This document shows, one piece after another, positions 1-64,000 of a stretch of 64,000 nucleotides of DNA (positions within the stretch are counted from its first letter, which is position 1; the number at the start of each line of letters is the position of its first letter). The translations under genes were made by a program, and so were the position numbers. Where the stretch lies: the NCBI GenBank assembly GCA_001792115.1, contig MGFX01000001.1:240606-304605 (forward strand), given 5' to 3'. The DNA is from Candidatus Woesebacteria bacterium RBG_16_42_24. Lineage in GTDB: Bacteria > Patescibacteriota > Microgenomatia > UBA8517. The notes under the pieces were generated by a model. It was given only the letters and a program-made list of their open reading frames with translations, did no database searches and was not told the origin of the DNA.

Positions 1-2
1 AG

Positions 3-407
3 AAGGAAGTTTCAATAGAGGGTAAAAAGCGTAAAGTTAAAATTCCGGCCGGGGTTGATGAAGGCTCAAGGATCAATTTTGGCGACTTTTTACTCTCGAT
101 TAACGTCCGTCCGGATAAGGTTTTTGAAAGAGACGGAAGCGATATATATGTCAGTGTTGGCATCCCCTTCTCTTTGGCTACTCTAGGAGGAGAGATCAAA
201 GTACCAACAATCGATGGAGATATCAAAATAAGAGTGCGATCCGGAACTCAATCTGGAACGACGCTCAGACTTCGAGAAAAAGGTACCATAAACATTCGGG
301 GTCGCGGCCGGGGAGATCAATACGTTCGTATAAATGTGTTAGTTCCGGATAAATTAAACCGTGAACAAAAAGAAGCTATTGAAGGTCTCCAGGCCGAGGG
401 ACTTTGA
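3..407 (+). CDS. dnaJ: Chaperone DnaJ, C-terminal part (5'-truncated by window edge)
   Basis: Frame 3 is open from the window edge to the stop at 407. The translation (...GKKRKVKIPAGVDEGSRI...DIYVSVGIPFSLATLGGEIKVPTIDGD...GDQYVRINVLVPDKL) is typical of the DnaJ C-terminal substrate-binding/dimerisation region. Confidence 0.8.
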   Translation, partial: KEVSIEGKKRKVKIPAGVDEGSRINFGDFLLSINVRPDKVFERDGSDIYVSVGIPFSLATLGGEIKVPTIDGDIKIRVRSGTQSGTTLRLREKGTINIRGRGRGDQYVRINVLVPDKLNREQKEAIEGLQAEGL

Positions 408-475
408 TTCTTCGTTGACTTATTCAGGCTTAAGGAGTAAAATTCTAAATTAGAAATTAGAGCTAGAGATTAGAA

Positions 476-1594
476 ATGGTGGGATTTTTGCCCGCCATTT
501 TTTGTAAAAGACATATGCAGACACCGAGGACAGAATTTGCTCAAGCCCTAAAGGCCATAGCTACAGAGCGTGGCCTCGACCCCTCTGTTATTTTAGACAC
601 CATCAAGCAAGCTATAATTGCCGCATATCGTAGAGACGCAAAAGAGCGAGGAGAGGATACGGAGGAGCTTGATTTTGACGTCGAAATAAATCCCACAAAC
701 GGGGAAGCCAGAGTTTTTGCTTGGCCGCTTGAGAAGCCCAAACAAAAGAAGGACGTCACACCTCCAGGCTTCGGTCGAATAGCGGCGCAGACGGCAAAAC
801 AAGTAATCCATCAAAAGATTCGTGAGGCAGAAAAAGGAGCGATAATGGAAGAATTCTCGGGTCGTGCAGGAAATTTAGTTTCCGGTATGATTTTGAGATT
901 TGACGGTCCCAATGTTCGGGTCGATATGGGAAGAACCGAGGCGACAATGCCGGCAAGCGAGAGAATTCCCAATGAACGTCTTACCCCTAATCAGAGACTT
1001 ACTTTTCTTCTTAAGGAAATTATAGAAGGTACAAGGGGGAAGGAAATTATCCTTTCTCGTGCAGACCCCGCCTTTGTTGAGAAGCTTTTCGCAAGGGAGG
1101 TCCCCGAAGTTGCTTCTGGAAGCGTTGTAATTAAACAAATTGCAAGAGAACCAGGAGTGAGAACAAAAATTGCTGTAGCCTCCGAACAATCGGGAGTAGA
1201 TCCGGTGGGTTCCTGTGTTGGCCAGAAGGGGGTTAGGGTTCAGGCAGTCACCAATGAGTTGGGAGGGGAGAGGGTGGATATAATTCCCTGGAGCCAGGAT
1301 TCAGCCGAACTTATTTCCGCTGCTCTTTCACCAGCAGAGAACGTAACTGTGGGCCTGGATGAGAAGACAAAGGTTGCCAAGGCGAAAGCCCCCGAGGACC
1401 AACTGTCACTTGCGATTGGAAAAGAAGGACAGAATGTGCGCCTCGCGGCGAAACTTACCGGGTGGAGAATCGAGGTTGAAGGAATTCCACAAGAGAAAGA
1501 ACAAGTCTCGGAAATTAGTTTAATTAAAAAGACTAGGACTAAGAAAGTAACTAAGAAAAAAGCTTCCCAGACGGCCGACGCGCCGCAGGAATGA
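476..1594 (+). CDS. nusA: Transcription termination/antitermination factor NusA (true start possibly the ATG near 518)
   Basis: The N-terminal region is NusA-like (FAQALKAIATERGLDPSVILDTIKQAIIAAYRR). There is an S1-like segment and KH repeats (GSCVGQKGVRVQAVTNELGGERVDIIPW; IGKEGQNVRLAAKLTGWRIEV). It sits in the conserved nusA-infB position. Confidence 0.9.
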   Translation: MVGFLPAIFCKRHMQTPRTEFAQALKAIATERGLDPSVILDTIKQAIIAAYRRDAKERGEDTEELDFDVEINPTNGEARVFAWPLEKPKQKKDVTPPGFGRIAAQTAKQVIHQKIREAEKGAIMEEFSGRAGNLVSGMILRFDGPNVRVDMGRTEATMPASERIPNERLTPNQRLTFLLKEIIEGTRGKEIILSRADPAFVEKLFAREVPEVASGSVVIKQIAREPGVRTKIAVASEQSGVDPVGSCVGQKGVRVQAVTNELGGERVDIIPWSQDSAELISAALSPAENVTVGLDEKTKVAKAKAPEDQLSLAIGKEGQNVRLAAKLTGWRIEVEGIPQEKEQVSEISLIKKTRTKKVTKKKASQTADAPQE

Positions 1595-1615
1595 AAATTT
1601 CATTAGAAAGACAAA

Positions 1616-3010
1616 ATGATGGAAAAAAGTGCTCGAGCTCCAATAGTTTGCGTATTAGGCCATGTAGATCATGGAAAAACTACGCTTCTTGATGCAATAA
1701 GGACGACAAATGTTGCATCAAAAGAAGCTGGGGGAATTACTCAAGGTATAGGAGCGTCAGTTGTAACCACAAAAAAGGGAAGTATAACCTTCATAGATAC
1801 TCCAGGCCACGCAGCTTTCTCCAATATGCGCTCCCGGGGAGCAAAGGTTGCAGATATTGCAATATTGGTAGTAGATGCAACAGCCGGAGTAAAACCACAG
1901 ACGAGTGAAGCAATTCAATTAATTAAATCGGCCAATATACCTTTTGTTGTGGCAATTACGAAAATAGACCTACCTTCAGCAAATATTGAGGAAGTAAAAG
2001 GACAACTTACTAAAGAGGGAATTTTATTTGAAGGCCGAGGAGGCGATACACCTGTAGTTGCCGTTTCTGCCAAAGAGTCAAAAGGACTATCCGAGCTTCT
2101 TGAGACGATAAATCTGGTTGCAGAGGTAAGTGGGGTCAAGGGAGAGAGAAACTCCCCTCTTGAGGCGGTTGTTATCGAAAGTAGCAAAGATAAAAGAGGG
2201 ACAGTTGCGTCGATAGTAGTAAGAGCTGGAAGGATTAAGGTTGGAGATCAAATTTCTGCAGAGGCAATTTCTGGCAAGGTGAGGGCTCTTTTTAACGATA
2301 AATTAGAGTCTGTCAGGGAAGTAGGTCCCGGAGAACCTGGCCAAGTTTTGGGCTTCGAAGAAGTTCCGCCGGTTGGGGCAAGTGTCAGAATTGGAGAAGT
2401 AACTCAGGATTTAAAGGTTCAACCGCAAAAACAAGCCGAGGTAGCTGAAGGAGAAATCCCAATCCTAATTAAAACTAAAGATAAGGGCAGTATTGAGGCG
2501 ATCGAGGGGGTTCTTCCTTCTCTTTATAAAGTGATTAATAAAGGAGTTGGAGATGTAAACGAATCTGATGTTTTAGCCGCCAAAGCGGCAAGTGCCAGGA
2601 TTTTTGTCTTCGGCTCGAAAGTTACTTCCTCCTCCGCAAAGCTTGCCGAAACAGAAGGTGTGGTAATTGAAAAATTCGAAATAATCTATGAACTTATTGA
2701 AAGACTTGAGGAAATACTGAAAAAGGGTGAGGTTGAGATATTCGGGAAAGCTGAGATTGTCGCAACTTTCCCCTTTAATAATAAAAAAGTTGCTGGGTGT
2801 AAAGTAGTGTCTGGGCGGATTAAGATTAAAGATCATCTAAAACTGTTTCGAGGAGATAAAGATATCGGAAAAGTAAGAGTGATTTCCATGAAGAAACAGA
2901 AAGAGGAGGTGACGGAAGTCGGGGCAGGAGAGGAATTCGGAGTAATTTTTGAACCGCAGCTTGATTTTTCAAAGGGTGACGTGTTAGTATCGGTCGCCAG
3001 TAAGAAGTAA
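1616..3010 (+). CDS. infB: Translation initiation factor IF-2, short form without the long N-terminal region
   Basis: GTP-binding motifs are present: [17 protein letters not shown] and TKID. The domain order is EF-Tu-like. It lies immediately downstream of nusA. Confidence 0.9.
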   Translation: MMEKSARAPIVCVLGHVDHGKTTLLDAIRTTNVASKEAGGITQGIGASVVTTKKGSITFIDTPGHAAFSNMRSRGAKVADIAILVVDATAGVKPQTSEAIQLIKSANIPFVVAITKIDLPSANIEEVKGQLTKEGILFEGRGGDTPVVAVSAKESKGLSELLETINLVAEVSGVKGERNSPLEAVVIESSKDKRGTVASIVVRAGRIKVGDQISAEAISGKVRALFNDKLESVREVGPGEPGQVLGFEEVPPVGASVRIGEVTQDLKVQPQKQAEVAEGEIPILIKTKDKGSIEAIEGVLPSLYKVINKGVGDVNESDVLAAKAASARIFVFGSKVTSSSAKLAETEGVVIEKFEIIYELIERLEEILKKGEVEIFGKAEIVATFPFNNKKVAGCKVVSGRIKIKDHLKLFRGDKDIGKVRVISMKKQKEEVTEVGAGEEFGVIFEPQLDFSKGDVLVSVASKK

Positions 3011-3022
3011 TACTTAAGCACG

Positions 3023-3880
3023 ATGGAAAACTCATTCGGATCACTTATTAACTCTGCCTCTTCAGTCTTAATTCTCCTTCCCGTTAGGCCCTATCTTGAC
3101 CAAGTTGCCGCAGGACTCGCCCTCTACCTAGCTATTCGGGATCAAAAAGACGCAAGTATTTCTTGCCCCACCCCTATGACAGTTGAATTTAATCGACTTG
3201 TCGGGGTAAATAAAGTAACTGCGGATCTGGGAAACAAAAATATGGTCATTAAATTTATCAACTATAACGCAAGAAATATCGAAAGAATCAGTTCCGAGGT
3301 GGAAGGCAACGAACTTTATATGGTAGTTATTCCTAATCCGGGTGCAAAGGCCCCGGCAAAAGAGAATGTCGAGATATCCTTTTCGGGCGTATCGGCCGAA
3401 ACAATCATATTAGTGGGAGGAGTAAATGAGTCTCATTATCCACAATTAGCATCCAAAGATCTTATGGGGACAAAAGTAGTTCATATAGGCACAAGGTCCT
3501 TAGCTCTTTCCCCCAATAGAAACATTCTCTCTTTTGCCAGACCGGCTTCCTCGGTTTCCGAATTAGCGGCAGCACTAATTGAGGAATTGGGCATAACCAT
3601 AGATACCGATATTGCTACAAATCTTTTGATGGGGGTTGAAGAAGGCAGCCGTCAGTTTAAGGGGCCAGATGTGACTGCCGAAACTTTTGAATTAGTTGCT
3701 AGACTTCTTAAGAAAGGTGGACAGAGGTTGCAAGTACAGGTTGACAAGGCTCAATTTCCGTCCCCACGTCAAGCCCCCCCGACCGCTCCGCTTCCAGAAA
3801 GAGTGGAGGAAGAATCTCCCAAAGAGCCGCCAAAGGATTGGTTAGAGCCGAAAATCTACAAAGGGACTTCAATTAGTTAA
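3023..3880 (+). CDS. DHH-family (NrnA/RecJ-like) protein with degenerate catalytic motifs
   Basis: It aligns by eye to NrnA. 'ASSVSELAAALIEEL...GVEEGSRQF' corresponds to NrnA 'ASSVSEMIYEL...GDTGRF'. 'LLPVRPYLDQVAAG' corresponds to the 'HRHVRPDPDAYGS' motif. The DHH motif is replaced by ESH and several catalytic Asp residues are lost. It occupies the usual position of the rbfA/nrnA/truB block between infB and rpsO. Confidence 0.45.
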   Translation: MENSFGSLINSASSVLILLPVRPYLDQVAAGLALYLAIRDQKDASISCPTPMTVEFNRLVGVNKVTADLGNKNMVIKFINYNARNIERISSEVEGNELYMVVIPNPGAKAPAKENVEISFSGVSAETIILVGGVNESHYPQLASKDLMGTKVVHIGTRSLALSPNRNILSFARPASSVSELAAALIEELGITIDTDIATNLLMGVEEGSRQFKGPDVTAETFELVARLLKKGGQRLQVQVDKAQFPSPRQAPPTAPLPERVEEESPKEPPKDWLEPKIYKGTSIS

Positions 3881-4035
3881 AAGTTCAACCCATTCGGCAA
3901 GCACAGGGTTGATGCTGAGCTTGGTTATTCTTTTTGAGTTTTTAATTTGTTTATGTTATTATTCCTACGATGTCTACAAGGTTTTTCCTTCGACTCCTTT
4001 GAGTCGCTCAGGATTTACTTTGTTCAACATGTCTT

Positions 4036-4305
4036 ATGGCACTACCAACTGAAGAAAAACAGGAGATTATTAAAAAGTTTGCTCGCGAGAAAGGCGACAC
4101 AGGGAGCCCCGAAGTACAAATCGCACTTCTTTCAGCGCAAATCGATAAACTTATTTTGCATTTGAAGGAACACGCAAAAGATGTACACTCGAGAAAGGGA
4201 CTTCTTAGTATGGTTGCTAAAAGAAGAAGGCTTTTGACCTATCTTCAAAAGCGCGATGAGGCGCGGTACAAAATCCTCATAGGAGAACTAAAACTCAAGA
4301 AATAA
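4036..4305 (+). CDS. rpsO: 30S ribosomal protein S15
   Basis: 89 aa. The sequence is S15-like (TGSPEVQIALLSAQIDKLILHLKEHAKDVHSRKGLL...) and the gene is followed by pnp. Confidence 0.95.
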   Translation: MALPTEEKQEIIKKFAREKGDTGSPEVQIALLSAQIDKLILHLKEHAKDVHSRKGLLSMVAKRRRLLTYLQKRDEARYKILIGELKLKK

Positions 4306-4334
4306 CCTACTAGGATATTTCACCAAACATTTTA

Positions 4335-6581
4335 ATGAAGAAAGCTGAAAAAAGTATAGAACTGGGTGGTAGAAAACTCACCCTCAAAACGGGCGTTCTG
4401 GCTGAACAAGCAACAGGCAGCGTCCTTGCTTCATATGGAGAAACAGTTGTATTGGCAACGGTTGTTGCCGCTCCCTTAAAAGTTGATCTGGGTTATTTTC
4501 CTCTCATGGTCGAATATCAGGAAAGGCTTTATGCGGGAGGCCGTATCAAAGGAAGTAGATGGGTAAAAAGAGAGGGCAGACCCACGGATGAGGAAATTTT
4601 GTCTGCAAGGTTAATTGATCGCTCAATTAGGCCCCTTTTTCCGGAAACGTACAAAAAAGAAGTTCAGGTTGTTTTGACTGTTCTTTCGGTTGATAGGGAA
4701 AACGACCCTTCGATTCTTTCAGCAATTGCAACATCTGCGGCTTTGGCCGTCTCAAATATTCCCTGGAAAGACCCGATTGGAATAGTAAGAGTTGGGATGA
4801 AAGAGGGTGTTTATTTTGTCAACCCGGTTGACACTGAAATGGCAGTTTCGGAGATGGATTTGGTTGTTTCGGCAACAAAAGACGCGGTGCTTATGATTGA
4901 GGCCGGAGCCAAGGAGGTAAGCGAAGAGTCTATTTTGGGGGCGGTTGAGTTTGCCCAAGGGGAAATTGGCAAAATTGTTAAGGTAATTAACGACTTGGCT
5001 AAAGAGGTGGGGAGTGAAAAAGAGGTAGTAAAAGAAGAGAAAATTGATGTGAAACTAGTCTCAGCCGTCAAAAAACTGGTCCAAGATAAACTTCCAAAGA
5101 TAGTTGAAGGAATGGTTTTAAGGGAAGGCGGAAGGACCGAAGAATATCAGGAACTTCTGGGTGCAGTTTTAGACAAAGTTTCAGAAGAAGAGCGAATTTA
5201 TGTGCCTGCTATTTTGGATAAACTTAAAAAGGAATATGTTCGATCATTAGTCCTCTCCGGAAAAAGATTGGATGGAAGAAAGCATACGGAAATAAGAAAG
5301 CTTTCTTCCCAGGTGGGAGTTCTTCCGAGAACCCACGGAAGTGCGATTTTTCAAAGAGGCCAAACCCAGGTTCTTACAGTGGCCACCCTTGGCGCCCCGT
5401 CTTTGGAGCAGCTTCTCGAGTCGGCCGAAGGAGAAGCGTCGAAAAGGTATATGCACCACTACTCCATGCCCCCTTACTCATTGGGAGAAACAGGAAGAAT
5501 GGGATTTCCTTCAAGGCGCGATATAGGACATGGAGCATTGGCCGAGAGGGCGCTTCTGCCTGTAATTCCTTCTGAAGAAGCTTTCCCTTATACAATTAGG
5601 GTAGTTTCCGAGGTTATGAGCTCAAATGGTTCTACTTCCATGGCATCGGTCTGTGGTTCAACACTTGCCCTTATGGATGCAGGAGTTCCTATTGCCTTTC
5701 CCGTATCCGGGATTGCGATGGGGCTTGTAATTGAGGACCTGCCTGCCGGCAAGGCTGGCAAAAAAGTTGCAATTCTCTCGGACATTATTGGAATGGAGGA
5801 CTTTAATGGCGACATGGACTTTAAAGTCGCAGGTACCCAGAAAGGAATTACTGCACTTCAGATGGACGTAAAAACTCTAAACCTTACAAAGGACGTTCTA
5901 AAACAAGCCCTTGCCCAAGCCAAGGAAGGAAGGGCATTTATCTTAAAAAATATGCTGGAGACTTTATCCTCTCCCAGAGAGAAAGTATCCTTATATGCAC
6001 CCAAAATTAAAGTCGTTAAAATTCCCGTTGAAAAAATTGGGGAACTTATTGGCCCCGGTGGAAAAATGATTAGAAAAATTATTGCAGAGACTGGGGCACA
6101 GGTTGAGGTTGAAGACGACGGAAGCGTTAATGTTTCCGGGTCAACGGATGAAGCTTTGGCCGCCGGAGTGAGCAGGATCGAAGCTTTGACAAAAGAAGCA
6201 ATCCCCGGAGAGATTTACCAAGGTGAGGTTAAAAGGATTCAGCCATTTGGGGCATTTGTTGAAATCCTACCTGGCAAGGAGGGATTGGTACACATTTCGG
6301 ACATGAGTGAGGGTTTTGTCAAAGACCCCAATGAAGTGGTTTCATTAGGTGCAAAAGTGCAAGTTAGAGTTAAAGAGATTGACGAGCTTGGAAGAATAAA
6401 CCTTTCGATGTTAATGGATCCTTCTAAGGATAAGCCGAAGGCAGATCGGGGAAGTTTTGGTGCGAGGGGGAGACATGATTTTCAGAGAAGACCTCGGTTC
6501 AGGGAACAAAGAGAAAGAGGGGGTCCACATTTTCCAACAACCAGGTTTTTAGAACCTAATAAAAAAGACTTCAATAGGTAA
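4335..6581 (+). CDS. pnp: Polyribonucleotide nucleotidyltransferase (PNPase)
   Basis: 748 aa with two RNase PH domains, a KH domain (IGPGGKMIRKI) and an S1 domain (GEIYQGEVKRIQPFGAFVEI), followed by a basic C-terminal tail. Confidence 0.95.
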   Translation: MKKAEKSIELGGRKLTLKTGVLAEQATGSVLASYGETVVLATVVAAPLKVDLGYFPLMVEYQERLYAGGRIKGSRWVKREGRPTDEEILSARLIDRSIRPLFPETYKKEVQVVLTVLSVDRENDPSILSAIATSAALAVSNIPWKDPIGIVRVGMKEGVYFVNPVDTEMAVSEMDLVVSATKDAVLMIEAGAKEVSEESILGAVEFAQGEIGKIVKVINDLAKEVGSEKEVVKEEKIDVKLVSAVKKLVQDKLPKIVEGMVLREGGRTEEYQELLGAVLDKVSEEERIYVPAILDKLKKEYVRSLVLSGKRLDGRKHTEIRKLSSQVGVLPRTHGSAIFQRGQTQVLTVATLGAPSLEQLLESAEGEASKRYMHHYSMPPYSLGETGRMGFPSRRDIGHGALAERALLPVIPSEEAFPYTIRVVSEVMSSNGSTSMASVCGSTLALMDAGVPIAFPVSGIAMGLVIEDLPAGKAGKKVAILSDIIGMEDFNGDMDFKVAGTQKGITALQMDVKTLNLTKDVLKQALAQAKEGRAFILKNMLETLSSPREKVSLYAPKIKVVKIPVEKIGELIGPGGKMIRKIIAETGAQVEVEDDGSVNVSGSTDEALAAGVSRIEALTKEAIPGEIYQGEVKRIQPFGAFVEILPGKEGLVHISDMSEGFVKDPNEVVSLGAKVQVRVKEIDELGRINLSMLMDPSKDKPKADRGSFGARGRHDFQRRPRFREQRERGGPHFPTTRFLEPNKKDFNR

Positions 6582-6605
6582 CCCCTAAGTGCTAAAGTTT
6601 AAGGT

Positions 6606-7652
6606 ATGGATGCTGCTGCCCAAGAAATTTCTAAGCTAGCTGAAAGGGTAAGAGGTTCGACTCTTCCAAATAAACTCCTAGAAGAGATTTCAGTAAGACT
6701 CGATCAACTTTCGAAACTGACCAATTCACCGACATTTTTGCCCGAGTTTGACAGAATAAGCAAATATATAGATTGGGTAATCTCTCTTCCTTGGGAGGTA
6801 AGAACTCAGGATACCTTAGATTTAGAGGCGGGCAGGAAGATTTTAGATAAAAATCACTATGGGCTTTTGGAAGTAAAAGACAGGATCCTGGAGTATATGT
6901 CTGTAATGAAACTCAAACAGGAAAGGGGTGAGGGGGCGGATATTTTTCGAGCTCCCATTCTTTGTTTTGTGGGTTTGGTTGGAACTGGAAAAACGACCAT
7001 TGCCTACTCAATCGCCCAAGCCTTGGGAAGGCGCTTTGCAAGAATTCCTTTCGGTGGTATGGGAGATCCGTTAGATCTTAGGGGACAATCAAGGATGCAC
7101 CCCGAAGCAGAGCCCGGGAAAGTTATTAAATCTCTAAAATTTGCGCAAAGCAAAAATTGCGTGATTCTTTTAGACGAAATAGACAGGGTAACTGAAGCCG
7201 GAAGGTCCTCCATTATGGGAGTACTGGTTGAGCTTCTTGACCCCGAGCAGAATCACGAGTTTGTGGATCACTATATTGATTTTCCATTCGACCTCTCTGA
7301 GGTTCTTTTTATAGCAACCGCCAACAACACCACCAATATCTCAACAGCCGTTCTTGATAGACTAGAGCCGATTGGTATGCCTTCTTACTCGGATAATGAA
7401 AAAATAACAATTGGTTCCCAATACGTTTTCCCGAGGATAATGGCTGCTGCTGGGCTACCCGAAGGTTCAGTTACCCTAGATAATGAGGTTTGGCCTTTAG
7501 TTGTAAGACCTCTGGGATTTGATTCGGGTATAAGGACGTTGGAGAGGACAATCGAGGGAATTGTAAGAAAAATTGCTAAGCTAATAGTTGAGGGAAAAGG
7601 CCAATCATTTAGAATTAATACCCAAAATGTTAAGGAGTTTTTGCCCCAGTAA
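6606..7652 (+). CDS. Lon-like AAA+ ATPase module only (no Lon N-domain and no protease domain)
   Basis: Walker A is GLVGTGKTT and Walker B is ILLDEIDRV. The Lon-specific segments are present (HYGLLEVKDRILEYMSV; GKVIKSLKFAQSKNCV; FIATANN...VLDRLE). The ORF stops where the Lon protease domain would begin. Confidence 0.7.
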   Translation: MDAAAQEISKLAERVRGSTLPNKLLEEISVRLDQLSKLTNSPTFLPEFDRISKYIDWVISLPWEVRTQDTLDLEAGRKILDKNHYGLLEVKDRILEYMSVMKLKQERGEGADIFRAPILCFVGLVGTGKTTIAYSIAQALGRRFARIPFGGMGDPLDLRGQSRMHPEAEPGKVIKSLKFAQSKNCVILLDEIDRVTEAGRSSIMGVLVELLDPEQNHEFVDHYIDFPFDLSEVLFIATANNTTNISTAVLDRLEPIGMPSYSDNEKITIGSQYVFPRIMAAAGLPEGSVTLDNEVWPLVVRPLGFDSGIRTLERTIEGIVRKIAKLIVEGKGQSFRINTQNVKEFLPQ

Positions 7653-7679
7653 ATCGCTTTTTTACAAATTTTTTCAACT

Positions 7680-8333
7680 TTGCTACACTTAAACCTGCCT
7701 GATTTGATCAATTCGAAACACTATAATATAGACAAGCAAGAATCCTTGAGAACCTTAAAGGGTACAATGCTGAAAGACAAGAGCTTGCCCTTGAGACAGG
7801 GGGCAACCAATTTAGTTTTTGGCGTAGGCAATCCTGATACCAAAATATTATTTATTGGAGAAGGGCCTGGGTATTGGGAAGACCAAAAAGGCGAACCCTT
7901 TGTAGGAAACGCGGGAAAACTTCTAAACTCTTTACTTCAATTAATCAAACTGGAAAGAAGTAAAGTTTATATAACAAACGTGATACACCATAGACCCCCA
8001 AACAATAGAGACCCAGAGCCTTCCGAGATTGCAGCTTACGCTCTTTATTTAGATAAAATTATAGAAATAATAAAGCCCAGAGTAGTTGTAACATTAGGAA
8101 GATTTTCGATGGGGAAATTTTTACCGGGTGTAAAAATTACAGCTATTCACGGAAGGGAGTTCAGTATAAACTGGAAAGGGAAAGAAACTACCATAGTGCC
8201 CATGTTTCATCCAGCTGCGGCATTAAGAAGCACAGAGGTTTTAAGGGCAATAAAGGAAGATTTTATTAAATTACCCGAAATCTTAAATCGGGTAAAAGAA
8301 GAACCTAAGGGAGAACAAATGAAGTTTATATAA
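7680..8333 (+). CDS. Uracil-DNA glycosylase, family 4 (start probably the internal ATG near 7767)
   Basis: The family 4 UDG signature is present: GEGPGYWEDQKGEPFVGNAGKLL ... HPAAALR. Confidence 0.8.
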   Translation: MLHLNLPDLINSKHYNIDKQESLRTLKGTMLKDKSLPLRQGATNLVFGVGNPDTKILFIGEGPGYWEDQKGEPFVGNAGKLLNSLLQLIKLERSKVYITNVIHHRPPNNRDPEPSEIAAYALYLDKIIEIIKPRVVVTLGRFSMGKFLPGVKITAIHGREFSINWKGKETTIVPMFHPAAALRSTEVLRAIKEDFIKLPEILNRVKEEPKGEQMKFI

Positions 8334-8334
8334 A

Positions 8335-9987
8335 ATGGCTTTTCTTAAATTTATAGCTTTATCTGGTACGACGGGTGTAACTCAAAACCATTACGTTTAC
8401 GAATACGGCAATGACATGATTGTTGTTGATGCGGGAGTCGGTTTTCCTGAAGCCGAGATGTATGGGGTCGATTTGGTGATTCCGGATTTTAGTTATGTAA
8501 AGGAAAACAAACACAAGCTTCGAGGTATTCTAATTTCGCATGGACACGAAGACCATCTTGGGGCCCTACCCTTTCTTCTTCCCCAGGTTAACACGCAGGT
8601 TTATGCTACCCGCCTCGTTGCGGGTTTTATAGAAGACAAACTCAGAGACTACCGTCTAAAGGGTTATAAATTGAATGTTTTTGACCCTGAACGAGATACT
8701 CTAACTTTGGGCAGCTTCAAAGTTACTCCCTTTAGAGTTTCACATTCGGTTCCGGATGGGGTTGGTTTTGCAATAGATACTCCCGAAGGCAGGGTATTCC
8801 ATGTTGCCGACTACAAATTTGACTGGACGCCGGTTGACGGACGGCCTTTTGATATAGCCAAGTGTGCAAACCTTGCCACCGAGGGTACGCTAGCCGTTGT
8901 TTCTGATTGTCTGGGGGCCAATTCTCCTGGCTACACCGAGTCCGAAGCCCAAATTGAAGAGAAGATAGAAAATCTGGTTTTGAACTTTGGCAAGCAAGTC
9001 TTTTTCAGTACGATTTCTTCTAATATCTCAAGGATGCAACAAGCCTTAAACGTTGCTCAAAAGGCAGGAAGGAAGGCGGTTTTTATTGGAAGGTCTATCG
9101 AAAAAAAAGCAGAGATAGCCAGATCCCTTGGATACCTGCATTATGATGGGAGCTTGGTAATTTCGATAAAAGAAGCAAGGAAATTACCTAGCGATAAAGT
9201 TTTTTACATCATTTCCGGAAGCTATGGACAACCCGGGAGCGCTCTTTATCGACTTGCAATAGGCGAACACGACTTTCTAAAGCTTTCCCCCGACGACCTC
9301 GTGATTTTCTCATCAGACCCTGCCCCGCCCGGTTCAAAGGCAAACGTCGATTTTTTGGTGGATAAGCTGATCGAGGCAAATGCGGAAGTTCACTACTACG
9401 ATATGCAGGAGGACTTGCACGTTTCGGGACACGGGAGCCAGAATGATATTGAAATGCTTTTCGCGCTTCTTAAGCCTAAATTTTATATCCCGATTGGCGG
9501 CACAATGAGACACATGAGGGCCTATTCCCAGATGGCCCAAAAGATGGGGGCGAAGAAAGAAGACGTATTCGAACTTCTTCCTGGAGAGACAGTTGAGTTT
9601 AGCGGCAAAAGCGCAAAGAAGGGGGGACGGGTGCCAGTAAAAGACGTCTTGGTGGACGGACTCGGCATTGGAGATGTAGGGAATGTGGTTTTGAGGGATA
9701 GACAAGTTCTTGCCAAAGATGGGGTAGCGATTGCAATGCTTCAGGTTGATAGGAATGCAAGAAAGCTCGTCGGTGCTCCGGAAATAATAAGTAGAGGGTT
9801 TGTTTACGAGGCAAAGCATAAAGATATTCTTATTGAGGCAGGCAAAGAGCTCGCTAGTGAGCTCGAAAAAAAACCAAGTGTGGACACCCACATTACGAGA
9901 AACATAACCATTGAGTATCTCGAACGCTATTTCTTCAAAAGGACCGGACGACGCCCCATGGTCATCCCCGTAGTGGTTGAGCTCTAA
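8335..9987 (+). CDS. rnj: Ribonuclease J (metallo-beta-lactamase / beta-CASP)
   Basis: HGHEDHLGALP (the HxHxDH motif), the beta-CASP region and the RNase J C-terminal domain are present. 550 aa. Confidence 0.9.
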   Translation: MAFLKFIALSGTTGVTQNHYVYEYGNDMIVVDAGVGFPEAEMYGVDLVIPDFSYVKENKHKLRGILISHGHEDHLGALPFLLPQVNTQVYATRLVAGFIEDKLRDYRLKGYKLNVFDPERDTLTLGSFKVTPFRVSHSVPDGVGFAIDTPEGRVFHVADYKFDWTPVDGRPFDIAKCANLATEGTLAVVSDCLGANSPGYTESEAQIEEKIENLVLNFGKQVFFSTISSNISRMQQALNVAQKAGRKAVFIGRSIEKKAEIARSLGYLHYDGSLVISIKEARKLPSDKVFYIISGSYGQPGSALYRLAIGEHDFLKLSPDDLVIFSSDPAPPGSKANVDFLVDKLIEANAEVHYYDMQEDLHVSGHGSQNDIEMLFALLKPKFYIPIGGTMRHMRAYSQMAQKMGAKKEDVFELLPGETVEFSGKSAKKGGRVPVKDVLVDGLGIGDVGNVVLRDRQVLAKDGVAIAMLQVDRNARKLVGAPEIISRGFVYEAKHKDILIEAGKELASELEKKPSVDTHITRNITIEYLERYFFKRTGRRPMVIPVVVEL

Positions 9988-11224
9988 GTTCCTACGTAGT
10001 TTTCTGAGATTAGCTTGTGATATGATTTGTGTGACTGAAATGGAAGTACAGGCCGACGATATAGGAAGAATACTCAGTCCCGAGGAGGCGGAATCTTATG
10101 AATCGTATCGAGATTCGGGTGCTGACGTTTGGCGGCACCAAGGGCAACTGACATTAAAAGGTGATTTTGTTTTATATTTTCCACCCAAAGACGGTCAGTT
10201 AACCTCCGAACGAGAAATTATTACACCACGAGCATATAGACTGGGTTTGGCTGTAGAATCCCCACAGACAATGGATGAGAAGGGTAGAATCGAGGGCTTA
10301 AAAATACCTTCCCCCTTAATATGGGAAGTGTTAGAAGTGTCCGATGAGAATAAAGCTGTTGATTTTCCTTCGACAACGGCCGTTAGTCTTCTTCCTTATC
10401 GAGGGGACCCCTTTGCAAACCTTGCGGATTCTAGGGTAGTGCTTTTTACGGAAAAGTCTAGAGTGGAGGGAAACATGATTGGTCGGATTCAATCCTTAGC
10501 AATTGAATATATCAATAGACAGGTTCAAGAAGGACAAATGCCGCAGGATTTACTTGATACGGCAATCGGACTATTGAAGTATACAAAAAAAGCACCCGAG
10601 GACCCGTTATTGTATAAACTGAAACAGAAAAGTGAAGCAAGTGGGCGGAGCCCTGAAGAGCCTCTTGTAACAATAAAGGGTAGTATCGGGCGGCCAATTG
10701 GGGGCGAGATTTTAGAGGAATATGGTGCAAGAGTTTATATCGACGGCAACCGTCTTGTATACCAAAGCGAGAGACTTAAAAGGAATAATCAAAAAAGGTG
10801 CATCACAATTGCAGTTGGGGATAATCAGGAAGGAGATGAGGGAAAATTGCTTCTTACCAAGGCGGCTTGGCATATTATTGGGATTATTCCCGAGAGAGTG
10901 CCGGGGCAGTTGATGGATGAGCATTTGTTCTATAGACCAAGTGGTGAAAGGGAGCTTACTTTCAGCGAGGCCATTCAAGACAAAAGAGGAATCTGGGTAG
11001 TAGAAGCAAGGCCTTTTAAAACGGATACCAGAACACTCGTGGCGATGCAGGCCAAAATCCTTGATTATGTCAGAGTAAAGGTAGAAAATGGTCAGATGGA
11101 TCCAGAGGTCCCTCAAATAATTCAGGGTGTATTCAAATATAAACACGCCACCTTGAAACCTGTTGGCCACAAAGATCTGCTTCCTGTTTATCGTGCAAAA
11201 GCCGCAAAGTTCTCGAGAACTTAA
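9977..11224 (+). CDS. Hypothetical protein (start uncertain; overlaps the end of rnj by 11 nt)
   Basis: A long ORF with coding-like composition and no recognisable motifs. Confidence 0.4.
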   Translation: MSSKFLRSFLRLACDMICVTEMEVQADDIGRILSPEEAESYESYRDSGADVWRHQGQLTLKGDFVLYFPPKDGQLTSEREIITPRAYRLGLAVESPQTMDEKGRIEGLKIPSPLIWEVLEVSDENKAVDFPSTTAVSLLPYRGDPFANLADSRVVLFTEKSRVEGNMIGRIQSLAIEYINRQVQEGQMPQDLLDTAIGLLKYTKKAPEDPLLYKLKQKSEASGRSPEEPLVTIKGSIGRPIGGEILEEYGARVYIDGNRLVYQSERLKRNNQKRCITIAVGDNQEGDEGKLLLTKAAWHIIGIIPERVPGQLMDEHLFYRPSGERELTFSEAIQDKRGIWVVEARPFKTDTRTLVAMQAKILDYVRVKVENGQMDPEVPQIIQGVFKYKHATLKPVGHKDLLPVYRAKAAKFSRT

Positions 11225-11286
11225 TGTTAATCTCGTAAAGAGGAACCCAAGTAGGCATATTAAGGTATGTTGGGTATAATGTAGTC

Positions 11287-13386
11287 ATGGCAAAGAAGCA
11301 CCACAGGGTTCCCAAAAGAAAATTTAACCTAAGACTTAAAAGGGCGACAATCTTTTCCATTTCCCAAATTGTTTTTTTTGCTCTAGCTGCATTAATTATT
11401 ATTTCCTTTACTAGGCGAGGACTAATTCTGGTTAAACTAAACGACCTACTCGTTGATTCATTTTCTTGGGCAACAATATTTTTGCCATTTGTTTTTCTTT
11501 CCCTTGCCTTCCTTCTTTCTAAAATTAGGATACCCTTGAGCCAGCCGAATGTTCTTGTCGGATCCTTACTTTTTTTTATTTCAATAGCGACCCTAGGCAG
11601 AGCAGGGAGTCTCGGAAGACTTGCTTGGGAGGGTGTAGCTTCTTTAATAACTAAGATAGGGGCATTCATTGTTCTTTTAGGAATGAGCCTTACCGGCCTA
11701 ATCATTCTTTTTAATACCTCACTCGACGCTGTATTCGCCCTTATAGTAAATATTTTCTCGGCTTTAAGACGTTTTATTTATGGCGAAAAAGGATTCGATA
11801 GGGGTCTTGCGAGACGAAGTTTAAAAGTTACTGGGGGAGCACCTTCCCTATCGGCTGGAGGAGTGGTGAGGCCCACGACTTTATCTCCTGAGGGGCAGTT
11901 ACAGGAGAAGTTGGTGAGTAATGTGCGGGGAGAGGAAATGGTTTGGAAATATCCGCCAATTAACCTTCTATCTGACTTAGAAACCGGCAAGGCTGATAGG
12001 GGTGACATCAAAGGCAATGCGGCAACAATCGAGGAAACCTTGGAATCTTTCGGAATAAGAGCGAAGGTCGTAGAGGTTAACCTCGGACCAGCAGTAACCC
12101 AATATGCTCTCGAGGTAGCGCTTGGAACAAAGCTTTCAAAAATTACAGCCCTTGAGAGAGATTTGGCCCTAGCGCTTGCCGCGCCCACCGGAACCATAAG
12201 AATTGAGGCTCCGATACCAGGACGAAGCTTAGTGGGGATTGAACTACCAAATAGAAGCCCTGAATTTGTGCCCTTAAAGAAAATGATGGAGGCAGAAGTT
12301 ATGCGCGGAAATTCTTCTAAGCTTGCAGTTGCCTTGGGGCTTGATGTTTCTGGAAAGGCCATAGTTACAGAAATCGGCCGCATGCCCCACGTTCTTATTG
12401 CGGGCCAGACAGGGAGCGGGAAGAGTGTTTGTATCAACGCGTTTTTGGGTACAATCCTTTTTCGGTCTGCACCTTCGGAAGTGAAGCTTATTTTGGTTGA
12501 CCCAAAGAGGGTCGAACTAACACACTATAACGAAATTCCCCATCTTTTAACACCCGTGATAGTTGAGCCTGAAAAAGTAATCTCGGCCCTCAAATGGATA
12601 CTTTCTGAGATGGACAGGCGCTATAAACTTTTCGCCCAAGCTGGTGCCAGAAATATCGATGGTTATAACGAAATGTCCGGCTTCCAGGCTCTTCCTTATA
12701 TAGTCCTTGTTATTGATGAACTCGCCGACGTTATGCTTTTTTCTCCGGTTGAAGTCGAGGATGCAGTAACAAGAATTGCCCAAATGAGTCGGGCGACAGG
12801 AATACACATGATTTTGGCGACCCAAAGACCTTCGGTGGACGTTATCACCGGACTTATTAAAGCCAATATTCCGTGTCGAATTGCTTTTGCGGTTGCGTCT
12901 CAAGTCGACTCTCGGGTGATTCTTGATACTCAAGGAGCAGAAAAACTATTAGGACGGGGAGACATGCTTTATCTTCCGCCGGAGCAGGCCAAGCCAATTA
13001 GGATTCAGGGTGCCTTCGTCTCTGATAAGGAAATAGCGGCACTCGTTTCATACCTTAAAACTCAAGGAGTGGTACCTCAATATACAGATGAGGTTATTGC
13101 CATGGCGAAAAGCGGTAGATCCACTGTCCCCGGGTTGACAGGCGAGCCTGATGAGTTTTTTATGGATGCGGTTCGTCAAGTAGTGAGTTATGAGAGGGCC
13201 TCTGCTTCACTTCTTCAGCGACGCTTGTCGATTGGCTACGCCAGGGCCGCAAGGATAATAGATGAATTAGAAGGAGCCGGCGTGGTTGGTCCGGCAGAAG
13301 GTTCCAAGCCACGAGAGGTTTTAATCAAAGATGCAGAAGAATTTTTGGCAAAACTTCGAGATGCTGAAGCGTCTGCCCCGTCGTAA
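11287..13386 (+). CDS. ftsK: DNA translocase FtsK
   Basis: N-terminal TM helices are present. The FtsK ATPase has Walker A (GQTGSGKSV) and Walker B (VLVIDELAD). It also has ILATQRPSVDVITG and a C-terminal gamma wHTH domain (LLQRRLSIGYARAARIIDELE). Confidence 0.9.
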   Translation: MAKKHHRVPKRKFNLRLKRATIFSISQIVFFALAALIIISFTRRGLILVKLNDLLVDSFSWATIFLPFVFLSLAFLLSKIRIPLSQPNVLVGSLLFFISIATLGRAGSLGRLAWEGVASLITKIGAFIVLLGMSLTGLIILFNTSLDAVFALIVNIFSALRRFIYGEKGFDRGLARRSLKVTGGAPSLSAGGVVRPTTLSPEGQLQEKLVSNVRGEEMVWKYPPINLLSDLETGKADRGDIKGNAATIEETLESFGIRAKVVEVNLGPAVTQYALEVALGTKLSKITALERDLALALAAPTGTIRIEAPIPGRSLVGIELPNRSPEFVPLKKMMEAEVMRGNSSKLAVALGLDVSGKAIVTEIGRMPHVLIAGQTGSGKSVCINAFLGTILFRSAPSEVKLILVDPKRVELTHYNEIPHLLTPVIVEPEKVISALKWILSEMDRRYKLFAQAGARNIDGYNEMSGFQALPYIVLVIDELADVMLFSPVEVEDAVTRIAQMSRATGIHMILATQRPSVDVITGLIKANIPCRIAFAVASQVDSRVILDTQGAEKLLGRGDMLYLPPEQAKPIRIQGAFVSDKEIAALVSYLKTQGVVPQYTDEVIAMAKSGRSTVPGLTGEPDEFFMDAVRQVVSYERASASLLQRRLSIGYARAARIIDELEGAGVVGPAEGSKPREVLIKDAEEFLAKLRDAEASAPS

Positions 13387-13391
13387 ATAAA

Positions 13392-14018
13392 TTGATGAGA
13401 ACTATTGGTCAAGCTCTCAAGGAAGCTCGCGTCCGAAAAAGATATTCTTTGGCGTTCCTTGCCGAGTTAACGAAAATAAAAAAAGATTTTATTGAGAATT
13501 TAGAAAAGGAAGACTGGGAAGTGCTTCCCGAATCTCCTGTTCTAACGGGTTTCGTAAAAAATATCGCCAAGTTTTTAAATATAGATGAAAGGGGAACAGT
13601 GGCACTTCTTAGACGTGACTATCCCCCCAAAAAGCTGTCAATAAATCCTAAACCGGATATCGCGGATAAGTTTGTTTGGTCGCCGAGATTAACATTTTTA
13701 GTTGGGGCAGTCACTATTATCACAATTGTATTGGGATATTTGGGTTTCCAGTACACCCGCTTTGTTTCTCCGCCGCCGTTAATAGTTAACCGCCCGAAAG
13801 AGGACGAAGTGGTCAGAGAGAGGGCGCTTAGGGTTTGGGGAAAAACTTCTTCCGACTCGACGGTCAAGGTCAATAACCAGCCGGTACTGGTAAGTGACGA
13901 GGGAGAATTTGTAGCAGAAATTGAAATATTTGAAGGAACGAGCGAGATAGTCGTGCAGGCAACTTCCCGGGCTGGAAAAGAGACGGTCGTGCGGCGCAAA
14001 ATAAAACCCGAATTATAG
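13392..14018 (+). CDS. RodZ-like protein: N-terminal XRE-type HTH, single TM helix and a C-terminal domain
   Basis: The HTH is IGQALKEARVRKRYSLAFLAELTKIKKDFIENLE. A central hydrophobic helix (LTFLVGAVTIITIVLGYLGF) follows. Confidence 0.55.
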   Translation: MMRTIGQALKEARVRKRYSLAFLAELTKIKKDFIENLEKEDWEVLPESPVLTGFVKNIAKFLNIDERGTVALLRRDYPPKKLSINPKPDIADKFVWSPRLTFLVGAVTIITIVLGYLGFQYTRFVSPPPLIVNRPKEDEVVRERALRVWGKTSSDSTVKVNNQPVLVSDEGEFVAEIEIFEGTSEIVVQATSRAGKETVVRRKIKPEL

Positions 14019-14045
14019 GAAGGTAGGACAAGTAAGATAGGTAGT

Positions 14046-14103
14046 AAAAGTAGAAAGGGACAAATCTACCACTTGCCATACTTGTACTACTTGTTCTACT
14101 TTT
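14046..14103. repeat. Inverted repeat (10-bp arms aaaagtagaa / ttctactttt) in the rodZ-like downstream region; possible terminator
   Basis: Read directly from the sequence. Confidence 0.3.
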
Positions 14104-14108
14104 AGGAA

Positions 14109-14369
14109 ATGGATAATATTCAAACGCTTTTAGTTGTTGTAGTAATATCTTTAACCCTTCTATTGGTTATTGTGGGAATTCAGGTTTTCTTGGTGATAGT
14201 AGATCTTCGAAAGTCTATTAAGCGTCTAAACAGTATTTTGGAGGATGCGATTTTGGGTGGAGGGTTAATAAGACCCGATAAATTAACTAGCGTTTTAGAG
14301 CTTCTTAAGAAGAATAAAAACCTCCAAACCCACGGTTTGGGCGAAGAGCACCCTAGGACTTCAGGTTAA
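14109..14369 (+). CDS. Small membrane protein, hypothetical
   Basis: 86 aa. The N-terminus is hydrophobic (LLVVVVISLTLLLVIVGIQVFLVIV). Confidence 0.35.
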   Translation: MDNIQTLLVVVVISLTLLLVIVGIQVFLVIVDLRKSIKRLNSILEDAILGGGLIRPDKLTSVLELLKKNKNLQTHGLGEEHPRTSG

Positions 14370-14424
14370 ATTCGAATTAAGGCCAATTTTGTTGTAACCT
14401 GATATAAAGGTATAATGCGTAGCC

Positions 14425-16227
14425 ATGACGTCGGATGAAATTAGAGAAAAATATCTTAAATTTTTTGAGGGAAAAGGACACGCAAGAATTACTCCGGCTC
14501 CATTGGTTTTAGAGAGCGACCCCACTACCCTATTTACCTCCGCTGGAATGCAGCCTCTTGTGCCCTATCTCAAAGGTGAACCTCATCCTAAAGGAAGAAG
14601 ACTTGTAGATAGTCAGCCAAGCTTTCGTACAGTAGATATCGACGAGGTTGGCGACAACCGGCATCTAACCTATTTCGAAATGCTCGGGAATTGGGGCTTG
14701 GGTGACTATTTCAAGAAAGAGCAACTTGAGTGGTGTTTAGAATTTTTTACTAAAGAGTTAGGGTTTTCAAAAGATAAGCTTTGGGTTTCGGTTTTTGAAG
14801 GCCTGCCTGCGCAGGCAGGAACAAAGGAAGTTCCCAAGGACACAGAATCAGCCGAAAGGTGGAAACAGTTGGGAATTCCGTTAGAAAGAATTCATTTTTA
14901 CGGGGTAGATAAAAACTGGTGGAGCCGAAGCGGCCCCCCCGATAAAATGCCGCCGGGTGAAATTGGAGGGCCGGATTCCGAAATCTTTTTTGATTTTGGG
15001 ACACCCCACGACCCTAAATATGGTGAGAAGTGTCACCCGAATTGTGAGTGCGGAAGGTTTATAGAAATAGGAAACTCTGTTTTTATTCAGTATGAGAAAA
15101 AAGAAGACGGAAACTTGGTCGAATTACCGCAAAAAAATGTAGATTATGGGGGAGGCTTGGAAAGAATTACTGCGGCCGTTTCTGGAACCCCTGATATTTT
15201 TCTGTCGGATTTATTTGAATCGACGATTCGAAAGGTCGAAGAAGAAAGCAAGGGATCGTATGGCAATAATTCCGAAAAAGACCGAAGTTTCCGGATTATT
15301 GCCGATCATCTAAGGGCGTCGTCGGCGGTGATGTCGGAAGGGATAGAGCCTTCCAATAAGCTCCAGGGGTATGTTGTCAGAAGGCTTATAAGAAGGGCGG
15401 TTTTCCACCTTTCTCTTCTTGGGGTTAAAGATTTATCGGCATCTATTTCGAGAATTTCCAAAGCCCTTTGGCCCAAAATTTCGGGGGCGATGGTCCAGGA
15501 GTCGGAACGCTTTGAAAAAGCTTTATCCAAGGGAACCGCCATTCTGACAAGGAGGCTAGAGACCTCCGGTGTAATTGACGGAAAATTTGCCTTCGACCTT
15601 TATCAGTCCGGAGGTTTTCCTTTGGAACTTAGTCTGGAAATACTAAAAGAAAAAGGCAAAGAGTTTAGCGAAAAGGAAATAAGGACTTTCGAGAAGGAGT
15701 TTGAAAGCCACAGGCAAAAATCAAGAACAGCCTCGGTAGGGATGTTTAAGGGGGGGCTTGCGGACTCTTCCAAAGAAGTTACCAAACTTCATACTGTGAC
15801 ACATTTACTTCACGCGGCCTTAAGAAAAGTTTTGGGTGAGCACGTAAGCCAAAAAGGTTCGAATATTACAGCCGAGAGGCTACGCTTTGATTTTTCCCAC
15901 TCCCAGAAATTAACCGAAGAAGAAACTAAGAAGGTTGAGGATTTGGTGAATGAGCAGATAAAGAAGGATCTGAAAGTAGAATTTGAGGAAAAAACTCTGG
16001 ACGAAGCCGTAAAGGAGGGCGCGCTACACTTTTTTGGAGAAAGATATGGGGATAGAGTGAAGGTTTATACAATCAAAGATCCTTCGGCAGGCCCAGGACC
16101 TCCTTTCAGTCGGGAAGTCTGTGGAGGTCCCCACGTTAGTCACACGGGTGAACTTGGCCGTGTTAGAATATTAAAGCAAGAAAAGTTAGGCTCGGGGGTA
16201 GTGCGTATATACGCATCGACATCTTAA
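14425..16227 (+). CDS. alaS: Alanine--tRNA ligase, short form (catalytic, tRNA-recognition and editing domains; no C-Ala domain)
   Basis: Class II motifs are present in the N-terminal region (FTSAGMQPLVPYL; FEMLGNWGLGDYFK). The editing-domain HxxxH motif is present (HTVTHLLHAALRKVLG), as is the terminal CGGPHV. The protein ends at 600 aa. Confidence 0.9.
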   Translation: MTSDEIREKYLKFFEGKGHARITPAPLVLESDPTTLFTSAGMQPLVPYLKGEPHPKGRRLVDSQPSFRTVDIDEVGDNRHLTYFEMLGNWGLGDYFKKEQLEWCLEFFTKELGFSKDKLWVSVFEGLPAQAGTKEVPKDTESAERWKQLGIPLERIHFYGVDKNWWSRSGPPDKMPPGEIGGPDSEIFFDFGTPHDPKYGEKCHPNCECGRFIEIGNSVFIQYEKKEDGNLVELPQKNVDYGGGLERITAAVSGTPDIFLSDLFESTIRKVEEESKGSYGNNSEKDRSFRIIADHLRASSAVMSEGIEPSNKLQGYVVRRLIRRAVFHLSLLGVKDLSASISRISKALWPKISGAMVQESERFEKALSKGTAILTRRLETSGVIDGKFAFDLYQSGGFPLELSLEILKEKGKEFSEKEIRTFEKEFESHRQKSRTASVGMFKGGLADSSKEVTKLHTVTHLLHAALRKVLGEHVSQKGSNITAERLRFDFSHSQKLTEEETKKVEDLVNEQIKKDLKVEFEEKTLDEAVKEGALHFFGERYGDRVKVYTIKDPSAGPGPPFSREVCGGPHVSHTGELGRVRILKQEKLGSGVVRIYASTS

Positions 16228-16272
16228 TAATTAGATTAGTGTAAAATTTCTATTCTAATGTTAAATAGTCAC

Positions 16273-16364
16273 AATTTCCAATTTCCAGATTCCAGATTCC
16301 AATTAGTTATCGAATCCCAAAATTTGAAATTATTTGGAGATTGGAGATTGGAGATTGGAGATTA
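16273..16364. repeat. Inverted arrays of heptamer tandem repeats: (AATTTCC/AGATTCC)x4 ... (TGGAGAT)x4, forming a potential long hairpin downstream of alaS
   Basis: Read directly: aatttccaatttccagattccagattccaat ... ttggagattggagattggagattggagatt. Confidence 0.8.
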
Positions 16365-16371
16365 ATTCGAG

Positions 16372-18600
16372 ATGGACCTCAAAAGTTTTCTGCCGCACAC
16401 AGACAAAGAAAAAGAAAAGGAATACTTCTGGTCTTTAATTATTGAGCCCGGGTGGGTACAGGCAGGCGTTTGGGATATAGAGGGGGAGAAGGCCGAAGTA
16501 ATATCCATAAGCCCTACGACTGCATGGGAAACTGAAGGAGAACTGCTTGGTGCTGCTGACGCGGCTCTTTCTGCGGCTGTTCAGAATCTCCCAGATACTA
16601 TGGTAGAGCCAACAAAGACTGTTTTCGGAGTTAACCCTTCGTGGGTGGGAGAAGGGCAAATAAAACCGGAGTATTTAGAAAGAATTAGAAAAATTTGCTC
16701 CGACCTATCGCTTTCCCCAGTAGGATTTGTGGTTTTACCGGAGGCAATTTCCCATCTAACTAAGGTCCAGGAGGGAGCGCCTCTTAATGCCTGTGTATTG
16801 GGTATTGGCAAAGATACTCTTGAAATAGCTCTTTTCAGGCTGGGAAACTTGGTCGGCGCGTCACAGATAGCAAGAAGTGTTTCTATGGTCGACGACGTTG
16901 CCGAGGGATTGGCCAGATTTTCCGGGAGTGAGGCTTTTCCCTCAAGAATCATTCTTTATAACGGGAAAGAAGGGGAACTGGAAGAGGTAAAACAAACGCT
17001 TCTAAATGTTTCCTGGGAAAGTTTTGAAAAAATTAAATTTTTGCACTCTCCTAAAGTCGAGATAATACCTCCCGAGAAGAAAATACTAGCGGTTTGCCTG
17101 GCGGGAGCTTCCGAAATTGCAAACGTGACGGGGGTTTCCGCTGCCAAGGTTATTGGAGGAGTGGTGAGGGAAGAGGTGCCTGGGCAAGCGAATATCTCTC
17201 TGCCGGAGGAAGATGTAAATCCGGAGGAGTTGGGATTTGTCTTGGGTAAAGACGTAACTTCTATCCCAAAGGTTGGTCGAGTTTCGCAGACGGCAGAACT
17301 GCTCCCCAGCCTTAGAGAAGCGTCTACCCCAAAAGCATTACCGCAAAAACTAGAGGTAGAAACACCGGCGGTCGATAGATTTGGATTTGTCAGAAACTTC
17401 AGATTTCCACAGTTTGCCTTCTTGAAAAACTTTAAGGCCTCGCTACCCAAACCAGGATTATCTTTCCCCGGCAAAAAAGTTCTTACTTTCGGAGTTATTT
17501 CACTGGCCATAATTTTTATTTTGGGATTTGTTGCTTGGTGGTTTTTACCAAAAGCCCTGGTTACAATTTATGTTTCCCCCCAAAAACTTGAGGAAAGAAC
17601 CGAAGCTACGGTCGACCCGGAAGCAGACGCTCTTAATTTTTCGGAGAAGATAATTCCCGGCAAGGTTCTTACAACGAACGTTTCGGGGGAAAGGACCAAG
17701 GCAACTACTGGAACAAAAACAGTAGGAGACAAAGCAAAAGGAAACGTAATAATCCAAAATGGTACGGCGTCAGCCATAAATCTTGCAGCTGGCACAATTT
17801 TGGTTTCCAACTCTGGGTTTAAGTATGTACTAGACGCTTCCGTCTCAATCCCCGCTGCAATTTCTCCTTCAAACCCCGGGACTACTACGGTTGACGTTGT
17901 CGCAGATAGTATTGGAGCAGAATATAACTTGGCCAAAGACGAAGTTTTTGACGTGGGAAATTATCCCAGAAGTGAGGTAGATGCAATTGCAACCTCCGAT
18001 TTTACTGGAGGGTCCAGCCGTCAAATTCCGGCTGTTTCAGACGAGGATCAGAGCATGCTGGAAGAAGAACTTCTCGACGAACTTATGGCTAAAGCAAAGG
18101 ATGACTTGTCCCAAAAAGTTGGCGAAAACGAAACGTTTATTACTGAATCCGCAGTAAGTACTCTTACCGAGAAAACTTTCGGCAATAAAGTAGGAGATGA
18201 GGTGGAAATTTTGAAACTTGACCTCGCAATAGACGTTAAAGGACTTTCTGTATCTCAAGGGCAACTAACAGATTTGGCCATGGAGACTCTCAAAGGAAAA
18301 GTTCCCGACGGATACATTTTAAGAGAGGGGCAGATTGCAAGCGAATTTGAGTTTCTAGAAGAAAGCGGGGGCGGGGCGAAAGTTATGGTTCTTTTTAGGG
18401 CCAACCTTCTCCCAGAAGTTAACCCCGATGAAATTGCAAAAGAAATTGCCGGAAAGTACCCGTCCCTCGCCGAGGATTACCTAACCAATATAAGGGGTTT
18501 TTCCCGAGCAGAAATAAAAATAAACCCGAGCTTGCCAGGGAAACTCAAATCCCTGCCACGCATAAGTCGAAATATAGAAATAGAAATTGCCGCCGAGTGA
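16372..18600 (+). CDS. Large hypothetical protein with a single central TM helix (742 aa)
   Basis: Long ORF with a TM segment (LTFGVISLAIIFILGFVAWWFL). The C-terminal half is T/S/G-rich. Its 3' end overlaps the sortase gene by 14 nt. Confidence 0.4.
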   Translation: MDLKSFLPHTDKEKEKEYFWSLIIEPGWVQAGVWDIEGEKAEVISISPTTAWETEGELLGAADAALSAAVQNLPDTMVEPTKTVFGVNPSWVGEGQIKPEYLERIRKICSDLSLSPVGFVVLPEAISHLTKVQEGAPLNACVLGIGKDTLEIALFRLGNLVGASQIARSVSMVDDVAEGLARFSGSEAFPSRIILYNGKEGELEEVKQTLLNVSWESFEKIKFLHSPKVEIIPPEKKILAVCLAGASEIANVTGVSAAKVIGGVVREEVPGQANISLPEEDVNPEELGFVLGKDVTSIPKVGRVSQTAELLPSLREASTPKALPQKLEVETPAVDRFGFVRNFRFPQFAFLKNFKASLPKPGLSFPGKKVLTFGVISLAIIFILGFVAWWFLPKALVTIYVSPQKLEERTEATVDPEADALNFSEKIIPGKVLTTNVSGERTKATTGTKTVGDKAKGNVIIQNGTASAINLAAGTILVSNSGFKYVLDASVSIPAAISPSNPGTTTVDVVADSIGAEYNLAKDEVFDVGNYPRSEVDAIATSDFTGGSSRQIPAVSDEDQSMLEEELLDELMAKAKDDLSQKVGENETFITESAVSTLTEKTFGNKVGDEVEILKLDLAIDVKGLSVSQGQLTDLAMETLKGKVPDGYILREGQIASEFEFLEESGGGAKVMVLFRANLLPEVNPDEIAKEIAGKYPSLAEDYLTNIRGFSRAEIKINPSLPGKLKSLPRISRNIEIEIAAE

Positions 18601-19279
18601 GCTTACTCCTATGGGCAAAAGCACAGCTCTTAAAATTCTGGCCACCCTCTCCGGATTTTTGGGGATGGCGATTCTTTCTTACACTTTATACCCCCTGGCG
18701 GACTATGAGTTAACGGCGAGACAGAGTTATCCAACACTGCTTTCTCCTCTTCCAGATAGCGAAAGATTCCCAGACCTCTCTTCCGAATACGACCTAACGC
18801 AAGCTAGCAATTGGTTTCCGGGGGGCGCGAAAAAAGAGGACTTTGTGGCGTCACAGGTTTCCTATTACACAATTTCTATTCCGCGCCTCAAAATTGAAAA
18901 TGCAACAGTAGCCATTGGCGGTGAGGATTTGTCCAAGAGCCTAGTTCAATATCCCGGTACCGCTCTACCGGGAAAAAATGGGAATACGGTTATTTTTGGT
19001 CACTCAATCCTCCCCATTTTTTACGACCCGAAGGATTACTTGGCTATTTTCTCTACACTTCCCACACTCAAAAAAGGTGATAAGATTGAGGTTAATTACG
19101 ACGGAGTAACATATAAATATCAAGTGACCGACTTATTTGAAGTGCTACCTGACGAACTCGATGTTCTCACACAAGATTCTTCAAATTCATATATTTCTCT
19201 TATTACATGTGTCCCACCCGGACATCCTCTTAAGCCAAGAAGGTTGGTGGTGAGAGCCAAAATAGTACCCTTTAACTAA
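18587..19279 (+). CDS. Sortase-family transpeptidase (start possibly the ATG near 18611)
   Basis: An N-terminal TM anchor, a conserved His (VIFGHS) and the catalytic TLxTC motif (ISLITC) are present. Confidence 0.7.
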   Translation: MPPSELTPMGKSTALKILATLSGFLGMAILSYTLYPLADYELTARQSYPTLLSPLPDSERFPDLSSEYDLTQASNWFPGGAKKEDFVASQVSYYTISIPRLKIENATVAIGGEDLSKSLVQYPGTALPGKNGNTVIFGHSILPIFYDPKDYLAIFSTLPTLKKGDKIEVNYDGVTYKYQVTDLFEVLPDELDVLTQDSSNSYISLITCVPPGHPLKPRRLVVRAKIVPFN

Positions 19280-19280
19280 A

Positions 19281-19667
19281 ATGACAATATTAGGAATTGA
19301 TTGGGGAGAAGCAAAAATTGGACTCGCGATCGCCACGGCGGCAGTTGCAGAGCCGTATGCGGTAATAAGATTTAGGACGATAGAGGAAGTGTTTGAGAAT
19401 GTAGCAAAGGTAGTACAGGTAGAGCAGGTAGAAAAAGTAGTGGTTGGAGTTTCGGAAGGAAGGTCGGGGGAAGAAGCTAAAGATTTCAGTCTAGGTTTAA
19501 GAAAAAAATTGACGATTCCGGTTGAAACTTTTGACGAAACACTATCTACTCAAGAAGCCCAAAAATTAGCGATCGAGGCGGGGATTAAAAGGAAAAAGCG
19601 TAAGGACCTCGATGATACTTTTGCAGCTGCACTTGTGTTACAATCCTATTTAGATAGCCATGCTTAA
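19281..19667 (+). CDS. ruvX: Putative pre-16S rRNA nuclease / Holliday-junction-resolvase-like YqgF (RuvX)
   Basis: The N-terminus is ILGIDWGEAKIGLA. It has an RNase H-like fold signature. 128 aa. Confidence 0.8.
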   Translation: MTILGIDWGEAKIGLAIATAAVAEPYAVIRFRTIEEVFENVAKVVQVEQVEKVVVGVSEGRSGEEAKDFSLGLRKKLTIPVETFDETLSTQEAQKLAIEAGIKRKKRKDLDDTFAAALVLQSYLDSHA

Positions 19668-19860
19668 AAACGTTATTGCACCGATTCAGGCCTGGCTTCT
19701 TTCGCAAGCAAGGTGCGTCGGCTGCGGGAGACCACTCTCTGAAGGGAAGAGAGAAAGAAGGAGAGACGATACAGAGAAAGTTACTTGTGTTTGCGGCCGA
19801 ATATTCATCTACGACCCCAAAACTAAAAAACATAGACGGGCGCTTCTTGAAGAGGTTTAA
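19660..19860 (+). CDS. Small zinc-ribbon protein, hypothetical
   Basis: Motifs CVGCG ... CVCG. 66 aa. The ORF is found only by the ORF track, so the call is weak. Confidence 0.3.
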   Translation: MLKNVIAPIQAWLLSQARCVGCGRPLSEGKRERRRDDTEKVTCVCGRIFIYDPKTKKHRRALLEEV

Positions 19861-19866
19861 GCTTAA

Positions 19867-20868
19867 ATGAAAAAGCTCCTGATCCCTCTTGTACTCCTGA
19901 TTCTCATTTTAGGTTTATGCATTTTAGGGTTTTTGTGGTGGAATAAAAATTCCCAGAAGGTTTCTGACGACACTCGACAAGTCGACTTTCTGGTTGTAAA
20001 AGGAAGAAGCGCAAGTCAGATTGGTGAATCTTTATATCAAGAAAATTTAATAAAAGATCCTTTGGCTTTTAAAATATATGTACAAGTCTCGGGGAAAACA
20101 GCAAAATTTCAATCTGGACAATTTAGAATTTCGCCAAGCTACTCATTGCTCGAGGTAGTTGATACTCTCATGCGCCCCCCGGCGGAACTTTGGGTGACTA
20201 TACCCGAAGGGCTAAGGCGGGAAGAGGTTATTGAGAGGTTTATCAAAGCCCTGGAAATTAAGGAAGCTGAGGCCGAGGCTTTCAGGGAAGAATTTCTTTC
20301 AGAATCTGAAAGTCTTGAGGGCTTTCTTTTTCCCGATACCTACCTTTTCCCAAGGACGGTTTCTGCAAAAACGGTCGTTTCCCGAATGCGCTCGACTTTT
20401 GATTTAAAAATGAAAGTTCTCGAGAAAGATTTGGAAGCATCAGAATTTACTCTTGATGAGATTGTAATTTTGGCCTCGATTGTTGAAAGGGAAACGAGGA
20501 CCGATGAGGAGCGCCCGGTTGTGGCTGGAATACTTATGAATAGATTGGATATTGATATGGGTCTTCAAGCTGACGCAACGGTCCAATATGCCGTTGCAAG
20601 TGGCAGTTGCCGAGCCGGGGAAGAATGTAATTGGTGGCCGATTTTAACAAAAGACGACCTTTCTATAAATTCGCCTTATAATACCTATCGTTTTCGTGGT
20701 CTTCCGCCCGACCCGATTGCTAACCCCGGGCTTTCCTCGATTAAGGCGGCGCTTATTCCAGAGGAAACAGACTATCTGTATTATCTCCACGACTCCGATG
20801 GGAGCATTCACTATGCCGAGACTCTGGCCGAGCATAATGAGAACGTAAGGCGCTACATAGGAAAGTAG
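19867..20868 (+). CDS. mltG: Endolytic murein transglycosylase MltG (YceG-like)
   Basis: An N-terminal TM helix is present. YceG signatures are present: LASIVERET, the GLQADATVQYA region and the terminal NTYRFRGLPPDPIANPG. Confidence 0.85.
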   Translation: MKKLLIPLVLLILILGLCILGFLWWNKNSQKVSDDTRQVDFLVVKGRSASQIGESLYQENLIKDPLAFKIYVQVSGKTAKFQSGQFRISPSYSLLEVVDTLMRPPAELWVTIPEGLRREEVIERFIKALEIKEAEAEAFREEFLSESESLEGFLFPDTYLFPRTVSAKTVVSRMRSTFDLKMKVLEKDLEASEFTLDEIVILASIVERETRTDEERPVVAGILMNRLDIDMGLQADATVQYAVASGSCRAGEECNWWPILTKDDLSINSPYNTYRFRGLPPDPIANPGLSSIKAALIPEETDYLYYLHDSDGSIHYAETLAEHNENVRRYIGK

Positions 20869-20913
20869 TTGTTGACAGCTATTTCCGTTTCGGGTAGATT
20901 AGCTTTCAATTAA

Positions 20914-21849
20914 ATGGCCGAGGAAACCATTACTCCTTCCCCTTACGCAAATCCCGAAATCCAAGTCAATGGTTACCCAGTTTCAATAGAAGTAGCGCCT
21001 CCCGGGGCCAAGATCCCTGTTTTACATAGAATTAAAGACGCGGCACATTATGTGGGACCGGGTGAATTTGACATTCTTGTTGACTTTCGTGATACCTTTG
21101 TCAGAAACGGTATGTGGAATTCATATGTTCCAAAGGAGAGGCAATGGAATGCCTTTAATTTGCCAGAAGGAATTACGGTGCTCGGTTTTATCGACCCTGA
21201 CATTAAAGAGGCAACTAATGAAATGGAATGGATAGCTCAAAGGGATTTTTATGAGAATGACAAGGATTGTGAACGATATTACATCCTAAATAAGACTATA
21301 TTCGGAAAGATTTCCCGATGGTCTAGACCAAGAACCAAATCGGGCAATTTAGAATTTATTGGTCTTATCAGGGCAGGAGTGGTTGCAAGCGAGATGTTGG
21401 GTATAAGCGTCGAGGAACAAGTATTAATCCAAACAAAAAGATTGCCATTAATAGGTCAGTCACAAGGAGACATTGCAATAGGACTTACTCCCCATAATTT
21501 AGAAACGCTTTCTAGGCTTAAGGAAAAACATTGGGTGTTTGCCGACGTTGCCGGCGCGACACTCGCTTCCATTATTGCAAATGTGAGATATCTGATTCAC
21601 ATTGGAATTAGGCCAGAGAAAGTTAGCATTTGGAATGCCGTTTTATCCCACAAAGGGGGTCTGTTTGGCCTACAAGCTCTAAGAGAGTTGGGAATCGATG
21701 CCCAAATTGTTGCAGGGGGATATTCCCCTAGACTGAATAAGGATTATTATCTCGAAACTGATTACGGGTCAGCTTCTGTAGGAGACGCCGGAAATGCGCT
21801 AGATAGATTCTTACCCGAGGACCTTAGACTTTTGGCTTTTAACAAATGA
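20914..21849 (+). CDS. Uracil phosphoribosyltransferase-like (PRTase fold) protein with a ~100-aa N-terminal extension
   Basis: 'IGLIRAGVVASEML' corresponds to UPRT 'ILRAGLGM'. 'VFADVAGATLASIIA' corresponds to 'DPMLATGGS'. The C-terminal 'GGYSPRLNKDYYLETDYGSASVGDAGN' corresponds to UPRT 'YIVPGLGDAGDR'. Confidence 0.5.
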   Translation: MAEETITPSPYANPEIQVNGYPVSIEVAPPGAKIPVLHRIKDAAHYVGPGEFDILVDFRDTFVRNGMWNSYVPKERQWNAFNLPEGITVLGFIDPDIKEATNEMEWIAQRDFYENDKDCERYYILNKTIFGKISRWSRPRTKSGNLEFIGLIRAGVVASEMLGISVEEQVLIQTKRLPLIGQSQGDIAIGLTPHNLETLSRLKEKHWVFADVAGATLASIIANVRYLIHIGIRPEKVSIWNAVLSHKGGLFGLQALRELGIDAQIVAGGYSPRLNKDYYLETDYGSASVGDAGNALDRFLPEDLRLLAFNK

Positions 21850-21852
21850 ATA

Positions 21853-21880
21853 TTGACAACATACACCCATTCTGTATAAT
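21853..21880 (+). promoter_or_regulatory. Sigma70-type promoter upstream of rpoB (TTGACA-N16-TATAAT)
   Basis: -35 at 21853-21858 and -10 at 21875-21880. Both hexamers match the consensus perfectly. Confidence 0.6.
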
Positions 21881-21935
21881 CCCTGCTTAGGCGTACATCA
21901 GTTACGCTGGTCCCGCATTTTTATGTGGGGATTTT

Positions 21936-24900
21936 GTGTTGAAACGCCGAGAACAACACCCAATGGCCGCCAAATTCTTAAACCGCCGAAATTTCGGAAA
22001 AAAAGAGAAAAATTTGCCCGAACTTGACCTTTCCCTTGTCCAGCGAGAATCGTGGGAATGGTTTTTGTCTCAAGGCATCTCCGAGGAATTAACCGAGATT
22101 ACTCCAATAGAAGATTTTACCGGAAAAAATTGGCAACTAATTCTTAAAGAACCCGGACTTTCAAATCCTCCAAGTTCTCCCCGACAATCCCAGGAAAAGG
22201 GACTTACCTATTCTTCACCCCTCAAAATTAATGCAACTTTGGTAAATAAAAGAACCGGGAAAGAAGTTTCCCAAGAAGTCTTTTTGGGAGACATTCCCCA
22301 AATGACGTCTCGCGGGACCTTTATCATAAATGGGATAGAAAGAGCCGTCATAAACCAGATAGTTCGCTCTCCGGGGGTTTATTTTTCGGGAGAACTGGAA
22401 GTCGCCTCAGGCAGAATGCTTTATAAAGCAGAAGTTCGACCGATGCACGGAACTTGGCTCGAGTTTGAAGTTGGAAGAAACGACGTCATTGCTGCAAGAA
22501 TTGACAGACGAAGAAAAGTAACAGCTACGGTACTTCTTAGAATATTGGGCCTTGCTACCGACGCCGAGATTATGGAGGCATTTAGCGACGTCGATACTGA
22601 CGCAAATCACAAGTATATTTCAAAAACTCTCGAAAAAGATCCATCCAAAGGACGCGAGGAAGCCCTTCTAGAAGTTTACCGAAAAATGAGACCTGGAGAA
22701 CCGGTAGTTTTGGAAAACGCAGAGGCTCTTGCCGACGGACTTTTCTTCGACCCCCGCCGCTATAGCTTAAGTCGCGTCGGTAGATTCAAAATAAATAAAC
22801 GTTTGGGGCTAACTCTTCCCAACGAGAAGGGAACATGGATACTCACACGTCAAGACGTTATCGGCGCGCTTTCGTACCTAATTAAACTCCAAAACGGCCA
22901 AGGTAGGGTCGATGATATTGACCATTTGGCAAACAGGCGCCTTAGACGAGTTGGCGAGCTTGTTGCAAGCAATGCTTTTAGGGTAGGGCTTTTGAGGCTT
23001 GAGAGGAGCGTCAAGGAAAAGATGAGCCTTATTTCGCCAAACGATAGACCCTTGCCGGCGACTTTGATTAATGCCAGACCCTTAATTGCCTCTTTAAATG
23101 AGTTTTTCCGCTCGAATCAGCTCTCGACAATTCTTGATGATACAAATCCACTTGCCGAAATTGAAAATTTGAGGAAAGTTTCGGTATTGGGACAGGGAGG
23201 GATAAACAGAGAAAGGGCCTCTTTCTCCATAAGGGACGTCAACTCTTCACAGTACGGCCGGATTGATCCGGTAAAATCCCCAGAAGGGCCAAATATCGGA
23301 TTGGTTACCCACCTTGCCCTTTACGCGAGAATTAATGAGTTTGGTTTTATAGAAGCCCCATATAGAAAGGTAGAAAAGACAAAATCTGGCAGAAAAACCC
23401 AGGTCAAAGTTAGCGACGAGATAACATACCTTACCGCAGACGACGAAGAAGATTATTATATTACACACTCTGGTATAGGCATGGACGGGCGAGGCGTCGT
23501 AACAGATATTAGGGTTCCCTTAAGATTTAGAGGAAGTTTTATGGAAGGACCGAAGGAGCTCGTAGATTTTATTGACGTAACTCCCCGACAAGTAGTAGGG
23601 GCTTCTGCATCCCTAATTCCATTTCTGGCCCACAACGAGGGAAACCGTGCCTTGATGGGTTCAAACATGCAGTGTCAAGCCGTTCCACTAGTTGCCCCAG
23701 AGACTCCGGTTATTGGAACCGGCATGGAAGAAGAAATTGCAAGGGGAATGGGTAGGGTAATAAGAGCGCTTCATGCAGGGAAAGTTGAATACGCCGATTC
23801 CGAGAAAATAATTGTGAAGCTTGCTAAAAAGGCAGACGAAGTTAGCATGGAAGACGTTGAGATAGTTGAGGGAGGGAGACGGGAAGTTTATTATCTTTCG
23901 AAATTCAGGAGGACTTCTCATTCCACTTGCTATAACCAAAAAGTAAGAGTGGCGGCGGGGGATAAAGTTAAGGTGGACGATCTTCTGGCCGATGGCCCGG
24001 CAGTTGACGGTGGAGAACTTGCATTGGGAAGAAATTTAGTGATTGCATATACGTCTCTGGATGGCTATGGGTTTGAAGACGCAATATTGATTTCCAGTAG
24101 GCTCGTCAAGGACGACATGCTCACCTCAATCCACATAGAGGAATACGAGGCAGAAGTGGTCGATACAAAACTCGGTCCGGAGGAATTAACCCGTGACATT
24201 CCCAATGTTTCCGAAACGGAACTAGCTAACTTGGCAGAGGACGGAATAGTCGTTATTGGCGCCGAGGTTGGGCCAAATGATATTTTGGTTGGGAAAATTG
24301 CACCTAAGGGAGAGACCGAGCTCACTTCCGAAGAGAGACTCCTTAGGGCGATCTTTGGAGAGAAGGCTCGGGAAGTTCGGGATACCTCTCTTCGCGTCCC
24401 GCATGGAGAGCGCGGGATTGTAGTTGACGTTAATATTTTAGATCGCGAAAAAGGGGATGAACTTGGCCCTGGAGTGATTAGAAAAGTAATTGTTAAAGTG
24501 GCTCAAATGAGAAAGATTACCGTAGGAGACAAAGTCGCCGGGAGACATGGGAACAAGGGGGTCATTTCAAAAATTATGCCGGTTTCCGACATGCCTTATC
24601 TTGCCGACGGAACGGTAATTGACATAGTTATTTCTCCTTTATCGGTTCTGGCTCGAATGAACCTTGGGCAGCTCCTTGAATGCCATCTGGGTTGGGCTCT
24701 TTCTAAAAAAGGGGAGAAAGCGTCCCTTCCGGTTTTTGACAAAATTGGCGAGGAAGTAATTACAAAGGAGCTTAAACTAGCCGGACTTCCAATTACCGGA
24801 AAGGCAAGACTTCTTGACGGAAGAACAGGAGAGCCTTTTAAAGAAGATACCGTTGTCGGAGTCGGCTACATTATGAAGCTTCACCACATGGTCGAGGATA

Positions 24901-25337
24901 AGACTCACGCCCGCTCAACCGGTCCATATTCCTTGGTTACCCAACAGCCCCTTGGAGGAAAAGCTCAAATGGGAGGGCAGAGACTTGGGGAAATGGAGGT
25001 TTGGGGACTTGAGGCTCACCGTGCAGCTTACGTTCTTCAGGAAATGCTGACCATCAAGTCCGACGATATCCTGGGACGAGCTCGTGCATTTGAAGCTATT
25101 GTCAAAGGGGTCGACATACCAGAGGCTACTGTTCCAGAGTCTTTCAAGGTTTTGGTTAGGGAACTAAATTCTCTGGGGCTTTCAATCGACGCTAAAGGAG
25201 CAGTAGCAGCTACCCAGGAGGATGAAGTCGGAAGTCAGGCCCAAGAGTTGGCACAAGCCGCAGGGGCCGAGGTTGTAGCAACTAAAGAATTAGTGGCGCC
25301 AGAAGGCCCAATGGAAATAGAAGAAAAAGGCGTCTAA
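21936..25337 (+). CDS. rpoB: DNA-directed RNA polymerase subunit beta (start either GTG 21936 or ATG 21963)
   Basis: 1133 aa with the conserved beta motifs (GDKVAGRHGNKGV; rifampicin-cluster region). Confidence 0.95.
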   Translation: MLKRREQHPMAAKFLNRRNFGKKEKNLPELDLSLVQRESWEWFLSQGISEELTEITPIEDFTGKNWQLILKEPGLSNPPSSPRQSQEKGLTYSSPLKINATLVNKRTGKEVSQEVFLGDIPQMTSRGTFIINGIERAVINQIVRSPGVYFSGELEVASGRMLYKAEVRPMHGTWLEFEVGRNDVIAARIDRRRKVTATVLLRILGLATDAEIMEAFSDVDTDANHKYISKTLEKDPSKGREEALLEVYRKMRPGEPVVLENAEALADGLFFDPRRYSLSRVGRFKINKRLGLTLPNEKGTWILTRQDVIGALSYLIKLQNGQGRVDDIDHLANRRLRRVGELVASNAFRVGLLRLERSVKEKMSLISPNDRPLPATLINARPLIASLNEFFRSNQLSTILDDTNPLAEIENLRKVSVLGQGGINRERASFSIRDVNSSQYGRIDPVKSPEGPNIGLVTHLALYARINEFGFIEAPYRKVEKTKSGRKTQVKVSDEITYLTADDEEDYYITHSGIGMDGRGVVTDIRVPLRFRGSFMEGPKELVDFIDVTPRQVVGASASLIPFLAHNEGNRALMGSNMQCQAVPLVAPETPVIGTGMEEEIARGMGRVIRALHAGKVEYADSEKIIVKLAKKADEVSMEDVEIVEGGRREVYYLSKFRRTSHSTCYNQKVRVAAGDKVKVDDLLADGPAVDGGELALGRNLVIAYTSLDGYGFEDAILISSRLVKDDMLTSIHIEEYEAEVVDTKLGPEELTRDIPNVSETELANLAEDGIVVIGAEVGPNDILVGKIAPKGETELTSEERLLRAIFGEKAREVRDTSLRVPHGERGIVVDVNILDREKGDELGPGVIRKVIVKVAQMRKITVGDKVAGRHGNKGVISKIMPVSDMPYLADGTVIDIVISPLSVLARMNLGQLLECHLGWALSKKGEKASLPVFDKIGEEVITKELKLAGLPITGKARLLDGRTGEPFKEDTVVGVGYIMKLHHMVEDKTHARSTGPYSLVTQQPLGGKAQMGGQRLGEMEVWGLEAHRAAYVLQEMLTIKSDDILGRARAFEAIVKGVDIPEATVPESFKVLVRELNSLGLSIDAKGAVAATQEDEVGSQAQELAQAAGAEVVATKELVAPEGPMEIEEKGV

Positions 25338-25353
25338 ACAGAGGAATAATATT

Positions 25354-28300
25354 ATGGAACAGCTATCAGACTTAAGAAATTTGGTTGACTTTAAGAGCCT
25401 GGTTATAAAGCTTGCATCTCCCGATGAAATTCGGAAGTGGTCGCGTGGAGAAATTACCAAGCCCGAAACAATAAACTACAGAACCCTAAAGCCCGAAAAA
25501 GACGGGCTTTTTGACGAGAGAATTTTTGGTCCGACTAAGGATTGGGAGTGCTACTGCGGAAAATATAAAAGAATAAGGTATAAAGGCGTTATTTGCGACA
25601 AGTGCGGAGTCGAAGTTACCCAGTCGAGGGTAAGGCGCGAAAGAATGGGGCATATAACCCTTGCCACCCAAGTTGTTCACGTTTGGTTTTTTAAAGGCGC
25701 GCCGTCAAAAATATCTCTAGTTCTTAATGTTGCTCCCAGGGCGATTGAACAAGTGATTTATTTTGCCAGATATTTGGTGGTTGAGGTTAACGACAAGGAA
25801 AAAGACGGAGCAATAGCTGCCCTTAAGAGCGCTAAGGAAAGTAGGGAAAAAGAAGTTGTTGAGTCGTTCAAGAGCAGGCACGATGCTCTTTTACTCGAGA
25901 TTAAAGACGCAAAAGAAAAAATCAAAGGCAAGATAAAGGATAAGGAACAAGCCTCGCTTGCGATTTCCGAAGTGGACCTTGACGCTAGGAAGAAAGAGGC
26001 GGCGGTAGCCGAGGAAGAGAAAGGGATGCTCGATAAGACTGGTCAGCTTTTCGATAACCTCATCTCCTTGGTCAAGAATCTCCGCCCCATGTCTGTTCTC
26101 TCGGAGGAGGAATACGACGAATTAGCCGGACACCAAGCAGCCGATTTTATGGTAGCCAAGATGGGCGCAGAGGCAGTGGCCTCCGCCGTGGAAAAGGTGA
26201 ATATCGAGGAGACGGCGGCTGCCTTAAGAGTAGAAATAGAAGACGTCAAAGGGGCTACCTCAAAGTATATAAAACTTGCCAAAAGATTAAAGGTTATAGA
26301 CGGATTAAGAAGAACGGGAATAAATCCCTCCTGGATGATTCTCAAGGTTTTGCCGGTACTTCCGCCGGATTTGAGGCCCATGGTACAGCTTTCGGGTGGG
26401 CGCTTTGCAACAAGCGACCTTAATGACCTTTACCGAAGGGTAATAAATAGAAACAATAGACTCAAGCATTTAATTTCACTAGGGGCCCCTGAAATAATCC
26501 TAAGAAACGAAAAAAGAATGCTCCAGGAGGCGGTTGATTCTTTGATAGATGCTTCTCAAAGAAAGGCGACAAGACGCGGGCGCGGCAAACAAACACTAAG
26601 AAGCCTTTCCGATATGCTTAGGGGCAAGCAAGGGCGTTTTAGACAGAACTTATTAGGTAAAAGGGTTGATTATTCGGGCCGTTCCGTAATCATAGTCGGA
26701 CCTGAGCTTAAGCTTTCTCAGTGCGGACTTCCTAAAGACATGGCACTTGAAATGTTTAAGCCCTTTGTCCTAAGAGAAATGATATTTAGAGGAATTGCTC
26801 CCAATGTCAAATCTGCCAAAAATATGCTTGATAAAAAGCCGCCGGAAGTTTTCGACATTCTGGAAGAAATTACCAAAAACCACCCCGTGCTTTTAAACCG
26901 TGCGCCGACTCTGCACAAGCTTTCCATTCAGGCATTTTATCCGGTCTTGATTGAAGGAAGCGCAATTAGAATTCACCCGGCTATTTGTGGAGGTTTTAAT
27001 GCCGACTTTGACGGAGATCAAATGGCCGTGCACGTTCCACTTTCGGGCAAAGCCATCGAAGAGGCTAAAAATTTGATGTTGCCGGAGAATAACCTACTTA
27101 GACCCGCAGACGGTTCACCCATCTCCGCCCCTGCTTCCAAAGAAATGGCACTCGGCGTATATTACCTTACGAGTGAGGATTCAAGAATCCCAACTTCGGA
27201 AACCATCTTTAGTGATAGGCAGGAGGCAATACTAGCCTATCAAACCGGCAAACTCGAACTTAGGCAAAAAGTTTCTATTAGAATTGACGGAAAGATAGTA
27301 GAAACTACGGTTGGAAGGATACTGTTTAACGAAGTTTTACCGGAGAATTTCCCCTTTGTTAATGAAGCGGTCAATTCAGGGGTGATTAAGAAGCTATTTA
27401 CTGAAGCTTATGCAAGCGAGGAAAAAGCAAGGGTTGTTGAGATGGTGGACGCTATTAAGACCCTTGGGTTTATGGCAGGAACGATTTCTGGCTTATCTTT
27501 CGGCATTTCAGACGCGGAAGTTTTGCCGGAGAAAGGTGAGCTGATTGCGGACGCAGAACAAAAGATTGCCGAACACGAAAAGAATTTTGCCCAAGGATTA
27601 ATTACTGCCGAGGAAAGAAAAAGGCTTTCTCAGGAAGTTTGGATAGAGGCGACAGAGGAATTGGCGGATAAAACATGGGAGAGAATGTCCGATAATAACC
27701 CGATAAAAATCGTAATTGAGGCTAAAGCAGGAAGGGTATCAAGAGACCAGCTAAAACAGCTCGCCGCAATTCGTGGACTTATTGTTGACCCATTGGGGAA
27801 AATTGTTGAGCTTCCAGTCAAATCAAACTTCAGGGAGGGACTTTCGGTTTTCGAATACGTTACATCGTCCCGAGGTTCCCGAAAGGGATTAACAGATACT
27901 GCGTTAAAAACCGCAGACGCTGGGTACCTTACGAGGCGTTTGGTAGACGTAGCCCACGACATGATAATTAGGATCGATGACTGCGGTACCAAAGAAGGTT
28001 TTACAGTTAAAAAAGGTATAAGGGTCAACTCTTTCATTGCAAGATTAACAGGAAGAGTGGCGCTTGAGGACGTAGTCGTCGCAGGAGGTAAGGCGATTGT
28101 CGGAAAGGGAGAAATTATTACCGAGGGGAATGCTCAAGAAATAGATAAAGTGAAAATTACAGAAGTAGAGGTTCGTTCACCCCTTACATGTCTTTCTCGC
28201 TATGGACTGTGCGCCAAATGTTATGGTTTGGACCTTTCCAATAAAAAATCAGTTGAGTTGGGAACTCCGGTTGGGGTAATTGCTGCACAATCTATAGGAG

Positions 28301-29145
28301 AGCCCGGTACTCAACTTACGCTTCGAACCAAACACATGGGTGGAATTGCGGGAGTCGACGTTACACAAGGATTACCTCGCGTCGAGGAGCTATTTGAAGC
28401 GAGGACCCCCAAGGCCTTGTCCCCTCTTTCCGAAATCCCAGGTAAGGTAAGGGTCGCAGAAACCGAAGAGGGATGGCAGGTTACAGTTACTAATTCGGAA
28501 ATGAAGCCAGTCGAGGAAAGGAGCTATTTAATCCCAAAGACGGTTAAACTCGCTGTTTCCGACAAACAACTCATTGACGCAGGTACCCAGCTTGCGGGAG
28601 GGGCACTAGACATTAAAGAAATACTCTCAATAAGGGGGCTTAGAGAAGCGCAGGAGTATCTGGTCAACGAAATCCAGAAAGTTTATGAGTCACAGGGAAT
28701 TCCAATAAATGATAAACACTTTGAGGTGATTGTGAGGAAAATGAGTGACGAAGTTAGGATCGTTACTCCGGGAGATACGCACCTTTTGCCCGGAGAGATA
28801 GTCGACAAGGCAACCTTTGAGGAAGAGAACGAAAAAGTTCTGGCAGCAGGAGGCGGGCCGGCCAGCGCCCAGCAAGTTGTCTTGGGTATTACCCGTCGCG
28901 CCCTCTACACTGAGTCCTGGCTTTCAGCCGCCTCATTTGAACAAACTACAGACGTATTAACCGAAGCGGCTCTATTAGGACGCGAAGATAGGCTTTTGGG
29001 GCTCAAAGAAAACGTAATTATTGGTCGCCTAATCCCAGTTACCCCCGAAAGGGCGGCTCTCGCTATGCAAGTAACAGGGGGAGTAGCCGTGAAGGAAGAG
29101 AAGACTAAGAAGGAAAAGTTGCCGCAGGGGGCCGTCGTACAGTAA
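25354..29145 (+). CDS. rpoC: DNA-directed RNA polymerase subunit beta'
   Basis: 1263 aa. The zinc finger ([21 protein letters not shown]) and the NADFDGD active site are present. Confidence 0.95.
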
Positions 29146-29156
29146 AATTCAAACTT

Positions 29157-29636
29157 ATGCCGACAATTTCACAACTAGTAAGGCATGGCAGAAAAAGGAT
29201 AGTTAAAAAGACCCAAACCGCGGCTTTAAGGCGCTGGTTTTCTGCCAAGGATAGAAAATTCGGAGAAGTAGCCTCGCCCTTTAAGCGGGGGGTGGTCTTG
29301 GCAGTCCGAACAATGACTCCCAGAAAGCCAAATTCTGCCTTAAGAAAAGTGGCCAGGGTCAGGCTTTCCAATAAACAGGAGATAACTGCCTATATCCCCG
29401 GTGAGGGACACGAGCTTGCAGAACACGCGATTGTGCTTGTGCGAAGCGGCAGGGTTAAAGATTTGGCCGGAGTCAAATATCAAGTCGTGCGCGGTAAATA
29501 CGACACGACCGGTGTGGTTGGAAGGAAGCAAGGAAGAAGTAGATATGGAGCCAAGAAAGGAGGAAGCGCACCTCATGCTGCAGTGCCTGTGGTGGCGGCA
29601 ACGCCCGCAGCTGCTGTGCCGCCCGAGTCGGCATAA
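29157..29636 (+). CDS. rpsL: 30S ribosomal protein S12 with an Ala/Pro-rich C-terminal extension
   Basis: The S12 core is [14 protein letters not shown]...; the tail is [27 protein letters not shown]. Confidence 0.95.
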
Positions 29637-30152
29637 ATGGGGCCCCCAAGCGTAAGCTTGGGGAATAAAAATATGGGTAGAAAAGGCCCGGTTAGAGAAA
29701 GAAAAACTCCCCAAGACCCCATTTATGGGAATAAGGTAGTAACCAAACTCGTAAATAGAATAATGAGGGATGGGAAAAAGTCTATTGCAGAAAAAGAGGT
29801 TTACACTGCATTTAGCTTAATCAAAGAAAAAACGGGCGAAGAACCTCTGAAAGTTTTTAGTTCTGCACTCGAGAATATAAAGCCCACAATGGAGGTGCGT
29901 CCAAGACGCGTCGGGGGAGCTGCATATCAGGTTCCGATGTCAGTTAGAGGTCCCAGGAGGGAATCTTTGGGAATTAGGTGGCTTATTAAGGCTACACAAG
30001 ACCGTTCCAATACGGAATTTCATACATTTGCCGAGAAGCTTGCGGCAGAGATTATGGCTGCCTCAAACGGGGAGGGAGCGGCGGTTAAAAAGCGCCACGA
30101 CATAGAAAAAGTCGCCGAAGCCAATCGCGCCTTCGCCCACTTCAGGTGGTAA
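29637..30152 (+). CDS. rpsG: 30S ribosomal protein S7 (likely true start ATG 29673)
   Basis: MGRKGPVRERK...; S7 family. Confidence 0.9.
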   Translation: MGPPSVSLGNKNMGRKGPVRERKTPQDPIYGNKVVTKLVNRIMRDGKKSIAEKEVYTAFSLIKEKTGEEPLKVFSSALENIKPTMEVRPRRVGGAAYQVPMSVRGPRRESLGIRWLIKATQDRSNTEFHTFAEKLAAEIMAASNGEGAAVKKRHDIEKVAEANRAFAHFRW

Positions 30153-30177
30153 CCCTTTCGTGTAAGATAATATTAAT

Positions 30178-32346
30178 ATGCCGGCGGAAGTAACTAAAAA
30201 GAAAGCTGCCATGGTTATGACGGTCACCAAGGACCGCGTGGTTCCTTTGGAAAAGATCCGAAATATCGGCATTATTGCCCATATCGACGCGGGTAAGACT
30301 ACCACCACCGAAAGAGTCCTTTTTGAAACAGGAAAAACTTATAAACAAGGTTCGGTCGATGAGGGAACCACTGTTACCGACTGGATGGCGCAGGAGCGCG
30401 AGCGAGGAATAACCATAGTTTCAGCAGCAATTACTACTTTCTGGGATCTCCAGACGGGCTCTGCAATTGAAAACGGGCACTACAGAATAAATATTATTGA
30501 TACCCCTGGGCATATTGATTTTACTGCTGAGGTCGAACGTTCACTTCGAGTTCTCGACGGGGCGATTATGGTTTTTGACGGAAGAACCGGGGTTGAGAGC
30601 CAATCCGAAACAGTCTGGCGTCAAGCCGATAAATATCACGTCCCTAGAATTTGCGTTCTAAATAAGCTAAACCTCATCGGAGCCGACTTTGAAGGCTCAA
30701 TAAAATCAATCCATGAACGACTTGGGGCAAATGCGGCCCCTGTTACTATCCCAATAGGGATTGAACACGCCCATACCGGAGTGGTTGACCTAATAAGAAT
30801 GAAGGCATTAACCTATAAGGGAATTGAGGATAACAAACTTACCGAGGGGGAAATTCCGGCTGACTTGATAGATGAGGCCAAGAAGTATAGAAAAGCTCTT
30901 ATAGAAAAAGTTTCGGAATACGACGATGAGGCTTTGGCAAAATATCTTGAAGGTTCGGAACCTTCAGAGGTTGAACTTAAAAGGGCAATCAGAAAAGGAG
31001 TCATTGCCGGCAAATTCTTTCCGATATTCGGAGGAGACAATAGGACGGTAGAGGTGCGTCTTCTTCTTGACGGAGTTACCGAATATCTTCCCTCACCCCT
31101 AGATTTACCTGCAGTTTCCGGAACCAATCCCAAAACCGGAGAAAAAGAACTTCGGGAAAGAAAAAACGAAGCGCCCTTCTCGGCTTTGGCCTTCAAAGTA
31201 ACGACCGACCCGCACGTTGGGCGGCTGGTTTATTTAAGAATTTACTCCGGGAAATTAGGTTCCGGTCAGGTTGTTTATAACACTACCGAACAGAAGCAGG
31301 AAAGAATAGGCAAACTCGTTCTTCTTCACGCAGACCAGAGGGAATTAATAGACTCGGCATACGCCGGAGAAATAGTCGCCGCAGTCGGAATTAAAGATAC
31401 TACAACCGGAGATACACTCTGTGATCCGGGACACCCCATACTTCTTGAGTCAATTTCATTTCCCGAGCCCGTAATTTCACTTGCAATCGAGCCGGCGACG
31501 AAGTCTGACCAGGAGAAAATGGGTTTAGCCTTAAATAAGCTTTCTGACGAGGACCCGACATTTAGAATTAAATCTAACCTCGAAACCGGTCAAACAATTA
31601 TTTCCGGAATGGGGGAACTACAGCTCGAAGTTTTGGTGGATAGGATGAAGAGGGAGTTTAACGTCGAGGCGGGAACGGGTGCCCCGCAGGTGGCCTACAA
31701 GGAAACTATCAAAAAAATTGCCGAAGGAGAGGGAAAATATATCCGTCAAACAGGAGGTCGGGGGCAATACGGGCATTGTCTTATTCGCGTTGAACCCAGG
31801 GGTCGAGGGGAAGGCTATGAATTTAAATCCGAAATCAAAGGTGGAGCAATTCCGTCTGAGTTTATACCGGCAATAGAGAAAGGAGTGCATGAGAAGCTCG
31901 AAAACGGAATACTGGCGGGCTTCCCTATGGTAGATATTTTTGTCGCGGTTTATGACGGAAGTTTCCACGATGTGGACTCCTCAGAGATTGCCTTCAAAAT
32001 CGCTGGATCCTTGGCAGTTGAGGAGGCGGCAAGAAATGCCGACTTGATCCTACTTGAGCCAATAATGAAGGTAGAAGTATCTACCCCGGAGGAATTCATG
32101 GGAGATGTTATCGGGGATCTATCGGCCAAGCGTGCCCAAATCCAGGGTACGGAGAAAAAGGGAACAGTTACAATTATTAATGCCATGGCCCCCCTGGCCG
32201 AGCTTTCGGGGTATGCCACAAAATTGCGCTCAATTTCCCAAGGAAGGGCAAGTTATTACATGGAACCTTCCCACTATGAGGAGGTTCCAAAGAACATTGC
32301 CGAACAAATTGTGGCAAAAAGTGGCAAGGCTGCCCCATCAAACTAG
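30178..32346 (+). CDS. fusA: Elongation factor G
   Basis: GTPase motifs are present (AHIDAGKTT, DTPGH, NKLN). 722 aa. Confidence 0.95.
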   Translation: MPAEVTKKKAAMVMTVTKDRVVPLEKIRNIGIIAHIDAGKTTTTERVLFETGKTYKQGSVDEGTTVTDWMAQERERGITIVSAAITTFWDLQTGSAIENGHYRINIIDTPGHIDFTAEVERSLRVLDGAIMVFDGRTGVESQSETVWRQADKYHVPRICVLNKLNLIGADFEGSIKSIHERLGANAAPVTIPIGIEHAHTGVVDLIRMKALTYKGIEDNKLTEGEIPADLIDEAKKYRKALIEKVSEYDDEALAKYLEGSEPSEVELKRAIRKGVIAGKFFPIFGGDNRTVEVRLLLDGVTEYLPSPLDLPAVSGTNPKTGEKELRERKNEAPFSALAFKVTTDPHVGRLVYLRIYSGKLGSGQVVYNTTEQKQERIGKLVLLHADQRELIDSAYAGEIVAAVGIKDTTTGDTLCDPGHPILLESISFPEPVISLAIEPATKSDQEKMGLALNKLSDEDPTFRIKSNLETGQTIISGMGELQLEVLVDRMKREFNVEAGTGAPQVAYKETIKKIAEGEGKYIRQTGGRGQYGHCLIRVEPRGRGEGYEFKSEIKGGAIPSEFIPAIEKGVHEKLENGILAGFPMVDIFVAVYDGSFHDVDSSEIAFKIAGSLAVEEAARNADLILLEPIMKVEVSTPEEFMGDVIGDLSAKRAQIQGTEKKGTVTIINAMAPLAELSGYATKLRSISQGRASYYMEPSHYEEVPKNIAEQIVAKSGKAAPSN

Positions 32347-32358
32347 TTATAATAAAGT

Positions 32359-32724
32359 GTGATTGAGAAGTTAAAGACTTATACTTCAAAACTTAGTTTC
32401 TGGTGGCCAATTGTGCTTGTTCCAATCTGGCAAGAATTAGTCTTTAGATATCTTCCGTATCGATTTATTTATCTTCCCATTGGTAAATTTTGGGAAGTAG
32501 GACTTCTGTCAAACATTGTTTTTGCTACTCTCCACTGGTACATAGGAAAGTGGTTTACCATCTGGGCATTTTTGTGGGGAATAATATTGTGGTGGGTAAT
32601 GGGTAGGTACGGTTTGATTCCAGCAATTTTGCTCCACTCTCTTGTAAATGTAGTTGATCTTAGGTTTGGAATTAGAAAGCTTTTCAGAAATAAACATGGA
32701 GCTGAAATTAATGGGGGTCTATAA
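32359..32724 (+). CDS. CPBP-family intramembrane metalloprotease (CAAX protease / Abi domain)
   Basis: EELVFRY (the EExxxR motif), FATLHW and HSLVN are present within a polytopic membrane protein. Confidence 0.7.
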   Translation: MIEKLKTYTSKLSFWWPIVLVPIWQELVFRYLPYRFIYLPIGKFWEVGLLSNIVFATLHWYIGKWFTIWAFLWGIILWWVMGRYGLIPAILLHSLVNVVDLRFGIRKLFRNKHGAEINGGL

Positions 32725-32737
32725 GTAACTTTTTAAC

Positions 32738-33310
32738 ATGAAACAAGTTTTTATTATCCACGGCTGGGGAGGGAGTTCCGAGAAGGACTGGATTCCTTGG
32801 GCAAAAAGAGTTTTGGTGCAGAAAGGCTTTGAAGTACATATACCGACCATGCCCGATACCGACAATCCCGTAATTGATAAGTGGGTTGGACACTTAGCCA
32901 AAGAGATTGGAGAAATTGACAAAGACACCGTTCTTATCGGGCATTCAATCGGTTGCCAGACTATCTTGAGGTATTTGGAAGGCTTTTCTACCGGAAGTAG
33001 GATTGGTAAAGTAATATTGATTGCCCCCTGGGTAAGTTTAAAGAATTTAACGAGTGAGGAAGAACCGATTGCGAGGCCCTGGGAAGAAACCCAGATAAAT
33101 TTCGATTCACTCAAGAGCAAGGCGGGTTCATATGTAGCTGTTTTTTCAGATGACGATCCCGTGGTTCCTTATGAAGAAAATATAAAAGTCTTTAAAGAAA
33201 AATTAGGAGCACAAATAATCTCTAAGCACAAAATGGGGCATTTCAGCCAAGACGAAGGAATAACAGAAATTCCTTTTCTTCTTGACCTTATTGGAACGAG
33301 TTACCAATGA
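32738..33310 (+). CDS. Alpha/beta hydrolase, YdeN/RBBP9-like serine hydrolase
   Basis: The nucleophile elbow is GHSIGC. Downstream Asp/His residues (DDDPVVPY...GHF) complete the triad. 190 aa. Confidence 0.7.
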   Translation: MKQVFIIHGWGGSSEKDWIPWAKRVLVQKGFEVHIPTMPDTDNPVIDKWVGHLAKEIGEIDKDTVLIGHSIGCQTILRYLEGFSTGSRIGKVILIAPWVSLKNLTSEEEPIARPWEETQINFDSLKSKAGSYVAVFSDDDPVVPYEENIKVFKEKLGAQIISKHKMGHFSQDEGITEIPFLLDLIGTSYQ

Positions 33311-33324
33311 GGCCAGTTGCCTCT

Positions 33325-33384
33325 TGACAACCTAATTTGTGCCTATCTATAATACGCCTAATAACAGGGCTTTTATGCCCTGTT
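33325..33384 (+). promoter_or_regulatory. Sigma70-type promoter for tuf-rpsJ (TTGACA-N17-TATAAT), followed by a leader hairpin (aacagggc-ttttat-gccctgtt)
   Basis: -35 at 33325-33330, -10 at 33348-33353, hairpin at 33363-33384. Confidence 0.6.
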
Positions 33385-33447
33385 TAGTTTGTCGGACGAT
33401 AAGCTAAATTTCACTCTTTTACCCTTTTACTCTATAATTAACTAACT

Positions 33448-34647
33448 ATGGCAGCTGAAGCAAGACAAAAGTTTGATAGAACCAAGCCGCACGTAAATGT
33501 CGGAACTATTGGTCATGTGGACCATGGAAAAACGACCCTAACCGCGGCAATTACCACGGTTCTATCTAAGCAAGCAGGAAATAAAACAAAACCCCTAAAG
33601 TTCGACGAGATAGATAACGCCCCAGAAGAGAAGGAAAGGGGAGTTACTATTAACATTTCCCACGTCGAGTACGAGACAGAAAAGCGCCACTACGCCCACA
33701 TCGACGCCCCGGGACACGCCGACTACATCAAAAACATGATTACAGGAGCGGCCCAGATGGACGGGGCAATTTTAGTCATTTCCGCGGCAGATGGTCCCAT
33801 GCCCCAAACCCGAGAGCACGTAATTTTGGCCCGCCAGGTCAATGTCCCCGCAATTGTAGTTTTCCTCAATAAAGTCGACACGGTCGATGATCCTGAAATT
33901 CTTGATTTAGTCGAGGCAGATGTGCGTGACCTTCTTAAGAAATACGAATACCCCGGGGATAAAGTACCCATAATCAGGGGGAGCGCACTCAAGGCACTCG
34001 AGGGAGACAAAGAGCAGGAGGCCAAAATTCTGGAGCTTATGAAGGCGGTTGACGAATCTATCCCCGAGCCGGTCCGCGACACCGAAAAACCCTTTATTAT
34101 GCCTGTCGAGGACGTATTTGCTATCAAGGGTCGAGGGACGGTTGTTACGGGCAGGGTTGAGCGAGGAAAACTTAAAATTAACGAAGAGGTCGAGATAGTC
34201 GGGCTTAGGGAAACCAAAAAGGTTGTGGTAACTGGACTTGAGATGTTCAGAAAAACCCTCGATGAAACAGTTGCCGGGGATAATGTCGGGGCACTACTTC
34301 GCGGAATCGAAAAGGACGACGTCGAGCGAGGACAGGTTCTCGCCAAGCCGGGCTCAATTACTCCTCATACTGAATTTGACGCGGAAGTCTATATTCTTTC
34401 AAAAGAAGAGGGAGGCCGCCACACGCCGTTTTTTACCGGTTATAAGCCCCAGTTCTACGTCAGAACCGCGGATGTTACAGGGGACGTTGCACTCCCTACA
34501 GGAATCGAAATGGTCATGCCCGGAGACAATGCCAAAATGAAGGTTAAACTCATCCAACCCGTTGCCATGGAAGAGGGACTTAGATTTGCTATTCGAGAAG
34601 GTGGTAGCACGGTTGGTGCCGGAGTTATCACCAAAATTATAGCTTAA
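33448..34647 (+). CDS. tuf: Elongation factor Tu
   Basis: [18 protein letters not shown] and NKVD are present. 399 aa. Confidence 0.95.
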
Positions 34648-34695
34648 GAAACGCTACACGCTAAAAATAGCTATTAGCACTTTAAAGGGCCATAT

Positions 34696-35004
34696 ATGCC
34701 GGTAGGAAGATTACGAGTCAAGCTAAAATCCTACGACCACCGTGTCATCGACGAGGCGGCAGGAAAGATATTGGATACGGCCCTGGCGACCGGAGCTAAA
34801 ATAGTTGGCCCCATTCCCCTCCCCACAACACGCACCATAATGAGCGTTAAAGAATCCCCTTTTACCGATAAAGATGCGCAAGAGCATTACGAGATGCTGG
34901 TCCATAAAAGGCTAATCGATATCATCGACCCCAGTGAGCGCACAATTGATTCCCTCTCCAATCTCGACCTCCCCGCAGGTGTCAGTATAGAAATCAAAAT
35001 GTAG
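34696..35004 (+). CDS. rpsJ: 30S ribosomal protein S10
   Basis: 102 aa, S10 family (RLRVKLKSYDHRVIDEA...). Confidence 0.95.
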   Translation: MPVGRLRVKLKSYDHRVIDEAAGKILDTALATGAKIVGPIPLPTTRTIMSVKESPFTDKDAQEHYEMLVHKRLIDIIDPSERTIDSLSNLDLPAGVSIEIKM

Positions 35005-35172
35005 TTTTACTACATTTTCTGACACCGATTGCCCCTCCGAATCGCCCTTCGAGCCGTGTATGAATAATACGGGAAAGGCGAGAAGTAAGATTGTGTGGGG
35101 CAGGAGTTGCGATCGAAATCAAGATGTAGGGCGAAACTCCGTTTGCCCCTCCGAATCGCTCTTCGAGCCGTG
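34973..35172. repeat. Tandem imperfect direct repeat of the rpsJ 3' end plus 30-nt downstream box
   Basis: Copy A is 34973-35058 (gcaggtgtcagtatagaaatcaaaatgtag ... ttgcccctccgaatcgcccttcgagccgtg). Copy B is 35100-35172 (gcaggagttgcgatcgaaatcaagatgtag ... ttgcccctccgaatcgctcttcgagccgtg). A third degenerate copy of the 'atcgaRatYaagatgtag' segment lies at 35809-35826. Confidence 0.7.
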
Positions 35173-35214
35173 GCAGCTTGAATCTTTTCCGCATTTTCTT
35201 CATAGTGAAGAAGT

Positions 35215-35784
35215 ATGAAAAAGAATTCTTCCGATGAACGGGGTAGCGTTCCTGTAATAATCGGAGTAATTATTCTCGCGATAGTCGTATTTGGAATATC
35301 TTATTGGACCTACTTCAAATACTACAGACTCGCCTATACTGACAAAACCTATAATTTTTCACTAATGAATCGCAGAGGGTGGCACGAACTTCCAAAAGAA
35401 GAAGGCGTGTATTATTCATTGGGCACATCCGATGTTCCAGGCGGAAAGGTGGTATCGACCTTCAGGATATCGCCGATTACCCGGAAGGATGATACTAGCA
35501 TTACAGACTCTTCTTCATTCCAAAAAATATGCAGCGACCTAATTAAAGAAATAAACTACACAATCCTGGGCTGGTTTGATGTAAGGTATAGCGGTTTAGA
35601 GGGACATGTTTGTAAAAGTGAGGGAAAGGCTGCCGATATAGATAGAATAAACATTTTCAGTATCTATTTACTTATGAATCCGGGCGGGACATACGATTAT
35701 ATGATCTTCACGACTTATCCAAAAGGAAACCTAGTTGAGGAAGCGAAAGTGAATGAGATGTTGCGTTACTTCCACGCAGATTAA
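35215..35784 (+). CDS. Hypothetical membrane-anchored protein
   Basis: An N-terminal TM helix (VPVIIGVIILAIVVFGISYW) is present. No recognisable motifs. Confidence 0.4.
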   Translation: MKKNSSDERGSVPVIIGVIILAIVVFGISYWTYFKYYRLAYTDKTYNFSLMNRRGWHELPKEEGVYYSLGTSDVPGGKVVSTFRISPITRKDDTSITDSSSFQKICSDLIKEINYTILGWFDVRYSGLEGHVCKSEGKAADIDRINIFSIYLLMNPGGTYDYMIFTTYPKGNLVEEAKVNEMLRYFHAD

Positions 35785-35870
35785 AAGTAGAGTTAATATT
35801 AATTTCCCATCGAGATTAAGATGTAGTTTCTCGCGCCAGCCTCGGAAAAGTTGTATAATCCGTCCCTGTT

Positions 35871-36386
35871 GTGACTAAAGAAGTCGCCATAACCCCTGAG
35901 AGCCAGCGTGAGCTGGTTAGGGCGTTTTTGGCAAAACTTGGAGGGGTTGCCATCGCGACGCCAGATATGAGTAGGGACTACAAATTTGTAGCCGTACTGC
36001 CTGAATTAGACGAATGGACTCGGCTTTTTTCGTATGACGGCGCTTCAGTAAAACCCGACTCTATATGGGAAAAATTACACATTCAGAATGTAAATATTAC
36101 TGACTCGACAATGATTTTTTTACGAATAGATGGCAATGTTGCAAAGACAAAAATTGTCGAGGTAGATACTGCCGGATGGGATGAGACTGATTTACAAAGA
36201 GGACACGTTTTGGGATTTAGAGAAAAACCGTTAGTTTTTGATAGGGCACAAAGGATTCTTAGTCATTTGAAAAAAACGGCCTCAAGATTCTTTGTGGTGG
36301 GGTTTCCCATAGACAATCCCAACGACCATAAGCTTATGGTTCCTATCAGAATGGGTGGGGACGATATAGGCGAAGACGATTTTTAA
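35871..36386 (+). CDS. Hypothetical protein (GTG start, 12 nt after a TATAAT box)
   Basis: ORF with coding-like composition. A TATAAT box lies upstream at 35853-35858. Confidence 0.4.
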   Translation: MTKEVAITPESQRELVRAFLAKLGGVAIATPDMSRDYKFVAVLPELDEWTRLFSYDGASVKPDSIWEKLHIQNVNITDSTMIFLRIDGNVAKTKIVEVDTAGWDETDLQRGHVLGFREKPLVFDRAQRILSHLKKTASRFFVVGFPIDNPNDHKLMVPIRMGGDDIGEDDF

Positions 36387-36654
36387 AAAAGCAAAAACTA
36401 TTTTCCGCCTTCACCTACATTTTGGCGGATGAAATAGAAAGAAGGTCGAAAAAATCGTAATATAATCAAAATGGAGAGAGAACAGCAGATTGTTGAAGCA
36501 AAACGAGTTTTGCGCCGACAACTTAGCCTTCGGGGTAAACCACATACGCGGCATATAAGGATGCACCGTCAGGCCGCCGAAGATAATCATAACAGACTCC
36601 CCGCCCCACGAATTTAAGTGGCAACTTTAGCTTCAAAGGGGTAGAATCTAGAAA

Positions 36655-37095
36655 GTGTTAAAGGTGAATGACAAAGCTCCCGAGTTTAAACTACCCGATC
36701 AAAAGGGCAATTTACACAGCCTTAGCGATTATAAAGGGGGTTGGCTTTTGATTTATTTTTATCCGAAGGATTTTACTCCGGGTTGTACCAAAGAAGCCTG
36801 CTCATTCAGGGATAATTTTTCGCGCCTTAAAGACAAGCTGCAACTAGTTGGCATAAGCGGGGACAGCGTAGAAAGCCACAAAAATTTCAGCGAAAAGTAT
36901 AATTTACCTTTTACAATACTTTCCGATCCGGAAAGAAAAGCGATAAAAAATTACGGCACAAATGGACTGATTTTTGCCAAAAGAACTTCTTTTTTAATAA
37001 ACCCTCAAGGAACAATTGAGAAAATTTACGAAAAAGTCGATCCCACCACCCACGCCGAAGAAATCCTTAAAGACATTTCTTCCCTGACAGCTTAA
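36655..37095 (+). CDS. bcp: Peroxiredoxin, Bcp-type thiol peroxidase
   Basis: The FTPGCTKEAC peroxidatic-cysteine motif is present. 146 aa. Confidence 0.8.
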   Translation: MLKVNDKAPEFKLPDQKGNLHSLSDYKGGWLLIYFYPKDFTPGCTKEACSFRDNFSRLKDKLQLVGISGDSVESHKNFSEKYNLPFTILSDPERKAIKNYGTNGLIFAKRTSFLINPQGTIEKIYEKVDPTTHAEEILKDISSLTA

Positions 37096-37190
37096 ATCAT
37101 CCTTTGAAAATCTGGCAAATTTAACCCCTAGAGAGCCTGCAACGTTAAAATTTTGGTTAATAATTATTTACGTTGTAAAATACGGGCAGA

Positions 37191-37664
37191 GTGACTGATA
37201 TAGACGCTTTAACCAATAAATCAAAAAAGGTAATCGACACAATTGAATATATCGATCTTGCAACCATAACCGAAGATGGAAAGCCCTGGAACTCACCTTT
37301 ATGGTTTGTAAGAGACGATAAGTACAACCTTTATTTTTACTCACCCAAATACACCCAACATTCAGAGAATATAAGAAACAACGGCAATGGATTTGTTGTT
37401 ATTTACGACTCGAGAGCTCCGGAAGGCACAGGATTCGGAGTCTATATGACGGTTGAAGTGAAAGAGCTAAATACGGTTTCCGAGGTCGACGAAGCCCTCA
37501 AATGGGTTTATAAGAAAAAGAAAAAGAAAAGGACACCGCAGGAGTTTTTGGGCAATTCCCCTAGAAGGATTTACAAGGTTACTCCCAAGGAGGCCTGGGT
37601 AAATGACGCTGAATTGAAAAATGGTTTTTACCTAGACTATCGAATTCCAATAAAACTTACATAA
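37191..37664 (+). CDS. Pyridoxamine 5'-phosphate oxidase-like FMN-binding split-barrel protein
   Basis: LATITEDGKPWNSPLWFVRDDKYNLYFYS is typical of the PNPOx-like / general stress protein 26 family. Confidence 0.55.
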   Translation: MTDIDALTNKSKKVIDTIEYIDLATITEDGKPWNSPLWFVRDDKYNLYFYSPKYTQHSENIRNNGNGFVVIYDSRAPEGTGFGVYMTVEVKELNTVSEVDEALKWVYKKKKKKRTPQEFLGNSPRRIYKVTPKEAWVNDAELKNGFYLDYRIPIKLT

Positions 37665-37670
37665 ATAAAT

Positions 37671-38138
37671 ATGGGCAGTGTGAATAAGAAAAAACTAGTA
37701 ACTTTTTTAACCGGGGCTCGTGCAAACACCTATGCGGCTGGTAAGGGAAAGGTAAAACCAGTTTTTCCGGGCTCGACCCAGCTTGAATATAAGGAGGGAG
37801 ACTGGCTATATCGCGACATTTACAATTTGGGAAATAAAATCTTCGTGGGTCTTGAGACAGTCTATTTCAAGGGGAAACCCGTCTGGTCGATGTGCTATTA
37901 CGGAGATTTTAAAAAAATGACGGAAAAAGAAATTGATGAGATTCTGCGGGAAGCCTTAATTAAATACAAAGATAAAGTAAGACTTTGGTACCAGGTGGAG
38001 TGGAAAAACAAAAACTTCAAGTATATTTGCACACCCGACTCCCGAGAAGGCATAGAAGAAGTGTCCGGACTCGAGGAAATTTATAAAGACCGAGAGAAAG
38101 TTTATTATCTTTATTACGCCGGCGGCCTCATAGGCTAA
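37671..38138 (+). CDS. Hypothetical protein, DUF5680-like
   Basis: YAAGKGKVKPVFPGSTQLEYKEGDWLYRD...GKPVWSMCYYG resembles a family that I know only as a domain of unknown function. Confidence 0.35.
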   Translation: MGSVNKKKLVTFLTGARANTYAAGKGKVKPVFPGSTQLEYKEGDWLYRDIYNLGNKIFVGLETVYFKGKPVWSMCYYGDFKKMTEKEIDEILREALIKYKDKVRLWYQVEWKNKNFKYICTPDSREGIEEVSGLEEIYKDREKVYYLYYAGGLIG

Positions 38139-38205
38139 CGGCACATTCCTCGCCCCAGCCTCGGTCATATTTTTATTTGAACACTGGGAAATTCGAAGGC
38201 GGGAA

Positions 38206-38904
38206 GTGTTAAAATCAATTGTGAAATTTGACCCGGTTAAGCACTGGAACGATCGCCATTTCGAACTTCCAAAAAATAGAGATACTTCTTCTTACGCGAA
38301 AGACAAAGAAAAATTTTTTCCTCGAAATTCCCTAGTCTGTGATTTGGGTGGCGGTGTTGGAATAGACTCAAATTACTTTTTAGATAAAGGACATGAAGTC
38401 TACCTTCTGGACATTTCTGACTATGCGCTCAAGGCTGCCCGCAACACTGCGGTTTCAAAAGGCCTTGGCTCCCACCTCATTACCAAAGAGGTAGATTTTT
38501 CGGTAGGTATGTTTCCTCTGGAAGACGGTTTGGTCGATATTGTCTATTCAAGGCTTGCCCTTCATTACTTTCCCCTCGATCGTATGAAAGAAATATTTTC
38601 CGAAATTTATAGAATTTTAAAAAATGGAGGGAAGGCGTTCATAGCCGTAAAGTCGCCCGACGACAAAAGGGAAATGGGAGCCCTCAGAAAAATTGCAAAG
38701 GAAACAAGTCCTGGAATTTTTGACGAAAACGGCCTGATTAAAACTAGATTTACAAAAGTGCAGTACAAAACAGTTCTTAAAAAAGCCGGAGTGTTAAGTT
38801 TTGAAGTGCGAGATTGTGTTGAACATTTTGGTAAAGGTAAAGTTTATGTTAAATCCAAAGCAGAAAAACTTCTATATATAGAAATCATAATAAATAAAGT
38901 TTGA
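38206..38904 (+). CDS. Class I SAM-dependent methyltransferase (small-molecule type)
   Basis: The glycine-rich motif I is VCDLGGGVGID. LDISDYAL follows, with post-I motifs (VDIVYSRLALHY ... LKNGGKAFI). Confidence 0.7.
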   Translation: MLKSIVKFDPVKHWNDRHFELPKNRDTSSYAKDKEKFFPRNSLVCDLGGGVGIDSNYFLDKGHEVYLLDISDYALKAARNTAVSKGLGSHLITKEVDFSVGMFPLEDGLVDIVYSRLALHYFPLDRMKEIFSEIYRILKNGGKAFIAVKSPDDKREMGALRKIAKETSPGIFDENGLIKTRFTKVQYKTVLKKAGVLSFEVRDCVEHFGKGKVYVKSKAEKLLYIEIIINKV

Positions 38905-39125
38905 CTTTCGGGATTTTTAAATTAAGGGGTCCGGCCCATTCATAAATCTCAATTTTAATCCTGAGTGAAATCGAAGGATTATAATCCCGAGCGAACTTGT
39001 TCTGAGTAACCTCGAAGGAGTCGAGGGACTTCTGGCAACTTTAGCCTCGAGAGAGTAGAGTACCTCAAAGTTATTTCATGGACAGGTTGGGCCATTGACA
39101 ATATGACAAATTTATCATAATATAA

Positions 39126-39422
39126 ATGAAGTTAATTTTTGATCCTAGGGCTGAAAAGTTCCTGGATAAAATTAGGGACAAAGAAAGAACAAAGGTATTT
39201 GAATATATTCTTTTATTCGAGGAATACGGATTTGAACTTGATAACAGATACCTTAAGAAGGTAACGAAAAATATTTGGGAGTTAAGGCCTAAAAATATAA
39301 GACTATTTTTTATCAAGAGAGCCACAAATTATTTAATCGTTCACGCAATGTATAAAAAATCCCAGAAAATAACCAAGAAAACGCTAAAATTGTTAGAAAA
39401 AAGAATTAAAAGTTACCTATGA
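39126..39422 (+). CDS. Type II toxin, HigB/RelE superfamily (phage Gp49-like)
   Basis: WELRPKNIRLFF... is characteristic of Gp49/HigB-like toxins. Its 3' end overlaps the downstream HTH gene by 4 nt. Confidence 0.6.
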   Translation: MKLIFDPRAEKFLDKIRDKERTKVFEYILLFEEYGFELDNRYLKKVTKNIWELRPKNIRLFFIKRATNYLIVHAMYKKSQKITKKTLKLLEKRIKSYL

Positions 39423-39730
39423 AAGCAAAAAAAATAGACACATCGAAATTCATTACTTTCCACGAGCTTAGAAGAAAGTGGATGAAAGATCCGGAGTTTG
39501 TAAGGGAGTGGGAAAAGTTAGAGCCCCACTATCAAATAGCAAGACAAATGGTTGGGGCCAGAATCAAAAAGAAAATGTCCCAGGAGGAACTTGCCAAAAA
39601 AATTGGAACCGGGCAGGCGGTAATTTCAAGACTCGAAGGAATGAATGCCAAGCCATCAATTTCACTTTTGAAAAGAGTTGCCGACGCATTGGACACACCA
39701 ATAAAAATAACAATTAACCCCGATCGGTAG
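39419..39730 (+). CDS. XRE-family HTH antitoxin (HigA-like)
   Basis: HTH: MSQEELAKKIGTGQAVISRLE. The C-terminal region is DUF-like (KPSISLLKRVADAL). Confidence 0.65.
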   Translation: MKAKKIDTSKFITFHELRRKWMKDPEFVREWEKLEPHYQIARQMVGARIKKKMSQEELAKKIGTGQAVISRLEGMNAKPSISLLKRVADALDTPIKITINPDR

Positions 39731-39788
39731 GCCATTCTAGATTCTGGCAACTTTAGCTTCAACCTCGGGAAAGTAGTAGAATATCCAA

Positions 39789-47591: not shown

Positions 47592-47805
47592 ATTTGCTAA
47601 TATCTCCGGAAGAAAAGCTGTCAAAGCATTTCTGAAATTTGGCTACGTCCACAGTCACTCCTCCGGCGATCATGCAATTCTTCAAAAGAAAGGCGCACCT
47701 ACCTTATCGATCCCATTACACAAGGAGATAGCTCCGTTTTTATTAAAGTCTCAAATTAAAAGAGCGAATATTAGGCCCGATGATTTCCTGAAAGCTTTAA
47801 AATGA
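47584..47805 (+). CDS. hicA: HicA-family mRNA interferase toxin
   Basis: GRKAVKAFLKFGYVHSHSSGDHAILQKKGAPTLSIPLHKEI is YcfA/HicA-like. It overlaps hicB by 8 nt. Confidence 0.7.
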   Translation: MPRFANISGRKAVKAFLKFGYVHSHSSGDHAILQKKGAPTLSIPLHKEIAPFLLKSQIKRANIRPDDFLKALK

Positions 47806-48114
47806 TCAGTCCGGTAGGTAACCTTTCCCCAATAAATTTGACCCCCTCCGTCGCTAAAGCTTTGAAGAGCTAGGCCATAATCCCAGGTTTAGTTTCAACA
47901 CCATTGTCATTACCCTATAGTCAATTTGCTTTCCTGTGTGAGTCGTGCTATACTTCTTTTCTAGTTGGCAGATTGAAGAAATAGATCTGCTTAATTTTTG
48001 AATTTATTTTGAAGTCGGTAAGATAAAGATACCCCAAATCTTTCGTATTTATTCGTATCTTGTCCCCCACATCACGATTTTCTCATTTAAGCAGTTTTAT
48101 TTCTTTAATACTTT

Positions 48115-49317
48115 ATGTATAACAGGCATAACCATCGCTCAAACGGACACGGAGGGGGAAGAAGGTTCCAAAACAGATTTCCCTCCAGAAGCCAAAAAAC
48201 TGACGCCGAAATCGTGAGAGCGATTCAAGCTATCCAAATTACAGAAGCCCAAGAAGGCGATAGCCCCCAGAGCGCCTATATCCCCAAAAACAGATTTGAA
48301 GATTTTGCAATATCCGGGCAGCTTAAGAAAAACATTTCAGATAAAAGGTATGTAACCCCTACTCCCATTCAGGATCAGGTAATACCGGCAATACTTCAAG
48401 GCTCGGACGTTATAGGAATTGCCAATACAGGAACGGGCAAAACCGCCGCATTCTTAATTCCTTTAATCGAAAAAGTCTGCAATGACAGAAGCCAGAAGGT
48501 ACTTATAATTACTCCCACCCGTGAGCTTGCCTTGCAAATTAACGAAGAACTTTATGGCTTCTCCTATGGTTTGGGAATTAAGAAGGCACTTTGTGTTGGG
48601 GGAATGAATGAAAGAAAGCAAAGATATGAATTGTCATGCATTCCCAATTTTGTAATAGGCACACCCGGGCGCTTAAGGGAATTTATTGAAAGTCGGGCAC
48701 TTCCTATTTCGGAGTTTAACAATATCGTAATTGATGAGGCAGACAGGATGGTAGACATAGGGTTTATCGCCGATATTAAGTATTTTATTTCGTGCCTTCC
48801 CCAAACTCGCCAGTCGCTTTTTTTCTCTGCAACAATTCCCCCTAAGGTAAAGCTGATTCTCGGATCTTTTGTTCGAAACCCGATAACGATTTCGGTAAAG
48901 CTAAAAGAAAGCATAGATAATATTAAGCAGGATATTATTAAGGTTACCGATAGCCAGGGGAAGGTGGACCAGCTAGAGAACATCCTTTCTCAGGAAGGCT
49001 TTAATAAGGTTCTTATTTTTGGACGTACAAAATGGGGAGTTCAGAGACTTTCGAATGAGCTTGTAAGGCGCGGCTTTAAGGCCGGGGCTATTCACGGAAA
49101 CAAAAACCAAAGTCAAAGGCAAAGGGTTTTGGATGACTTTAAAAATAGCAGAATCTCTATTCTTTTGGCTACGGACGTAGCTTCCCGGGGACTCGATATT
49201 GAGGATGTAAGTCACGTAATAAACTACGATTTACCGAATACCTTCGAAGATTATATTCATAGGATTGGAAGAACGGGCAGGGCAAACAAAAAAGGCGTTG
49301 CCTTAACCTTCGTTTAA
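48115..49317 (+). CDS. DEAD-box ATP-dependent RNA helicase
   Basis: The Q-motif region is present. Motif I is ANTGTGKTAAF, motif Ia is PTRELALQ and motif II is DEAD (VIDEADRM). SAT, HRIGRTGRA and an N-terminal Arg/Gly-rich tail are also present. Confidence 0.85.
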   Translation: MYNRHNHRSNGHGGGRRFQNRFPSRSQKTDAEIVRAIQAIQITEAQEGDSPQSAYIPKNRFEDFAISGQLKKNISDKRYVTPTPIQDQVIPAILQGSDVIGIANTGTGKTAAFLIPLIEKVCNDRSQKVLIITPTRELALQINEELYGFSYGLGIKKALCVGGMNERKQRYELSCIPNFVIGTPGRLREFIESRALPISEFNNIVIDEADRMVDIGFIADIKYFISCLPQTRQSLFFSATIPPKVKLILGSFVRNPITISVKLKESIDNIKQDIIKVTDSQGKVDQLENILSQEGFNKVLIFGRTKWGVQRLSNELVRRGFKAGAIHGNKNQSQRQRVLDDFKNSRISILLATDVASRGLDIEDVSHVINYDLPNTFEDYIHRIGRTGRANKKGVALTFV

Positions 49318-49358
49318 AAACCAAAAAATTCGCCCCCGTTCTGGTATATGATACTTAT

Positions 49359-49697
49359 ATGGATGATTCGCTAGTTTGCCCCTCTTGTCATATTGAAGTA
49401 CGTTCAACCGATTATTTTTGCTACAACTGCGGCAAAAATCTTAAGCCCAAGCCTCTTTCTACTTCTTTAACCCAACAAATACTAATTTATTTGGGAAGCG
49501 TATTCCTGCCGCCCTTGGGGCTCGTCTGGGGAGTCCGTTACCTGCGCCAGGAAGATAACACTTCAAAAATTGTGGGGGTAATCTCTATTGTTTTAACCGC
49601 TATTACTTCGGTTTTATTAATAAAATTCACAAATGACCTGATAAAAACAGTAAACGAGCAGGTAAATAGCCAACTTCAAGAGATGCAAGGTTTTTAG
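49359..49697 (+). CDS. Zinc-ribbon plus two-TM protein, hypothetical
   Basis: CPSCH...CYNCG is followed by hydrophobic helices. Confidence 0.35.
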   Translation: MDDSLVCPSCHIEVRSTDYFCYNCGKNLKPKPLSTSLTQQILIYLGSVFLPPLGLVWGVRYLRQEDNTSKIVGVISIVLTAITSVLLIKFTNDLIKTVNEQVNSQLQEMQGF

Positions 49698-49772
49698 GAT
49701 AATCTTAGGACTATAGAAATATGTTCCCACATTGTAATTGTCACCTAATCCTCAGTATAATTTCATTACATT

Positions 49773-50015
49773 ATGAGTGAGCGCGAAGCAGACTTACGTT
49801 GCCCATTTGATGAAGAACGTCCGTGTCTCGATGGGTGCGAACTTCGGCCTTTCGTTTTGAGGATGTTGGCTATATATCATCATCTAGCCCCCCCGGATGA
49901 AGTAAGAAAATCAATTGTAACTTGTCCCTCAAGACGAGGGGACGGCGAGAGAGCAATAACTGGAGGGGTAAACAACCACATCAAAGAAAAATTTTGCCTG
50001 CATTCTAGGCATTAA
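49773..50015 (+). CDS. Hypothetical Cys-rich small protein
   Basis: ORF only; no recognisable motifs. Confidence 0.25.
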   Translation: MSEREADLRCPFDEERPCLDGCELRPFVLRMLAIYHHLAPPDEVRKSIVTCPSRRGDGERAITGGVNNHIKEKFCLHSRH

Positions 50016-50272
50016 AAGAACTTCCTTCTTTGAAGCAAATTTGTGCTATACTTAGATATTGAACTCAGATTCTCCAGTTGCTAAATTGATCGATACTTTC
50101 TTGCAAAGAGGAGGAAGGATAGATAAATATTATCTTCGAGGTACAAACCAATCAAAACGCTCCCTGGTTTATCTACACGGATGGTTTTCGGGGCAGAATA
50201 TCAAATCCGCAATCCTCAAAGCCTTCGGAAAGGTTTAGAATAGCTAGAAGCAACTTAATCTTCTTAACTTGC

Positions 50273-50527
50273 TTATGCAGCTTTTTGGGAGATGTTATGG
50301 GTTCTTCTTTCTTTGGCTTCCGTTTGCCTTCTTACATTGGCCAGTTCTCTCTCGTCTCTTAATTTTTGATCTTTGACAAGCTGTCTATCCACAATTGTCT
50401 GACAATCGGGATCGGGACAGGCAGTAAGCTTGGTAACAATAAGCGAACTACCTATGTATTCTTTATAAGTTTTTACAACAACTCTTACTTTTCCGCACCT
50501 CATACAGACATTTAATCCCGTATTCAT
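50273..50527 (-). CDS. Hypothetical zinc-ribbon protein
   Basis: CMRCG ... CPDPDC. It is on the minus strand, convergent with the flanking genes. Confidence 0.3.
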   Translation of the reverse strand: MNTGLNVCMRCGKVRVVVKTYKEYIGSSLIVTKLTACPDPDCQTIVDRQLVKDQKLRDERELANVRRQTEAKERRTHNISQKAA

Positions 50528-50548
50528 ATAATCTTTTAGAGTGAATTT

Positions 50549-50860
50549 TTACCAGCGCCTAGATTGCCTTTGCCCTCCGCCTCCTCTGTCATATCCCGCG
50601 GAACTTCTTTCCTCTCGCGGCCTTGCTTCATTGACTATGATTTTTCTTCCACCAAAATCCTTACCGGAAAGCTCTTTTATAGCTTTATCGGCGTCTGCGT
50701 CATTTTTATATTCTACAAAACCGAATCCTTTTCCTTGACCGGAATATCTGTCGGTAATGACTGTTGCGCTTGCAACCTCACCAATTTCTGCGAAAAATTG
50801 ACTGAGTTCTGCGTCAGTAGCGGTGTAGGGAAGACCTCCTACGAATAATCTTTTTGCCAT
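50549..50860 (-). CDS. RRM-type glycine-rich RNA-binding protein
   Basis: RNP-2 is LFVGGL and RNP-1 is KGFGFVEY. The C-terminus is RGG-rich. Confidence 0.75.
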   Translation of the reverse strand: MAKRLFVGGLPYTATDAELSQFFAEIGEVASATVITDRYSGQGKGFGFVEYKNDADADKAIKELSGKDFGGRKIIVNEARPREERSSAGYDRGGGGQRQSRRW

Positions 50861-50992
50861 TTATTATCTCACCACCTTTGTGTACTTACGTGAGGATTAT
50901 TCCATCTAAGAAGCTTTAAACCGCTTGGTAGAAGTAATCGTAACCTAAGTAACTAATGATACTTTATCATAAAAAATGTAAAATAGCAAAGT

Positions 50993-51664
50993 ATGTATAA
51001 ACTTTCTCCTTCCGATTTCAAATACCTTTACCAGGACTGCAAGCACTGCTACTACCAAAAGGTGAAAAAGGGAATTACCCTGCCCTCAATCGGAATGCCC
51101 GGAGTTTTTTCCAAAATGAATTCACTTCTACAATCGGCGATTATGGGAATGAATCTAAAGGATGTAAATTCCGAACTCCCATCAGGAATAATCGAAGTTA
51201 AGGAAGGATTTCTGCGATCCGCCCCAATTCCGCCCTCCAAAAAGTCCTTTATAAGTGGGCGATTCGACATTACTTCGAAACTTGAGGGCGGCTCAATTGC
51301 CGTAATTGACTTTAAAATTACCGACCCGACAGAGGAAAAAATCCAAAAATACTCAAGTCAGCTCCATGCCTATAAATTCTCCCTCGAAAACCCGTCTTAT
51401 GGTGAGGCCAAAAAGGTGGCCAAGATGGGAATTATAGCCATAAACCCGGAAGACATTTCTTTTCCGGGGGATAAAGTAATTTTTAAGGCAACCCCGACCT
51501 GGTTTGAAATAAAGGAAGATATGGATAGTTTTTATAATTTCATATCCGAAGTAACAGAGCTTTTGGAAGGACCCACCCCTAAAGAAAATCCTGATTGTGC
51601 GTGGTGCAAATACCGCCTCTGTTTCGCCCACCCCGAAGCCACACAGGATGAGATTCCTTTTTGA
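50993..51664 (+). CDS. Cas4/RecB-family PD-(D/E)xK nuclease with Fe-S cysteines (stand-alone)
   Basis: A GRxD-like motif (SGRFDIT), a D/ExK motif (AVIDFKIT) and QxxxY (QLHAYKF) are present. Cys motifs are CKHC at the N-terminus and CAWCKYRLC at the C-terminus. Confidence 0.55.
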   Translation: MYKLSPSDFKYLYQDCKHCYYQKVKKGITLPSIGMPGVFSKMNSLLQSAIMGMNLKDVNSELPSGIIEVKEGFLRSAPIPPSKKSFISGRFDITSKLEGGSIAVIDFKITDPTEEKIQKYSSQLHAYKFSLENPSYGEAKKVAKMGIIAINPEDISFPGDKVIFKATPTWFEIKEDMDSFYNFISEVTELLEGPTPKENPDCAWCKYRLCFAHPEATQDEIPF

Positions 51665-51679
51665 GTTCTCCGAACCCAA

Positions 51680-51708
51680 TTGACGTCTGAAGCTAAATGA
51701 TTTATAAT
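51680..51708 (+). promoter_or_regulatory. Sigma70-type promoter (TTGACG-N17-TATAAT) restoring transcription into rplC and the S10/spc genes downstream of the island
   Basis: -35 at 51680-51685 and -10 at 51703-51708. Confidence 0.6.
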
Positions 51709-51808
51709 CTTGGCATCAATGGAGGTGACTAGCCAGAAATAACCTCTACATAAGAAGTAGGATGTGCCAGTTGAGGGCGCCTCCGGCGCCTTTTTTTGTG
51801 AGAAAAAG

Positions 51809-52702
51809 ATGATCAATGCTATTTTAGCCTCAAAAGGGAAAATGGGAGCGGCCTTCGTCAAAGGCCGAAGGTTTGCTGTGACAAAAGTTCTGGCCGGCCC
51901 GTGCGTGGTCATCCAGGTTAAAAAAATGGAAAAAGACGGATATTGGGCGGTCCAGCTTGGCTTCGGAGAAAGAAGAATTAAGAATATTAGTAAGGCCATG
52001 CAAGGACACCTCAAGTTAAGTCAAAACTCAAAAGTCAAAACTCAAAGCTCTAATCTCAAATCTCAAAACACCCTCCCCAGATTTATAAGAGAGGTAAGGC
52101 TAGAAGAAGAACCAAAAATGAATGTTGGAGATGAAGTTAAAGCCTCCGACGTTTTTAATGTCGGAGATATTGTTAGTGTTTACGGCATTTCCAAGGGTAA
52201 GGGTTTTCAGGGAGTGGTAAAGCGCTGGGGATTTGCGGGGGGTCCCAGAACCCACGGACAATCTGACCGTGAGCGAGCACCGGGCTCAATCGGCCAAGGA
52301 ACAACTCCGGGCAGGGTTTATAAAGGTAAACATATGGCAGGAAGAATGGGAGGGGATAGTGTTACTGTTAAAAATTTGCAAGTGGTTTCTATTGAGCCTG
52401 AAACAGGACTGATTGAGATTTCGGGTCCTGTACCGGGGGATACGGGAGGCCTTCTTAAGATAACGAGAACAGCTAAGGGCGAGCTTGAAGGAATTCAGGA
52501 AGTAGCGGCCCAGGTTGTAGAAGGAGAGCCCTCCTCCGCCGAGGCTACGGAGGACAAGGTCCCCGCCGACGCTGGCCTGCCTGCCGGCAAGGCAGGAGCT
52601 GTGGCGGGCAAGCCCGCCGACGAGGCTCCAACCGAAAGCGGCGCACCCGCCGCAACTAAAGAGGTCCCAGCTGCTAAAGGAGGTCAAAGTGACAAAAGCT
52701 AA
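51809..52702 (+). CDS. rplC: 50S ribosomal protein L3 with an internal low-complexity insertion and a long Ala/Pro/Glu-rich C-terminal extension (ORF track starts at 51764)
   Basis: MINAILASKGKMGAAFVKG... is L3-like. GKGFQGVVKRWGF and HGQSDRERAPGSIGQ are L3 motifs. Confidence 0.9.
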   Translation: MINAILASKGKMGAAFVKGRRFAVTKVLAGPCVVIQVKKMEKDGYWAVQLGFGERRIKNISKAMQGHLKLSQNSKVKTQSSNLKSQNTLPRFIREVRLEEEPKMNVGDEVKASDVFNVGDIVSVYGISKGKGFQGVVKRWGFAGGPRTHGQSDRERAPGSIGQGTTPGRVYKGKHMAGRMGGDSVTVKNLQVVSIEPETGLIEISGPVPGDTGGLLKITRTAKGELEGIQEVAAQVVEGEPSSAEATEDKVPADAGLPAGKAGAVAGKPADEAPTESGAPAATKEVPAAKGGQSDKS

Positions 52703-53357
52703 TGTCTATTCGGCAAAAGGCGTAAAGAGCGGAAGCGTAAATCTTCCCAAAGATTTTAATGAGAATCAGAATTTAGCGCTTTTGGCGCAAGCAATTCGGG
52801 TTCAGACCGCACGCGCCCATATCGGACTCGCTAAAGTCAAAACCCGAGCCGAGGTTGATAGAACCAAAAAGAAAGTCTATCGCCAAAAAGGTACAGGAGG
52901 TGCAAGGCACGGAAGCCGAAGTGCCCCTATTTATGTTGGCGGTGGAGTTGCCCACGGCCCCAAGGGAGTAAAAAGGGAGCTGACTCTCCCCAAGATTCTC
53001 GCCAAAAAGGCTTTAAATATTGCCCTGACGCTTAAGGCAAAAGACGGGGAAGTAGTTGTCGTAAATGGCCTGGGGGCAATAGCAAAAACAAAGGAAATAC
53101 AGAGTTTAATCGATAAAATTAAAAAAACTAGGGAGTTAAAGAAGGGACGATTTACGTTTGCATTAGCTAACACTAACCTTGAGAGCCGAAGGAGCCTGAA
53201 AAATCTTGAAGGAGTTGCGGTCTTGCCTTACGAAAATCTTAACGCATACAGGGTATTTTACGGGGGAGTTTTGGTTTTAGATAAAGATGTTTTTACTAAG
53301 AAACCCAAAACTTTAAACTCTAAACTCAAAACCACTAAGATAGAAATAAATAAATGA
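52689..53357 (+). CDS. rplD: 50S ribosomal protein L4
   Basis: L4 family (RQKGTGGARHGSRSAPIYVGGGVAHGPK). Confidence 0.9.
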   Translation: MTKANVYSAKGVKSGSVNLPKDFNENQNLALLAQAIRVQTARAHIGLAKVKTRAEVDRTKKKVYRQKGTGGARHGSRSAPIYVGGGVAHGPKGVKRELTLPKILAKKALNIALTLKAKDGEVVVVNGLGAIAKTKEIQSLIDKIKKTRELKKGRFTFALANTNLESRRSLKNLEGVAVLPYENLNAYRVFYGGVLVLDKDVFTKKPKTLNSKLKTTKIEINK

Positions 53358-53638
53358 AATTAATTCCAATAATTACTGAAAAAAGTTTGAGGGACGCAAA
53401 AGTTGGTAGATACACCTTTAGCGTTGACCGTCACTTAAGAAAGCCCGAGATAAAAAAAGCCATTGATGAGGCATTCGGCGTCCATGTGGTGAGCATTCAA
53501 ACGTCAAAAATTGGCGGAAGCCAGAAAAGAAACATGAGGGGCTATCAACAAAGGACTTTGGCCGAAAAAAGAGCCAGGGTTACTTTAAAAGAAAAAGAAT
53601 CAATTGATTTATTTGAAGAGAAAAAATCAGCCAAATGA
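53354..53638 (+). CDS. rplW: 50S ribosomal protein L23
   Basis: L23 family; operon position. Confidence 0.9.
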   Translation: MKLIPIITEKSLRDAKVGRYTFSVDRHLRKPEIKKAIDEAFGVHVVSIQTSKIGGSQKRNMRGYQQRTLAEKRARVTLKEKESIDLFEEKKSAK

Positions 53639-54384
53639 AAAATTTAAAAAGAATATTGGCAAAAAATAGCGGAAGAAGCGCAGGATCCCTGACGATTAGG
53701 CATCAAGGTGGCCGACAAAAAAGATTTTTGCGAGACATTGACTTTGAAAGAGATAAAATTGGTGTGACAGGAAGGGTGGAGACAATCGAATACGACCCCA
53801 ATCGTTCGGCAAATATTGCACTCGTTGTCTATGAGGATGGGGATAGGCGTTACATCTTAGCCCCAAACGGTATGGAAATTGGTCAAAAAGTAATCAGCGG
53901 CCCCTCCGCTCCCATTGAGATGGGAAATGCGATACCTTTGGGGAAAATCCCGATAGGAACAGGAATTCATAACCTCGAGGTCAGACATGGTAAAGGCGGG
54001 CAGCTGGTTAAATCCGCAGGGTCTCTCGCGCATGTACAGGGAAAAGAGGGGAACTTTGTACTTGTAAAGCTTCCTTCCGGGGAGGTAAGGCGTTTTGACC
54101 CAGAAGCGTATGCAACAGTCGGTCAAGTGGGCAGGGTTGAGGCCAAAACCGAGCACATAGGGAGTGCAGGAAGAAAAAGAAGGATGGGTATAAGGCCGAC
54201 CGTAAGAGGGGTTGCCATGCACCCGGGTGCCCACCCCCACGGAGGAGGAGAGGGAAGAAGCCACATTGGTTTGAAGTATCAAAAGACTGTTTATGGAAAG
54301 CGAGCAGTTGGAAAAACAAGAAGAAGAAAGAAATATTCCGATAAATTAATCGTTTCGGGAAGGAGCTTCGGGCCCCACCATTAA
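53635..54384 (+). CDS. rplB: 50S ribosomal protein L2
   Basis: GRNxxGRITxRHxGGGHKR-type motifs ([11 protein letters not shown]; [13 protein letters not shown]). Confidence 0.95.
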
Positions 54385-54385
54385 C

Positions 54386-54667
54386 ATGAGTAGGAGTTCA
54401 AAAAAAGGACCATTTGTTGATGCCAACCTTGCCAGGAAGGTTGCGGTTGGCATGGGGACTAAAGAGGCCCCGATTAAAACTTGGTCCCGCTCGTCCCAAA
54501 TTCCTCCGGAATTTGTGGGCAAGTACTTTCAGGTCCATAACGGCCGAATATTTATCGACGTTTTTGTAACGGAAGATATGGTGGGACATAGACTCGGAGA
54601 ATTTGCTCCGACCCGAACATTTAGAGGACACGGAGAAATTGTTAAGCGAATTTTAGAAAAGACATAA
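54386..54667 (+). CDS. rpsS: 30S ribosomal protein S19
   Basis: [11 protein letters not shown]...VHNGR; S19 family. Confidence 0.95.
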
Positions 54668-54672
54668 AGAAT

Positions 54673-55086
54673 ATGGAAATAATTGCGACACAGAAATATT
54701 TAATCACTTCTCCCAAGAAATTGAGGGAAGTGGCGGCTGTTGCCAAAAAGCTTTCGCCAATACGGGCAATTGAGATCTTGCCTTTTATCGGAAAACGCGC
54801 CGCAACTCCCCTCTTAAAGGTGATAAAGAATGCAATCGCCAGTGCCAAGGCGAAGGGTAGCAGCGAGGGGGAACTTGCTTTTAAAGAAATTCAAATAGGC
54901 GAAGGCCCGAGACTCAAAAGGTTCAGGGCCGGAGCCCATGGCCGGGCCAAGCCTTATAAGAGGCGGATGAGCCACATCCGAGTTGTGCTAACAACTCAGA
55001 ATTCCCAAATTCCAGTTTCCAAATCCCAAATAAATTCAAATGCCCAAAATTCTAGTGCGGAAAAGAAAAAGGAGGGGAAGAAATAA
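54673..55086 (+). CDS. rplV: 50S ribosomal protein L22 with a heptamer-repeat-encoded C-terminal tail
   Basis: L22 core (ATQKYLITSPKKLREVAAVAKK...) plus the tail NSQIPVSKSQINSNAQNSSAEKKKEGKK. Confidence 0.9.
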   Translation: MEIIATQKYLITSPKKLREVAAVAKKLSPIRAIEILPFIGKRAATPLLKVIKNAIASAKAKGSSEGELAFKEIQIGEGPRLKRFRAGAHGRAKPYKRRMSHIRVVLTTQNSQIPVSKSQINSNAQNSSAEKKKEGKK

Positions 55087-55088
55087 CC

Positions 55089-55739
55089 CGTGGGACAAAA
55101 AATTAATCCGGTGGGAATGAGGATTGGGAGCTTTCTGCCTTGGAAGTCGCGTTGGTTTGTCGAAGGTGAAAAGTACAAAGAGTTTTTGTGGAAGACGTCA
55201 GAATTAGATATGCACTTATGGATAAGCTTAAACTCGCAGGAATAACGTCTGTTGAAATTGAGAGGCTTCCCAAATCCATGGTTCTTAATTTAACCGTATC
55301 GCGCCCCGGAGTTGTAATAGGTAGAGGTGGGTCCGGAATTGAGGAGGTTAAAAAATACGTTTTGGGAATTATAAAGAATGTTCGAGGCGAACTTCCCAAA
55401 GACTTGAAGATCGATTTAAAGGTTACCGAAGTAAAAAATCCTGAAATTTCGGCACATTTAGTTGCTTCAAGAATTGCTGGGGAGCTCGAGCGAAGGATGC
55501 CCCACAGGCGAGTGGTATCTAAAGCGACCGAAAGAGTCATGGCGGGAGGCGCCTTGGGAGTGAAGGTCGTCTTGGGTGGAAGAATCGGCGGAGCTGAAAT
55601 TTCGAGAGTCGAAAAATTCCAGATGGGTTCGGTTCCGACGCAAACATTAAGAGAAACAATAGATTATGCTCAAATACCGGCACTATTAAAAAGAGGATAC
55701 GTCGGAGTAAAAGTCTGGATCCACAGGAAGGAAGAGTAA
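55089..55739 (+). CDS. rpsC: 30S ribosomal protein S3; the 5' end reads in three frame segments (apparent +1 / -1 frameshifts)
   Basis: From GTG 55089, frame A gives VGQKINPVGMRIGSFLP, the S3 KH-domain N-terminus. After the T3 run at 55139-55141 the S3-like sequence WKSRWFVEGEKYKEFL continues only in the +1 frame. After the T5 run at 55183-55187 it returns to frame A (VEDVRIRYALMDKL... to the stop at 55739). Confidence 0.8.
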
Positions 55740-56147
55740 ATGCTTGAACCAAAAAGACAAAAATACAGGAAGGCTTTTAGAGGAAAAAGAAGGGGAGTTG
55801 CCACCCGTGGCGTGACACTATCATTCGGTGAGTTTGGCCTTAAGTCCTTGGGTCGCGGCTGGCTGGCGAGTCGCCAGATTGAGGCGGCCAGAAAAGCGAT
55901 AACACATGTACTCAAGAAAGGCGGAAGAGTCTGGATAAGGGTTTTTCCGGATAAACCGGTTACTTCCCGTCCTGCAGGGAAAAGGATGGGGAGCGGCAAG
56001 GGGGAGATTGATAGGTATGTAGCGGTAGTAATTCCCGGGCGCATCCTCTTTGAAATTGCCGGAACTACAAAAGAAATTGCAAAAACGGCCTTTGAGAGGG
56101 CGTCAAATAAATTGCCATTTAATACTAAGTTCATATCAAAGGAGTAA
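55740..56147 (+). CDS. rplP: 50S ribosomal protein L16
   Basis: L16 family ([14 protein letters not shown]...). Confidence 0.95.
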
Positions 56148-56149
56148 AA

Positions 56150-56371
56150 ATGAAGAAAAAGGACAAGGAAGTTATAAGGACAAAAGATATAGGCGAAGTC
56201 AAAAAGACACTCGCCGAGCGTAAAGCAGAGCTTAAAAAGGTGATCGCAGAGGTTTATGGCGGCAAGGAGAAGAATTTGAAAAAAGCTAAGAATCTAAGGC
56301 GCGAAATTGCCCAAATTCTGACGATATTAAGAGAAAGAGAAATATTAGACGTGGAGGCCAAAAAGGAATGA
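56150..56371 (+). CDS. rpmC: 50S ribosomal protein L29
   Basis: Small coiled-coil protein in the L29 position. Confidence 0.85.
   Translation: MKKKDKEVIRTKDIGEVKKTLAERKAELKKVIAEVYGGKEKNLKKAKNLRREIAQILTILREREILDVEAKKE

Positions 56372-64000: not shown

Follow-up and report, generated by a model that had tools for sequence, protein, structure and literature searches.

Heptamers of the STRR type were reportedly described in cyanobacteria by Mazel et al. in 1990. A report on Calothrix heptamers is cited in PMC4692102. As summarised in PMC4679880 and PMC4692102, heptamers are the over-represented class of long simple-sequence repeats in bacteria, and slippage with a preference for 7 nt was proposed (Mrazek, 2007). 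In Xanthomonas, the GGGAATC heptamer makes 186 arrays with 70 inverted pairs, about 90% being intergenic, and the upstream ORF lies 28 nt away on average (Rehm et al., 2015; PMC4692102). Four units are commonest, the repeats are transcribed, and their length and sequence differ between close relatives (Rehm et al., 2015; PMC4692102). G-quadruplex or i-motif-type structures were proposed for the G-rich heptamers of Xanthomonas and Nostoc (PMC4692102). Direct repeats of TAACTGA were described in marine Beggiatoaceae, cyanobacteria and Bacteroidetes, with 2-6 copies located just 5′ of start codons, and a translational role was suggested (MacGregor, 2015; PMC4679880). These repeats also occur within ribosomal-protein operons, before L3, S4 and S1, and 169 sets are direct for a single indirect one (PMC4679880).

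We analysed a stretch of 64,000 nt from a Candidatus Woesebacteria genome, hereafter called the window. The heptamer-repeat hairpins found there belong to the known, unexplained class of bacterial heptamer repeats, and their closest known case is that of the Xanthomonas GGGAATC and Nostoc GGGGAYT repeats. As in Xanthomonas and Nostoc PCC 7120, the units are tandem 7-mers with period 7 strongly over-represented. They are mostly intergenic, beside or overlapping the upstream stop codon, and frequently form convergent (inverted) pairs able to fold into stem-loops, four units being common. A single base separates the units GGAATCT and GGGATTT found here from GGGAATC of Xanthomonas and GGGGATT of Nostoc. 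However, unlike the subclass with tracts of three to four G (Rehm et al., 2015), the present units (GGAGATT, GGAAATT, GGAATTT) are AT-rich. Because they carry GG only, a three-tetrad G-quadruplex is impossible. Whereas 83% of the Xanthomonas repeats hold the same gene context between species (PMC4692102), most relatives of the present genome have no array, the junctions being otherwise 3-20 nt long. In contrast with Xanthomonas and Nostoc, copies here share loop and end modules (an own stop codon in some, a GCGAC..GGAG Shine-Dalgarno end), which points to dispersal, and several arrays lie in frame within ribosomal-protein genes. Like the STRR and the repeats surveyed by Mrazek (2007), the arrays are short tandem heptanucleotides, lineage-specific, mostly intergenic and of unexplained role. 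Their host nevertheless has a small CPR genome rather than a large cyanobacterial one, and their palindromic two-arm build with conserved ends differs from the STRR as described, so far as checked. With the TAACTGA repeats they have in common a location near start codons, a presence in ribosomal-protein operons and a scattering over phyla, but their units vary and the inverted arrangement is typical, whereas TAACTGA is one fixed unit, almost never inverted.

Period-7 arrays in the window

The initial annotation had described inverted heptamer arrays after alaS and between rpmJ and rpsM, and a single arm between rplN and rplX. Period-7 arrays were confirmed at all three sites by the sequence itself, by TRF and by a lag-autocorrelation scan. 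The list was however incomplete, since it missed rplE|rpsN, rplC, rplD, rplV, rplO and a weak array at 447-477. At a threshold of 18/21 matches, the scan of the window returned six regions at period 7, one at period 14 (that is, 2 × 7) and none at the other periods from 2 to 13 or at period 15. At 17/21 matches, seven period-7 regions were detected as compared to 0.01 expected from 200 block shuffles. Strong arrays at other periods in the window were three at period 6 and two at period 9, with none at periods 4, 5, 8 and 10-12. Arrays of the window contain 4-8 head-to-tail units of 7 nt. The bare heptamer AATTCCA was not enriched in the window (22 matches versus 17.8 expected). The signal is thus the tandem arrangement, not the bare heptamer.

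In the relatives, period 7 was represented by 37 arrays, period 9 by 24 and period 6 by 10, and three relatives represented by 21 kb had no period-7 array. When the long junction spacers of the clade were pooled, lag autocorrelation reached 0.378, 0.357 and 0.339 at lags 7, 14 and 21, as compared to a background of about 0.31. For arrays of any heptamer in Woesebacteria, unit number falls monotonically, with 27, 13 and 6 arrays having three, four and five units, respectively.

The arrays of the ribosomal-protein cluster are identical across six independent assemblies, the contigs of which stop short of the alaS site. Because of this identity, they are not an assembly artefact. Unit numbers did not vary among these six 99.9%-identical assemblies in the cluster, a result for which a hypervariable contingency locus was discarded and which also weighs against the insertion reading proposed below. 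Apparent insertions of 155-207 nt in strain L004 turned out to be runs of N.

The element at the alaS junction

The identity of alaS was established by its PF01411 match, and its downstream neighbour is conserved. The distance between the two genes is 18, 19 and 0 nt in relatives with 80, 78 and 75% AlaRS identity, and 144 nt here (16228..16371; this and all features below are on the plus strand). Compared with the 0-19 nt of the relatives, about 125 nt of this spacer has been inserted. The same junction reads '..TAAattttgcttttatttacaATGGACCTC' in L206 and L207, and the two genes abut in L208.

The 5′ arm (16273..16300), made of two AATTTCC followed by two AGATTCC units, was seen in the sequence, by TRF and by the lag scan. 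It is followed by a 33-nt loop (16301..16333), the 3′ part of which, TTTGAAATTAT, is common to family members at other junctions according to sequence comparison. The 3′ arm, (TTGGAGA)x4+TT (16334..16363), was supported by the sequence, TRF and folding. It holds four GGAG motifs, the last one 11 nt upstream of the ATG at 16372, and a truncated 3′ module, AATTCGAG, comes after it. As a sense RNA, the region 16262-16372 folds with −40.8 kcal/mol (z −6.8), and the hairpin itself (16273-16363) has 39 pairs, 8 of them G-U.

The view of the initial annotation that such hairpins are not simple terminators is upheld, since no T-run follows the stem and a terminator scan found no terminator at the site. 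The sequences 3′ of the stems are AATTCGAGATG and GAAGCCCAGG, with no U-run. A search of Rfam 15 gave no family at the gathering threshold, and relaxing to E ≤ 1 gave chance-level plant miRNA precursors only (E about 0.8-0.9). The string 'CUGACGA..GAAA' of the 3′ module recalls a hammerhead, but this reading was discarded, since stem II is missing from most copies, the core lacks parts and no Rfam match was obtained.

Elements at ribosomal-protein junctions

The gene names of the cluster hold, L14, L24 and S13 being annotated in this genome and the L36 sequence being identified. At rpmJ|rpsM, the 5′ arm (63583..63612) has four AAATTCC-type units, AAATTCC AAATGCC AAATTCC AATTTCC, and the 3′ arm (63643..63671) reads CTGGAAT TTGGAAA CTGGAAA CTGGAAA, both being seen in the sequence, by TRF and by the lag scan. 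TRF and alignment showed that the loop between them (63613..63642) is made of degenerate heptamers and is about 70% identical to the loop of the alaS site. The 3′ end of the element (63672..63692), '..GAAGCCCAGGCGACTAAT', abuts the rpsM ATG and was delimited by comparison with the closest relatives, which read 'GGATAATTATG' at this junction. From this comparison, the TAAT that follows the GCGAC end motif looks like the old stop codon and spacer. The element (63575-63685) folds with −24.2 kcal/mol as a sense RNA and −36.3 kcal/mol as an antisense RNA.

At rplN|rplX, where relatives mostly have 3-10 nt, the insertion (57010..57087) abuts the rplN TGA stop codon (57007-57009). This stop is also TGA in other insert-bearing lineages and TAA in most relatives. 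The sequence shows a single arm, AAATTCC AAATTCC AATTTCC AAATTCC (57013-57044), and sequence comparison delimits a 3′ module, TGTCCTGAGCGACCGAAGGGAGTCGAAGG (57059-57087), which is the source of the Shine-Dalgarno sequence.

The rplE|rpsN element (57966..58053), with an inverted pair at 57966-58029, was identified by the lag scan, folding and comparison. Its 5′ arm is ATAGTAC ATAGTAA ATAGTGC AGAGTGC AGAG, and the rplE stop codon (57977-57979) falls inside the array. Its 3′ arm is ACTATGCACTTTGAACTCTGCGCT and its module GCGACTAAAAGGAGCAATAT. In total, inverted pairs are three in the window, with one more just beyond it, at rpsK|rpsD.

Away from the cluster, TRF detected a weak AAATTAG-type array directly 5′ of the nusA ATG (447..477). 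It showed no hairpin on folding and is possibly a degenerate family member. At 14019..14108, a hairpin of related build (z −5.3) has arms with a 9-nt period, GTAGGACAA.. on one side and ..TACTTGTAC on the other. The tetranucleotide GTAG recurs in this 9-nt-period hairpin. A reverse-oriented copy of the 3′ module 5′ of rpsO (3985-4015) was set aside. Relatives have a different small hairpin there, in a conserved leader, and judging from these sequences the feature is probably a leader structure, not an element.

The sense strand folds better than the antisense strand in 15 of 21 elements and less well in the other six, with a mean difference of 3.2 kcal/mol, the cases being non-independent. Alignment of six rplE|rpsN elements with MAFFT and RNAalifold gave 12 consistent pairs on an unreliable alignment, because the register of the periodic arms shifts. 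In the rplE|rpsN element, three of three stem substitutions that separate the window from L127 preserve pairing in the sense RNA, as read by eye.

Arrays within coding sequences

Arrays of the window also lie in coding sequence. In rplC (52015..52073), about eight in-frame units of AAGTCAA, AACTCAA and ATCTCAA add about 12 residues to an L3 loop, between GHLK and PRF(I/L). Others form C-terminal extensions: in L4 (rplD, 53299..53338), AAACCCA AAACTTT AAACTCT AAACTCA AAACCAC; in L22 (rplV, 55003..55032), a 5′ arm AATTCCC AAATTCC AGTTTCC AAATCCC, the loop of which is also coding; and in L15 (rplO, 60503..60534), AAAATCC TAAATCC AAATTAC TAATTTC, giving a 13-residue extension. The C-terminal tail of L13, just outside the window, is likewise derived from an array. 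The in-frame arrays are missing from the closest relatives.

The rplC array looks home-grown, since the His-Leu-Lys codons supply a CTCAAAA seed. In L143 and L172, parallel arrays at this site are likewise built from local sequence, and the local seeds that expanded there in L172 and L165 are different ones. Some arrays at least thus form on the spot, with no mobile copy involved.

Similarity between copies and variation among relatives

Three full copies of this genome (the alaS site, rpmJ|rpsM and rpsK|rpsD) align from end to end, with 4+4 units. Pairs of copies at different junctions of the same genome are 89% identical in L127, 88% in L154, 82% in L168 and 70% in the window. These identities span 90-120 nt, about 90 nt for the pairs at 82-89%. 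The loop-proximal TTTGAAATTAATTGGAAATTGG is common to different junctions and genomes. Some copies open with a TGA or TAG stop of their own, then GA(A/G)AAAT.., and most close with ..GCGAC followed by an extended Shine-Dalgarno sequence, YGAARGGAG. In about 1 Mb of relatives scanned, GCGAC[CT]GAA[AG]GGAG was restricted to such junction inserts. Because the copies have common non-repeat ends, dispersal is favoured over slippage alone. At insert-bearing rplN|rplX and rpsK|rpsD the stop codon is always TGA, as compared to TAA in most relatives, and rpmJ|rpsM inserts come after TAG, TGA or TAA. Direct repeats flank the copies at rpsK|rpsD (GAACC) and rpmJ|rpsM (CTAA) and are not found at alaS; they are ambiguous as target-site duplications. 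The window proteins that were scanned include no transposase, no RAYT and no other candidate for mobilising the elements, the part of the genome examined being about 72 kb long.

The rplN|rplX, rpmJ|rpsM, rplE|rpsN and rpsK|rpsD junctions are 3-20 nt long in most of 80 relatives. These include the closest ones, L145 and L126 (91% SecY identity), with the exception of rplE|rpsN, which is 36 nt in L145. In scattered lineages the same four junctions are 70-150 nt long and have periodic inverted arms. Because the junctions of relatives are short, the arrays are lineage-specific insertions inside operons. Presence or absence at orthologous sites varies among relatives and even among 99.9%-identical strains: strain L006 has a matching 3′ arm and CCGACTGAAAGGAGG module at rplV|rpsC, both of which are missing from the window. 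With paralogous copies at different junctions and such variable presence, the dispersed behaviour that had been likened to REP or satellite elements is borne out.

The rplE|rpsN hairpins of the window and L127 are about 93% identical (hand count on the alignment) and the whole spacers 85%, whereas third-codon positions of the flanking genes are 35-67% identical. Similarly, L168 and L133 elements are 74-78% identical for 40-51% at third positions. Some elements are more conserved than neutral sites, an observation that speaks against a purely selfish or neutral reading. The L127 counterpart of the rpmJ|rpsM copy has lost its hairpin (z +1.5).

The initial annotation had also held that the arrays mark operon boundaries. 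On the contrary, all sites are internal to conserved gene strings (alaS with the next gene, or the interior of the S10-spc-alpha cluster), with relatives' spacers mostly of 3-20 nt at those junctions, and the genes on either side of the arrays are co-oriented and separated by 0-19 nt in relatives. Of the random distribution that it had named as favouring neutral microsatellite expansion, one part, arrays inside genes, was observed for the L3 loop and the L4, L22 and L15 tails. The arrays track stop-start junctions. Overall, the arrays follow gene ends, not operon ends.

Comparison with other repeat families

REPs, which are GC-rich and 20-40 nt long, carry a GTAG or CGTC tag and have a RAYT as partner. 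A MITE is recognised by its defined terminal inverted repeats, its target-site duplications and the existence of a parent IS, and RNase III has a role in the case of Correia elements. Rickettsia palindromic elements (RPE), reportedly described by Ogata et al. in 2000, are said to be 100-150-nt palindromes with a family consensus. Like REP/BIME and MITEs such as Correia, the present elements are small non-coding palindromes dispersed in intergenic spacers, with strain-variable presence, and by analogy they may be co-transcribed with flanking genes and able to alter mRNA fate. Unlike REP/BIME, they are 75-125 nt long and AT-rich, and the AAATTCC family has no GTAG/CGTC tag. Their arms are tandem heptamers, in contrast with both REP/BIME and MITE families. 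As with a MITE, several dispersed copies are similar beyond the repeat units and show presence/absence polymorphism at orthologous sites. The likeness to RPE lies in selfish repeats tolerated in frame in essential protein genes, where they add surface loops or tails; however, the coding insertions are here single-arm heptamer arrays, except in rplV.

Arrays of GGAAT-core units were found in more than 119 genomic stretches from many phyla and in 55 viral contigs. In other phyla, 34 of 127 arrays have an inverted partner within 200 nt. Arrays of ARWTTCC peak at four units, in 61/127 cases in genomes and 30/62 in viral contigs; this mode may be a bias of the search pattern, because longer imperfect arrays get more chances to match.

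Origin and role of the elements

Starting from the observed anatomy, insertion status, paralogue dispersal, lineage specificity and cross-phylum unit class, we propose, with a probability of roughly 55%, that the elements are members of one family of palindromic, non-coding insertions, small in size (about 75-125 nt), dispersed and of a selfish type, located at gene junctions. Each arm is a short tandem array, usually with about four units, which belong to the GGAAT-core class (AAATTCC/GGAATTT and variants one base away). In some Candidatus Woesebacteria lineages, copies lie between tightly packed genes, at their stop-start junctions. With the own stop codon of some copies and the terminal Shine-Dalgarno sequence of most, the downstream gene therefore stays translatable and the operon unbroken. 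Spreading may occur by transposition or ectopic conversion, and slipped-strand mispairing would then grow, shrink and degrade the arrays. Loss of 3′ arms would leave single arms, and arrays free of stops in sense frames may be tolerated in coding sequence as ribosomal-protein loops or C-terminal tails. The elements are presumably co-transcribed and would form long imperfect mRNA hairpins. These hairpins would most likely act locally, on how the mRNA is processed or how stable it is, and on how accessible the downstream ribosome-binding site is. They are unlikely to terminate transcription or to demarcate operons.

The hairpins might alternatively be selected cis-acting mRNA elements, acting as a site for RNase III or other processing, as a stabiliser uncoupling neighbouring cistrons, or as a mask of the Shine-Dalgarno sequence opened by upstream translation. 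Conservation at orthologous junctions well above that of synonymous sites argues for such a role. So do the pairing-preserving substitutions of rplE|rpsN, the excess of elements that fold better as sense RNA, the eight G-U pairs of the alaS copy, and the layout of 5′ arms that overlap the upstream coding end with a Shine-Dalgarno sequence at the 3′ foot of the stem. Nevertheless, the sense bias is weak (15 versus 6, non-independent), the RNAalifold pairs are few with slipping registers, the antisense strand of the rpmJ|rpsM copy folds better than its sense strand, and no hairpin is left in the L127 counterpart of this copy. Moreover, most relatives, including those with 91% SecY identity, do without the elements, and one element is present or absent between 99.9%-identical strains. 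We consider this role rather unlikely as the main explanation. A terminator-like punctuation of operon ends is favoured by the position of the arrays after stop codons and by rpmJ|rpsM, the counterpart of the spc/alpha operon border of E. coli. This reading is largely refuted, and scarcely credible, given the missing U-tract, the conserved and tightly spaced gene strings around the sites, the lack of arrays in most relatives, the arrays in coding sequence and the fact that the elements supply a Shine-Dalgarno sequence to the next gene.

Growth in place of microsatellites, by slippage favouring 7-nt units and template switching in the hairpin that copies one arm to the other, with neither mobility nor function, would account for the rplC array and the other seeds expanded at that site, for single arms, for units that differ between lineages and for the monotonic fall of unit number in Woesebacteria. 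The over-representation of heptamers in bacteria, as reported in summaries of Mrazek (2007) (PMC4679880, PMC4692102), agrees with it. However, spacers of 3-10 nt give no seed for a 110-nt palindrome, and neither the loop segments and GAGCGAC..GGAG module common to different junctions and genomes nor the same-genome paralogues 82-89% identical over about 90 nt are expected from it, so that this origin is improbable for the family as a whole. A bolder version of the dispersed-insertion reading is also unlikely: a distinct, previously undescribed junction-seeking mobile element of CPR bacteria, with GGAAT-core kin across phyla and phages, which would insert at a gene's stop codon, bring its own stop and Shine-Dalgarno sequence so that operons survive, and be spread or generated by a dedicated sequence-specific activity. 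Finally, the four-unit arms might be arrays that bind a protein specific for a GGAAT-type heptamer, or might form a two-tetrad G-quadruplex or i-motif competing with the hairpin, by analogy with the proposal for the G-rich repeats of Xanthomonas and Nostoc. The unit class that recurs across phyla at one base from the Xanthomonas and Nostoc heptamers, the four-unit peak of ARWTTCC arrays, which Rehm et al. (2015; PMC4692102) likewise report for Xanthomonas, and an RRM-type RNA-binding protein gene adjoining the ribosomal-protein cluster are consistent with this. Yet the G-tracts are GG only, many members have units with no G-run (AAATTAC, CACTTTG, AAAACTC), and the four-unit mode, possibly a search-pattern effect, is absent for heptamers generally in the clade. 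Such a mode of action would seem very unlikely.

Returning to dispersed insertions of a selfish type, the role and origin of heptamer repeats have been open since about 1990, and this locus is an unusually clean natural experiment. In these ultra-compact operons, dozens of relatives show the ancestral spacer of 3-20 nt, so that gains and losses of elements, the deletion of arms and the spread of paralogues can be read directly. One unit class spans CPR bacteria and the Xanthomonas-type and Nostoc-type repeats; a dedicated activity, if it existed, would also explain the dominance of one 7-nt sequence class among bacterial long repeats. For annotation, the inserts account for odd C-terminal tails, loop insertions and long 'intergenic' gaps within operons of CPR bacteria. 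Overall, essential ribosomal-protein operons, and even the coding sequence of ribosomal proteins, can take up such arrays without being destroyed.

Heptamer arrays in the window

As the initial annotation had reported, tandem heptamer arrays are present after alaS, at rpmJ–rpsM and at rplN–rplX, and each was also detected by Tandem Repeats Finder. At the alaS site, a 5′ arm (AATTTCC AATTTCC AGATTCC AGATTCC, 16273-16300) is separated by a 33-nt loop from a 3′ arm made of (TTGGAGA)x4 (16334-16363). At rpmJ–rpsM, four AAATTCC-type units (63583-63612) oppose four CTGGAAA-type units (63643-63671). The AAATTCC units at rplN–rplX (57013-57044) form a lone arm with no facing arm. A lag-autocorrelation scan of the window gave six strong regions at period 7, one at period 14 (2x7) and none at the other periods from 2 to 13 or at period 15. 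At a slightly looser threshold, seven period-7 regions were found as compared to 0.01 expected from 200 block shuffles. The heptamer word itself showed no enrichment in the window (22 matches for 17.8 expected); the signal is the tandem arrangement of the units, not the abundance of the word.

Further period-7 arrays form an inverted pair at rplE–rpsN (57966-58029), lie inside rplC (52015-52073) and at the 3′ ends of rplD (53299-53338), rplV (55003-55032) and rplO (60503-60534), and are weakly visible ahead of nusA (447-477). Just past the window end, the same genome carries a full two-arm copy at rpsK–rpsD, arrays between rpsD and rpoA and an array in the L13 tail. The arrays of the ribosomal-protein cluster are not assembly errors because six independent assemblies from near-identical strains show exactly the same arrays, a check whose contigs cover the cluster and end short of the alaS site. 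As compared to all six assemblies, one A is missing at 55189, splitting rpsC (GTG at 55091) into two frames; the record probably has an assembly or consensus error here rather than a pseudogene. A hairpin at 14019-14108 (z -5.3) is built like the heptamer elements but on a different period, its 9-nt periodic arms repeating GTAG (GTAGGACAA GTAAGATAG GTAGTAAAA GTAGAAAGG).

Between rpsJ (34696-35004) and rplC (51809), a 16.5-kb stretch of mostly low GC (~35200-51700; 0.36-0.41) looks like a defence/accessory island inserted in the str/S10 gene string. It encodes a TdeIII-type restriction enzyme with a DNA methylase, two DUF3800 proteins, a MazG-like and a Gp49-like protein, an HTH protein with a 341-residue reverse transcriptase (45979-47004), HicAB, a DEAD-box helicase, a PD-(D/E)XK nuclease and an RRM-type RNA-binding protein. 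A DUF3800-IX RNA between the two DUF3800 genes (40447-40515, minus strand; 50.3 bits) is the sole Rfam match at gathering score in the window. A terminator-like GGCGCC-TCC-GGCGCC-TTTTTTT (51770-51799) precedes the rplC start by ~10 nt, so that rplC may need its own promoter.

Arrays are insertions in short junctions

The ribosomal-protein cluster was compared in 80 relatives (SecY identity 69-91%) and the alaS region in three. From alaS to a conserved downstream gene of ~740 residues, the distance is 144 nt in the window as compared to 18, 19 and 0 nt in the relatives. The rplN–rplX, rpmJ–rpsM and rpsK–rpsD junctions measure 3-10 nt in most of the 80 relatives ('TAAAAATG'-like), and the rplE–rpsN spacer is usually 6-20 nt long. 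The closest sampled stretches, L145 and L126 (91% SecY identity; L-numbers designate other genome stretches), have short spacers, that of L145 at rplE–rpsN being 36 nt. Inserts of 70-150 nt at ribosomal junctions, nearly all with inverted quasi-periodic arms, are found in the window lineage and scattered in L127, L129, L133, L134, L154, L156, L161, L168, L171 and L184. When 98 long junction spacers were pooled, lag autocorrelation was 0.378, 0.357 and 0.339 at 7, 14 and 21 as compared to ~0.31, and long junction inserts in general have the period-7 signal. Among tandem arrays of relatives, those of period 7 are the most frequent. Because inserts with period 7 occur in some lineages and three 21-kb relatives contain no period-7 arrays, the activity is lineage-specific.

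Other structures were observed at junctions. Hairpins with ~10-nt periodic arms (AATAAGTACC-type) form a second family, at secY–adk of L133, rplN–rplX of L184, and infA–rpmJ and rpsK–rpsD of L171. A different structured insert of ~115 nt (..TTGCTTAGCAAATTTGGGAGGAGTTGCCGGCTAATAGCTGAAAGT..GAAAGCGAAAGCCGAGCAA..) is common to L167 (rpmJ–rpsM) and L173 (rpsC–rplP). Two tiny dispersed hairpins, (T)AAGCGGTAATCCGCTGTTATT and CTGCCTGACGGTAGGCAGG-like, occur at junctions or nested in the non-repeat 3′ ends of elements: at rplN–rplX and rpsK–rpsD of L146, L149, L150, L152, L143 and L169, at rplE–rpsN of L172 and in the rplO tail of L127. At map–infA, many relatives (for instance L168, L172 and L174) have a conserved AAGCTAAT..ATTAGCTTGTTTTTTTG stem followed by a T-run, either terminator-like or an infA leader; the window spacer there is just 1 nt.

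Copies at different junctions share non-repetitive parts

The three full copies of the window genome align over their full length, from the 5′ flank through four units, loop and four units to the start codon. Identity between the alaS and rpmJ–rpsM copies is 70%, loop included, and pairs at different junctions within one genome reach 89% (L127), 88% (L154) and 82% (L168). Several junctions and genomes have in common the non-repetitive, loop-proximal TTTGAAATTAATTGGAAATTGG and a 3′ module, ..GAGCGAC[CT]GAA[AG]GGAG.., just 5′ of the downstream start codon, which was found only in junction inserts in ~1 Mb of relatives. With an insert, rplN–rplX and rpsK–rpsD always have TGA as the stop, as compared to TAA in most relatives, and in several lineages this TGA continues directly into GA(A/G)AAAT... 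At rpmJ–rpsM, the stop preceding the insert is TAG, TGA or TAA. Several inserts end in ..GCGAC followed by TAA(T)ATG or TGAAAGGAG. From these borders, the element would follow the last sense codon and precede the old stop or spacer, supplying a stop of its own and, in many cases, an extended Shine-Dalgarno sequence. At rplV–rpsC, L006, a 99.9%-identical strain, has a complete element (5′ arm, loop, 3′ arm, CCGACTGAAAGGAGG) of which the window retains the 5′ arm alone; therefore, a two-arm element can leave a single arm as its remnant. Target-site duplications at the flanks are ambiguous, and the window contains no candidate mobilising gene.

These similar copies agree with the likeness to REP or satellite elements proposed in the initial annotation. 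Its view that the arrays mark operon boundaries is unsupported, the arrays being insertions inside operons at spacers that are short in most relatives. That they are not simple terminators holds: no U-run follows any stem and a terminator scan at the alaS site was negative. We consider terminators very unlikely.

Arrays inside coding sequences

In rplC, the array lies in the loop flanked by GHLK and PRF(I/L), where 'GAIKDKKA' of relatives is replaced by a segment ~12 residues longer (LSQNSKVKTQSSNLKSQNTL). Since its unit CTCAAAA matches the local His-Leu-Lys codons, and L143, L172/L173 and L165 have independent arrays made from local sequence at the same spot, this array looks home-grown by slippage. 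Arrays also extend the tails of L4, L22, L15 and, beyond the window, L13; the L4, L22 and L15 extensions are missing in L145 and others. The units AAAACTC and AAATTCC are stop-free in all sense frames, which would explain why arrays survive in coding sequence. In L016, L022, L026, L038 and L052, from other Patescibacteria, AATTTCC/AAATTCC arrays apparently lie in frame in ordinary protein-coding genes such as glycosyltransferase-like ORFs; therefore, peptide insertions derived from arrays may be frequent in proteins of CPR bacteria. The strain L002 lacks 21 nt (in frame; window 52574-52594) of the sequence for the Ala/Pro-rich C-terminal tail of L3, a deletion that has nothing to do with the heptamer array.

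RNA folding and origin of the elements

Selection for regulatory RNA hairpins was weighed against the folding data and judged rather unlikely. In its favor, sense RNA of the alaS copy gives a far more stable fold than antisense (-40.8 versus -23.4 kcal/mol; 39 pairs in the sense fold, eight of them G-U), and 15 of 21 elements favor the sense strand, six the antisense (mean sense advantage 3.2 kcal/mol), a weak bias as the cases are non-independent. Conservation of some orthologous elements also far exceeds that of synonymous sites. In L127, the rplE–rpsN hairpin is ~93% identical to that of the window (hand count on the alignment; whole spacer 85%) with pairing preserved in three of three stem changes, as compared to 68-83% for the flanking genes and 35-67% for third positions; L168 and L133 elements are 74-78% identical versus 40-51% at third positions. 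However, the rpmJ–rpsM copy favors antisense folding (-36.3 versus -24.2 kcal/mol), this element has strongly diverged between the window and L127, in which the hairpin is gone, and elements are wholly missing from most relatives. Rfam has no family matching the elements. The RNA-level clues are thus mixed, suggesting constraint on, or recent renewal of, some copies rather than a uniform conserved function.

Slippage in place as the only process would account for an array such as that of rplC, but not for a non-repetitive loop and 3′ module common to different junctions and genomes, and we hold it improbable. A repeat-binding ligand or a G4 structure is given very little weight. Overall, we favor, with a probability of about 0.55, a family of dispersed, small palindromic insertion elements whose arms are heptamer arrays. 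Copies would spread, slippage would afterwards remodel them, and they would be co-transcribed as long hairpins with at most local effects, possibly on mRNA fate and downstream translation.

Relation to known heptamer repeats

The closest known description is that of Xanthomonas and Nostoc heptamers (Rehm et al. 2015, PMC4692102). In Xanthomonas, 186 GGGAATC arrays, usually of four units, are ~90% intergenic at a mean of 28 nt from the upstream ORF; 70 are in convergent pairs with stem-loop potential, and array length and sequence differ between species. Nostoc has GGGGA(T/C)T arrays (PMC4692102). The units of the present family (GGAATCT, GGGATTT, GGAAATT) are one base off these motifs. Heptamers are the over-represented long repeat class in bacteria, with polymerase slippage as the proposed cause (Mrazek 2007, as cited in PMC4692102 and in MacGregor 2015, PMC4679880). 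An ARWTTCC x3 pattern was found in more than 119 stretches of many phyla, including Acidobacteriota, Bacteroidota, Planctomycetota, Desulfonema, Nostoc, Lysobacterales and many Patescibacteria, with 7 as the dominant period at these loci and, for 34 of 127 arrays, an inverted array no more than 200 nt away. The pattern is also present in 55 viral contigs; in one of them, three 78-nt hairpin units follow each other in tandem ahead of a start codon. Long hairpins that closely resemble one another (..AAATTCCAAATTCCAAGCACCAAAT..CAAATCCCAAATTCC..) in L019, L020, L024, L051, L074 and L112, MAGs assigned to Clostridia, Aminicenantes, Bacteroidales and Saccharibacteria, reflect either horizontal spread or mis-binning.

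Given the likeness to Xanthomonas and Nostoc heptamers and the wide occurrence of ARWTTCC, the kind of repeat is already known. New here are the host group, the Candidate Phyla Radiation (CPR) to which this Candidatus Woesebacteria bacterium belongs; AT-rich units with GG only; clear insertion status in operon junctions of 3-20 nt; and shared ends that would carry a stop codon and a Shine-Dalgarno sequence, together with in-frame copies in ribosomal-protein genes.

Follow-up and report, generated by a model that had tools for sequence, protein, structure and literature searches.

Copies of the rpsJ end in a Woesebacteria genome mark successive insertions of a small structured module

The three copies of the rpsJ end behind this ribosomal protein gene are the footprints of two successive insertions of small non-coding modules into its last ~30 nt. 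The window (the whole 64-kb stretch of DNA analysed here, from Candidatus Woesebacteria bacterium RBG_16_42_24) holds two such modules in tandem, the second one degenerate and with an ORFan, and the order is rpsJ, module E1 (complete, empty), module E2, a native pseudo-end (end3), a native-type promoter and then the rest of a genomic island. The first part of a complete module is a replacement of the last nine codons and stop (end1) with a codon set of its own, which pairs with the following arm to form a hairpin, P0; the second part is a ~80-nt rod-shaped structured element. The displaced original end (end2) lies directly behind the rod, still attached to the original downstream sequence of rpsJ. 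As an overall explanation, we consider it somewhat probable that rpsJ-end modules were inserted serially, act as RNA and spread by recombination without an integrase.

Very small genomes, a scarcity of recognisable mobile elements and the lack of genetics leave it largely obscure how bacteria of the Candidate Phyla Radiation gain genes. Two points are therefore of general interest: a recurring, integrase-free insertion into an essential gene, in which the insert brings a re-coded replacement end, and a new structured element that is supported by covariation and tied to translation-gene junctions. A module that proved to be mobile or RNA-guided would represent a new minimal class of element and possibly a safe-harbour insertion device, and selection on the distal gene end would point to a form of RNA or DNA processing not yet known from these organisms.

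Three in-frame copies of the rpsJ end

The gene and the copies of its end (IEIKM-stop), all in frame, are as follows.

34696..35004, + strand: rpsJ (ribosomal protein S10), an intact 102-aa ORF, from the ORF list and tblastn to 80 relatives
34975-35004, + strand: end1, the final 30 nt of rpsJ, with module-type codons as judged by codon usage against native ends
35100..35129, + strand: end2, the second rpsJ-end copy (AGVAIEIKM-stop)
35804..35826, + strand: end3, a pseudo-end (TTCCCATCGAGATTAAGATGTAG), formerly the native end of rpsJ and since displaced

The degenerate coding pattern ATHGARATHAARATGTAG (IEIKM-stop) has exactly three matches in the 64 kb, starting at 34987, 35112 and 35809, where 0.26 are expected by chance, and none of 100 shuffles gave three or more. 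A 30-nt box behind the first two copies occurs twice (0 expected), and CTCGCSCCAGCCTCGG is found at 35830 and 38149 (expectation 0.03). The repeated ends and box reported in a preliminary description of this DNA are therefore real, and their coordinates were right to within 2-5 nt. End1 and end2 agree at 23/30 positions, and the two boxes (35022-35058 and 35136-35172) at 34/37. The peptide of end2, AGVAIEIKM-stop, compares with AGVSIEIKM-stop in the gene itself, and four of the five differing codons are synonymous. Moreover, positions 34900-35900 are 100% identical in 10 contigs that encode an identical S10 (at least nine ENA/JGI samples), which excludes the assembly artefact that the preliminary description had named as a possible refutation.

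A local tandem duplication, replication slippage or an assembly artefact of no wider significance has next to no probability. Copies 1 and 2 with their boxes do resemble 1.6 tandem units of ~115-125 nt, but this reading is refuted by the identity of the 10 independent assemblies, by the different arm types of the two units, each of which occurs separately in other species, and by the recurrence of the architecture in at least 15 species and at rpsG. The much closer match of the boxes than of the ends, whose differences are mostly synonymous, also argues against it.

A hairpin and a rod with covariation support

The structured elements that accompany the end copies are the following.

34978..35026, + strand: hairpin P0, with a coding left arm (GGTGTCAG ... 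AAAATGTAG, including the stop codon) and the right arm CTACATTTT-CTGACACC
35025..35102, + strand: rod 1, a ~78-nt irregular hairpin (covariance model 93.9 bits, E = 1.5e-20)
35103..35140, + strand: hairpin P0' of module E2 (GGAGTTGCG ... CGAAACTCC), with one stem mismatch from TCG>GCG
35133..35175, + strand: second half-rod (box copy 2), 5' half only (nhmmer match to model positions 13-55, E = 8.5e-6)
35215..35784, + strand: ORF189, a 189-aa ORFan, cargo of module E2, with an N-terminus that is hydrophobic by eye

P0 folds with -24.1 kcal/mol (z = -3.9) and, as helix 1 of the alignment, has compensatory changes in four of its eight pairs (14 genomes). Rod 1 is composed of P1 (UGCCCC/GGGGCA), P1b, P2a, an invariant tandem G.A loop, P2b, P3 and the loop GAAUA; the 30-nt box of the preliminary description is its 5' half. 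The fold brings the 5' and 3' flanks of the rod together, and insertions in its apical part vary (L057, L110, L093), L093 having its cargo within the rod loop. When 14 distinct modules were aligned over 29 pairs, 96.3% of the cells were paired and 17 of the 29 pairs showed double or compensatory changes, a result matched by 0 of 500 shuffles, while slid controls reached at most 5. About 12 G.U pairs stand against one A.C pair, which indicates the + strand. With its conserved secondary structure and compensatory changes on the transcribed strand, the module can be classed, as far as sequence comparison goes, as a putative structured cis-acting RNA of a generic kind. The covariance scan of 29000-53000 with Rfam 15 (E<=1) found no match for the rod and a single one elsewhere, DUF3800-IX at 40447-40515; there was no known family for the rplC leader either, and no match to group I/II introns, ribozymes or ribosomal protein leaders. 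A reading of GCUCUUUGAG in the rod as BoxA (the NusB/S10 site) was rejected, as this segment is base-paired and covarying and the motif is absent in many members.

E2 is the older module and has another arm type; it is reduced to an end, an arm and a 5' half-rod, and it carries ORF189. The stem equivalent to P0' is perfect in L097 and L104. No 3' half matching the second half-rod was found downstream, and the covariance model returns rod 1 only in the window; in the same-species contig L081 the full model matches marginally over the half-rod region (13.9 bits, E = 0.52), too weakly for a second rod. Because this rod lacks its 3' half, the assignment of ORF189 to E2 is a reconstruction. ORF189 has no Pfam match, and its sole homologue in 5.8 billion proteins is itself (Candidatus Woesebacteria bacterium RBG_19FT_COMBO_42_9), so that tracing a donor through its homologues is ruled out.

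Displaced ends and the order of insertion

The end1 codons are distinctive in the aligned modules (GCA 14/14, GAA 14/14, AAA 13/14, AGY 9/14), and the codon usage of end2 is like that of 56 native ends of genomes without a module. Similarly, the native ends of five close module-less relatives of L020 match its end2 at 20-23/27 positions and its end1 at 17-20/27. In 9/16 cases one copy encodes its Ser with AGY and the other with TCN, and the functional end differs from the distal segment of the same host at 6-10/27 positions. The distal copy is still in frame, and residues particular to a lineage are shared by both ends (N/N, D/D, V/V).

In the window, end3 matches the native end of the closest relatives (GTTTCCATCGAGATTAAGATGTAA) at 22/23 positions; the comparison is with the rpsJ end in use in the closest clade (L114; S10 95% identical), and end2 of L093 gives the same match. 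In end2, a T>G substitution (TCG>GCG) alters the amino acid and also breaks the stem, as is expected of a displaced end. The type of end2, TCG/CGAAACTCC, is that of the gene end in use in L097 and L104, and end2 is the former functional end of the older module E2. Since end3 is native-like and followed by a native-type promoter, and end2 carries a change of the displaced type, at least two serial insertions are required. The view of the preliminary description that these staggered, coding-derived partial ends are scars of serial insertion is thus borne out.

If the modules are old, an intact distal copy would imply protein-level selection on a sequence that should not be translated. One answer is that the module is an old, vertically inherited cis-regulatory RNA of the str/S10 cluster and both gene ends are functional, end2 being translated from those transcripts or DNA copies that have lost the module, and the patchy occurrence of the module reflecting many losses. 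This would account for an in-frame distal copy that ends in a stop codon and has the same lineage-specific residues as the functional end, for the finding that in the four rpsJ modules obtained without search bias all eight variable end2 sites outside codon 4 are third positions (counted from the sequences), for the confinement of rods to translation-gene junctions in the ~1.6 Mb searched, and for the joining of the 5' and 3' flanks by the fold. We nevertheless regard it as quite unlikely. The spacing from end1 to end2 is 107-145 nt with no constant frame, which excludes read-through, frameshifting or hopping into end2, and end1 alone already gives a complete protein. To our knowledge, bacteria have no mechanism for splicing such a rod, and Rfam shows no group I/II intron signatures. 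Moreover, host distance and rod distance are incongruent, and the copy in L010 looks decayed. A mini-ORF from a conserved TTG/ATG before end2 was also rejected, because L094, L101 and L106 either lack this start or have it in another frame (read from the sequences). Under serial insertion, a recombinational "refresh" might conceivably keep the distal copy coding-like. Fine mapping of imported tracts in the window is unusable, the closest relatives being only ~77% identical at the nucleotide level.

The module in relatives and at other genes

The arrangement of end1, hairpin, rod and end2 is present in at least 15 other Woesebacteria/Microgenomates, some of which have no island at all. With a scaffold-only HMM and the covariance model, a rod was found behind rpsJ in 4/81 species-level genomes (the window, L019, L020 and L057), only ~5% of the species sampled, and a metagenome pattern scan added ~12 further species. 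This pattern forces a coding-like distal copy, and most examples came this way, while 4 + 1 were obtained without that bias. An unbiased search for more modules through S10 homologues and their contigs, with 12 looked up, gave no further rods.

The module is not restricted to rpsJ. Behind rpsG of L057 lies a rod of this type, together with a hairpin similar to P0 and a second, re-coded S7 end (NRAFSHFRW-stop/NRAFAHFRW-stop), and rods without end copies lie in the rpsG-fusA spacer of L051 and the rplC 5' UTR of L091. In the ~1.6 Mb searched, rod sites are thus of four kinds, all in the str/S10 cluster and all at translation-gene junctions, with two rods per locus at most. All rpsJ modules share one junction, TGGGGC/NGG, and the rpsG case duplicates a similar ~30 nt.

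Hosts with a module are scattered over the EF-Tu tree and have close relatives without it, and the distances between rods do not track those between their hosts (rho = -0.14, p = 0.7). Correlations of rod distance with end1 or end2 distance were not significant, 27 nt being too noisy for this comparison. L010 has an apparent decayed copy. Other loci have end copies of variable length beside their cargo, 17-27 nt in L004 and at least 45 nt in L075, the latter with 11 differences that are all synonymous (read from the sequence). Such variable lengths would fit recombination junctions better than one fixed att core.

No mobility enzyme found near the modules

The preliminary description had taken the rpsJ terminus for an attachment-like site with no integrase encoded nearby. 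The second point holds, as no Pfam integrase, transposase or resolvase domain occurs among the ORFs of the island or the rest of the 64-kb window. Relatives were surveyed over ~130 loci, with 10-20 kb around rpsJ per genome: the 10 ORFs of loci with copies gave no integrase, transposase or nuclease domain, and 104 gap ORFs of relatives no integrase or transposase among the commonest 25 of 66 matched families. The first point stands in part, in that the insertions regenerate the gene end, but neither an integrase nor a viral attP was found: an attP or excised form, searched for as rod plus end or as any rpsJ-end pattern, had 0 matches in 2.9 million viral contigs. Likewise, the insert lies between direct repeats of the target 3' end, the proximal one of which completes the ORF, as in integrative elements, but there is no tyrosine or serine recombinase gene in the window or among the families reported for related loci. 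The window has no tRNA or tmRNA target.

Site-specific integration by a tyrosine-type integrase, whose gene would lie elsewhere in the genome or on an element since lost or acting as helper, and with an attP that carries the rpsJ 3' end, is unlikely. The modules would then be att remnants or miniature elements mobilised in trans. Their topology is identical to that of e14 in icd of E. coli, where the insert supplies the functional 3' end and the pseudo-end icdC is left at the far side (PMC13626634); in addition, one junction is common to all rpsJ modules, a ~30-nt repeat occurs at both rpsJ and rpsG, and the window has tandem modules. On the other hand, the absence of any such enzyme in the window or among the commonest listed gap-ORF families, the empty result with viral contigs and the size of the "elements" between the repeats, 95 nt and 679 nt, speak against it.

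Several other element types were considered. A dif/Xer-like site was rejected, as the 30-nt end shows no palindromic arms by inspection. An integron cassette array does not fit, with no integrase, at most two rods, and the L093 cargo inside the hairpin loop rather than beside the hairpin. In a diversity-generating retroelement (TR/VR) the differences would be adenine-specific, which they are not (e.g. C/T, AGT/GCG), and the repeat is only 30 nt; a reverse transcriptase occurs only in the window, 10 kb away, and is not among the families reported for other module-bearing loci. Of the features of a MITE, an imperfect palindrome was confirmed and a short target-site duplication was not found (local loci, ~1.6 Mb). 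TnpA and TnpB are not among the ORF families reported for module loci.

The omega-RNAs of TnpB and IscB take the flank of the transposon end as their guide. By analogy, P0 and rod might be a guide-RNA scaffold with the adjacent ~30-nt native end as guide, so that rpsJ alleles without a module would be cut by a nuclease from another locus and the re-coded end1 would be spared. The scaffold is indeed followed by a 3' segment matching module-free alleles, from which the host's functional end differs at the 6-10 positions given above, its structure is strand-specific, and the layout is the same after retargeting to rpsG. Such an RNA-guided homing element is still very improbable: no nuclease gene lies near any rod in the families reported, the scaffold belongs to no Rfam family, and cargo in the rod loop, as in L093, would be odd for a guide scaffold.

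As a doubtful proposal, hairpin plus rod may constitute a minute element of a kind not described before, specialised for the ends of essential ribosomal protein genes and either mobile (possibly RNA-guided) with a re-coded end or a removed intervening sequence. In the latter version, the proximal and distal gene ends would both be under protein-level selection.

Possible route of insertion and loss

In the serial-insertion explanation, the module most likely acts on the + strand as RNA; it would be part of the tuf-rpsJ transcript and form a structured 3' region at which the rpsJ message ends. It would spread among Woesebacteria without a dedicated integrase, by homologous or homology-facilitated illegitimate recombination. 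On the left, incoming DNA would pair through the conserved tuf-rpsJ sequence, and on the right, resolution would take place in the only homology available, the ~30-nt gene end, so that the duplicated end is the short right-hand homology. Resolution within the recipient's own gene end would explain why the distal copy is native-like. Repeat-flanked palindromes are readily deleted between their direct copies, and the module is probably lost with similar ease, by deletion between direct copies that the hairpins bring together. Since all ten assemblies of this species are identical and no empty/occupied polymorphism was seen, we infer mobility only indirectly. In addition, the fixed junction TGGGGC/NGG and the similar ~30 nt at rpsG hint at a defined site or a ruler and not at illegitimate joining. 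An apparent breakpoint inside rpsJ (L102 and L123 differ at one position in 115 nt and then by ~16%) was dismissed, since these 5' 115 nt are hyper-conserved throughout the clade.

For natural transformation, homology-facilitated illegitimate recombination and homeologous recombination are described (de Vries & Wackernagel 2002; Prudhomme 2002; summarised in PMC6382021), the former being an established process. As in this process, the proposed route would manage without an enzyme encoded by the element; a conserved anchor on one side, here tuf-rpsJ, and a very short homology on the other are enough, which would explain both foreign cargo beside a conserved gene and end copies of variable length (end3, L004, L075). 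It differs in being deduced and never observed here, and the fixed junction requires a single origin and transfer of whole modules.

Likeness to known systems

Besides e14, integrators into gene 3' ends include phage 21 in icd, SGI1 in trmE and ICEs in fda, rpsI and rpmG. As with e14 and phage 21, the rod module is an insert in a gene 3' end that supplies a functional end, mostly synonymous with the old one, and leaves a truncated pseudo-end at the far side, repeated insertions giving staggered copies. Unlike these elements, no mobility gene was found with it, its unit is a structured non-coding sequence of ~115-125 nt, and it occurs at the same junction across many species and at a second gene.

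Small palindromic intergenic repeats and MITE-like elements include ERIC, Correia, REP/BIME and the Rickettsia palindromic elements. The rod resembles them as an 80-100-nt imperfect palindrome that is transcribed inside operons, at several intergenic sites and with variable apical insertions; it differs in its number of at most two per locus, its restriction to translation-gene junctions and its strand-specific covariation. Unlike MITEs, the module has a ~30-nt re-coded gene end and no short target-site duplication. With miniature derivatives of IS200/IS605 and TnpB omega-RNA it has in common a hairpin-rich, geneless unit of ~120 nt whose 3' flank is the unoccupied target, but TnpA/TnpB were not seen, there is no sequence or Rfam similarity, and the module carries a coding replacement end. 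The rod also recalls ribosomal protein operon leaders, being structured, conserved, located at boundaries of ribosomal protein and elongation factor genes, and equipped with a tandem G.A internal loop, a motif that is often protein-bound. In contrast to such leaders, it mostly lies behind rpsJ or rpsG and not before a regulated gene, is found in only ~5% of the sampled species and is not in Rfam 15.

The rpsJ-rplC gap and the rest of the island

The junction of rpsJ and rplC is a phylum-wide hot spot of insertion: the gap is 74 nt at its shortest and 16.8 kb at its longest, and even genomes with identical S10 have different content in it. Two further features lie there in the window.

35827..35859, + strand: promoter-like region directly after end3 (CTCGCG..CCAGCCTCGG..TTGTATAAT), before the ORF at 35871-36386
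51680..51808, + strand: native rplC promoter and leader (TTGACG-17-TATAAT), with a conserved leader and a terminator-like hairpin

The second of these is the right-hand limit of the insertion-tolerant gap, and rplC starts at 51809. The preliminary description had seen in the end copies the boundary of the 16.8-kb island. This does not hold, as only a 95-nt structured element lies between copies 1 and 2 and a single ORFan between copies 2 and 3, while the other ~16 kb lie beyond the pseudo-end; in relatives, cargo usually sits exactly between stop codon and promoter, with no duplicated end. The rest of the island came through other events in a generally insertion-tolerant gap. The same description had held that tandem copies in relatives without an island would speak against its reading, and this is partly the case: L101 and L104 have no island and show the same order of end1, module and end2 directly before the rplC promoter, with promoter and leader following end2 at native spacing.

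The promoter-like region at 35827-35859 resembles the native rpsJ-rplC promoter of relatives (alignment with L117; family comparison); a strict sigma-70 scan made no call there, and its label as a promoter rests on this resemblance. The recurrence of tcgcgccagcctcgg after the third copy was correctly noted, but it belongs to a promoter-like family repeated through the island and not to an att site. A partial second copy of the promoter-like region lies at 38146-38164.

Copies of the rpsJ 3′ end

The tandem, staggered partial copies of the rpsJ 3′ end noted in the preliminary description are recovered at the same pairs by a repeat search: 34975-35004 (end1) and 35100-35129 (end2) are identical at 23 of 30 positions, the boxes at 35022-35058 and 35136-35172 at 34 of 37, and a third copy (end3) lies at 35804-35826. 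The IEIKM-stop coding pattern matches three times (0.26 expected), while the 30-nt box and CTCGCSCCAGCCTCGG each occur twice (0 and 0.03 expected, respectively). Nor are the repeats an assembly artefact, since 34900-35900 is 100% identical in ten contigs encoding the same S10, which come from nine or more independent samples. The peptide is AGVAIEIKM* in copy 2 and IEIKM* in copy 3, and their differences from the gene are nearly all synonymous; on sequence grounds, the copies are coding-derived. Simple drift of a tandem duplicate was rejected, because the non-coding box pair is far more alike than the coding pair.

Genes of the str/S10 cluster in the window
30178-32346, + strand, fusA
33448-34647, + strand, tuf
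34696-35004, + strand, rpsJ
51680-51808, + strand, rplC promoter and leader
51809 (start), + strand, rplC; the ribosomal-protein operon resumes only here, behind its own promoter and leader

A conserved structured module

Base pairing between the rpsJ end and the bases right after its stop codon forms a hairpin, P0 (-24.1 kcal/mol, z = -3.9). Three related loci (L019, L020 and L057) have the identical layout of rpsJ end, arm, about 80 nt and in-frame second end, and scanning metagenomes with a pattern that is anchored at the rod/end2 junction and forces a coding-like distal copy gave 21 loci from about 12 further species. Fourteen distinct modules align as P0 plus a rod (P1, P1b, P2a, G.A loop, P2b, P3, GAAUA loop), in which the 2x2 tandem G.A loop is invariant. 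The alignment comprises 29 pairs, with 96.3% of cells paired and compensatory changes at 17 pairs, a level attained by none of 500 shuffles and compared with at most 5 in slid controls. G.U pairs outnumber A.C pairs by about 12 to 1, which indicates that the + strand folds, as RNA or single-stranded DNA. Thus copies 1 and 2 bracket a conserved structured element, and the previously described 30-nt box makes up the 5′ half of its rod. The rod has no match in Rfam 15; its tandem G.A loop and its confinement to translation-gene junctions suggest a candidate protein-binding or processing signal.

Native end and order of insertions

The register of a repeat-flanked insertion is formally ambiguous, and the native copy was called from codon usage and from relatives. 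In module-less relatives, a conserved promoter (CTTGCG..TGATATAAT) lies within 2-10 nt of the rpsJ stop, followed by a conserved terminator-bearing leader and rplC. The codon usage of end2 agrees with 56 native ends, whereas that of end1 is a distinct set pairing with the arm; for L020, the native ends of five close module-less relatives match end2 at 20-23 of 27 positions and end1 at 17-20. Codon usage and the relatives' native ends therefore argue that the module is located before the native end and provides end1. The clade closest to the window (S10 95% identical) has the native end GTTTCCATCGAGATTAAGATGTAA, matched by window end3 (22 of 23 positions) and by end2 of L093, and the sequence behind window end3 resembles the promoter region of this clade.

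Insertions behind rpsJ in the window
34975-35099, E1: end1, P0 arm and complete rod
35100 to about 35803, E2: end2, arm 2, 5′ half-rod and ORF189
35804-35826, end3: native pseudo-end

The end-plus-arm type of E2 (TCG / CGAAACTCC) is the live configuration of two related loci, L097 and L104. In the window, E2 carries a T>G change (TCG>GCG) that is non-synonymous and stem-breaking alike, as expected once E1 had displaced E2's end. This arrangement is thus the outcome of two serial insertions into a regenerated terminus, the newest closest to the gene. ORF189 (35215-35784, + strand) has a single database match, named from Candidatus Woesebacteria bacterium RBG_19FT_COMBO_42_9, and the remaining ~16 kb of the island lies past end3 and its promoter. 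Hence the earlier proposal, in which an attachment-like rpsJ terminus took up insertions one after another, holds for the topology; the inserts are small structured modules rather than the island, and site-specific integration is unsupported.

The module beyond the island and rpsJ

The copies had also been taken for the island boundary, a reading that fails in L101 and L104, where the rplC promoter and leader come straight after the module and no island is present. Applied to ~1.6 Mb of related loci, a rod-only covariance model places the rod at four kinds of site: behind rpsJ, behind rpsG (L057), in the L051 spacer between rpsG and fusA, and in the rplC 5′ UTR of L091; by eye, each of the three non-rpsJ rods has a hairpin just upstream. 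In L057, detected without bias towards coding-like copies, the S7 end (AGG GCC TTT AGT CAC TTT CGC TGG TAG) precedes arm and rod, and a second S7 end (AGA GCT TTT GCG CAT TTC AGA TGG TAA) lies behind the rod; this re-coded pair, again of ~30 nt, encodes equal peptides except S>A. L093 has a promoter and a 75-aa ORF within the rod's apical loop. The module is thus not bound to the island, nor even to rpsJ. As cargo directly behind its module, L057 also has a 510-aa NUDIX protein (10445-11977, - strand) whose C-terminal part gives a weak archaeo-eukaryotic-primase-like match (E = 4e-5, under the Pfam cut-off).

Turnover and proposed recombination

Module-bearing genomes are dispersed over the EF-Tu tree, distances between rods show no relation to those between hosts (rho = -0.14), and the module is absent in species 91-98% S10-identical to module-bearing ones; contigs of six S10 variants near that of L057 have no module. 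Dispersal, incongruence and module-less near relatives together imply, from sequence comparison, that modules undergo turnover. The rpsJ-rplC gap spans 74 nt to 4.8 kb across 80 species, with relatives' cargo usually exactly between stop and promoter and without end duplication, and its content varies among identical-S10 genomes (no cargo, NUDIX, or a minus-strand ORF of 153 aa).

The closest known kind of event is the 3′-end-regenerating insertion of e14 in icd, which leaves the icdC pseudo-end (PMC13626634). The classical alternative, with the same topology, is that an integrase encoded elsewhere may act in trans, as in the e14 case. However, no integrase, resolvase or transposase domain is reported in the window or in the relatives' 104 gap ORFs (covering the 25 commonest of 66 families), and viral contigs contain no attP-like sequence. 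Compared with e14/icd, the module appears, by local sequence, to be an integrase-less, miniature, structured variant that turns up again across a phylum and at another ribosomal gene. We infer instead that Woesebacteria acquire modules from one another through recombination that uses conserved tuf-rpsJ as its anchor and is resolved on the right in the sole shared sequence, the 30-nt gene end; the process would be homeologous or homology-facilitated illegitimate recombination (PMC6382021). Cargo-adjacent end copies differ in length (23 nt for window end3, 17-27 nt in L004, at least 45 nt in L075), which fits recombination junctions; by eye, the second rpsJ end of L075 (HLELPAGVDIEVKM*) has 11 differences, all synonymous.

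The distal copy retains the frame, stop and lineage-specific residues of the functional end (N/N, D/D, V/V), and in 9 of 16 cases the two copies encode Ser by different codon boxes, one using AGY and the other TCN. Coding-like distal copies are largely ascertainment, because the metagenome scan pattern forces them. In the four rpsJ modules recovered by searching with the scaffold alone, every one of the 8 end2 sites that vary outside codon 4 is a third position (hand count), and the rpsG end copy of L057 behaves likewise. Either all insertions are young and end2 is simply the native end of the recipient, or selection at the protein level acts on end2, which would need the module to be removed from RNA or DNA. 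The spacing keeps no constant frame, so read-through or frameshifting into end2 was rejected.

Several neighbouring observations concern the same region. In L075 (10309-10953) and the L080 gap (Daviesbacteria), a small ORF behind rpsJ is by eye sigma-70 region-4/HTH-like, followed in L075 by the second rpsJ end and a further ORF start. L087, of the same species as the window, differs over ~420 nt of fusA (31455-31878; 79 mismatches and 2 gaps, mostly three bases apart) and is identical elsewhere, including the repeat region; the divergent stretch resembles a tract recombined in from a diverged donor. In the clade of L102, L123, L013, L015 and L018, identity is 93-99% over the first ~115 nt of rpsJ and 82-88% over the remainder, suggesting extra constraint or a conversion tract. 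Other str-cluster junctions are also variably occupied: fusA-tuf in the window (32359-33310) holds two inserted small genes (Rce1-like and Ser-hydrolase), and rpsG-fusA holds a DUF559/MTES_1575 gene in close relatives (L112-L116, 3542-4402) and not in others.

Island content and expression signals

In this Candidatus Woesebacteria genome (Microgenomates, CPR), the 16.8 kb rpsJ-rplC interval consists of co-oriented accessory and defence genes: AhpC, PNPOx, DUF5680, a methyltransferase, a Gp49/HTH pair, two DUF3800 genes (39789-40415 and 41581-42216), MazG, a type II restriction-modification pair (42929-44958; N6/N4 DNA methylase and TdeIII/HinfI-like endonuclease), an HTH and reverse transcriptase pair (45687-47004), HicB, a DEAD helicase and a PD-(D/E)XK nuclease. 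The sole annotated minus-strand gene encodes a 103-aa RRM_1 RNA-binding protein (50549-50860). Directly downstream of the first DUF3800 gene lies an Rfam DUF3800-IX RNA (40447-40515, - strand; 50.3 bits, E = 2.7e-8). Contigs of three independent same-species assemblies stop at 45004, and the following 680 nt (45004-45686), non-coding and upstream of the HTH gene, may be an ncRNA of a reverse-transcriptase defence system or a strain-variable junction.

A promoter-like motif, CTGGCAAMTTTARCC ... TAnAAT, occurs seven times in the ~16 kb remainder. These sites of the CTGGCAAMTTTARCC ... (A)GTnnTAnAAT family (36618-42831) are found only inside the island, each before a start codon; clear -10-like boxes are just ~8-17 nt away from it, which would point to short or leaderless mRNAs. 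The previously described tcgcgccagcctcgg region is related to this family, with which 35827-35859 and 38146-38164 have the spacer CCTCGGRAAAGT in common. The rplC promoter and leader (GGAGGTG..., a helix, then GGCGCCTCCGGCGCC and a T-run) has no Rfam match for its leader; common across Woesebacteria and present in most of the related loci L001-L080, the leader may represent a ribosomal-protein leader or attenuator that lacks annotation.

Follow-up and report, generated by a model that had tools for sequence, protein, structure and literature searches.

In the pan-genomes of E. coli and Pseudomonas, defence islands occupy chromosomal hotspots that are conserved and flanked by core genes. CIMEs are integrase-less, tandemly accreted derivatives of integrative elements such as ICEs and IMEs. 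In streptococci, ICEs and IMEs target the 3′ end of the ribosomal-protein genes rplL, rpsI, and rpmG (Ambroset et al., 2016, PMC4701971). Type VI retrons carry an auxiliary ORF of 75–79 aa (Mestre et al., 2020, PMC7736814), and the leader of the E. coli S10 operon is subject to L4-mediated attenuation (Fu et al., 2013, PMC3616713). All of these systems bear on a locus in Woesebacteria (CPR), in which rpsJ and rplC are separated by a 16.7 kb block that holds anti-phage and toxin-antitoxin (TA) genes. We analyzed this block in a 64 kb stretch of DNA (the window), and consider it likely that segment 35005–51679 is a composite accessory/defence island accreted between a str-type unit ending in tuf–rpsJ and an rplC-led S10/spc unit, with Campbell-type entry at the rpsJ tail. 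The locus would accordingly add to a class of genomic islands that is already known, and would not represent a disrupted operon. Its features are as follows, in window coordinates.

34696–35004, plus: rpsJ (S10; Pfam Ribosomal_S10, 5e-30); the last 30 nt (34975–35004) are tail copy c1 (AGVSIEIKM and stop), the putative left attachment repeat
35005–35129, plus: unit 1, with a spacer, a conserved nested hairpin of ~85 nt (35020–35106), and a second rpsJ tail, c2 (35100–35129, AGVAIEIKM and stop)
35130–35826, plus: unit 2, with the 5′ half of the unit 1 hairpin (35136–35172), the ORFan orf189 (35215–35784), and a third tail, c3 (~35806–35826, IEIKM and stop)
35827–36386, plus: promoter-like module (−10 TATAAT at 35854–35859) and orf171, found directly after rpsJ in the sister lineage L244
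36617–38904, plus: AhpC/TSA peroxiredoxin (36655–37095), PNPOx-like (37191–37664), DUF5680 (37671–38138), and SAM methyltransferase (38206–38904) genes; junction repeats at 36617–36636 and, as a weak copy, 37111–37130
39031–39730, plus: junction repeat (39031–39050), HigB/Gp49 toxin (39126–39422), HTH antitoxin (39419–39730)
39743–40415, plus: junction repeat (39743–39762), DUF3800 gene a (39789–40415; PADLOC PDC-M04A, 5e-14)
40416–40555, minus: DUF3800-IX small RNA (40515–40447; Rfam score 50.3 bits, gathering threshold 36.8)
40659–41474, plus: orf271, uncharacterised family with a ParB/Srx-like core and a DGxHR motif
41532–42779, plus: junction repeats (41532–41551 and 42362–42381), DUF3800 gene b (41581–42216), MazG-like pyrophosphohydrolase (42411–42779)
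42816–44958, plus: junction repeat (42816–42835) and type II restriction-modification (RM) pair, comprising an N6/N4 DNA methyltransferase (42929–44125) and a TdeIII-family endonuclease (44122–44958)
45076–47004, plus: type VI retron, with a promoter (45076–45104), a structured ncRNA region (~45105–45430), a 67-aa auxiliary ORF (45435–45638), an HTH_VI gene (45687–45992), and an RT_VI gene (45979–47004)
47280–47805, plus: HicB antitoxin (47280–47591), HicA toxin (47584–47805)
48115–49697, plus: DEAD-box helicase (48115–49317) and Zn-ribbon membrane protein (49359–49697), with which the strain-variable cargo ends; breakpoint with the variant strain L035 at 49704
49704–51664, mixed strands: right-hand segment common to the variant strain, with orf80, orf59, orf84 (minus), an RRM protein (minus, 50549–50860), and a PD-(D/E)XK nuclease (50993–51664)
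51680–51808, plus: rplC promoter (51680–51708) and leader, with a hairpin (51720–51748) and a terminator-like hairpin (51773–51793) followed by a T-run
51809–52702, plus: rplC (L3) from its probable true start, ATG 51809; annotated ORF 51764–52702 (GTG 51764)

A sequence-only reading of this DNA had described a block of non-ribosomal genes between rpsJ, which ends at 35004, and rplC; the block is present and holds ~27 ORFs of at least 59 aa. Profile matches confirm most of the inventory given there, i.e., an RM pair, HigBA-like and HicBA pairs, a MazG-like gene, two DUF3800 genes, a DEAD-box helicase, and a retron RT, now assigned to type VI. The PD-(D/E)XK nuclease is also present, but its designation as Cas4-like rests on a weak match (TIGR00372, 18.7 bits; cut-off, 65). 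The block is not a mis-assembly chimera, because independent assemblies span both junctions: the passage from rpsJ into the island is covered by 22 or more contigs, drawn from several studies, at 98–100% identity, and that from the island into rplC by three contigs (L033, L034, and L037) with overlaps of 2.6–4 kb. Genes at 38.2–47.8 kb have GC contents of 0.29–0.38, with three exceptions (the HTH gene at 39419, 0.41; orf271, 0.43; HicA, 0.40), against 0.457 ± 0.020 in the flanking genes. The AhpC, PNPOx, DUF5680, SAM methyltransferase, DEAD-box, and RRM genes appear to be ordinary genes of metabolism or RNA function, not defence genes.

The block is a composite, not one island: two small units ending in rpsJ tails come first, then an array of cassettes with promoter-like repeats, a retron module, and the right-hand segment 49704–51664. 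Every left-half cassette has the same promoter-like junction repeat of 20–45 nt in front of it, and this repeat is present in six copies within the island but in no other part of the 64 kb (0.02 expected); the copies may serve as promoters. The DUF3800-IX RNA has its own promoter, TTGACA-16-TATATT (40555–40528), and a terminator-like hairpin with a T-run (~40448–40416, read from the sequence). The structure of orf271 is predicted with a pLDDT of 96, and its matches to ParB-N/sulfiredoxin are weak; the endonuclease of the RM pair matches RE_TdeIII (6e-72). The retron genes match HTH_VI (7e-24) and RT_VI (1.4e-77) in PADLOC. In other genomes, the auxiliary ORF–HTH–RT set lies beside a tRNA gene by recA, beside lon, or near genes of element type (primase, packaging protein) and one for a large serine recombinase, and the retron is predicted to be a complete type VI system and a portable module. 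A repeat of ~140 nt (47164–47304) lies upstream of HicBA, and two copies of it are found in the variant island of L035.

The junction itself is best understood from the relatives in which it is uninterrupted. The closest of them, with S10 proteins 92–96% identical (L161, L164–L170), have 120–147 nt between rpsJ and rplC. In all uninterrupted relatives, the 120–150 nt spacer contains a promoter and a hairpin/terminator leader homologous to window positions 51680–51808, a leader for which no Rfam match was found. The TTGACG-N17-TATAAT site proposed at 51680–51708 is present (11/12 matches), but the proposal that it resumes transcription behind the cargo is unsupported, since the promoter and leader already exist in uninterrupted spacers and thus predate the island. 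For the same reason, rpsJ would close the str/tuf unit in this clade and rplC would head its own unit; the rpsJ–rplC junction is a predicted operon boundary, and the earlier claim that mobile cargo was inserted inside a conserved operon is not supported. The start of rplC is probably ATG 51809 rather than the annotated GTG 51764, because the conserved terminator hairpin falls inside the annotated ORF. With its own promoter and attenuator-type leader, rplC would be spared by inserted DNA; the site may tolerate cargo because DNA between the rpsJ stop codon and the rplC promoter would leave ribosomal-protein expression undisturbed.

A scan of ~100 relatives detected no homologue of the island proteins within ±10 kb of rpsJ, which supports the reading of this block, rich in defence and TA genes, as accessory and lineage-specific. 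Inserts of >300 nt between rpsJ and rplC are frequent, being found in 41 of 76 relatives (>1 kb in 20 of these), and rplC is absent within 10 kb of rpsJ in three further loci. Inserts of this size occur at tuf–rpsJ in none of 94 relatives, at rplC–rplD in 5 of 67 (none >1 kb), and at fusA–tuf in 18 of 64. From 49704 on, the conspecific strain L035 and the window share 99.7% identity, but in place of the window's cargo L035 has other ORFs and an RM system of the MvaI/BcnI type; the switch lies in an intergenic spacer.

The left end retains traces of how DNA may have entered. The rpsJ-tail repeat, ATHGARATHAARATGTAR, occurs three times against 0.03 expected in a repeat search, and the copies delimit units of 125 nt (unit 1) and 697 nt (unit 2). 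Tails c1 and c2 differ by one replacement (Ser to Ala) and otherwise by synonymous changes, and only the last five codons (IEIKM) are kept unchanged in c3. In a comparison with the nearest relatives' tails over just the 21–30 nt available, c1 shows 9–10 mismatches in 30 positions and c3 only 2–4 in 21. A duplicated tail with hairpin is also found in three other lineages (L177, L198, and L199), where all the differences are synonymous, TCG↔AGT among them. In L244, the orf171 homologue starts 47 nt after rpsJ, and the two blastn alignments between L244 and the window overlap by a 25-nt tail, which delimits an 822-nt insertion bounded by tail repeats; for these inner 822 nt, L244 has the empty site. 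Exactly at the rpsJ stop codon, the synonymous divergence of the window from L244 falls sharply, third-position identity being 0.51–0.57 in rpsJ and tuf and 0.84 in orf171. The repeat search found no tail copy or other repeat where the 16.7 kb block ends on the right, and the tails bound the proximal 822 nt only. The hairpin shows strong covariation, and its matches in a covariance-model search of 1.15 Mb are confined to str/S10-region spacers: after rpsJ in four loci, once in the fusA–tuf spacer, and, in L014 and L171, immediately ahead of the rplC start codon. In L014 and L171, the 3′ strand of the hairpin, GGAGGG, could hide a Shine–Dalgarno sequence.

The tail repeats, the L244 empty site, the divergence step, the length polymorphism of the junction, and the different cargo of a conspecific strain together support the earlier suggestion that the rpsJ 3′ end is a recombination hotspot, used recurrently for insertion across the clade. 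Part of this signal reflects gene-order drift and vertical inheritance within subclades, because the gaps of the relatives largely hold ordinary genes, e.g., an FtsJ-like methyltransferase (12 loci), phosphatases, FemAB, and transporters. In the mechanism we propose, DNA would enter beside rpsJ by a Campbell-type event, probably site-specific recombination in the last ~20–30 nt of the gene. The incoming element would carry its own synonymous rpsJ tail and supply a new functional 3′ end, and the old tail would be displaced downstream; tails c1, c2, and c3 suggest at least two such events at this locus. No integrase, transposase, or other recombinase was detected in the island with Pfam, NCBIfam, PHROGs, and PADLOC, nor any recombinase in the 14 kb of the window scanned upstream; among 110 ORFs from the relatives' gaps, no PHROG integrase family and only two transposases were matched. 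We infer a recombinase acting in trans at the rpsJ tail. The interior is an array of small cassettes (AhpC, HigBA, DUF3800 with its RNA, the ParB/Srx-like gene, the second DUF3800 gene, MazG, and RM), followed 3′ by the portable retron module, HicBA, and RNA-related genes. This cargo is swapped between strains and may act in phage defence through restriction, abortive-infection or addiction modules, and the retron.

An unlikely alternative, although the strongest of the three, is ordinary gene-order drift, in which resident genes are shuffled by rearrangement into a permissive intergenic boundary with neither dedicated integration nor mobility. The mostly housekeeping-type genes in the relatives' gaps, with the FtsJ-like methyltransferase fixed in one subclade, are consistent with drift, as are the variable fusA–tuf junction, the lack of a mobility gene in the island, and the ordinary appearance and near-background GC of the AhpC, PNPOx, DEAD-box, and RRM genes. 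However, direct repeats of the rpsJ tail that differ almost only synonymously, together with the empty site, count against drift, as does the step in synonymous-site identity from ~0.5 to 0.84 at the stop codon; the different RM system in L035, the low-GC core of RM, TA, retron, and DUF3800 genes, and the unrelated contexts of the retron elsewhere also argue against it. Less probable still is homologous recombination in the flanks, with crossovers in rpsJ/tuf and in rplC (or the common 49.7–51.7 kb segment) swapping whole or partial islands among related cells and tails arising as by-products, with no site-specific step. It agrees with the near-identity of L035 right of 49704 and its intergenic switch point, with the mosaic of divergence that L244 and the window show on the two sides of the rpsJ end, and with an island that encodes no recombinase; yet double crossovers replace DNA and create no direct repeats of a 20–30 nt gene end, and the three tandem tails here and the duplicated ones in three other lineages need an additive event. 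Flank recombination probably acts alongside Campbell-type entry, not instead of it. Finally, tail and hairpin might be an RNA element that functions in ribosomal-protein operons, as a regulatory leader or a structure in the 3′ UTR, and that spreads by local duplication, with the large island unrelated. This reading is very improbable despite the covariation and confined distribution of the hairpin, since the copy in L180 lies on the strand opposite to its flanking genes and since nine rpsJ codons and a stop kept with only synonymous changes, the ORFan between hairpin half and tail in unit 2, and the empty site are left unexplained.

Like integron cassette arrays, the left half of the island is a one-directional series of small, mostly single-gene units with a recurring short sequence between them, whereas IntI and the GTTRRRY core are absent and the repeat lies upstream of genes and is promoter-like, not an attC hairpin. 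The rplC leader resembles the E. coli S10 leader in having a hairpin and then a terminator hairpin with U-run in the 5′ leader of an L3/L4-encoding operon, although it lies upstream of rplC instead of rpsJ and has no sequence or Rfam similarity to it. The retron shares with type VI systems the RT_VI-matching RT and a Cro/C1 HTH protein of 101 aa that matches HTH_VI. Upstream of these genes lie, again as in type VI systems, a small auxiliary ORF and a structured non-coding region flanked by inverted repeats; the differences are the length of the auxiliary ORF (67 aa) and the CPR host. Compared with ICEs, IMEs, and CIMEs, the island has no tyrosine/serine integrase and no conjugation or mobilisation genes, its units are tiny, its host belongs to CPR, and its repeats bound the proximal 822 nt only; it shares with them insertion at the 3′ end of an essential ribosomal-protein gene that is the last of its transcription unit, an unchanged gene product, gene-end direct repeats flanking the insert, and tandem accretion. 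Lastly, compared with the defence hotspots of E. coli and Pseudomonas, its flanks are rpsJ and rplC, contiguous in most bacteria, it also holds non-defence genes, and its left-half cassettes share a junction repeat, but the same picture emerges of one core-flanked, low-GC locus in which RM, TA, retron, and candidate systems cluster and the cargo depends on the strain (TdeIII-type RM, retron, and TA genes here; MvaI/BcnI-type RM in L035).

Upstream in the window lie the genes for NusA, IF-2, PNPase, RNase J and FtsK, followed by rpoB, rpoC, rpsL, rpsG, fusA, the genes for a Rce1-like protein and a serine hydrolase, tuf, and rpsJ (34696-35004); the right flank begins with L3 in ORF 51764-52702 and continues with L4, L23 and L2, onward to SecY. 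The Rce1-like CAAX protease and the serine hydrolase are two non-ribosomal genes located between fusA and tuf (32359-33310). Approximately 27 ORFs, almost throughout on the + strand, separate rpsJ from rplC. A sequence-only reading had listed a restriction-modification (RM) pair, toxin-antitoxin (TA) pairs, a MazG-like gene, DUF3800 genes, a retron, a nuclease and a helicase there, and nearly all of these items were upheld by Pfam and PADLOC.

Gene content of the island between rpsJ and rplC
Gp49/HigB and HTH protein: Pfam/PADLOC
Two DUF3800 genes: Pfam/PADLOC, DUF3800 being a PADLOC candidate
MazG-like gene: Pfam/PADLOC
N6/N4 methyltransferase and RE_TdeIII: type II RM, RE_TdeIII at 6e-72
RT and HTH: PADLOC RT_VI at 1.4e-77, HTH_VI at 7.4e-24
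HicB and HicA: Pfam/PADLOC
DEAD-box helicase: Pfam/PADLOC
PD-(D/E)XK nuclease: Pfam/PADLOC
AhpC/TSA, PNPOx-like, DUF5680 and SAM methyltransferase: ordinary-looking genes in the left part

Known defence systems are clustered in the island, i.e., the type II RM system, a type VI retron, the HigBA-like and HicBA pairs, and DUF3800 as a PADLOC candidate. The nuclease previously called Cas4-like is a generic PD-(D/E)XK nuclease, with TIGR00372 reaching 18.7 bits against a cut-off of 65 and PADLOC Cas4 merely 4e-6. A proposed comparison of GC content between island and flanks revealed a deviant core: gene GC at 38.2-47.8 kb is 0.29-0.38 with three exceptions of 0.40-0.43, versus 0.457 ± 0.020 in the flanking genes, and the island edges are nearer the background.

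The host is placed in Woesebacteria (Microgenomates, CPR). The identical S10 protein with the same downstream genes was found on at least 22 contigs from several studies at 98-100% nucleotide identity, the path from the island through rplC to secY is spanned by other contigs, including two NCBI MAGs (MGFZ01000006 and MGHK01000023), and the rpsJ-side and rplC-side contig sets overlap by 2.6-4 kb. A mis-assembly chimera, which had been named as an alternative, is ruled out because many independent assemblies cover the island middle and overlap both junctions. In MGFZ01000006 (L033), the alignment to window 46565-46621 breaks within the retron RT gene (5614-5629 of that contig) and the sole call there is a 107-aa fragment, so that annotation of this record would miss the retron.

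The junction was compared among approximately 100 Woesebacteria/Microgenomates loci, collected by scanning genomes with L3 and metagenomes with S10. In the closest relatives (S10 92-96% identical), it is uninterrupted, as had been anticipated, with a spacer of merely 120-147 nt. No homologue of the island proteins or of the two fusA-tuf genes was found within 10 kb on either side of rpsJ in these approximately 100 loci; the block is therefore lineage-specific, and the same genes are not conserved at this position as the opposing possibility had it. The rpsJ-rplC junction is the most variable of the region in this clade, followed by fusA-tuf.

Extra sequence at junctions of the region in the relatives' loci
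rpsJ-rplC: >300 nt in 41/76 loci; >1 kb in 20, plus 3 loci without rplC within 10 kb
tuf-rpsJ: >300 nt in 0/94 loci; >1 kb in 0
rplC-rplD: >300 nt in 5/67 loci; >1 kb in 0
fusA-tuf: >300 nt in 18/64 loci; >1 kb in 12, up to 5.4 kb

The genes inserted in relatives are chiefly ordinary (an FtsJ-like methyltransferase in 12 loci, phosphatases, FemAB, PmbA/TldD, transporters), so that gene-order drift and inheritance within subclades account for part of the variability. Their rpsJ-rplC inserts include one IS630-type transposase, and no match to PHROG integrase families was obtained in the relatives' inserts.

The insertion between rpsJ and rplC is real, but it does not split an operon as the sequence-only reading had claimed. 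The short rpsJ-rplC spacer of every uninterrupted relative contains four elements in fixed order.

Elements of the rpsJ-rplC spacer, 5' to 3'
Element 1: -35/-10 promoter
Element 2: hairpin GTGGAGGTG...CCAC, or GGAGGT...ACCTC
Element 3: conserved GGATGTGCC box
Element 4: GC-rich hairpin, then a T-run immediately 5' of the rplC ATG

The terminator stem of this leader covaries (CG and UA exchanged), window 51680-51808 is homologous to the relatives' spacer and nearly identical to that of L011 and L169, and the conserved leader was also seen upstream of rplC in loci L011-L031 and L161-L227. The TTGACG-N17-TATAAT site at 51680-51708 is present as reported; owing to this homology with uninterrupted relatives, however, the promoter is ancestral and was not acquired to "resume" transcription. 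Because promoter and leader occur in uninterrupted spacers, the str/tuf unit of this clade ends with rpsJ and a separate unit starts with rplC; the island consequently sits at an operon boundary. The annotated rplC start (GTG 51764) is probably wrong and should be replaced by ATG 51809, since the terminator hairpin (51773-51793) falls within the ORF and ATG 51809 agrees with the relatives' starts. L3 is unusually long, approximately 297 aa from ATG 51809, and Pfam Ribosomal_L3 covers residues 122-212 of the annotated ORF alone. The hairpin-plus-terminator architecture is common to this leader and the L4-controlled S10 leader of Escherichia coli (PMC3616713), although the latter, which is bound by L4, lies 5' of rpsJ, whereas the Woesebacteria leader stands before rplC and lacks a counterpart in Rfam; an E. 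coli-type S10 leader was rejected on the grounds of this position and the missing Rfam match. The conserved leader may be an undescribed ribosomal-protein attenuator.

At the left end of the island, the IEIKM-stop codons of rpsJ occur three times, at 34987-35004 (in the functional tail, c1), 35112-35129 (c2) and 35809-35826 (c3), against an expectation of 0.03. Tail c2 comprises nine codons plus stop (AGVAIEIKM-stop); compared with the functional tail, it has one Ser-to-Ala change, the other differences being synonymous. Likewise, the relatives L177, L198 and L199 carry a second AGVSIE(I/V)KM-stop copy 110-130 nt past the real rpsJ stop, with approximately seven differences, all synonymous and including a switch between the serine codons TCG and AGT. 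As unconstrained drift would not stay synonymous, the tail copies must have served as functional rpsJ termini while they diverged; the simplest settings for this are other genomes, or elements that supply the working 3' end once integrated. An empty site was observed in L244, a sister lineage found through the sole homologue of the ORFan orf171 (within 35827-36386 in the window). In L244, orf171 comes 47 nt after rpsJ, and the alignments to window 33613-35011 and 35809-36407 overlap by a 25-nt tail. Relative to this site, the window has an 822-nt insertion with direct rpsJ-tail repeats (c1 and c3) at both ends, the sequence signature of a putative additive, Campbell-type integration. No repeat marks the right end of the whole 16.7 kb, the tail repeats bounding the proximal 822 nt only. 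At third codon positions, L244 and the window share an identity of 0.51 for rpsJ and 0.57 for tuf versus 0.84 for orf171, indicating that the DNA right of the rpsJ stop was shared much more recently than the core genes. Furthermore, c1 differs from the nearest relatives' tails at 9-10/30 positions and c3 at 2-4/21, which at these few sites fits an imported c1 and a c3 that would be the displaced original. The tail repeats, the empty site, the step in divergence and the variable junction together uphold the recombination hotspot postulated at the rpsJ 3' end. The stop-codon region itself (34993-35023) is a near-perfect palindrome, AAAATGTAG-TTTTA-CTACATTTT, with shorter counterparts in L198 and L199; possible roles are the core site of a recombinase or a hairpin at the mRNA 3' end. 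A dif/Xer-like site at the rpsJ tail was discarded because of a misfit in arm spacing, judged by eye.

The 822-nt insertion is made up of two small units.

Units of the insertion
35005-35129: unit 1; spacer, nested hairpin of approximately 85 nt, tail c2
35130-35826: unit 2; hairpin 5' half (92% identical over 37 nt to that of unit 1), ORFan orf189, tail c3

A search for the orf189-bearing unit elsewhere detected no homologue of orf189 outside the host species. The hairpin exhibits compensatory changes in 11/24 pairs (five sequences); a larger model-fitted set gave stronger covariation numbers, but these are inflated by an included reverse-strand self-hit. In 1.15 Mb of the relatives' loci, a covariance model yielded seven matches in total, all in str/S10-region spacers: after rpsJ in four lineages, just 5' of the rplC ATG in L014 and L171, and one inverted in a fusA-tuf spacer.

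Hairpin copies
Window: 35020-35106
L177: 776-862
L198: 1297-1384
L199: 1963-2041
L014: 9909-9991
L171: 1757-1840
L180: 8580-8661, minus strand

The apical sequence is GAGCCGTGTAYGAATARTAC.GRAAAGG, and the 3' strand (GGAGGG) in L014 and L171 lies 10-15 nt upstream of the rplC ATG. The hairpin is not in Rfam; a recombination site, a miniature mobile element and a regulatory RNA are the candidates.

Further into the island, at 36.6-42.9 kb, a 20-nt repeat TCTGGCAACTTTAGCCTYAA precedes six units (6 copies, none elsewhere in the 64 kb, 0.02 expected), and a weaker copy is located at 37111. In most cases, GGAAAAGT..TAAAAT..ACGGGCAG and then a start codon come after the repeat, which looks like a shared promoter that would yield nearly leaderless mRNAs. 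The promoter before orf171, the gene directly 3' of rpsJ in L244, matches this sequence in its second half. A copy of the clade's rplC promoter is unsupported as the origin of the repeat: by eye, the relatives' rplC promoters share TTTAGCCTCA/TAGCTTCA, but a profile HMM built from 20 such promoters failed to lift the junction repeats, or indeed the rplC promoter of the window itself, above noise. An integron-like array was rejected, because integrons comprise IntI and attC hairpins between cassettes whereas the island has neither, and because the repeat is not an inverted repeat or hairpin and stands in promoter position. A viral-contig scan for the junction motif returned single chance matches to a 14-nt pattern only.

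Among these units, a DUF3800-IX RNA (Rfam RF02968; 40447-40515, minus strand) scores 50.3 bits against a gathering threshold of 36.8. It lies 32 nt past DUF3800 gene a in convergent orientation, with its own near-consensus promoter and terminator-like hairpin (40416-40555); no second DUF3800 RNA was detected downstream of DUF3800 gene b (41581-42216). The function of DUF3800-type RNAs is unknown according to Weinberg et al. (PMC5737381). Between the two DUF3800 genes sits orf271 (40659-41474), which belongs to an uncharacterised family of approximately 118 clusters at 50% identity and contains a DGxHR motif. Its AlphaFold model is confident (pLDDT 96) and matches ParB-N/sulfiredoxin/SbnI folds alone, weakly; the model thus weakly suggests a ParB/Srx-like core without a recombinase fold, and orf271 was rejected as a hidden recombinase.

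The cargo varies between strains. From 49704 to the right, the conspecific contig L035 matches the window at 99.7% identity, whereas left of 49704 it has an MvaI/BcnI-type RM system (type II), a sugar transferase and many small ORFs in place of the window genes, as far as this contig extends, being too short to reach the left end of its variant island. The sole shared sequence left of 49704 is a repeat of approximately 140 nt upstream of hicB (window 47164-47304), which occurs twice in L035 with a length of approximately 140-158 nt (3168-3325 and 7176-7333, 93% identical mutually). A short motif related to it, AAATTTGACCCC, is found repeatedly in both islands; the repeat may represent a promoter module or a small mobile element.

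Type VI retrons are defined by an RT of the retron clade next to a Cro/C1 HTH protein (PMC7736814), and the window retron is an apparently complete type VI module that would be expected to produce msDNA. Its auxiliary ORF (45435-45638) is found at the same position in the CPR contigs L241 and L243 at 56% identity and encodes 67 aa, shorter than the published type VI auxiliary protein of 75-79 aa. In the conserved region upstream of the retron ORFs, a candidate msr/msd ncRNA, hairpin stems vary on both strands and stay complementary (by eye, three loci), the fold is stable (z = -5.7), and an 11-nt inverted repeat is present (45139-45149 / 45425-45435); the Rfam msr model gave a sub-threshold hit only, with no Rfam match beyond noise. 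In two other CPR contigs, the auxiliary-HTH-RT trio and its structured upstream region adjoin a putative tRNA gene by recA; the trio is also found beside lon in a third contig and near a gene for a large serine recombinase and further genes typical of mobile elements (primase, packaging protein) in a fourth, and these unrelated contexts indicate that the retron is portable. In L241 (~8950-9030) and L243 (~8905-8985), the retron lies directly 3' of a tRNA-like sequence (by eye), between recA and the TauE/uppS-rpsI region, suggestive of tRNA-associated insertion.

The locus is best read as a composite island that grows at a permissive operon boundary. In this reading, at least the rpsJ-proximal part would have been added by integration at the tail of rpsJ, and the interior cargo would be exchanged as self-promoted cassettes. 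Judged as a site-specific integrative element of the ICE, IME or prophage type, the island has att-type repeats and an empty site for the proximal 822 nt only and lacks its own integrase or recombinase. No recombinase was detected in the island (Pfam, NCBIfam, PHROGs, PADLOC), in the 14 kb scanned upstream, or in the relatives' inserts, so the enzyme would have to act in trans or have been lost. Cargo turnover probably also owes something to homologous recombination in the conserved flanks. A bolder reading, which we regard as tentative and rather unlikely, is that the hairpin and the recoded copy of the last nine rpsJ codons constitute an undescribed family of miniature integrative units homing to the rpsJ stop region in Woesebacteria and mobilised by a recombinase encoded elsewhere, the hairpin perhaps being a folded single-strand recombination site; such units could carry cargo (orf189) and serve as a landing pad for the self-promoted cassette array and defence island.

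Defence-island hotspots between core genes are already known, and defence islands and integration hotspots have been mapped mostly in cultivated Proteobacteria and Firmicutes, with little known for tiny CPR genomes. Here, a CPR lineage maintains a considerable arsenal that differs between strains (RM, type VI retron, TA, DUF3800 and its RNA) at a fixed site beside ribosomal-protein genes. Ribosomal-protein marker concatenations and synteny-based binning both make use of the rpsJ-rplC junction, which is usually regarded as fixed; in this clade, it marks an operon boundary and varies more than any other junction of the region. The locus additionally provides testable objects, namely an attachment site formed by the rpsJ tail, for which the empty site has been observed, a new hairpin that is conserved, and an rplC leader not described before. 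Nothing relevant emerged from a literature search for islands at rpsJ/rplC. Integration into the 3' end of operon-ending ribosomal-protein genes is known for streptococcal ICEs and IMEs (PMC4701971); new here are the rpsJ-rplC site, the CPR host, miniature units that have a conserved hairpin but no integrase, and a cassette array built on promoter repeats.

What the first reader, a model, noticed from the sequence alone, without database searches (positions are those of the whole stretch)
52021..55050. Heptamer repeats also extend into 3' parts of ribosomal protein genes, producing low-complexity tails or insertions
The L22 tail 'NSQIPVSKSQINSNAQNS' is encoded by attccca/aattcca/gtttcca/aatccca heptamers (54998-55050). 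The L3 insertion 'LKLSQNSKVKTQSSNLKSQNT' is encoded by (tcaaaRc)x7 (52021-52070). The L4 C-terminus 'KPKTLNSKLKTTK' is encoded by aaactYt/aaactca heptamers (53305-53340). A 7-nt period is not a multiple of 3. Each repeat therefore cycles through three frames, yet reading frames are maintained. This implies selection for translatable repeat expansions in essential proteins.
Basis: seen in the sequence. Interest (0 to 1): 0.5.

Follow-up and report, generated by a model that had tools for sequence, protein, structure and literature searches.

The report
In-frame heptamer microsatellites in ribosomal proteins
Three ribosomal protein genes (uL3, uL4, uL22) of an uncultured Woesebacteria bacterium carry real 7-base tandem repeats read in frame as floppy loops or tails. 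They look like tolerated products of DNA slippage in a repeat-prone genome, not selected protein extensions.

Summary
Window 52021-52069 is a (TCAAAAC)x7 array inside a uL3 loop. 53304-53338 is a weaker array of the same family in the uL4 tail. 55000-55053 is a degenerate AAATTCC-family array in the uL22 tail.

Period 7 is the only over-represented period in the window, with 7 strong arrays against 0.05 expected. The same two unit families occur in nearby intergenic arrays.

The organism is Candidatus Woesebacteria (the Rifle RIFCSPLOWO2_01_FULL_43_11 / RBG_16_42_24 species). Three other assemblies of the species, 99.7-99.9% identical, carry every array unchanged, so these are not hypervariable loci.

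Between species the arrays do vary. The ancestral uL3 loop is 9 aa. About 40% of the nearest Woesebacteria uL3 clusters carry expanded loops, mostly 4-unit heptamer arrays. The window has 7 units, exactly 21 nt more than its best-matched relative.

uL22 tails of two other species carry homologous AAAYYCN arrays. The closest uL4 relatives lack the 17-aa tail.

The best explanation is replication slippage of heptamer repeats in disordered, tolerant segments, filtered by frame. Nothing indicates positive selection for "translatable expansions": 59% of random heptamers are stop-free anyway.

This is a new instance of a known class of repeat. Interest is modest.

The parts
51809..52702 (+). rplC (uL3) gene, 297 aa from ATG 51809. 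Public gene models start at GTG 51764.
   Evidence: ORF list. PF00297 homologs with 100% identity in public Woesebacteria assemblies. PDB uL3 matches at E 4e-47.
52013..52075 (+). Expanded uL3 loop between the conserved QGHL and PRF motifs. It is 63 nt (21 aa, KLSQNSKVKTQSSNLKSQNTL), against 27 nt (9 aa, KGAIKDKKA) in the ancestral state.
   Evidence: Alignments with orthologs. 14-residue insertion relative to T. thermophilus uL3. AlphaFold pLDDT <50 for residues 68-87.
52021..52069 (+). (TCAAAAC)x7 heptanucleotide array, read in frame inside uL3.
   Evidence: TRF score 63. Lag-7 autocorrelation 0.83. Identical in 3 other assemblies of the species. 4-unit versions at the same site in L166, L169, L170, L172 and L094.
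53304..53354 (+). 17-aa C-terminal extension of uL4 (PKTLNSKLKTTKIEINK) that the closest relatives lack. It contains the heptamer array 53304-53338, a TCAAAAC-family array of about 5 degenerate units.
   Evidence: TRF score 36. Family match at 53312-53332. uL4 in L166, L167 and L170 ends ...F(V/A/T)K(N)KK*.
55000..55053 (+). Degenerate AAATTCC-family heptamer array encoding NSQIPVSKSQINSNAQNS in the uL22 C-terminal tail. It lies 37 nt upstream of the rpsC start (GTG 55090).
   Evidence: TRF score 30. Family match at 55007-55027. Homologous AAAYYCN arrays follow the VVL(K)TT codons in L170 and L172. Other relatives' tails end GTKN* and overlap rpsC in a different frame.
57013..57044 (+). Intergenic (AAATTCC)x4.6 array between rplN and rplX, of the same unit family as the uL22 tail array.
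   Evidence: TRF score 57.. Sequence read.
63583..63671 (+). Intergenic pair of inverted heptamer arrays (AAATTCC-type, then ACTGGAA-type) between rpmJ and rpsM. The two arrays can form a hairpin.
   Evidence: TRF. Fold gives -24.4 kcal/mol on the + strand and -35.1 on the - strand, z -3.3 and -4.2.
16272..16363 (+). Intergenic pair of heptamer arrays, (CAATTTC/AGATTCC)x4.7 and (TTGGAGA)x4.3, forming a long G-U-containing hairpin. It sits directly upstream of the ATG at 16372.
   Evidence: TRF. Fold gives -40.8 kcal/mol, z -6.3, on the + strand only.
57967..58001 (+). Intergenic heptamer arrays (AAATAGT and AGTGCAG) between rplE and rpsN. They form part of a hairpin.
   Evidence: TRF. Fold gives -25.4 kcal/mol, z -2.2. 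One SNP at 57989 among strains.

Best explanation
These are heptanucleotide microsatellites, the kind of long simple sequence repeat that is over-represented in many bacteria. They arose and turned over by slipped-strand mispairing in a genome prone to 7-nt repeats. They persist inside essential ribosomal protein genes only where the protein tolerates any polar, disordered filler: a surface loop of uL3 and the C-terminal tails of uL4 and uL22.

Seven and three share no factor, so an array reads as one cyclic 7-aa peptide in every frame. In uL3 only net changes of 3 units (21 nt), or otherwise frame-compensated changes, survive. This quantises copy number (4 units in several species, 7 here) and makes the array look stable within a species. 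At the 3' ends of rplD and rplV any unit change merely moves the stop codon a few codons, so frame is free to drift there.

Shown:
- the arrays are real;
- the periodicity is at the DNA level;
- the units are shared with intergenic arrays;
- strains do not differ;
- species differ in length and unit, and units are homogeneous within each array;
- the insert is predicted to be disordered.

Inferred:
- slippage as the generating mechanism;
- neutrality of the encoded peptides;
- solvent exposure of the uL3 loop.
For: (1) Period 7 alone is enriched: 7 arrays against 0.05 expected, and 13 of 33 TRF rows. In related loci period 7 is also the commonest period that is not a multiple of three.

(2) Autocorrelation is equal at lags 7, 14, 21 and 28. 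Coding and intergenic arrays share units. Both point to a DNA-level origin.

(3) The same uL3 loop carries arrays in many Woesebacteria:
- Loop lengths in the nearest uL3 clusters are 9 aa in 57, and 13-33 aa in 47 listed sequences (about 42 distinct clusters).
- Of 17 expanded loops for which DNA was available, 9 have best period 7, 8 of them with shuffle p<=0.002. Two have period 8.
- Units differ between lineages: TCAAAAC, TTCAAAA, ATCAAAD, ACAAATK, AACAGGW.
- Unit position 7 is uniform within an array but differs between species. This is a signature of concerted evolution.

(4) The window and L166 differ by exactly 3 units.

(5) uL22 tails in L170 and L172 carry positionally homologous AAAYYCN arrays of different length. 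The window's uL22 ends in a different frame, relative to rpsC, from relatives that end GTKN*.

(6) In simulation, changes of 7 or 14 nt truncate uL3 at 76-97 aa but leave uL4 and uL22 intact apart from shorter tails.

(7) The insert has pLDDT <50.

(8) Other in-frame heptamer arrays occur in CPR genomes: (GCTCAAA)x5 inside uS8 in L064 and an array in a membrane-protein loop in L019.

(9) Literature: heptameric SSRs are over-represented in many bacteria and 7-32% are intragenic; a polymerase-slippage hypothesis has been proposed (PMC4692102). SSRs are enriched near protein termini for structural reasons (PMC3315296).
Against: - No unit-number polymorphism was seen among four near-identical assemblies, so ongoing slippage is not directly observed.
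- The step from the 27-nt ancestral loop to the 39/42-nt arrays is not a whole number of heptamers. Extra indels, or overwriting of the flanks, must be assumed.
- Six of about 9 array loci lie in the 19% of the window occupied by the ribosomal protein cluster (binomial p=0.002). All single arrays have the C/A-rich strand as sense strand, just upstream of a start codon. Pure neutral slippage does not predict this.
- Why the period is 7 and not 5, 6 or 8 remains unexplained.
Confidence: 0.72

Rival explanations
1. RNA-level element. The arrays in the uL4 and uL22 tails belong to a class of G-poor, unstructured heptamer arrays placed just upstream of start codons. Such arrays could act as a standby site, spacer or protein-binding site for translation of the next cistron. 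Their translation as part of the upstream ORF would then be incidental.
For: - The uL4 array ends 16 nt before the rplW ATG. The uL22 array ends 37 nt before the rpsC GTG.
- Arrays of the same family sit 42 nt before rplX and 17 nt before rpsM.
- The arrays are nearly free of G and are predicted to be unstructured (-2.9 kcal/mol, z 0.06).
- Arrays are enriched in the ribosomal protein cluster (p=0.002).
- Xanthomonas and Nostoc heptamers likewise sit within 50 bp upstream of ORFs with the C-rich strand as sense strand (PMC4692102).
Against: - The uL3 array is 210 nt inside its gene, with no downstream start codon nearby.
- In a compact, co-directional operon almost all tolerated space is 'upstream of a start codon', so position does not discriminate between the explanations.
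- The closest relatives manage with overlapping stop/start junctions and no array.
Confidence: 0.17
2. Adaptive protein extension. The K/S/Q/N-rich uL3 loop and the tails are selected ribosome-surface features, for example contacts with rRNA or with a lineage-specific factor. Heptamer slippage would be only the means of generating them.
For: - Expanded loops are widespread, and independent lineages converge on similar peptides (KKSQNSKLKTQN-like).
- The 4-unit state recurs in at least 5 species.
- The loop does not vary within the species.
Against: - The convergence is explained by the shared A-rich seed in the ancestral loop (ATCAAAGACAAAAAG) and by the frame constraint.
- More than half of the relatives keep the 9-aa loop.
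- Older arrays decay into non-repetitive, variable sequence, as in L164, L165 and L171.
- The insert is predicted to be disordered.
- The uL22 tails differ completely in sequence between species.
Confidence: 0.08
3. Phase-variable contingency loci or assembly artefacts. On this view the repeats are hypermutable switches, or they are errors made by short-read assemblers.
For: Non-triplet SSRs inside genes are the classical phase-variation device. Repeats can also be mis-assembled.
Against: - Four independent assemblies from different samples agree base for base across all arrays.
- The genes are essential and single-copy.
- A frameshift in uL3 would be lethal.
Confidence: 0.02

Closest known systems
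Over-represented heptameric simple sequence repeats of bacteria (Mrazek et al. 2007, as cited in PMC4692102): the GGGAATC repeats of Xanthomonas and the GGGGA(T/C)T repeats of Nostoc (Rehm et al. 2015, PMC4692102)
   Same: - 7-nt unit, spread around the genome and mostly intergenic, with a minority intragenic (7-11% in Xanthomonas, 32% in Nostoc).
- Often within 50 bp upstream of ORFs, with the C-rich strand as sense strand.
- Some occur as inverted pairs able to form hairpins.
- Copy number differs between related species.
- The reverse complement of the window's AAATTCC or AGATTCC unit (GGAATTT, GGAATCT) shares the GGAAT core with GGGAATC.

   Different: - Here the units are A/T-rich with only GG, so the G-quadruplex rationale does not apply.
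- The host is a CPR bacterium with a small genome.
- Three arrays lie in frame inside essential ribosomal protein genes.
- In uL3, copy number appears to be quantised in 3-unit steps.
Cyanobacterial STRR heptanucleotide repeats, including STRRs inside the RNase P RNA gene of heterocyst-forming cyanobacteria (Vioque 1997; title seen)
   Same: Tandem 7-nt repeats are tolerated inside an essential, highly conserved gene of the translation and RNA-processing machinery, at a structurally permissive position.
   Different: - The phylum and the unit sequences differ. STRR consensus units are recalled from memory and were not tested here.
- There the host gene is an RNA, so no reading-frame constraint applies.
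SSR enrichment at protein termini in prokaryotic coding regions (Lin & Kussell 2012, PMC3315296)
   Same: Repeats accumulate near the C-terminus, where frameshifts and indels do little harm. This matches the uL4 and uL22 tail arrays.
   Different: That paper's abstract does not mention heptamers, and its methods were not read here. The internal uL3 array is an exception to the U-shaped density curve the paper describes.
SSR-mediated phase variation (contingency loci of Haemophilus, Neisseria and others)
   Same: A non-triplet tandem repeat lies inside a coding sequence.
   Different: The genes here are essential, there is no strain polymorphism, and there is no on/off logic.

Membership tests
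Heptanucleotide simple sequence repeats (long SSRs) | Head-to-tail copies of a 7-nt unit, at least about 3-4 copies | tested here: met
   TRF gives 7.0, 3.6 and 4.1 copies. Lag-7 autocorrelation is 0.83, 0.62 and 0.50.
Heptanucleotide simple sequence repeats (long SSRs) | Period 7 over-represented relative to chance and to other periods in the same genome | tested here: met
   7 arrays against 0.05 expected, and none at neighbouring lags. This covers the 64-kb window only, not the whole genome.
Heptanucleotide simple sequence repeats (long SSRs) | Copy number and unit sequence differ between related genomes | tested here: met
   uL3 has 4 units in relatives against 7 here, and other units in other lineages. 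uL22 arrays in L170 and L172 differ in length. The feature is not met between strains of the same species.
Heptanucleotide simple sequence repeats (long SSRs) | Generated by replication slippage | not testable with these tools
   Inferred from within-array homogeneity. Mutation-accumulation or read-level population data would be needed.
G-quadruplex-forming GGGAATC/GGGGATT heptamer repeats (Xanthomonas, Nostoc) | At least 3 consecutive G per unit and at least 4 units, allowing G4 formation | tested here: not met
   The units are GGAATTT and GTTTTGA on the G-rich strand, with at most 2 consecutive G.
G-quadruplex-forming GGGAATC/GGGGATT heptamer repeats (Xanthomonas, Nostoc) | Located within about 50 bp upstream of an ORF, with the C-rich strand as sense strand | tested here: met
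   True for the uL4 tail, the uL22 tail, and the arrays at 57013 and 63583. Not true for the uL3 array.
Phase-variable contingency locus | Repeat number polymorphic among closely related strains | tested here: not met
   L161, L162 and L163 are identical to the window across all arrays.
Phase-variable contingency locus | A frameshift gives a viable OFF state of a dispensable gene | tested here: not met
   rplC is essential (established knowledge). Changes of 1-2 units truncate it at 76-97 aa.
Conserved lineage-specific ribosomal protein extension (ancestral domain) | Sequence and length conserved across the lineage | tested here: not met
   uL3 loop lengths range from 9 to 33 aa. uL22 tails of 9-53 aa are unrelated in sequence. 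The uL4 extension is absent from the closest relatives.

The most novel reading that the evidence does not exclude
The uL3 loop of Woesebacteria, together with the uL22 tail and, in another CPR genome, a uS8 loop, is a self-renewing microsatellite embedded in an essential protein. It 'breathes' only in three-unit quanta (4, 7, 10 units).

The wider GGAAT-core heptamer family, shared in form with Xanthomonas and Nostoc, would be a functional RNA or DNA element. It would be concentrated in the highly expressed ribosomal protein operon and recognised by a conserved factor. The coding arrays would then be that element overlapping ORFs, not neutral debris.
Probability: 0.12. Interest if true: 0.6.

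Novelty: new member of a known kind. Interest (0 to 1): 0.33.

Why it matters
The finding shows concretely how non-triplet microsatellites can remodel even the most conserved proteins. In CPR bacteria, lineage-specific loops and tails of ribosomal proteins can be repeat debris filtered only by reading frame.

This has three practical consequences:
- Annotators and phylogenomic pipelines that use uL3, uL4 and uL22 as marker genes should mask these segments.
- Lineage-specific 'extensions' of CPR ribosomal proteins should not be read as adaptations without further evidence.
- The uL3 array offers a natural system in which the reading frame quantises microsatellite copy number.

It does not reveal a new mechanism.

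Tried and rejected
- **Length polymorphism between strains.** I aligned three other assemblies of the species. There was none in any array. The only indels were a 21-nt indel in the GC-rich uL3 C-tail and a 1-nt difference in rpsC.
- **uL4 tail as an ordinary ancestral K-rich tail.** I first read it this way from the more distant relatives. I revised this after seeing that the closest relatives end 17 aa earlier.
- **RNA structure in the coding arrays.** There is none.
- **Rfam at gathering threshold.** Nothing was found in the ribosomal protein region.
- **A strict 21-nt rule across all species.** It does not hold. It holds only for the window against L166 and the other 4-unit arrays.
- **Literature on heptamer repeats in Patescibacteria/CPR ribosomal proteins.** Nothing specific was found in the held library. 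Vioque 1997 could not be opened.
- **Retron-like reverse transcriptase at 45979-47004 as a possible source of the repeats.** I found no link and did not pursue it.
- **NJ tree of uL3 cores.** It suggests several independent gains or losses of arrays, but about 200 aa is too short to be trusted for this.
Full report
**What is in the window.**
The region is the S10/spc ribosomal protein cluster on the + strand:

| Gene | Coordinates |
|---|---|
| rplC (uL3) | 51809-52702 |
| rplD (uL4) | 52689-53357 |
| rplW | 53354-53638 |
| rplB | 53635-54384 |
| rpsS | 54386-54667 |
| rplV (uL22) | 54673-55086 |
| rpsC | from GTG 55090 |

The window's uL3 sequence matches P0121 and P0123 exactly across the residue that distinguishes members of the cluster. 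That protein is deposited for Candidatus Woesebacteria bacterium RIFCSPLOWO2_01_FULL_43_11 / RBG_16_42_24. The best uL2 identity to any GTDB species representative is 69%, and the best-matching records are mostly labelled Patescibacteria, Microgenomates or Woesebacteria (some carry other labels).

- 52021-52069 is seven head-to-tail copies of TCAAAAC-like units (TRF score 63, 83% matches).
- 53304-53338, in the uL4 tail, is about five degenerate units of the same family (TRF score 36).
- 55000-55053, in the uL22 tail, is a degenerate AAATTCC-type array (TRF score 30).

These are not chance A-rich codon runs, for four reasons:
- At lag 7 the window contains 7 arrays with at least 17 of 21 matches. 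Markov-1 simulations expect 0.05. There are none at lags 4-6, 8, 10-13 or 15.
- 13 of the 33 TRF rows have period 7.
- (AAATTCC)3 with up to 3 mismatches finds four loci, including the uL22 tail. (TCAAAAC)3 finds only uL3 and the uL4 tail. Each is expected 0.01 times by chance.
- In the uL3 array the autocorrelation is the same at 7, 14, 21 and 28 nt (0.79-0.83) and 0.11 at 3 nt. The repeat is therefore a 7-nt DNA unit, not a 7-aa protein repeat.

**Relation to non-coding arrays.**
The same unit families occur in intergenic arrays:
- between rplN and rplX (57013-57044);
- between rpmJ and rpsM (63583-63671);
- between rplE and rpsN (57967-58001);
- upstream of the ORF at 16372 (16272-16363);
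- upstream of nusA (447-477).

Where two arrays lie in inverted orientation they fold into long hairpins (-40.8 kcal/mol, z -6.3 at 16265-16372). The coding arrays are almost free of G and unstructured.

**Within the species nothing varies.**
Three independent assemblies match the window at 99.7-99.9% identity over 8-21 kb: GCA_001792155.1, ERZ4903072 and ERZ27254873. All carry the uL3, uL4, uL22 and rplN-rplX arrays base for base. The only array difference is one SNP at 57989.

This excludes assembly artefact and argues against phase variation. It also means that ongoing slippage is not directly observed.

**Between species the arrays behave like microsatellites.**
The loop between the conserved QGHL and PR(F/Y) motifs of uL3 is 9 aa (KGAIKDKKA-like, 27 nt) in 57 of the nearest 120 uL3 clusters, and in all the more distant relatives examined. 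It is 13-33 aa in about 42 further clusters.

At the DNA level, 9 of 17 expanded loops have best period 7 (8 of them with shuffle p<=0.002). Two have period 8, and the rest are decayed.

Arrays of four units occur in L166, L169, L170, L172 and L094. The window has seven units. It differs from L166 (same flanks, same units) by exactly 21 nt.

The core TCAAA is shared. Unit position 7 is uniform within an array but differs between species: T in L169, A in L094, C in L170 and in the window. Other lineages have ACAAATK, AACAGGW or GAACAAA units at the same site. This pattern of homogeneity within an array and difference between arrays is the signature of repeated expansion and contraction.

A rough NJ tree intersperses 9-aa and expanded loops, which suggests several independent transitions (weak evidence).

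**uL22.** Most relatives have K/E-rich tails of 9-53 aa with no 7-nt signal. Many of these end GTKN*/GTKS*, encoded by the overlapping rpsC start. L170 and L172, however, carry AAAYYCN arrays directly after the VVL(K)TT codons, as the window does, but of different length. The window's uL22 terminates before rpsC and in a different frame from the GTKN-type relatives. This implies an indel in the tail that is not a multiple of three.

**uL4.** The three closest relatives end ...F(V/A/T)K(N)KK*, with the ATGA overlap to rplW. The window has 17 extra residues containing the array.

**Why the frame is 'maintained'.**
A heptamer array gives the same cyclic 7-aa peptide in all three frames. It is open if none of its seven cyclic trinucleotides is a stop. 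That is true of 59% of random heptamers with this base composition, so no selection for translatability is needed.

In simulated changes of 1 or 2 units, uL3 is truncated at 76-97 aa, whereas uL4 and uL22 merely lose 7-20 tail residues. Changes of 3 units are silent for frame.

The uL3 insert is a 14-residue insertion relative to T. thermophilus uL3. It is predicted to be disordered (pLDDT <50 for residues 68-87).

The simplest account is slippage in tolerant, disordered segments, with purifying selection on frame. In uL3 this quantises copy number and explains the stability within the species.

**Generality.**
In-frame heptamer arrays also occur elsewhere in CPR loci fetched here:
- (GCTCAAA)x5 inside uS8 of L064 (Pfam PF00410, E 2e-45);
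- a CTCAAAT-type array in a membrane-protein loop of a WWE3 genome.

**What is known.**
- Heptameric SSRs are over-represented in many bacteria.
- In Xanthomonas and Nostoc they are mostly intergenic, but 7-32% are intragenic.
- They often lie within 50 bp upstream of ORFs with the C-rich strand as sense strand, sometimes as inverted pairs.
- They differ in length between related species, and a polymerase-slippage origin has been proposed (PMC4692102).
- SSRs are enriched near protein termini for structural reasons (PMC3315296).
- STRR heptamers occur inside the RNase P RNA gene of some cyanobacteria (reference seen).

I found nothing on such repeats in CPR ribosomal proteins. I therefore class this as a new member of a known kind.

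**What remains open.**
- Six of about nine array loci fall in the ribosomal protein cluster, which is 19% of the window (p=0.002).
- All single arrays present the C/A-rich strand as sense strand, shortly before a start codon.
- A functional RNA-level role for the uL4 and uL22 tail arrays therefore cannot be excluded. I give it about 0.17.
- It cannot explain the internal uL3 array.
- The preference for 7 nt remains unexplained.

Noticed in passing
window 55185-55192 (rpsC): The window lacks one A at position 55189 that all three other assemblies of the species have. As a result rpsC (uS3) is split into two frames here (GTG 55090..., then the ORF 55188-55739), while it is an intact 216-aa gene elsewhere. 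This is probably an assembly or consensus error in this record.
   Followed up: yes
window 52574-52594 (3' part of rplC): A 21-nt (7-aa, LPAGKAG) indel polymorphism lies in the GC-rich Ala/Pro/Glu-rich C-terminal tail of uL3. The segment is absent from GCA_001792155.1 and from P0124. This is the only length polymorphism seen among strains, and it is not in a heptamer array.
   Followed up: partly
window 51680-51808: The rplC leader has a promoter-like site (TTGACG-17-TATAAT, 11 of 12 matches) followed by a terminator-like hairpin, GAGGGCGCC-TCC-GGCGCCTTT plus a T-run (51773-51797), 12 nt before ATG 51809. A similar hairpin precedes rplC in L172. Public uL3 models (312 aa) start at GTG 51764 and translate this hairpin, so their first 15 residues are probably not real. 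It may be an attenuator.
   Followed up: partly
window 35002-51700: rpsJ (S10) lies at 34696-35001, about 17 kb upstream of rplC. Relatives have only 1-2 small genes between them. The intervening segment is partly low-GC (36-41% over about 36-48 kb). It carries DUF3800, MazG-like, a methyltransferase plus a HinfI-like restriction enzyme, HicAB, a DEAD helicase, an RRM protein and a PD-(D/E)XK protein. It looks like a defence or mobile island inserted into the S10 operon.
   Followed up: partly
window 45979-47004: A 341-aa reverse transcriptase (Pfam RVT_1, E 1.5e-21) with YVDD and 'TTGLIVN' motifs reminiscent of retron-type enzymes. It sits next to HicB/HicA (47280-47805).
   Followed up: partly
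window 40447-40515 (-): The only Rfam hit at gathering threshold in the window is DUF3800-IX RNA (50.3 bits).
   Followed up: no
window 16272-16372: The 3' arm of the heptamer hairpin is (TTGGAGA)x4. That places four tandem Shine-Dalgarno-like GGAG motifs directly upstream of the ATG at 16372, and all of them pair with the upstream C-rich array. The hairpin is stable only on the + (mRNA) strand because it relies on G-U pairs. It may be a translational control structure.
   Followed up: partly
P0004 (3.6-kb ENA contig): The first 75 residues of this uL3 are identical to the window's protein. From just before the loop onward it matches a different Woesebacteria species with the 9-aa loop. This is either a chimeric assembly or a recombinant, with the breakpoint next to the repeat site.
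   Followed up: no
L173 (uL3 loop, locus position about 10200-10262) and L167 (uL3 loop, locus position about 8200-8245): The same uL3 loop carries an 8-nt tandem array (ATCTACAA x4) in L173 and an 8-nt periodic sequence in L167. The site is therefore a general SSR hot spot, not strictly a heptamer one.
   Followed up: partly
L064 10962-11008; L019 12567-12602: (GCTCAAA)x5 lies in frame inside uS8 of another CPR-like genome. A CTCAAAT-type array lies in frame in a membrane-protein loop of a WWE3 genome, where it encodes the same KSQNSNLKS-type peptide.
   Followed up: partly

Follow-up and report, generated by a model that had tools for sequence, protein, structure and literature searches.

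The rpsC gene for ribosomal protein S3 (uS3) is broken in the window, the whole 64,000-nt stretch of DNA analysed here, by a single uncompensated 1-nt deletion. We consider it about 85% probable that the break is a technical error private to this assembly. The lesion was located to the base, was absent from every other assembly and was accompanied by no other private difference in 64 kb; the technical cause is what we infer from them. The organism's rpsC would then be an ordinary intact gene of 216 codons. The window sequence would have lost the A of codon 34 (ATG), immediately 3' of T5-G, so that the gene appears as ORFs of 51 and 183 codons. The base was probably lost in assembly, consensus calling, gap closure or curation, and its loss would not be a feature of the living population.

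As shown by three-frame translation of positions 55086 to 55260, the N-terminal 33 codons of rpsC and the rest of S3 were located in different frames (Table 1). The preliminary description had stated that rpsC is not one ORF in the window, and the frame break near 55188 was found to be real. It had also proposed two compensating +1/−1 shifts at T runs, but the switch directly 3' of the T5 run was the sole frame break in rpsC. No shift occurred at 55139–55141 ('ccttt'), where the sequence reads CTGCCTTGG and the S3 N-terminal pieces VGQKINPVGMRIGSFLP and WKSRWFVEGEKYKEFL are contiguous in one frame. The first shift was only apparent, because the frame had been opened at 55089, one base early. 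The TGA at 55167, previously placed in the N-terminal frame, is read in the S3-body frame and forms the upstream bound of the overlap (55170–55242) in which a −1 shift could be productive. The frame change proposed after the T run at 55183–55187 does take place there, but the run is T5 in the window and in all 12 sibling contigs, and what differs is the missing A.

The uS3 gene is a single uninterrupted ORF of about 216 codons, and the window copy is split at 55188/55189. The conserved N-terminal segment (GQKxxPxGxRxG...WxSxWF) was present in one frame at 55090–55188, and the 183-aa ORF contained PF07650 (KH_2, 8.1e-13) and PF00189 (Ribosomal_S3_C, 1.1e-26), the same domains as in the intact public protein P0121. 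The order rplV-rpsC-rplP of the S10/spc cluster was found from the ORFs and the Pfam labels of identical sibling genes, the + strand cluster in the window comprising L23, L2, S19, L22, S3, L16, L29, S17, L14, L24, L5 and onward.

Table 1. Features of rpsC in the window and private frame-breaking indels in sibling assemblies. Positions are those of the window unless a sibling locus (L) is named.
Feature	Position	Strand	Remarks
Shine-Dalgarno core AGGAGG	55070–55075	+	14 nt 5' of the rpsC start codon; read from the sequence
N-terminal ORF	55090–55245	+	GTG start at 55090, 51 aa, stop TAA at 55243–55245
rpsC codons 1–33	55090–55188	+	GTG start, VGQKINPVGMRIGSFLPWKSRWFVEGEKYKEFL, single unbroken frame; equal to residues 1–33 of P0121
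TGA	55167–55169	+	Shares the S3-body frame (position mod 3 = 0); the N-terminal frame has mod 3 = 1
T5 run	55183–55187	+	Same length in the window and in 12 of 12 sibling contigs (L001–L012); not the lesion
Deletion site	55188–55189	+	A absent between G55188 and T55189, base 1 of codon 34 (ATG, Met34)
S3 body ORF	55188–55739	+	183 aa, −1 frame, begins (V)EDVRIRYALMDKLKLAG...
rpsC remainder	55189–55739	+	Last two bases of codon 34, codons 35–216 and stop TAA at 55737–55739; KH_2 and Ribosomal_S3_C
Premature TAA	55243–55245	+	Closes the N-terminal frame after 18 out-of-frame codons (WKTSELDMHLWISLNSQE)
Sibling indel	L001 3736 (window 48818)		Loss of 1 nt from a T run; DEAD helicase gene split
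Sibling indel	L033		5-nt deletion
Sibling indel	L007		8-nt duplication
Sibling indel	L025		2-nt deletion
Sibling indel	L002 4111 (window 52602–52611)		10-nt deletion, fuses L3 and L4

Sibling contigs were used to determine the state of the site outside this assembly. All 12 independent contigs read GAGTTTTTG-A-TGGAAGAC (translated E F L M E D) where the window lacks the A. The A-bearing sequence GAGTTTTTGATGGAAGAC (TTTTTG-A-TGG) was common to the 12 contigs at the site; the two alleles are TTTTTGATGG with the A and TTTTTGTGG without it. These contigs, 99.6–100% identical to the window, belong to Candidatus Woesebacteria RBG_19FT_COMBO_42_9 and relatives and were derived from 11 assemblies of several projects: NCBI GCA_001792155.1 and GCA_001793175.1, and nine ENA assemblies, of which three are named ANAN16-1 scaffolds and six are others. 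In 8 of the 12 the missing A was the only gap relative to the window over 4–15 kb. The fact that the A is missing in the window and present in the contigs of all sibling assemblies indicates that an error in one sequence is most likely.

Insertion of an A after 55188 restored exactly the 216-aa P0121 (OGM17743.1 / OGM66831.1), the 30S ribosomal protein S3 of Candidatus Woesebacteria bacterium RBG_19FT_COMBO_42_9, which belongs to the cluster of P0001 and is on record in at least 20 contigs. The two genes occupy the same locus between rplV (L22) and rplP (L16), carry the same KH_2 and S3_C domains and, once the A is added, are identical over 216 residues, whereas the window copy as it stands reads as two ORFs. 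A protein search with the repaired S3 returned thousands of full-length S3 proteins, the named best matches being from Candidatus Woesebacteria (CPR/Patescibacteria); they included P0001, intact with 216 aa and 99% identity, and P0015 with 183 aa, and the DNA encoding each of these two carries the A. Of the 120 best homologues, 119 had an uninterrupted S3 ORF, as did every one of the 12 sibling contigs.

Comparison with the S3 genes of close relatives, which the preliminary description had named as a check, thus gave a single clean ORF, but by an inserted A and not by altered T runs. The repair predicted there was T2 at 55139–55141 and T6 at 55183–55188. All 12 relatives have T5 followed by GATGG (KEFL-M-EDV); a T6 repair was rejected, as it would give KEFF-VEDV where the siblings, with T5 and the A, have KEFL-MEDV. 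The earlier suggestion of a sequencing error is the best supported reading, although with one lesion instead of two and with a missing A beside T5 instead of a miscounted T run.

The deleted allele was also sought in public collections. None of its possible gene-caller products (51 aa with M or V, 42 aa, 183 aa with V, 173 aa) was found among about 15 billion public proteins. Exact-pattern scans accepting both alleles, with a syntax validated on the window and the sibling loci, gave no match in the GTDB representative genomes or the JGI metagenome contigs, where this population is absent or masked; sibling DNA was therefore gathered by exact-protein look-ups.

To place the deletion against its surroundings, 44 sibling loci (494 kb aligned) were piled up onto the whole 64-kb window. 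Sibling contigs beyond rpsC were anchored by exact look-ups of the reverse transcriptase, the DEAD helicase, RNase J and RpoC. The window rpoB product read from its GTG start had no exact public protein match, likely because the gene is called from a later start in public records (1124 aa), and RpoC and RNase J were used as anchors instead. Every position was covered at a depth of at least 1, and 61,664 of the 64,000 at a depth of at least 2. Each sibling contig covers part of the window at most, because assembly stops in the tuf region, in the L3-tail repeat or at one of the short TTCCAAAT-like repeats. At least one sibling differed from the window at 231 positions, and several siblings were 100.0% identical to it across 10–20 kb. 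Differences private to the window amounted to 0 substitutions, 0 insertions and 1 deletion, the missing A. In the sibling assemblies, about five private frame-breaking indels were detected in 494 kb (Table 1) outside a hypervariable GC-rich repeat in the L3 tail, which makes one in 64 kb the expected background.

The break shares several properties with indel errors in draft and metagenome-assembled genomes: it is confined to one assembly, breaks the frame, lies beside a homopolymer and is set in otherwise identical sequence. It differs from the typical case in that the window lost the A after T5-G and not a T of the run. The deletion is thus outside a homopolymer, the classic context of such errors, though it adjoins one. 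For the Rifle aquifer sibling assemblies, Illumina HiSeq reads were assembled by IDBA-UD, and the scaffolds were then repaired and curated by hand (PMC5079060). Across the sibling projects, reads were Illumina and assembly was by IDBA-UD or in MEGAHIT style (PMC5079060). Single-base indels are uncommon in such data, which also counts against an error.

Two copies, 89% identical, of a 35-nt TTCCAAAT-like repeat were located at 55000–55034 in the 3' tail of rplV and at 57013–57047 in the rplN-rplX spacer, and related words also occurred near 63586–63600. From the end of the first copy it is about 55 nt to the rpsC start and about 150 nt to the deletion. At these repeats, N-gaps or breaks occur in the sibling scaffolds L002, L003 and L006. 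L3 is unusually long (312 aa), with a GC-rich and repetitive C-terminal tail; the region 52574–52626 in this tail was hypervariable across assemblies, showing deletions of 21, 10 and 2 nt and, in L001, an alternative sequence, and many sibling contigs end there. This may reflect either a problem in assembly or a true polymorphism in length. The broken genes of sibling assemblies also included EF-Tu, called as three pieces in L037 (15785–16984).

It is unlikely that the deletion is a real and very recent mutation, carried by a minor variant or a dying lineage in whose cells rpsC is a nascent pseudogene. The base is missing from the sequence as given, a 1-base deletion outside a homopolymer is not the most typical short-read error, and metagenome assemblers can fix minor alleles. 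However, S3 is universal and essential, and no part of it is more conserved than the segment lost here. A lineage of this kind would have to be undiverged except for one lethal-looking lesion, since no other private change was found in 64 kb; the A is present in all 12 other contigs, and no second rpsC copy was seen within the window. Nor did the gene look like an established pseudogene: the lesion was shared by 0 of 12 siblings, and neither the gene nor the 64 kb showed further degeneration. A genuine deletion would give a rare view of an essential ribosomal protein gene in the act of being inactivated; nothing here points in that direction.

A real deletion might be tolerated if the living Woesebacteria lineage obtained functional S3 by low-level −1 slippage (A_AAG/U_UUG) or as a two-piece protein, a combination to which we assign a very small probability. 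It would amount to an essential ribosomal gene surviving through a "savior"-type recoding event. Its recoding part, taken by itself as a −1 ribosomal slip or the addition of a U by RNA polymerase in T5, seems less probable still. On paper a −1 slip anywhere in 55170–55242 restores a 216-residue protein, and the Z_ZZN tetramers U_UUG and A_AAG are present in the correct frame. By the first route tRNA-Leu would slip from UUG (55186–88) back onto UUU, followed by GUG, to give KEFL-V-EDV with Val where relatives carry Ile or Met; by the second, tRNA-Lys would slip at A_AAG (55170–73). Like the programmed −1 sites of dnaX (A_AAA_AAG), IS3/IS911 and HIV-1 (U_UUU_UUA), the window has a U-rich run ending in UUG and ORFs in a −1 relation. 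Unlike them, it has G at position 1 of the heptamer, no downstream structure and an arrangement that is not conserved.

The two-frame arrangement was absent from all relatives, near and distant, in which the same U-rich context lies in an unbroken ORF; it follows that nothing has been selected or has evolved to shift there. G_UUU_UUG does not conform to the X_XXZ_ZZN heptamer. The tetramer U_UUG is also weak in Escherichia coli, where it is among the weakest and reaches 1.8–3.6x of a 0.064% background even with the strong IS3 pseudoknot (PMC4066793). No stimulatory hairpin or pseudoknot, expected 5–9 nt after the motif at a programmed site, was found downstream of U_UUG, and A_AAG at 55170–55173 was likewise without a stimulator. 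The 80 nt 3' of the junction had a minimum free energy of −7.5 kcal/mol, whereas the 200 shuffles averaged −12.5 kcal/mol (z = +1.92) and every one of them folded at least as well; Rfam gave no match in the region downstream of the junction. Useful transcriptional slippage is known from runs of about 9 or more, and T5 is far too short for a rescue of this kind. A ribosomal protein required in stoichiometric amounts could not be supplied at an efficiency below 1%. The programmed frameshifting considered in the preliminary description was thus left without a shared arrangement, a stimulatory RNA structure or a canonical heptamer.

The N-terminus that a shorter S3 would lose was compared among relatives. 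In 36 relatives, 12 of residues 1–33 were invariant (K4, P7, G9, R11, G13, W18, K19, S20, W22, F23, K30 and L33) and 5 were nearly invariant, and all 36 read through the junction in one ORF. This conservation argues that the lost N-terminus is under strong constraint. It bears on the suggestion that GTG 55188 serves as the start codon of a 183-aa S3 lacking residues 1–33, possibly complemented by a separate 51-aa peptide. GTG is a legal start codon, and the 183-aa ORF retains KH_2 and Ribosomal_S3_C. Absence of a Shine-Dalgarno core before this GTG is not disqualifying: we rejected it as an argument against re-initiation, because just 9 of the 35 confidently placed genes in the window have such a core (GGAG, GAGG or AGGA within 20 nt 5' of the start). 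Seven of these nine genes, rpsC included, are in the ribosomal-protein cluster.

A start at GTG 55188 would discard the 12 invariant positions. Between the N-terminal ORF and the putative restart there is a 55-nt overlap, in an arrangement that bears no mark of selection, and the allele has been seen once only. No naturally truncated S3 was found among the 120 best relatives. The lone 183-aa entry, P0015, was rejected as a truncated allele: at L002 6586–6716 a run of N reaches right up to the GTG start, which left the caller to begin at Met34 although the DNA is intact, and this public "short S3" is a gene-calling artefact of a scaffold gap. We therefore regard a truncated or split S3 as exceedingly improbable. 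No relative shares the arrangement, and the pseudogene or N-terminally truncated S3 proposed earlier is unsupported.

The window further contained an accessory island. S10 is normally contiguous with L3; here rpsJ (S10, 34696–35004) and rplC (L3, 51764–52702) are parted by about 16.7 kb (35005–51763). According to the Pfam labels of identical sibling genes, the island encodes a peroxiredoxin, a PNPOx protein, a methyltransferase, a Gp49/HTH toxin-antitoxin pair, two DUF3800 proteins, a MazG-like protein, an N6_N4 methyltransferase with a HinfI-type endonuclease, an HTH-RT pair, HicAB, a DEAD helicase, an RRM protein and a PD-(D/E)XK/Cas4-like protein. In the HTH-RT pair (45687–47004, + strand), the HTH gene (101 aa) overlaps that for a 341-aa reverse transcriptase. 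Best PADLOC matches were HTH_VI (7.4e-24) and RT_VI (1.4e-77), which mark it by sequence as the predicted gene pair of a retron-like defence system of type VI, known here from its protein-coding genes and located in a Woesebacteria (CPR) genome. The corresponding stretch of L003, an NCBI sibling, is interrupted and lacks a called RT gene. The only Rfam match at gathering threshold in the window was a DUF3800-IX RNA at 40447–40515 on the − strand (50.3 bits, E = 7e-8), located between the two DUF3800 genes (39789–40415 and 41581–42216).

Recognition of the break is of value mainly for quality control, since an rpsC that is frameshifted in a CPR genome may be taken for gene loss, for a pseudogene or for recoding, and S3 serves as a standard marker in phylogeny and in estimates of completeness. 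In the Woesebacteria population studied here, rpsC is intact, with the break confined to one assembly.
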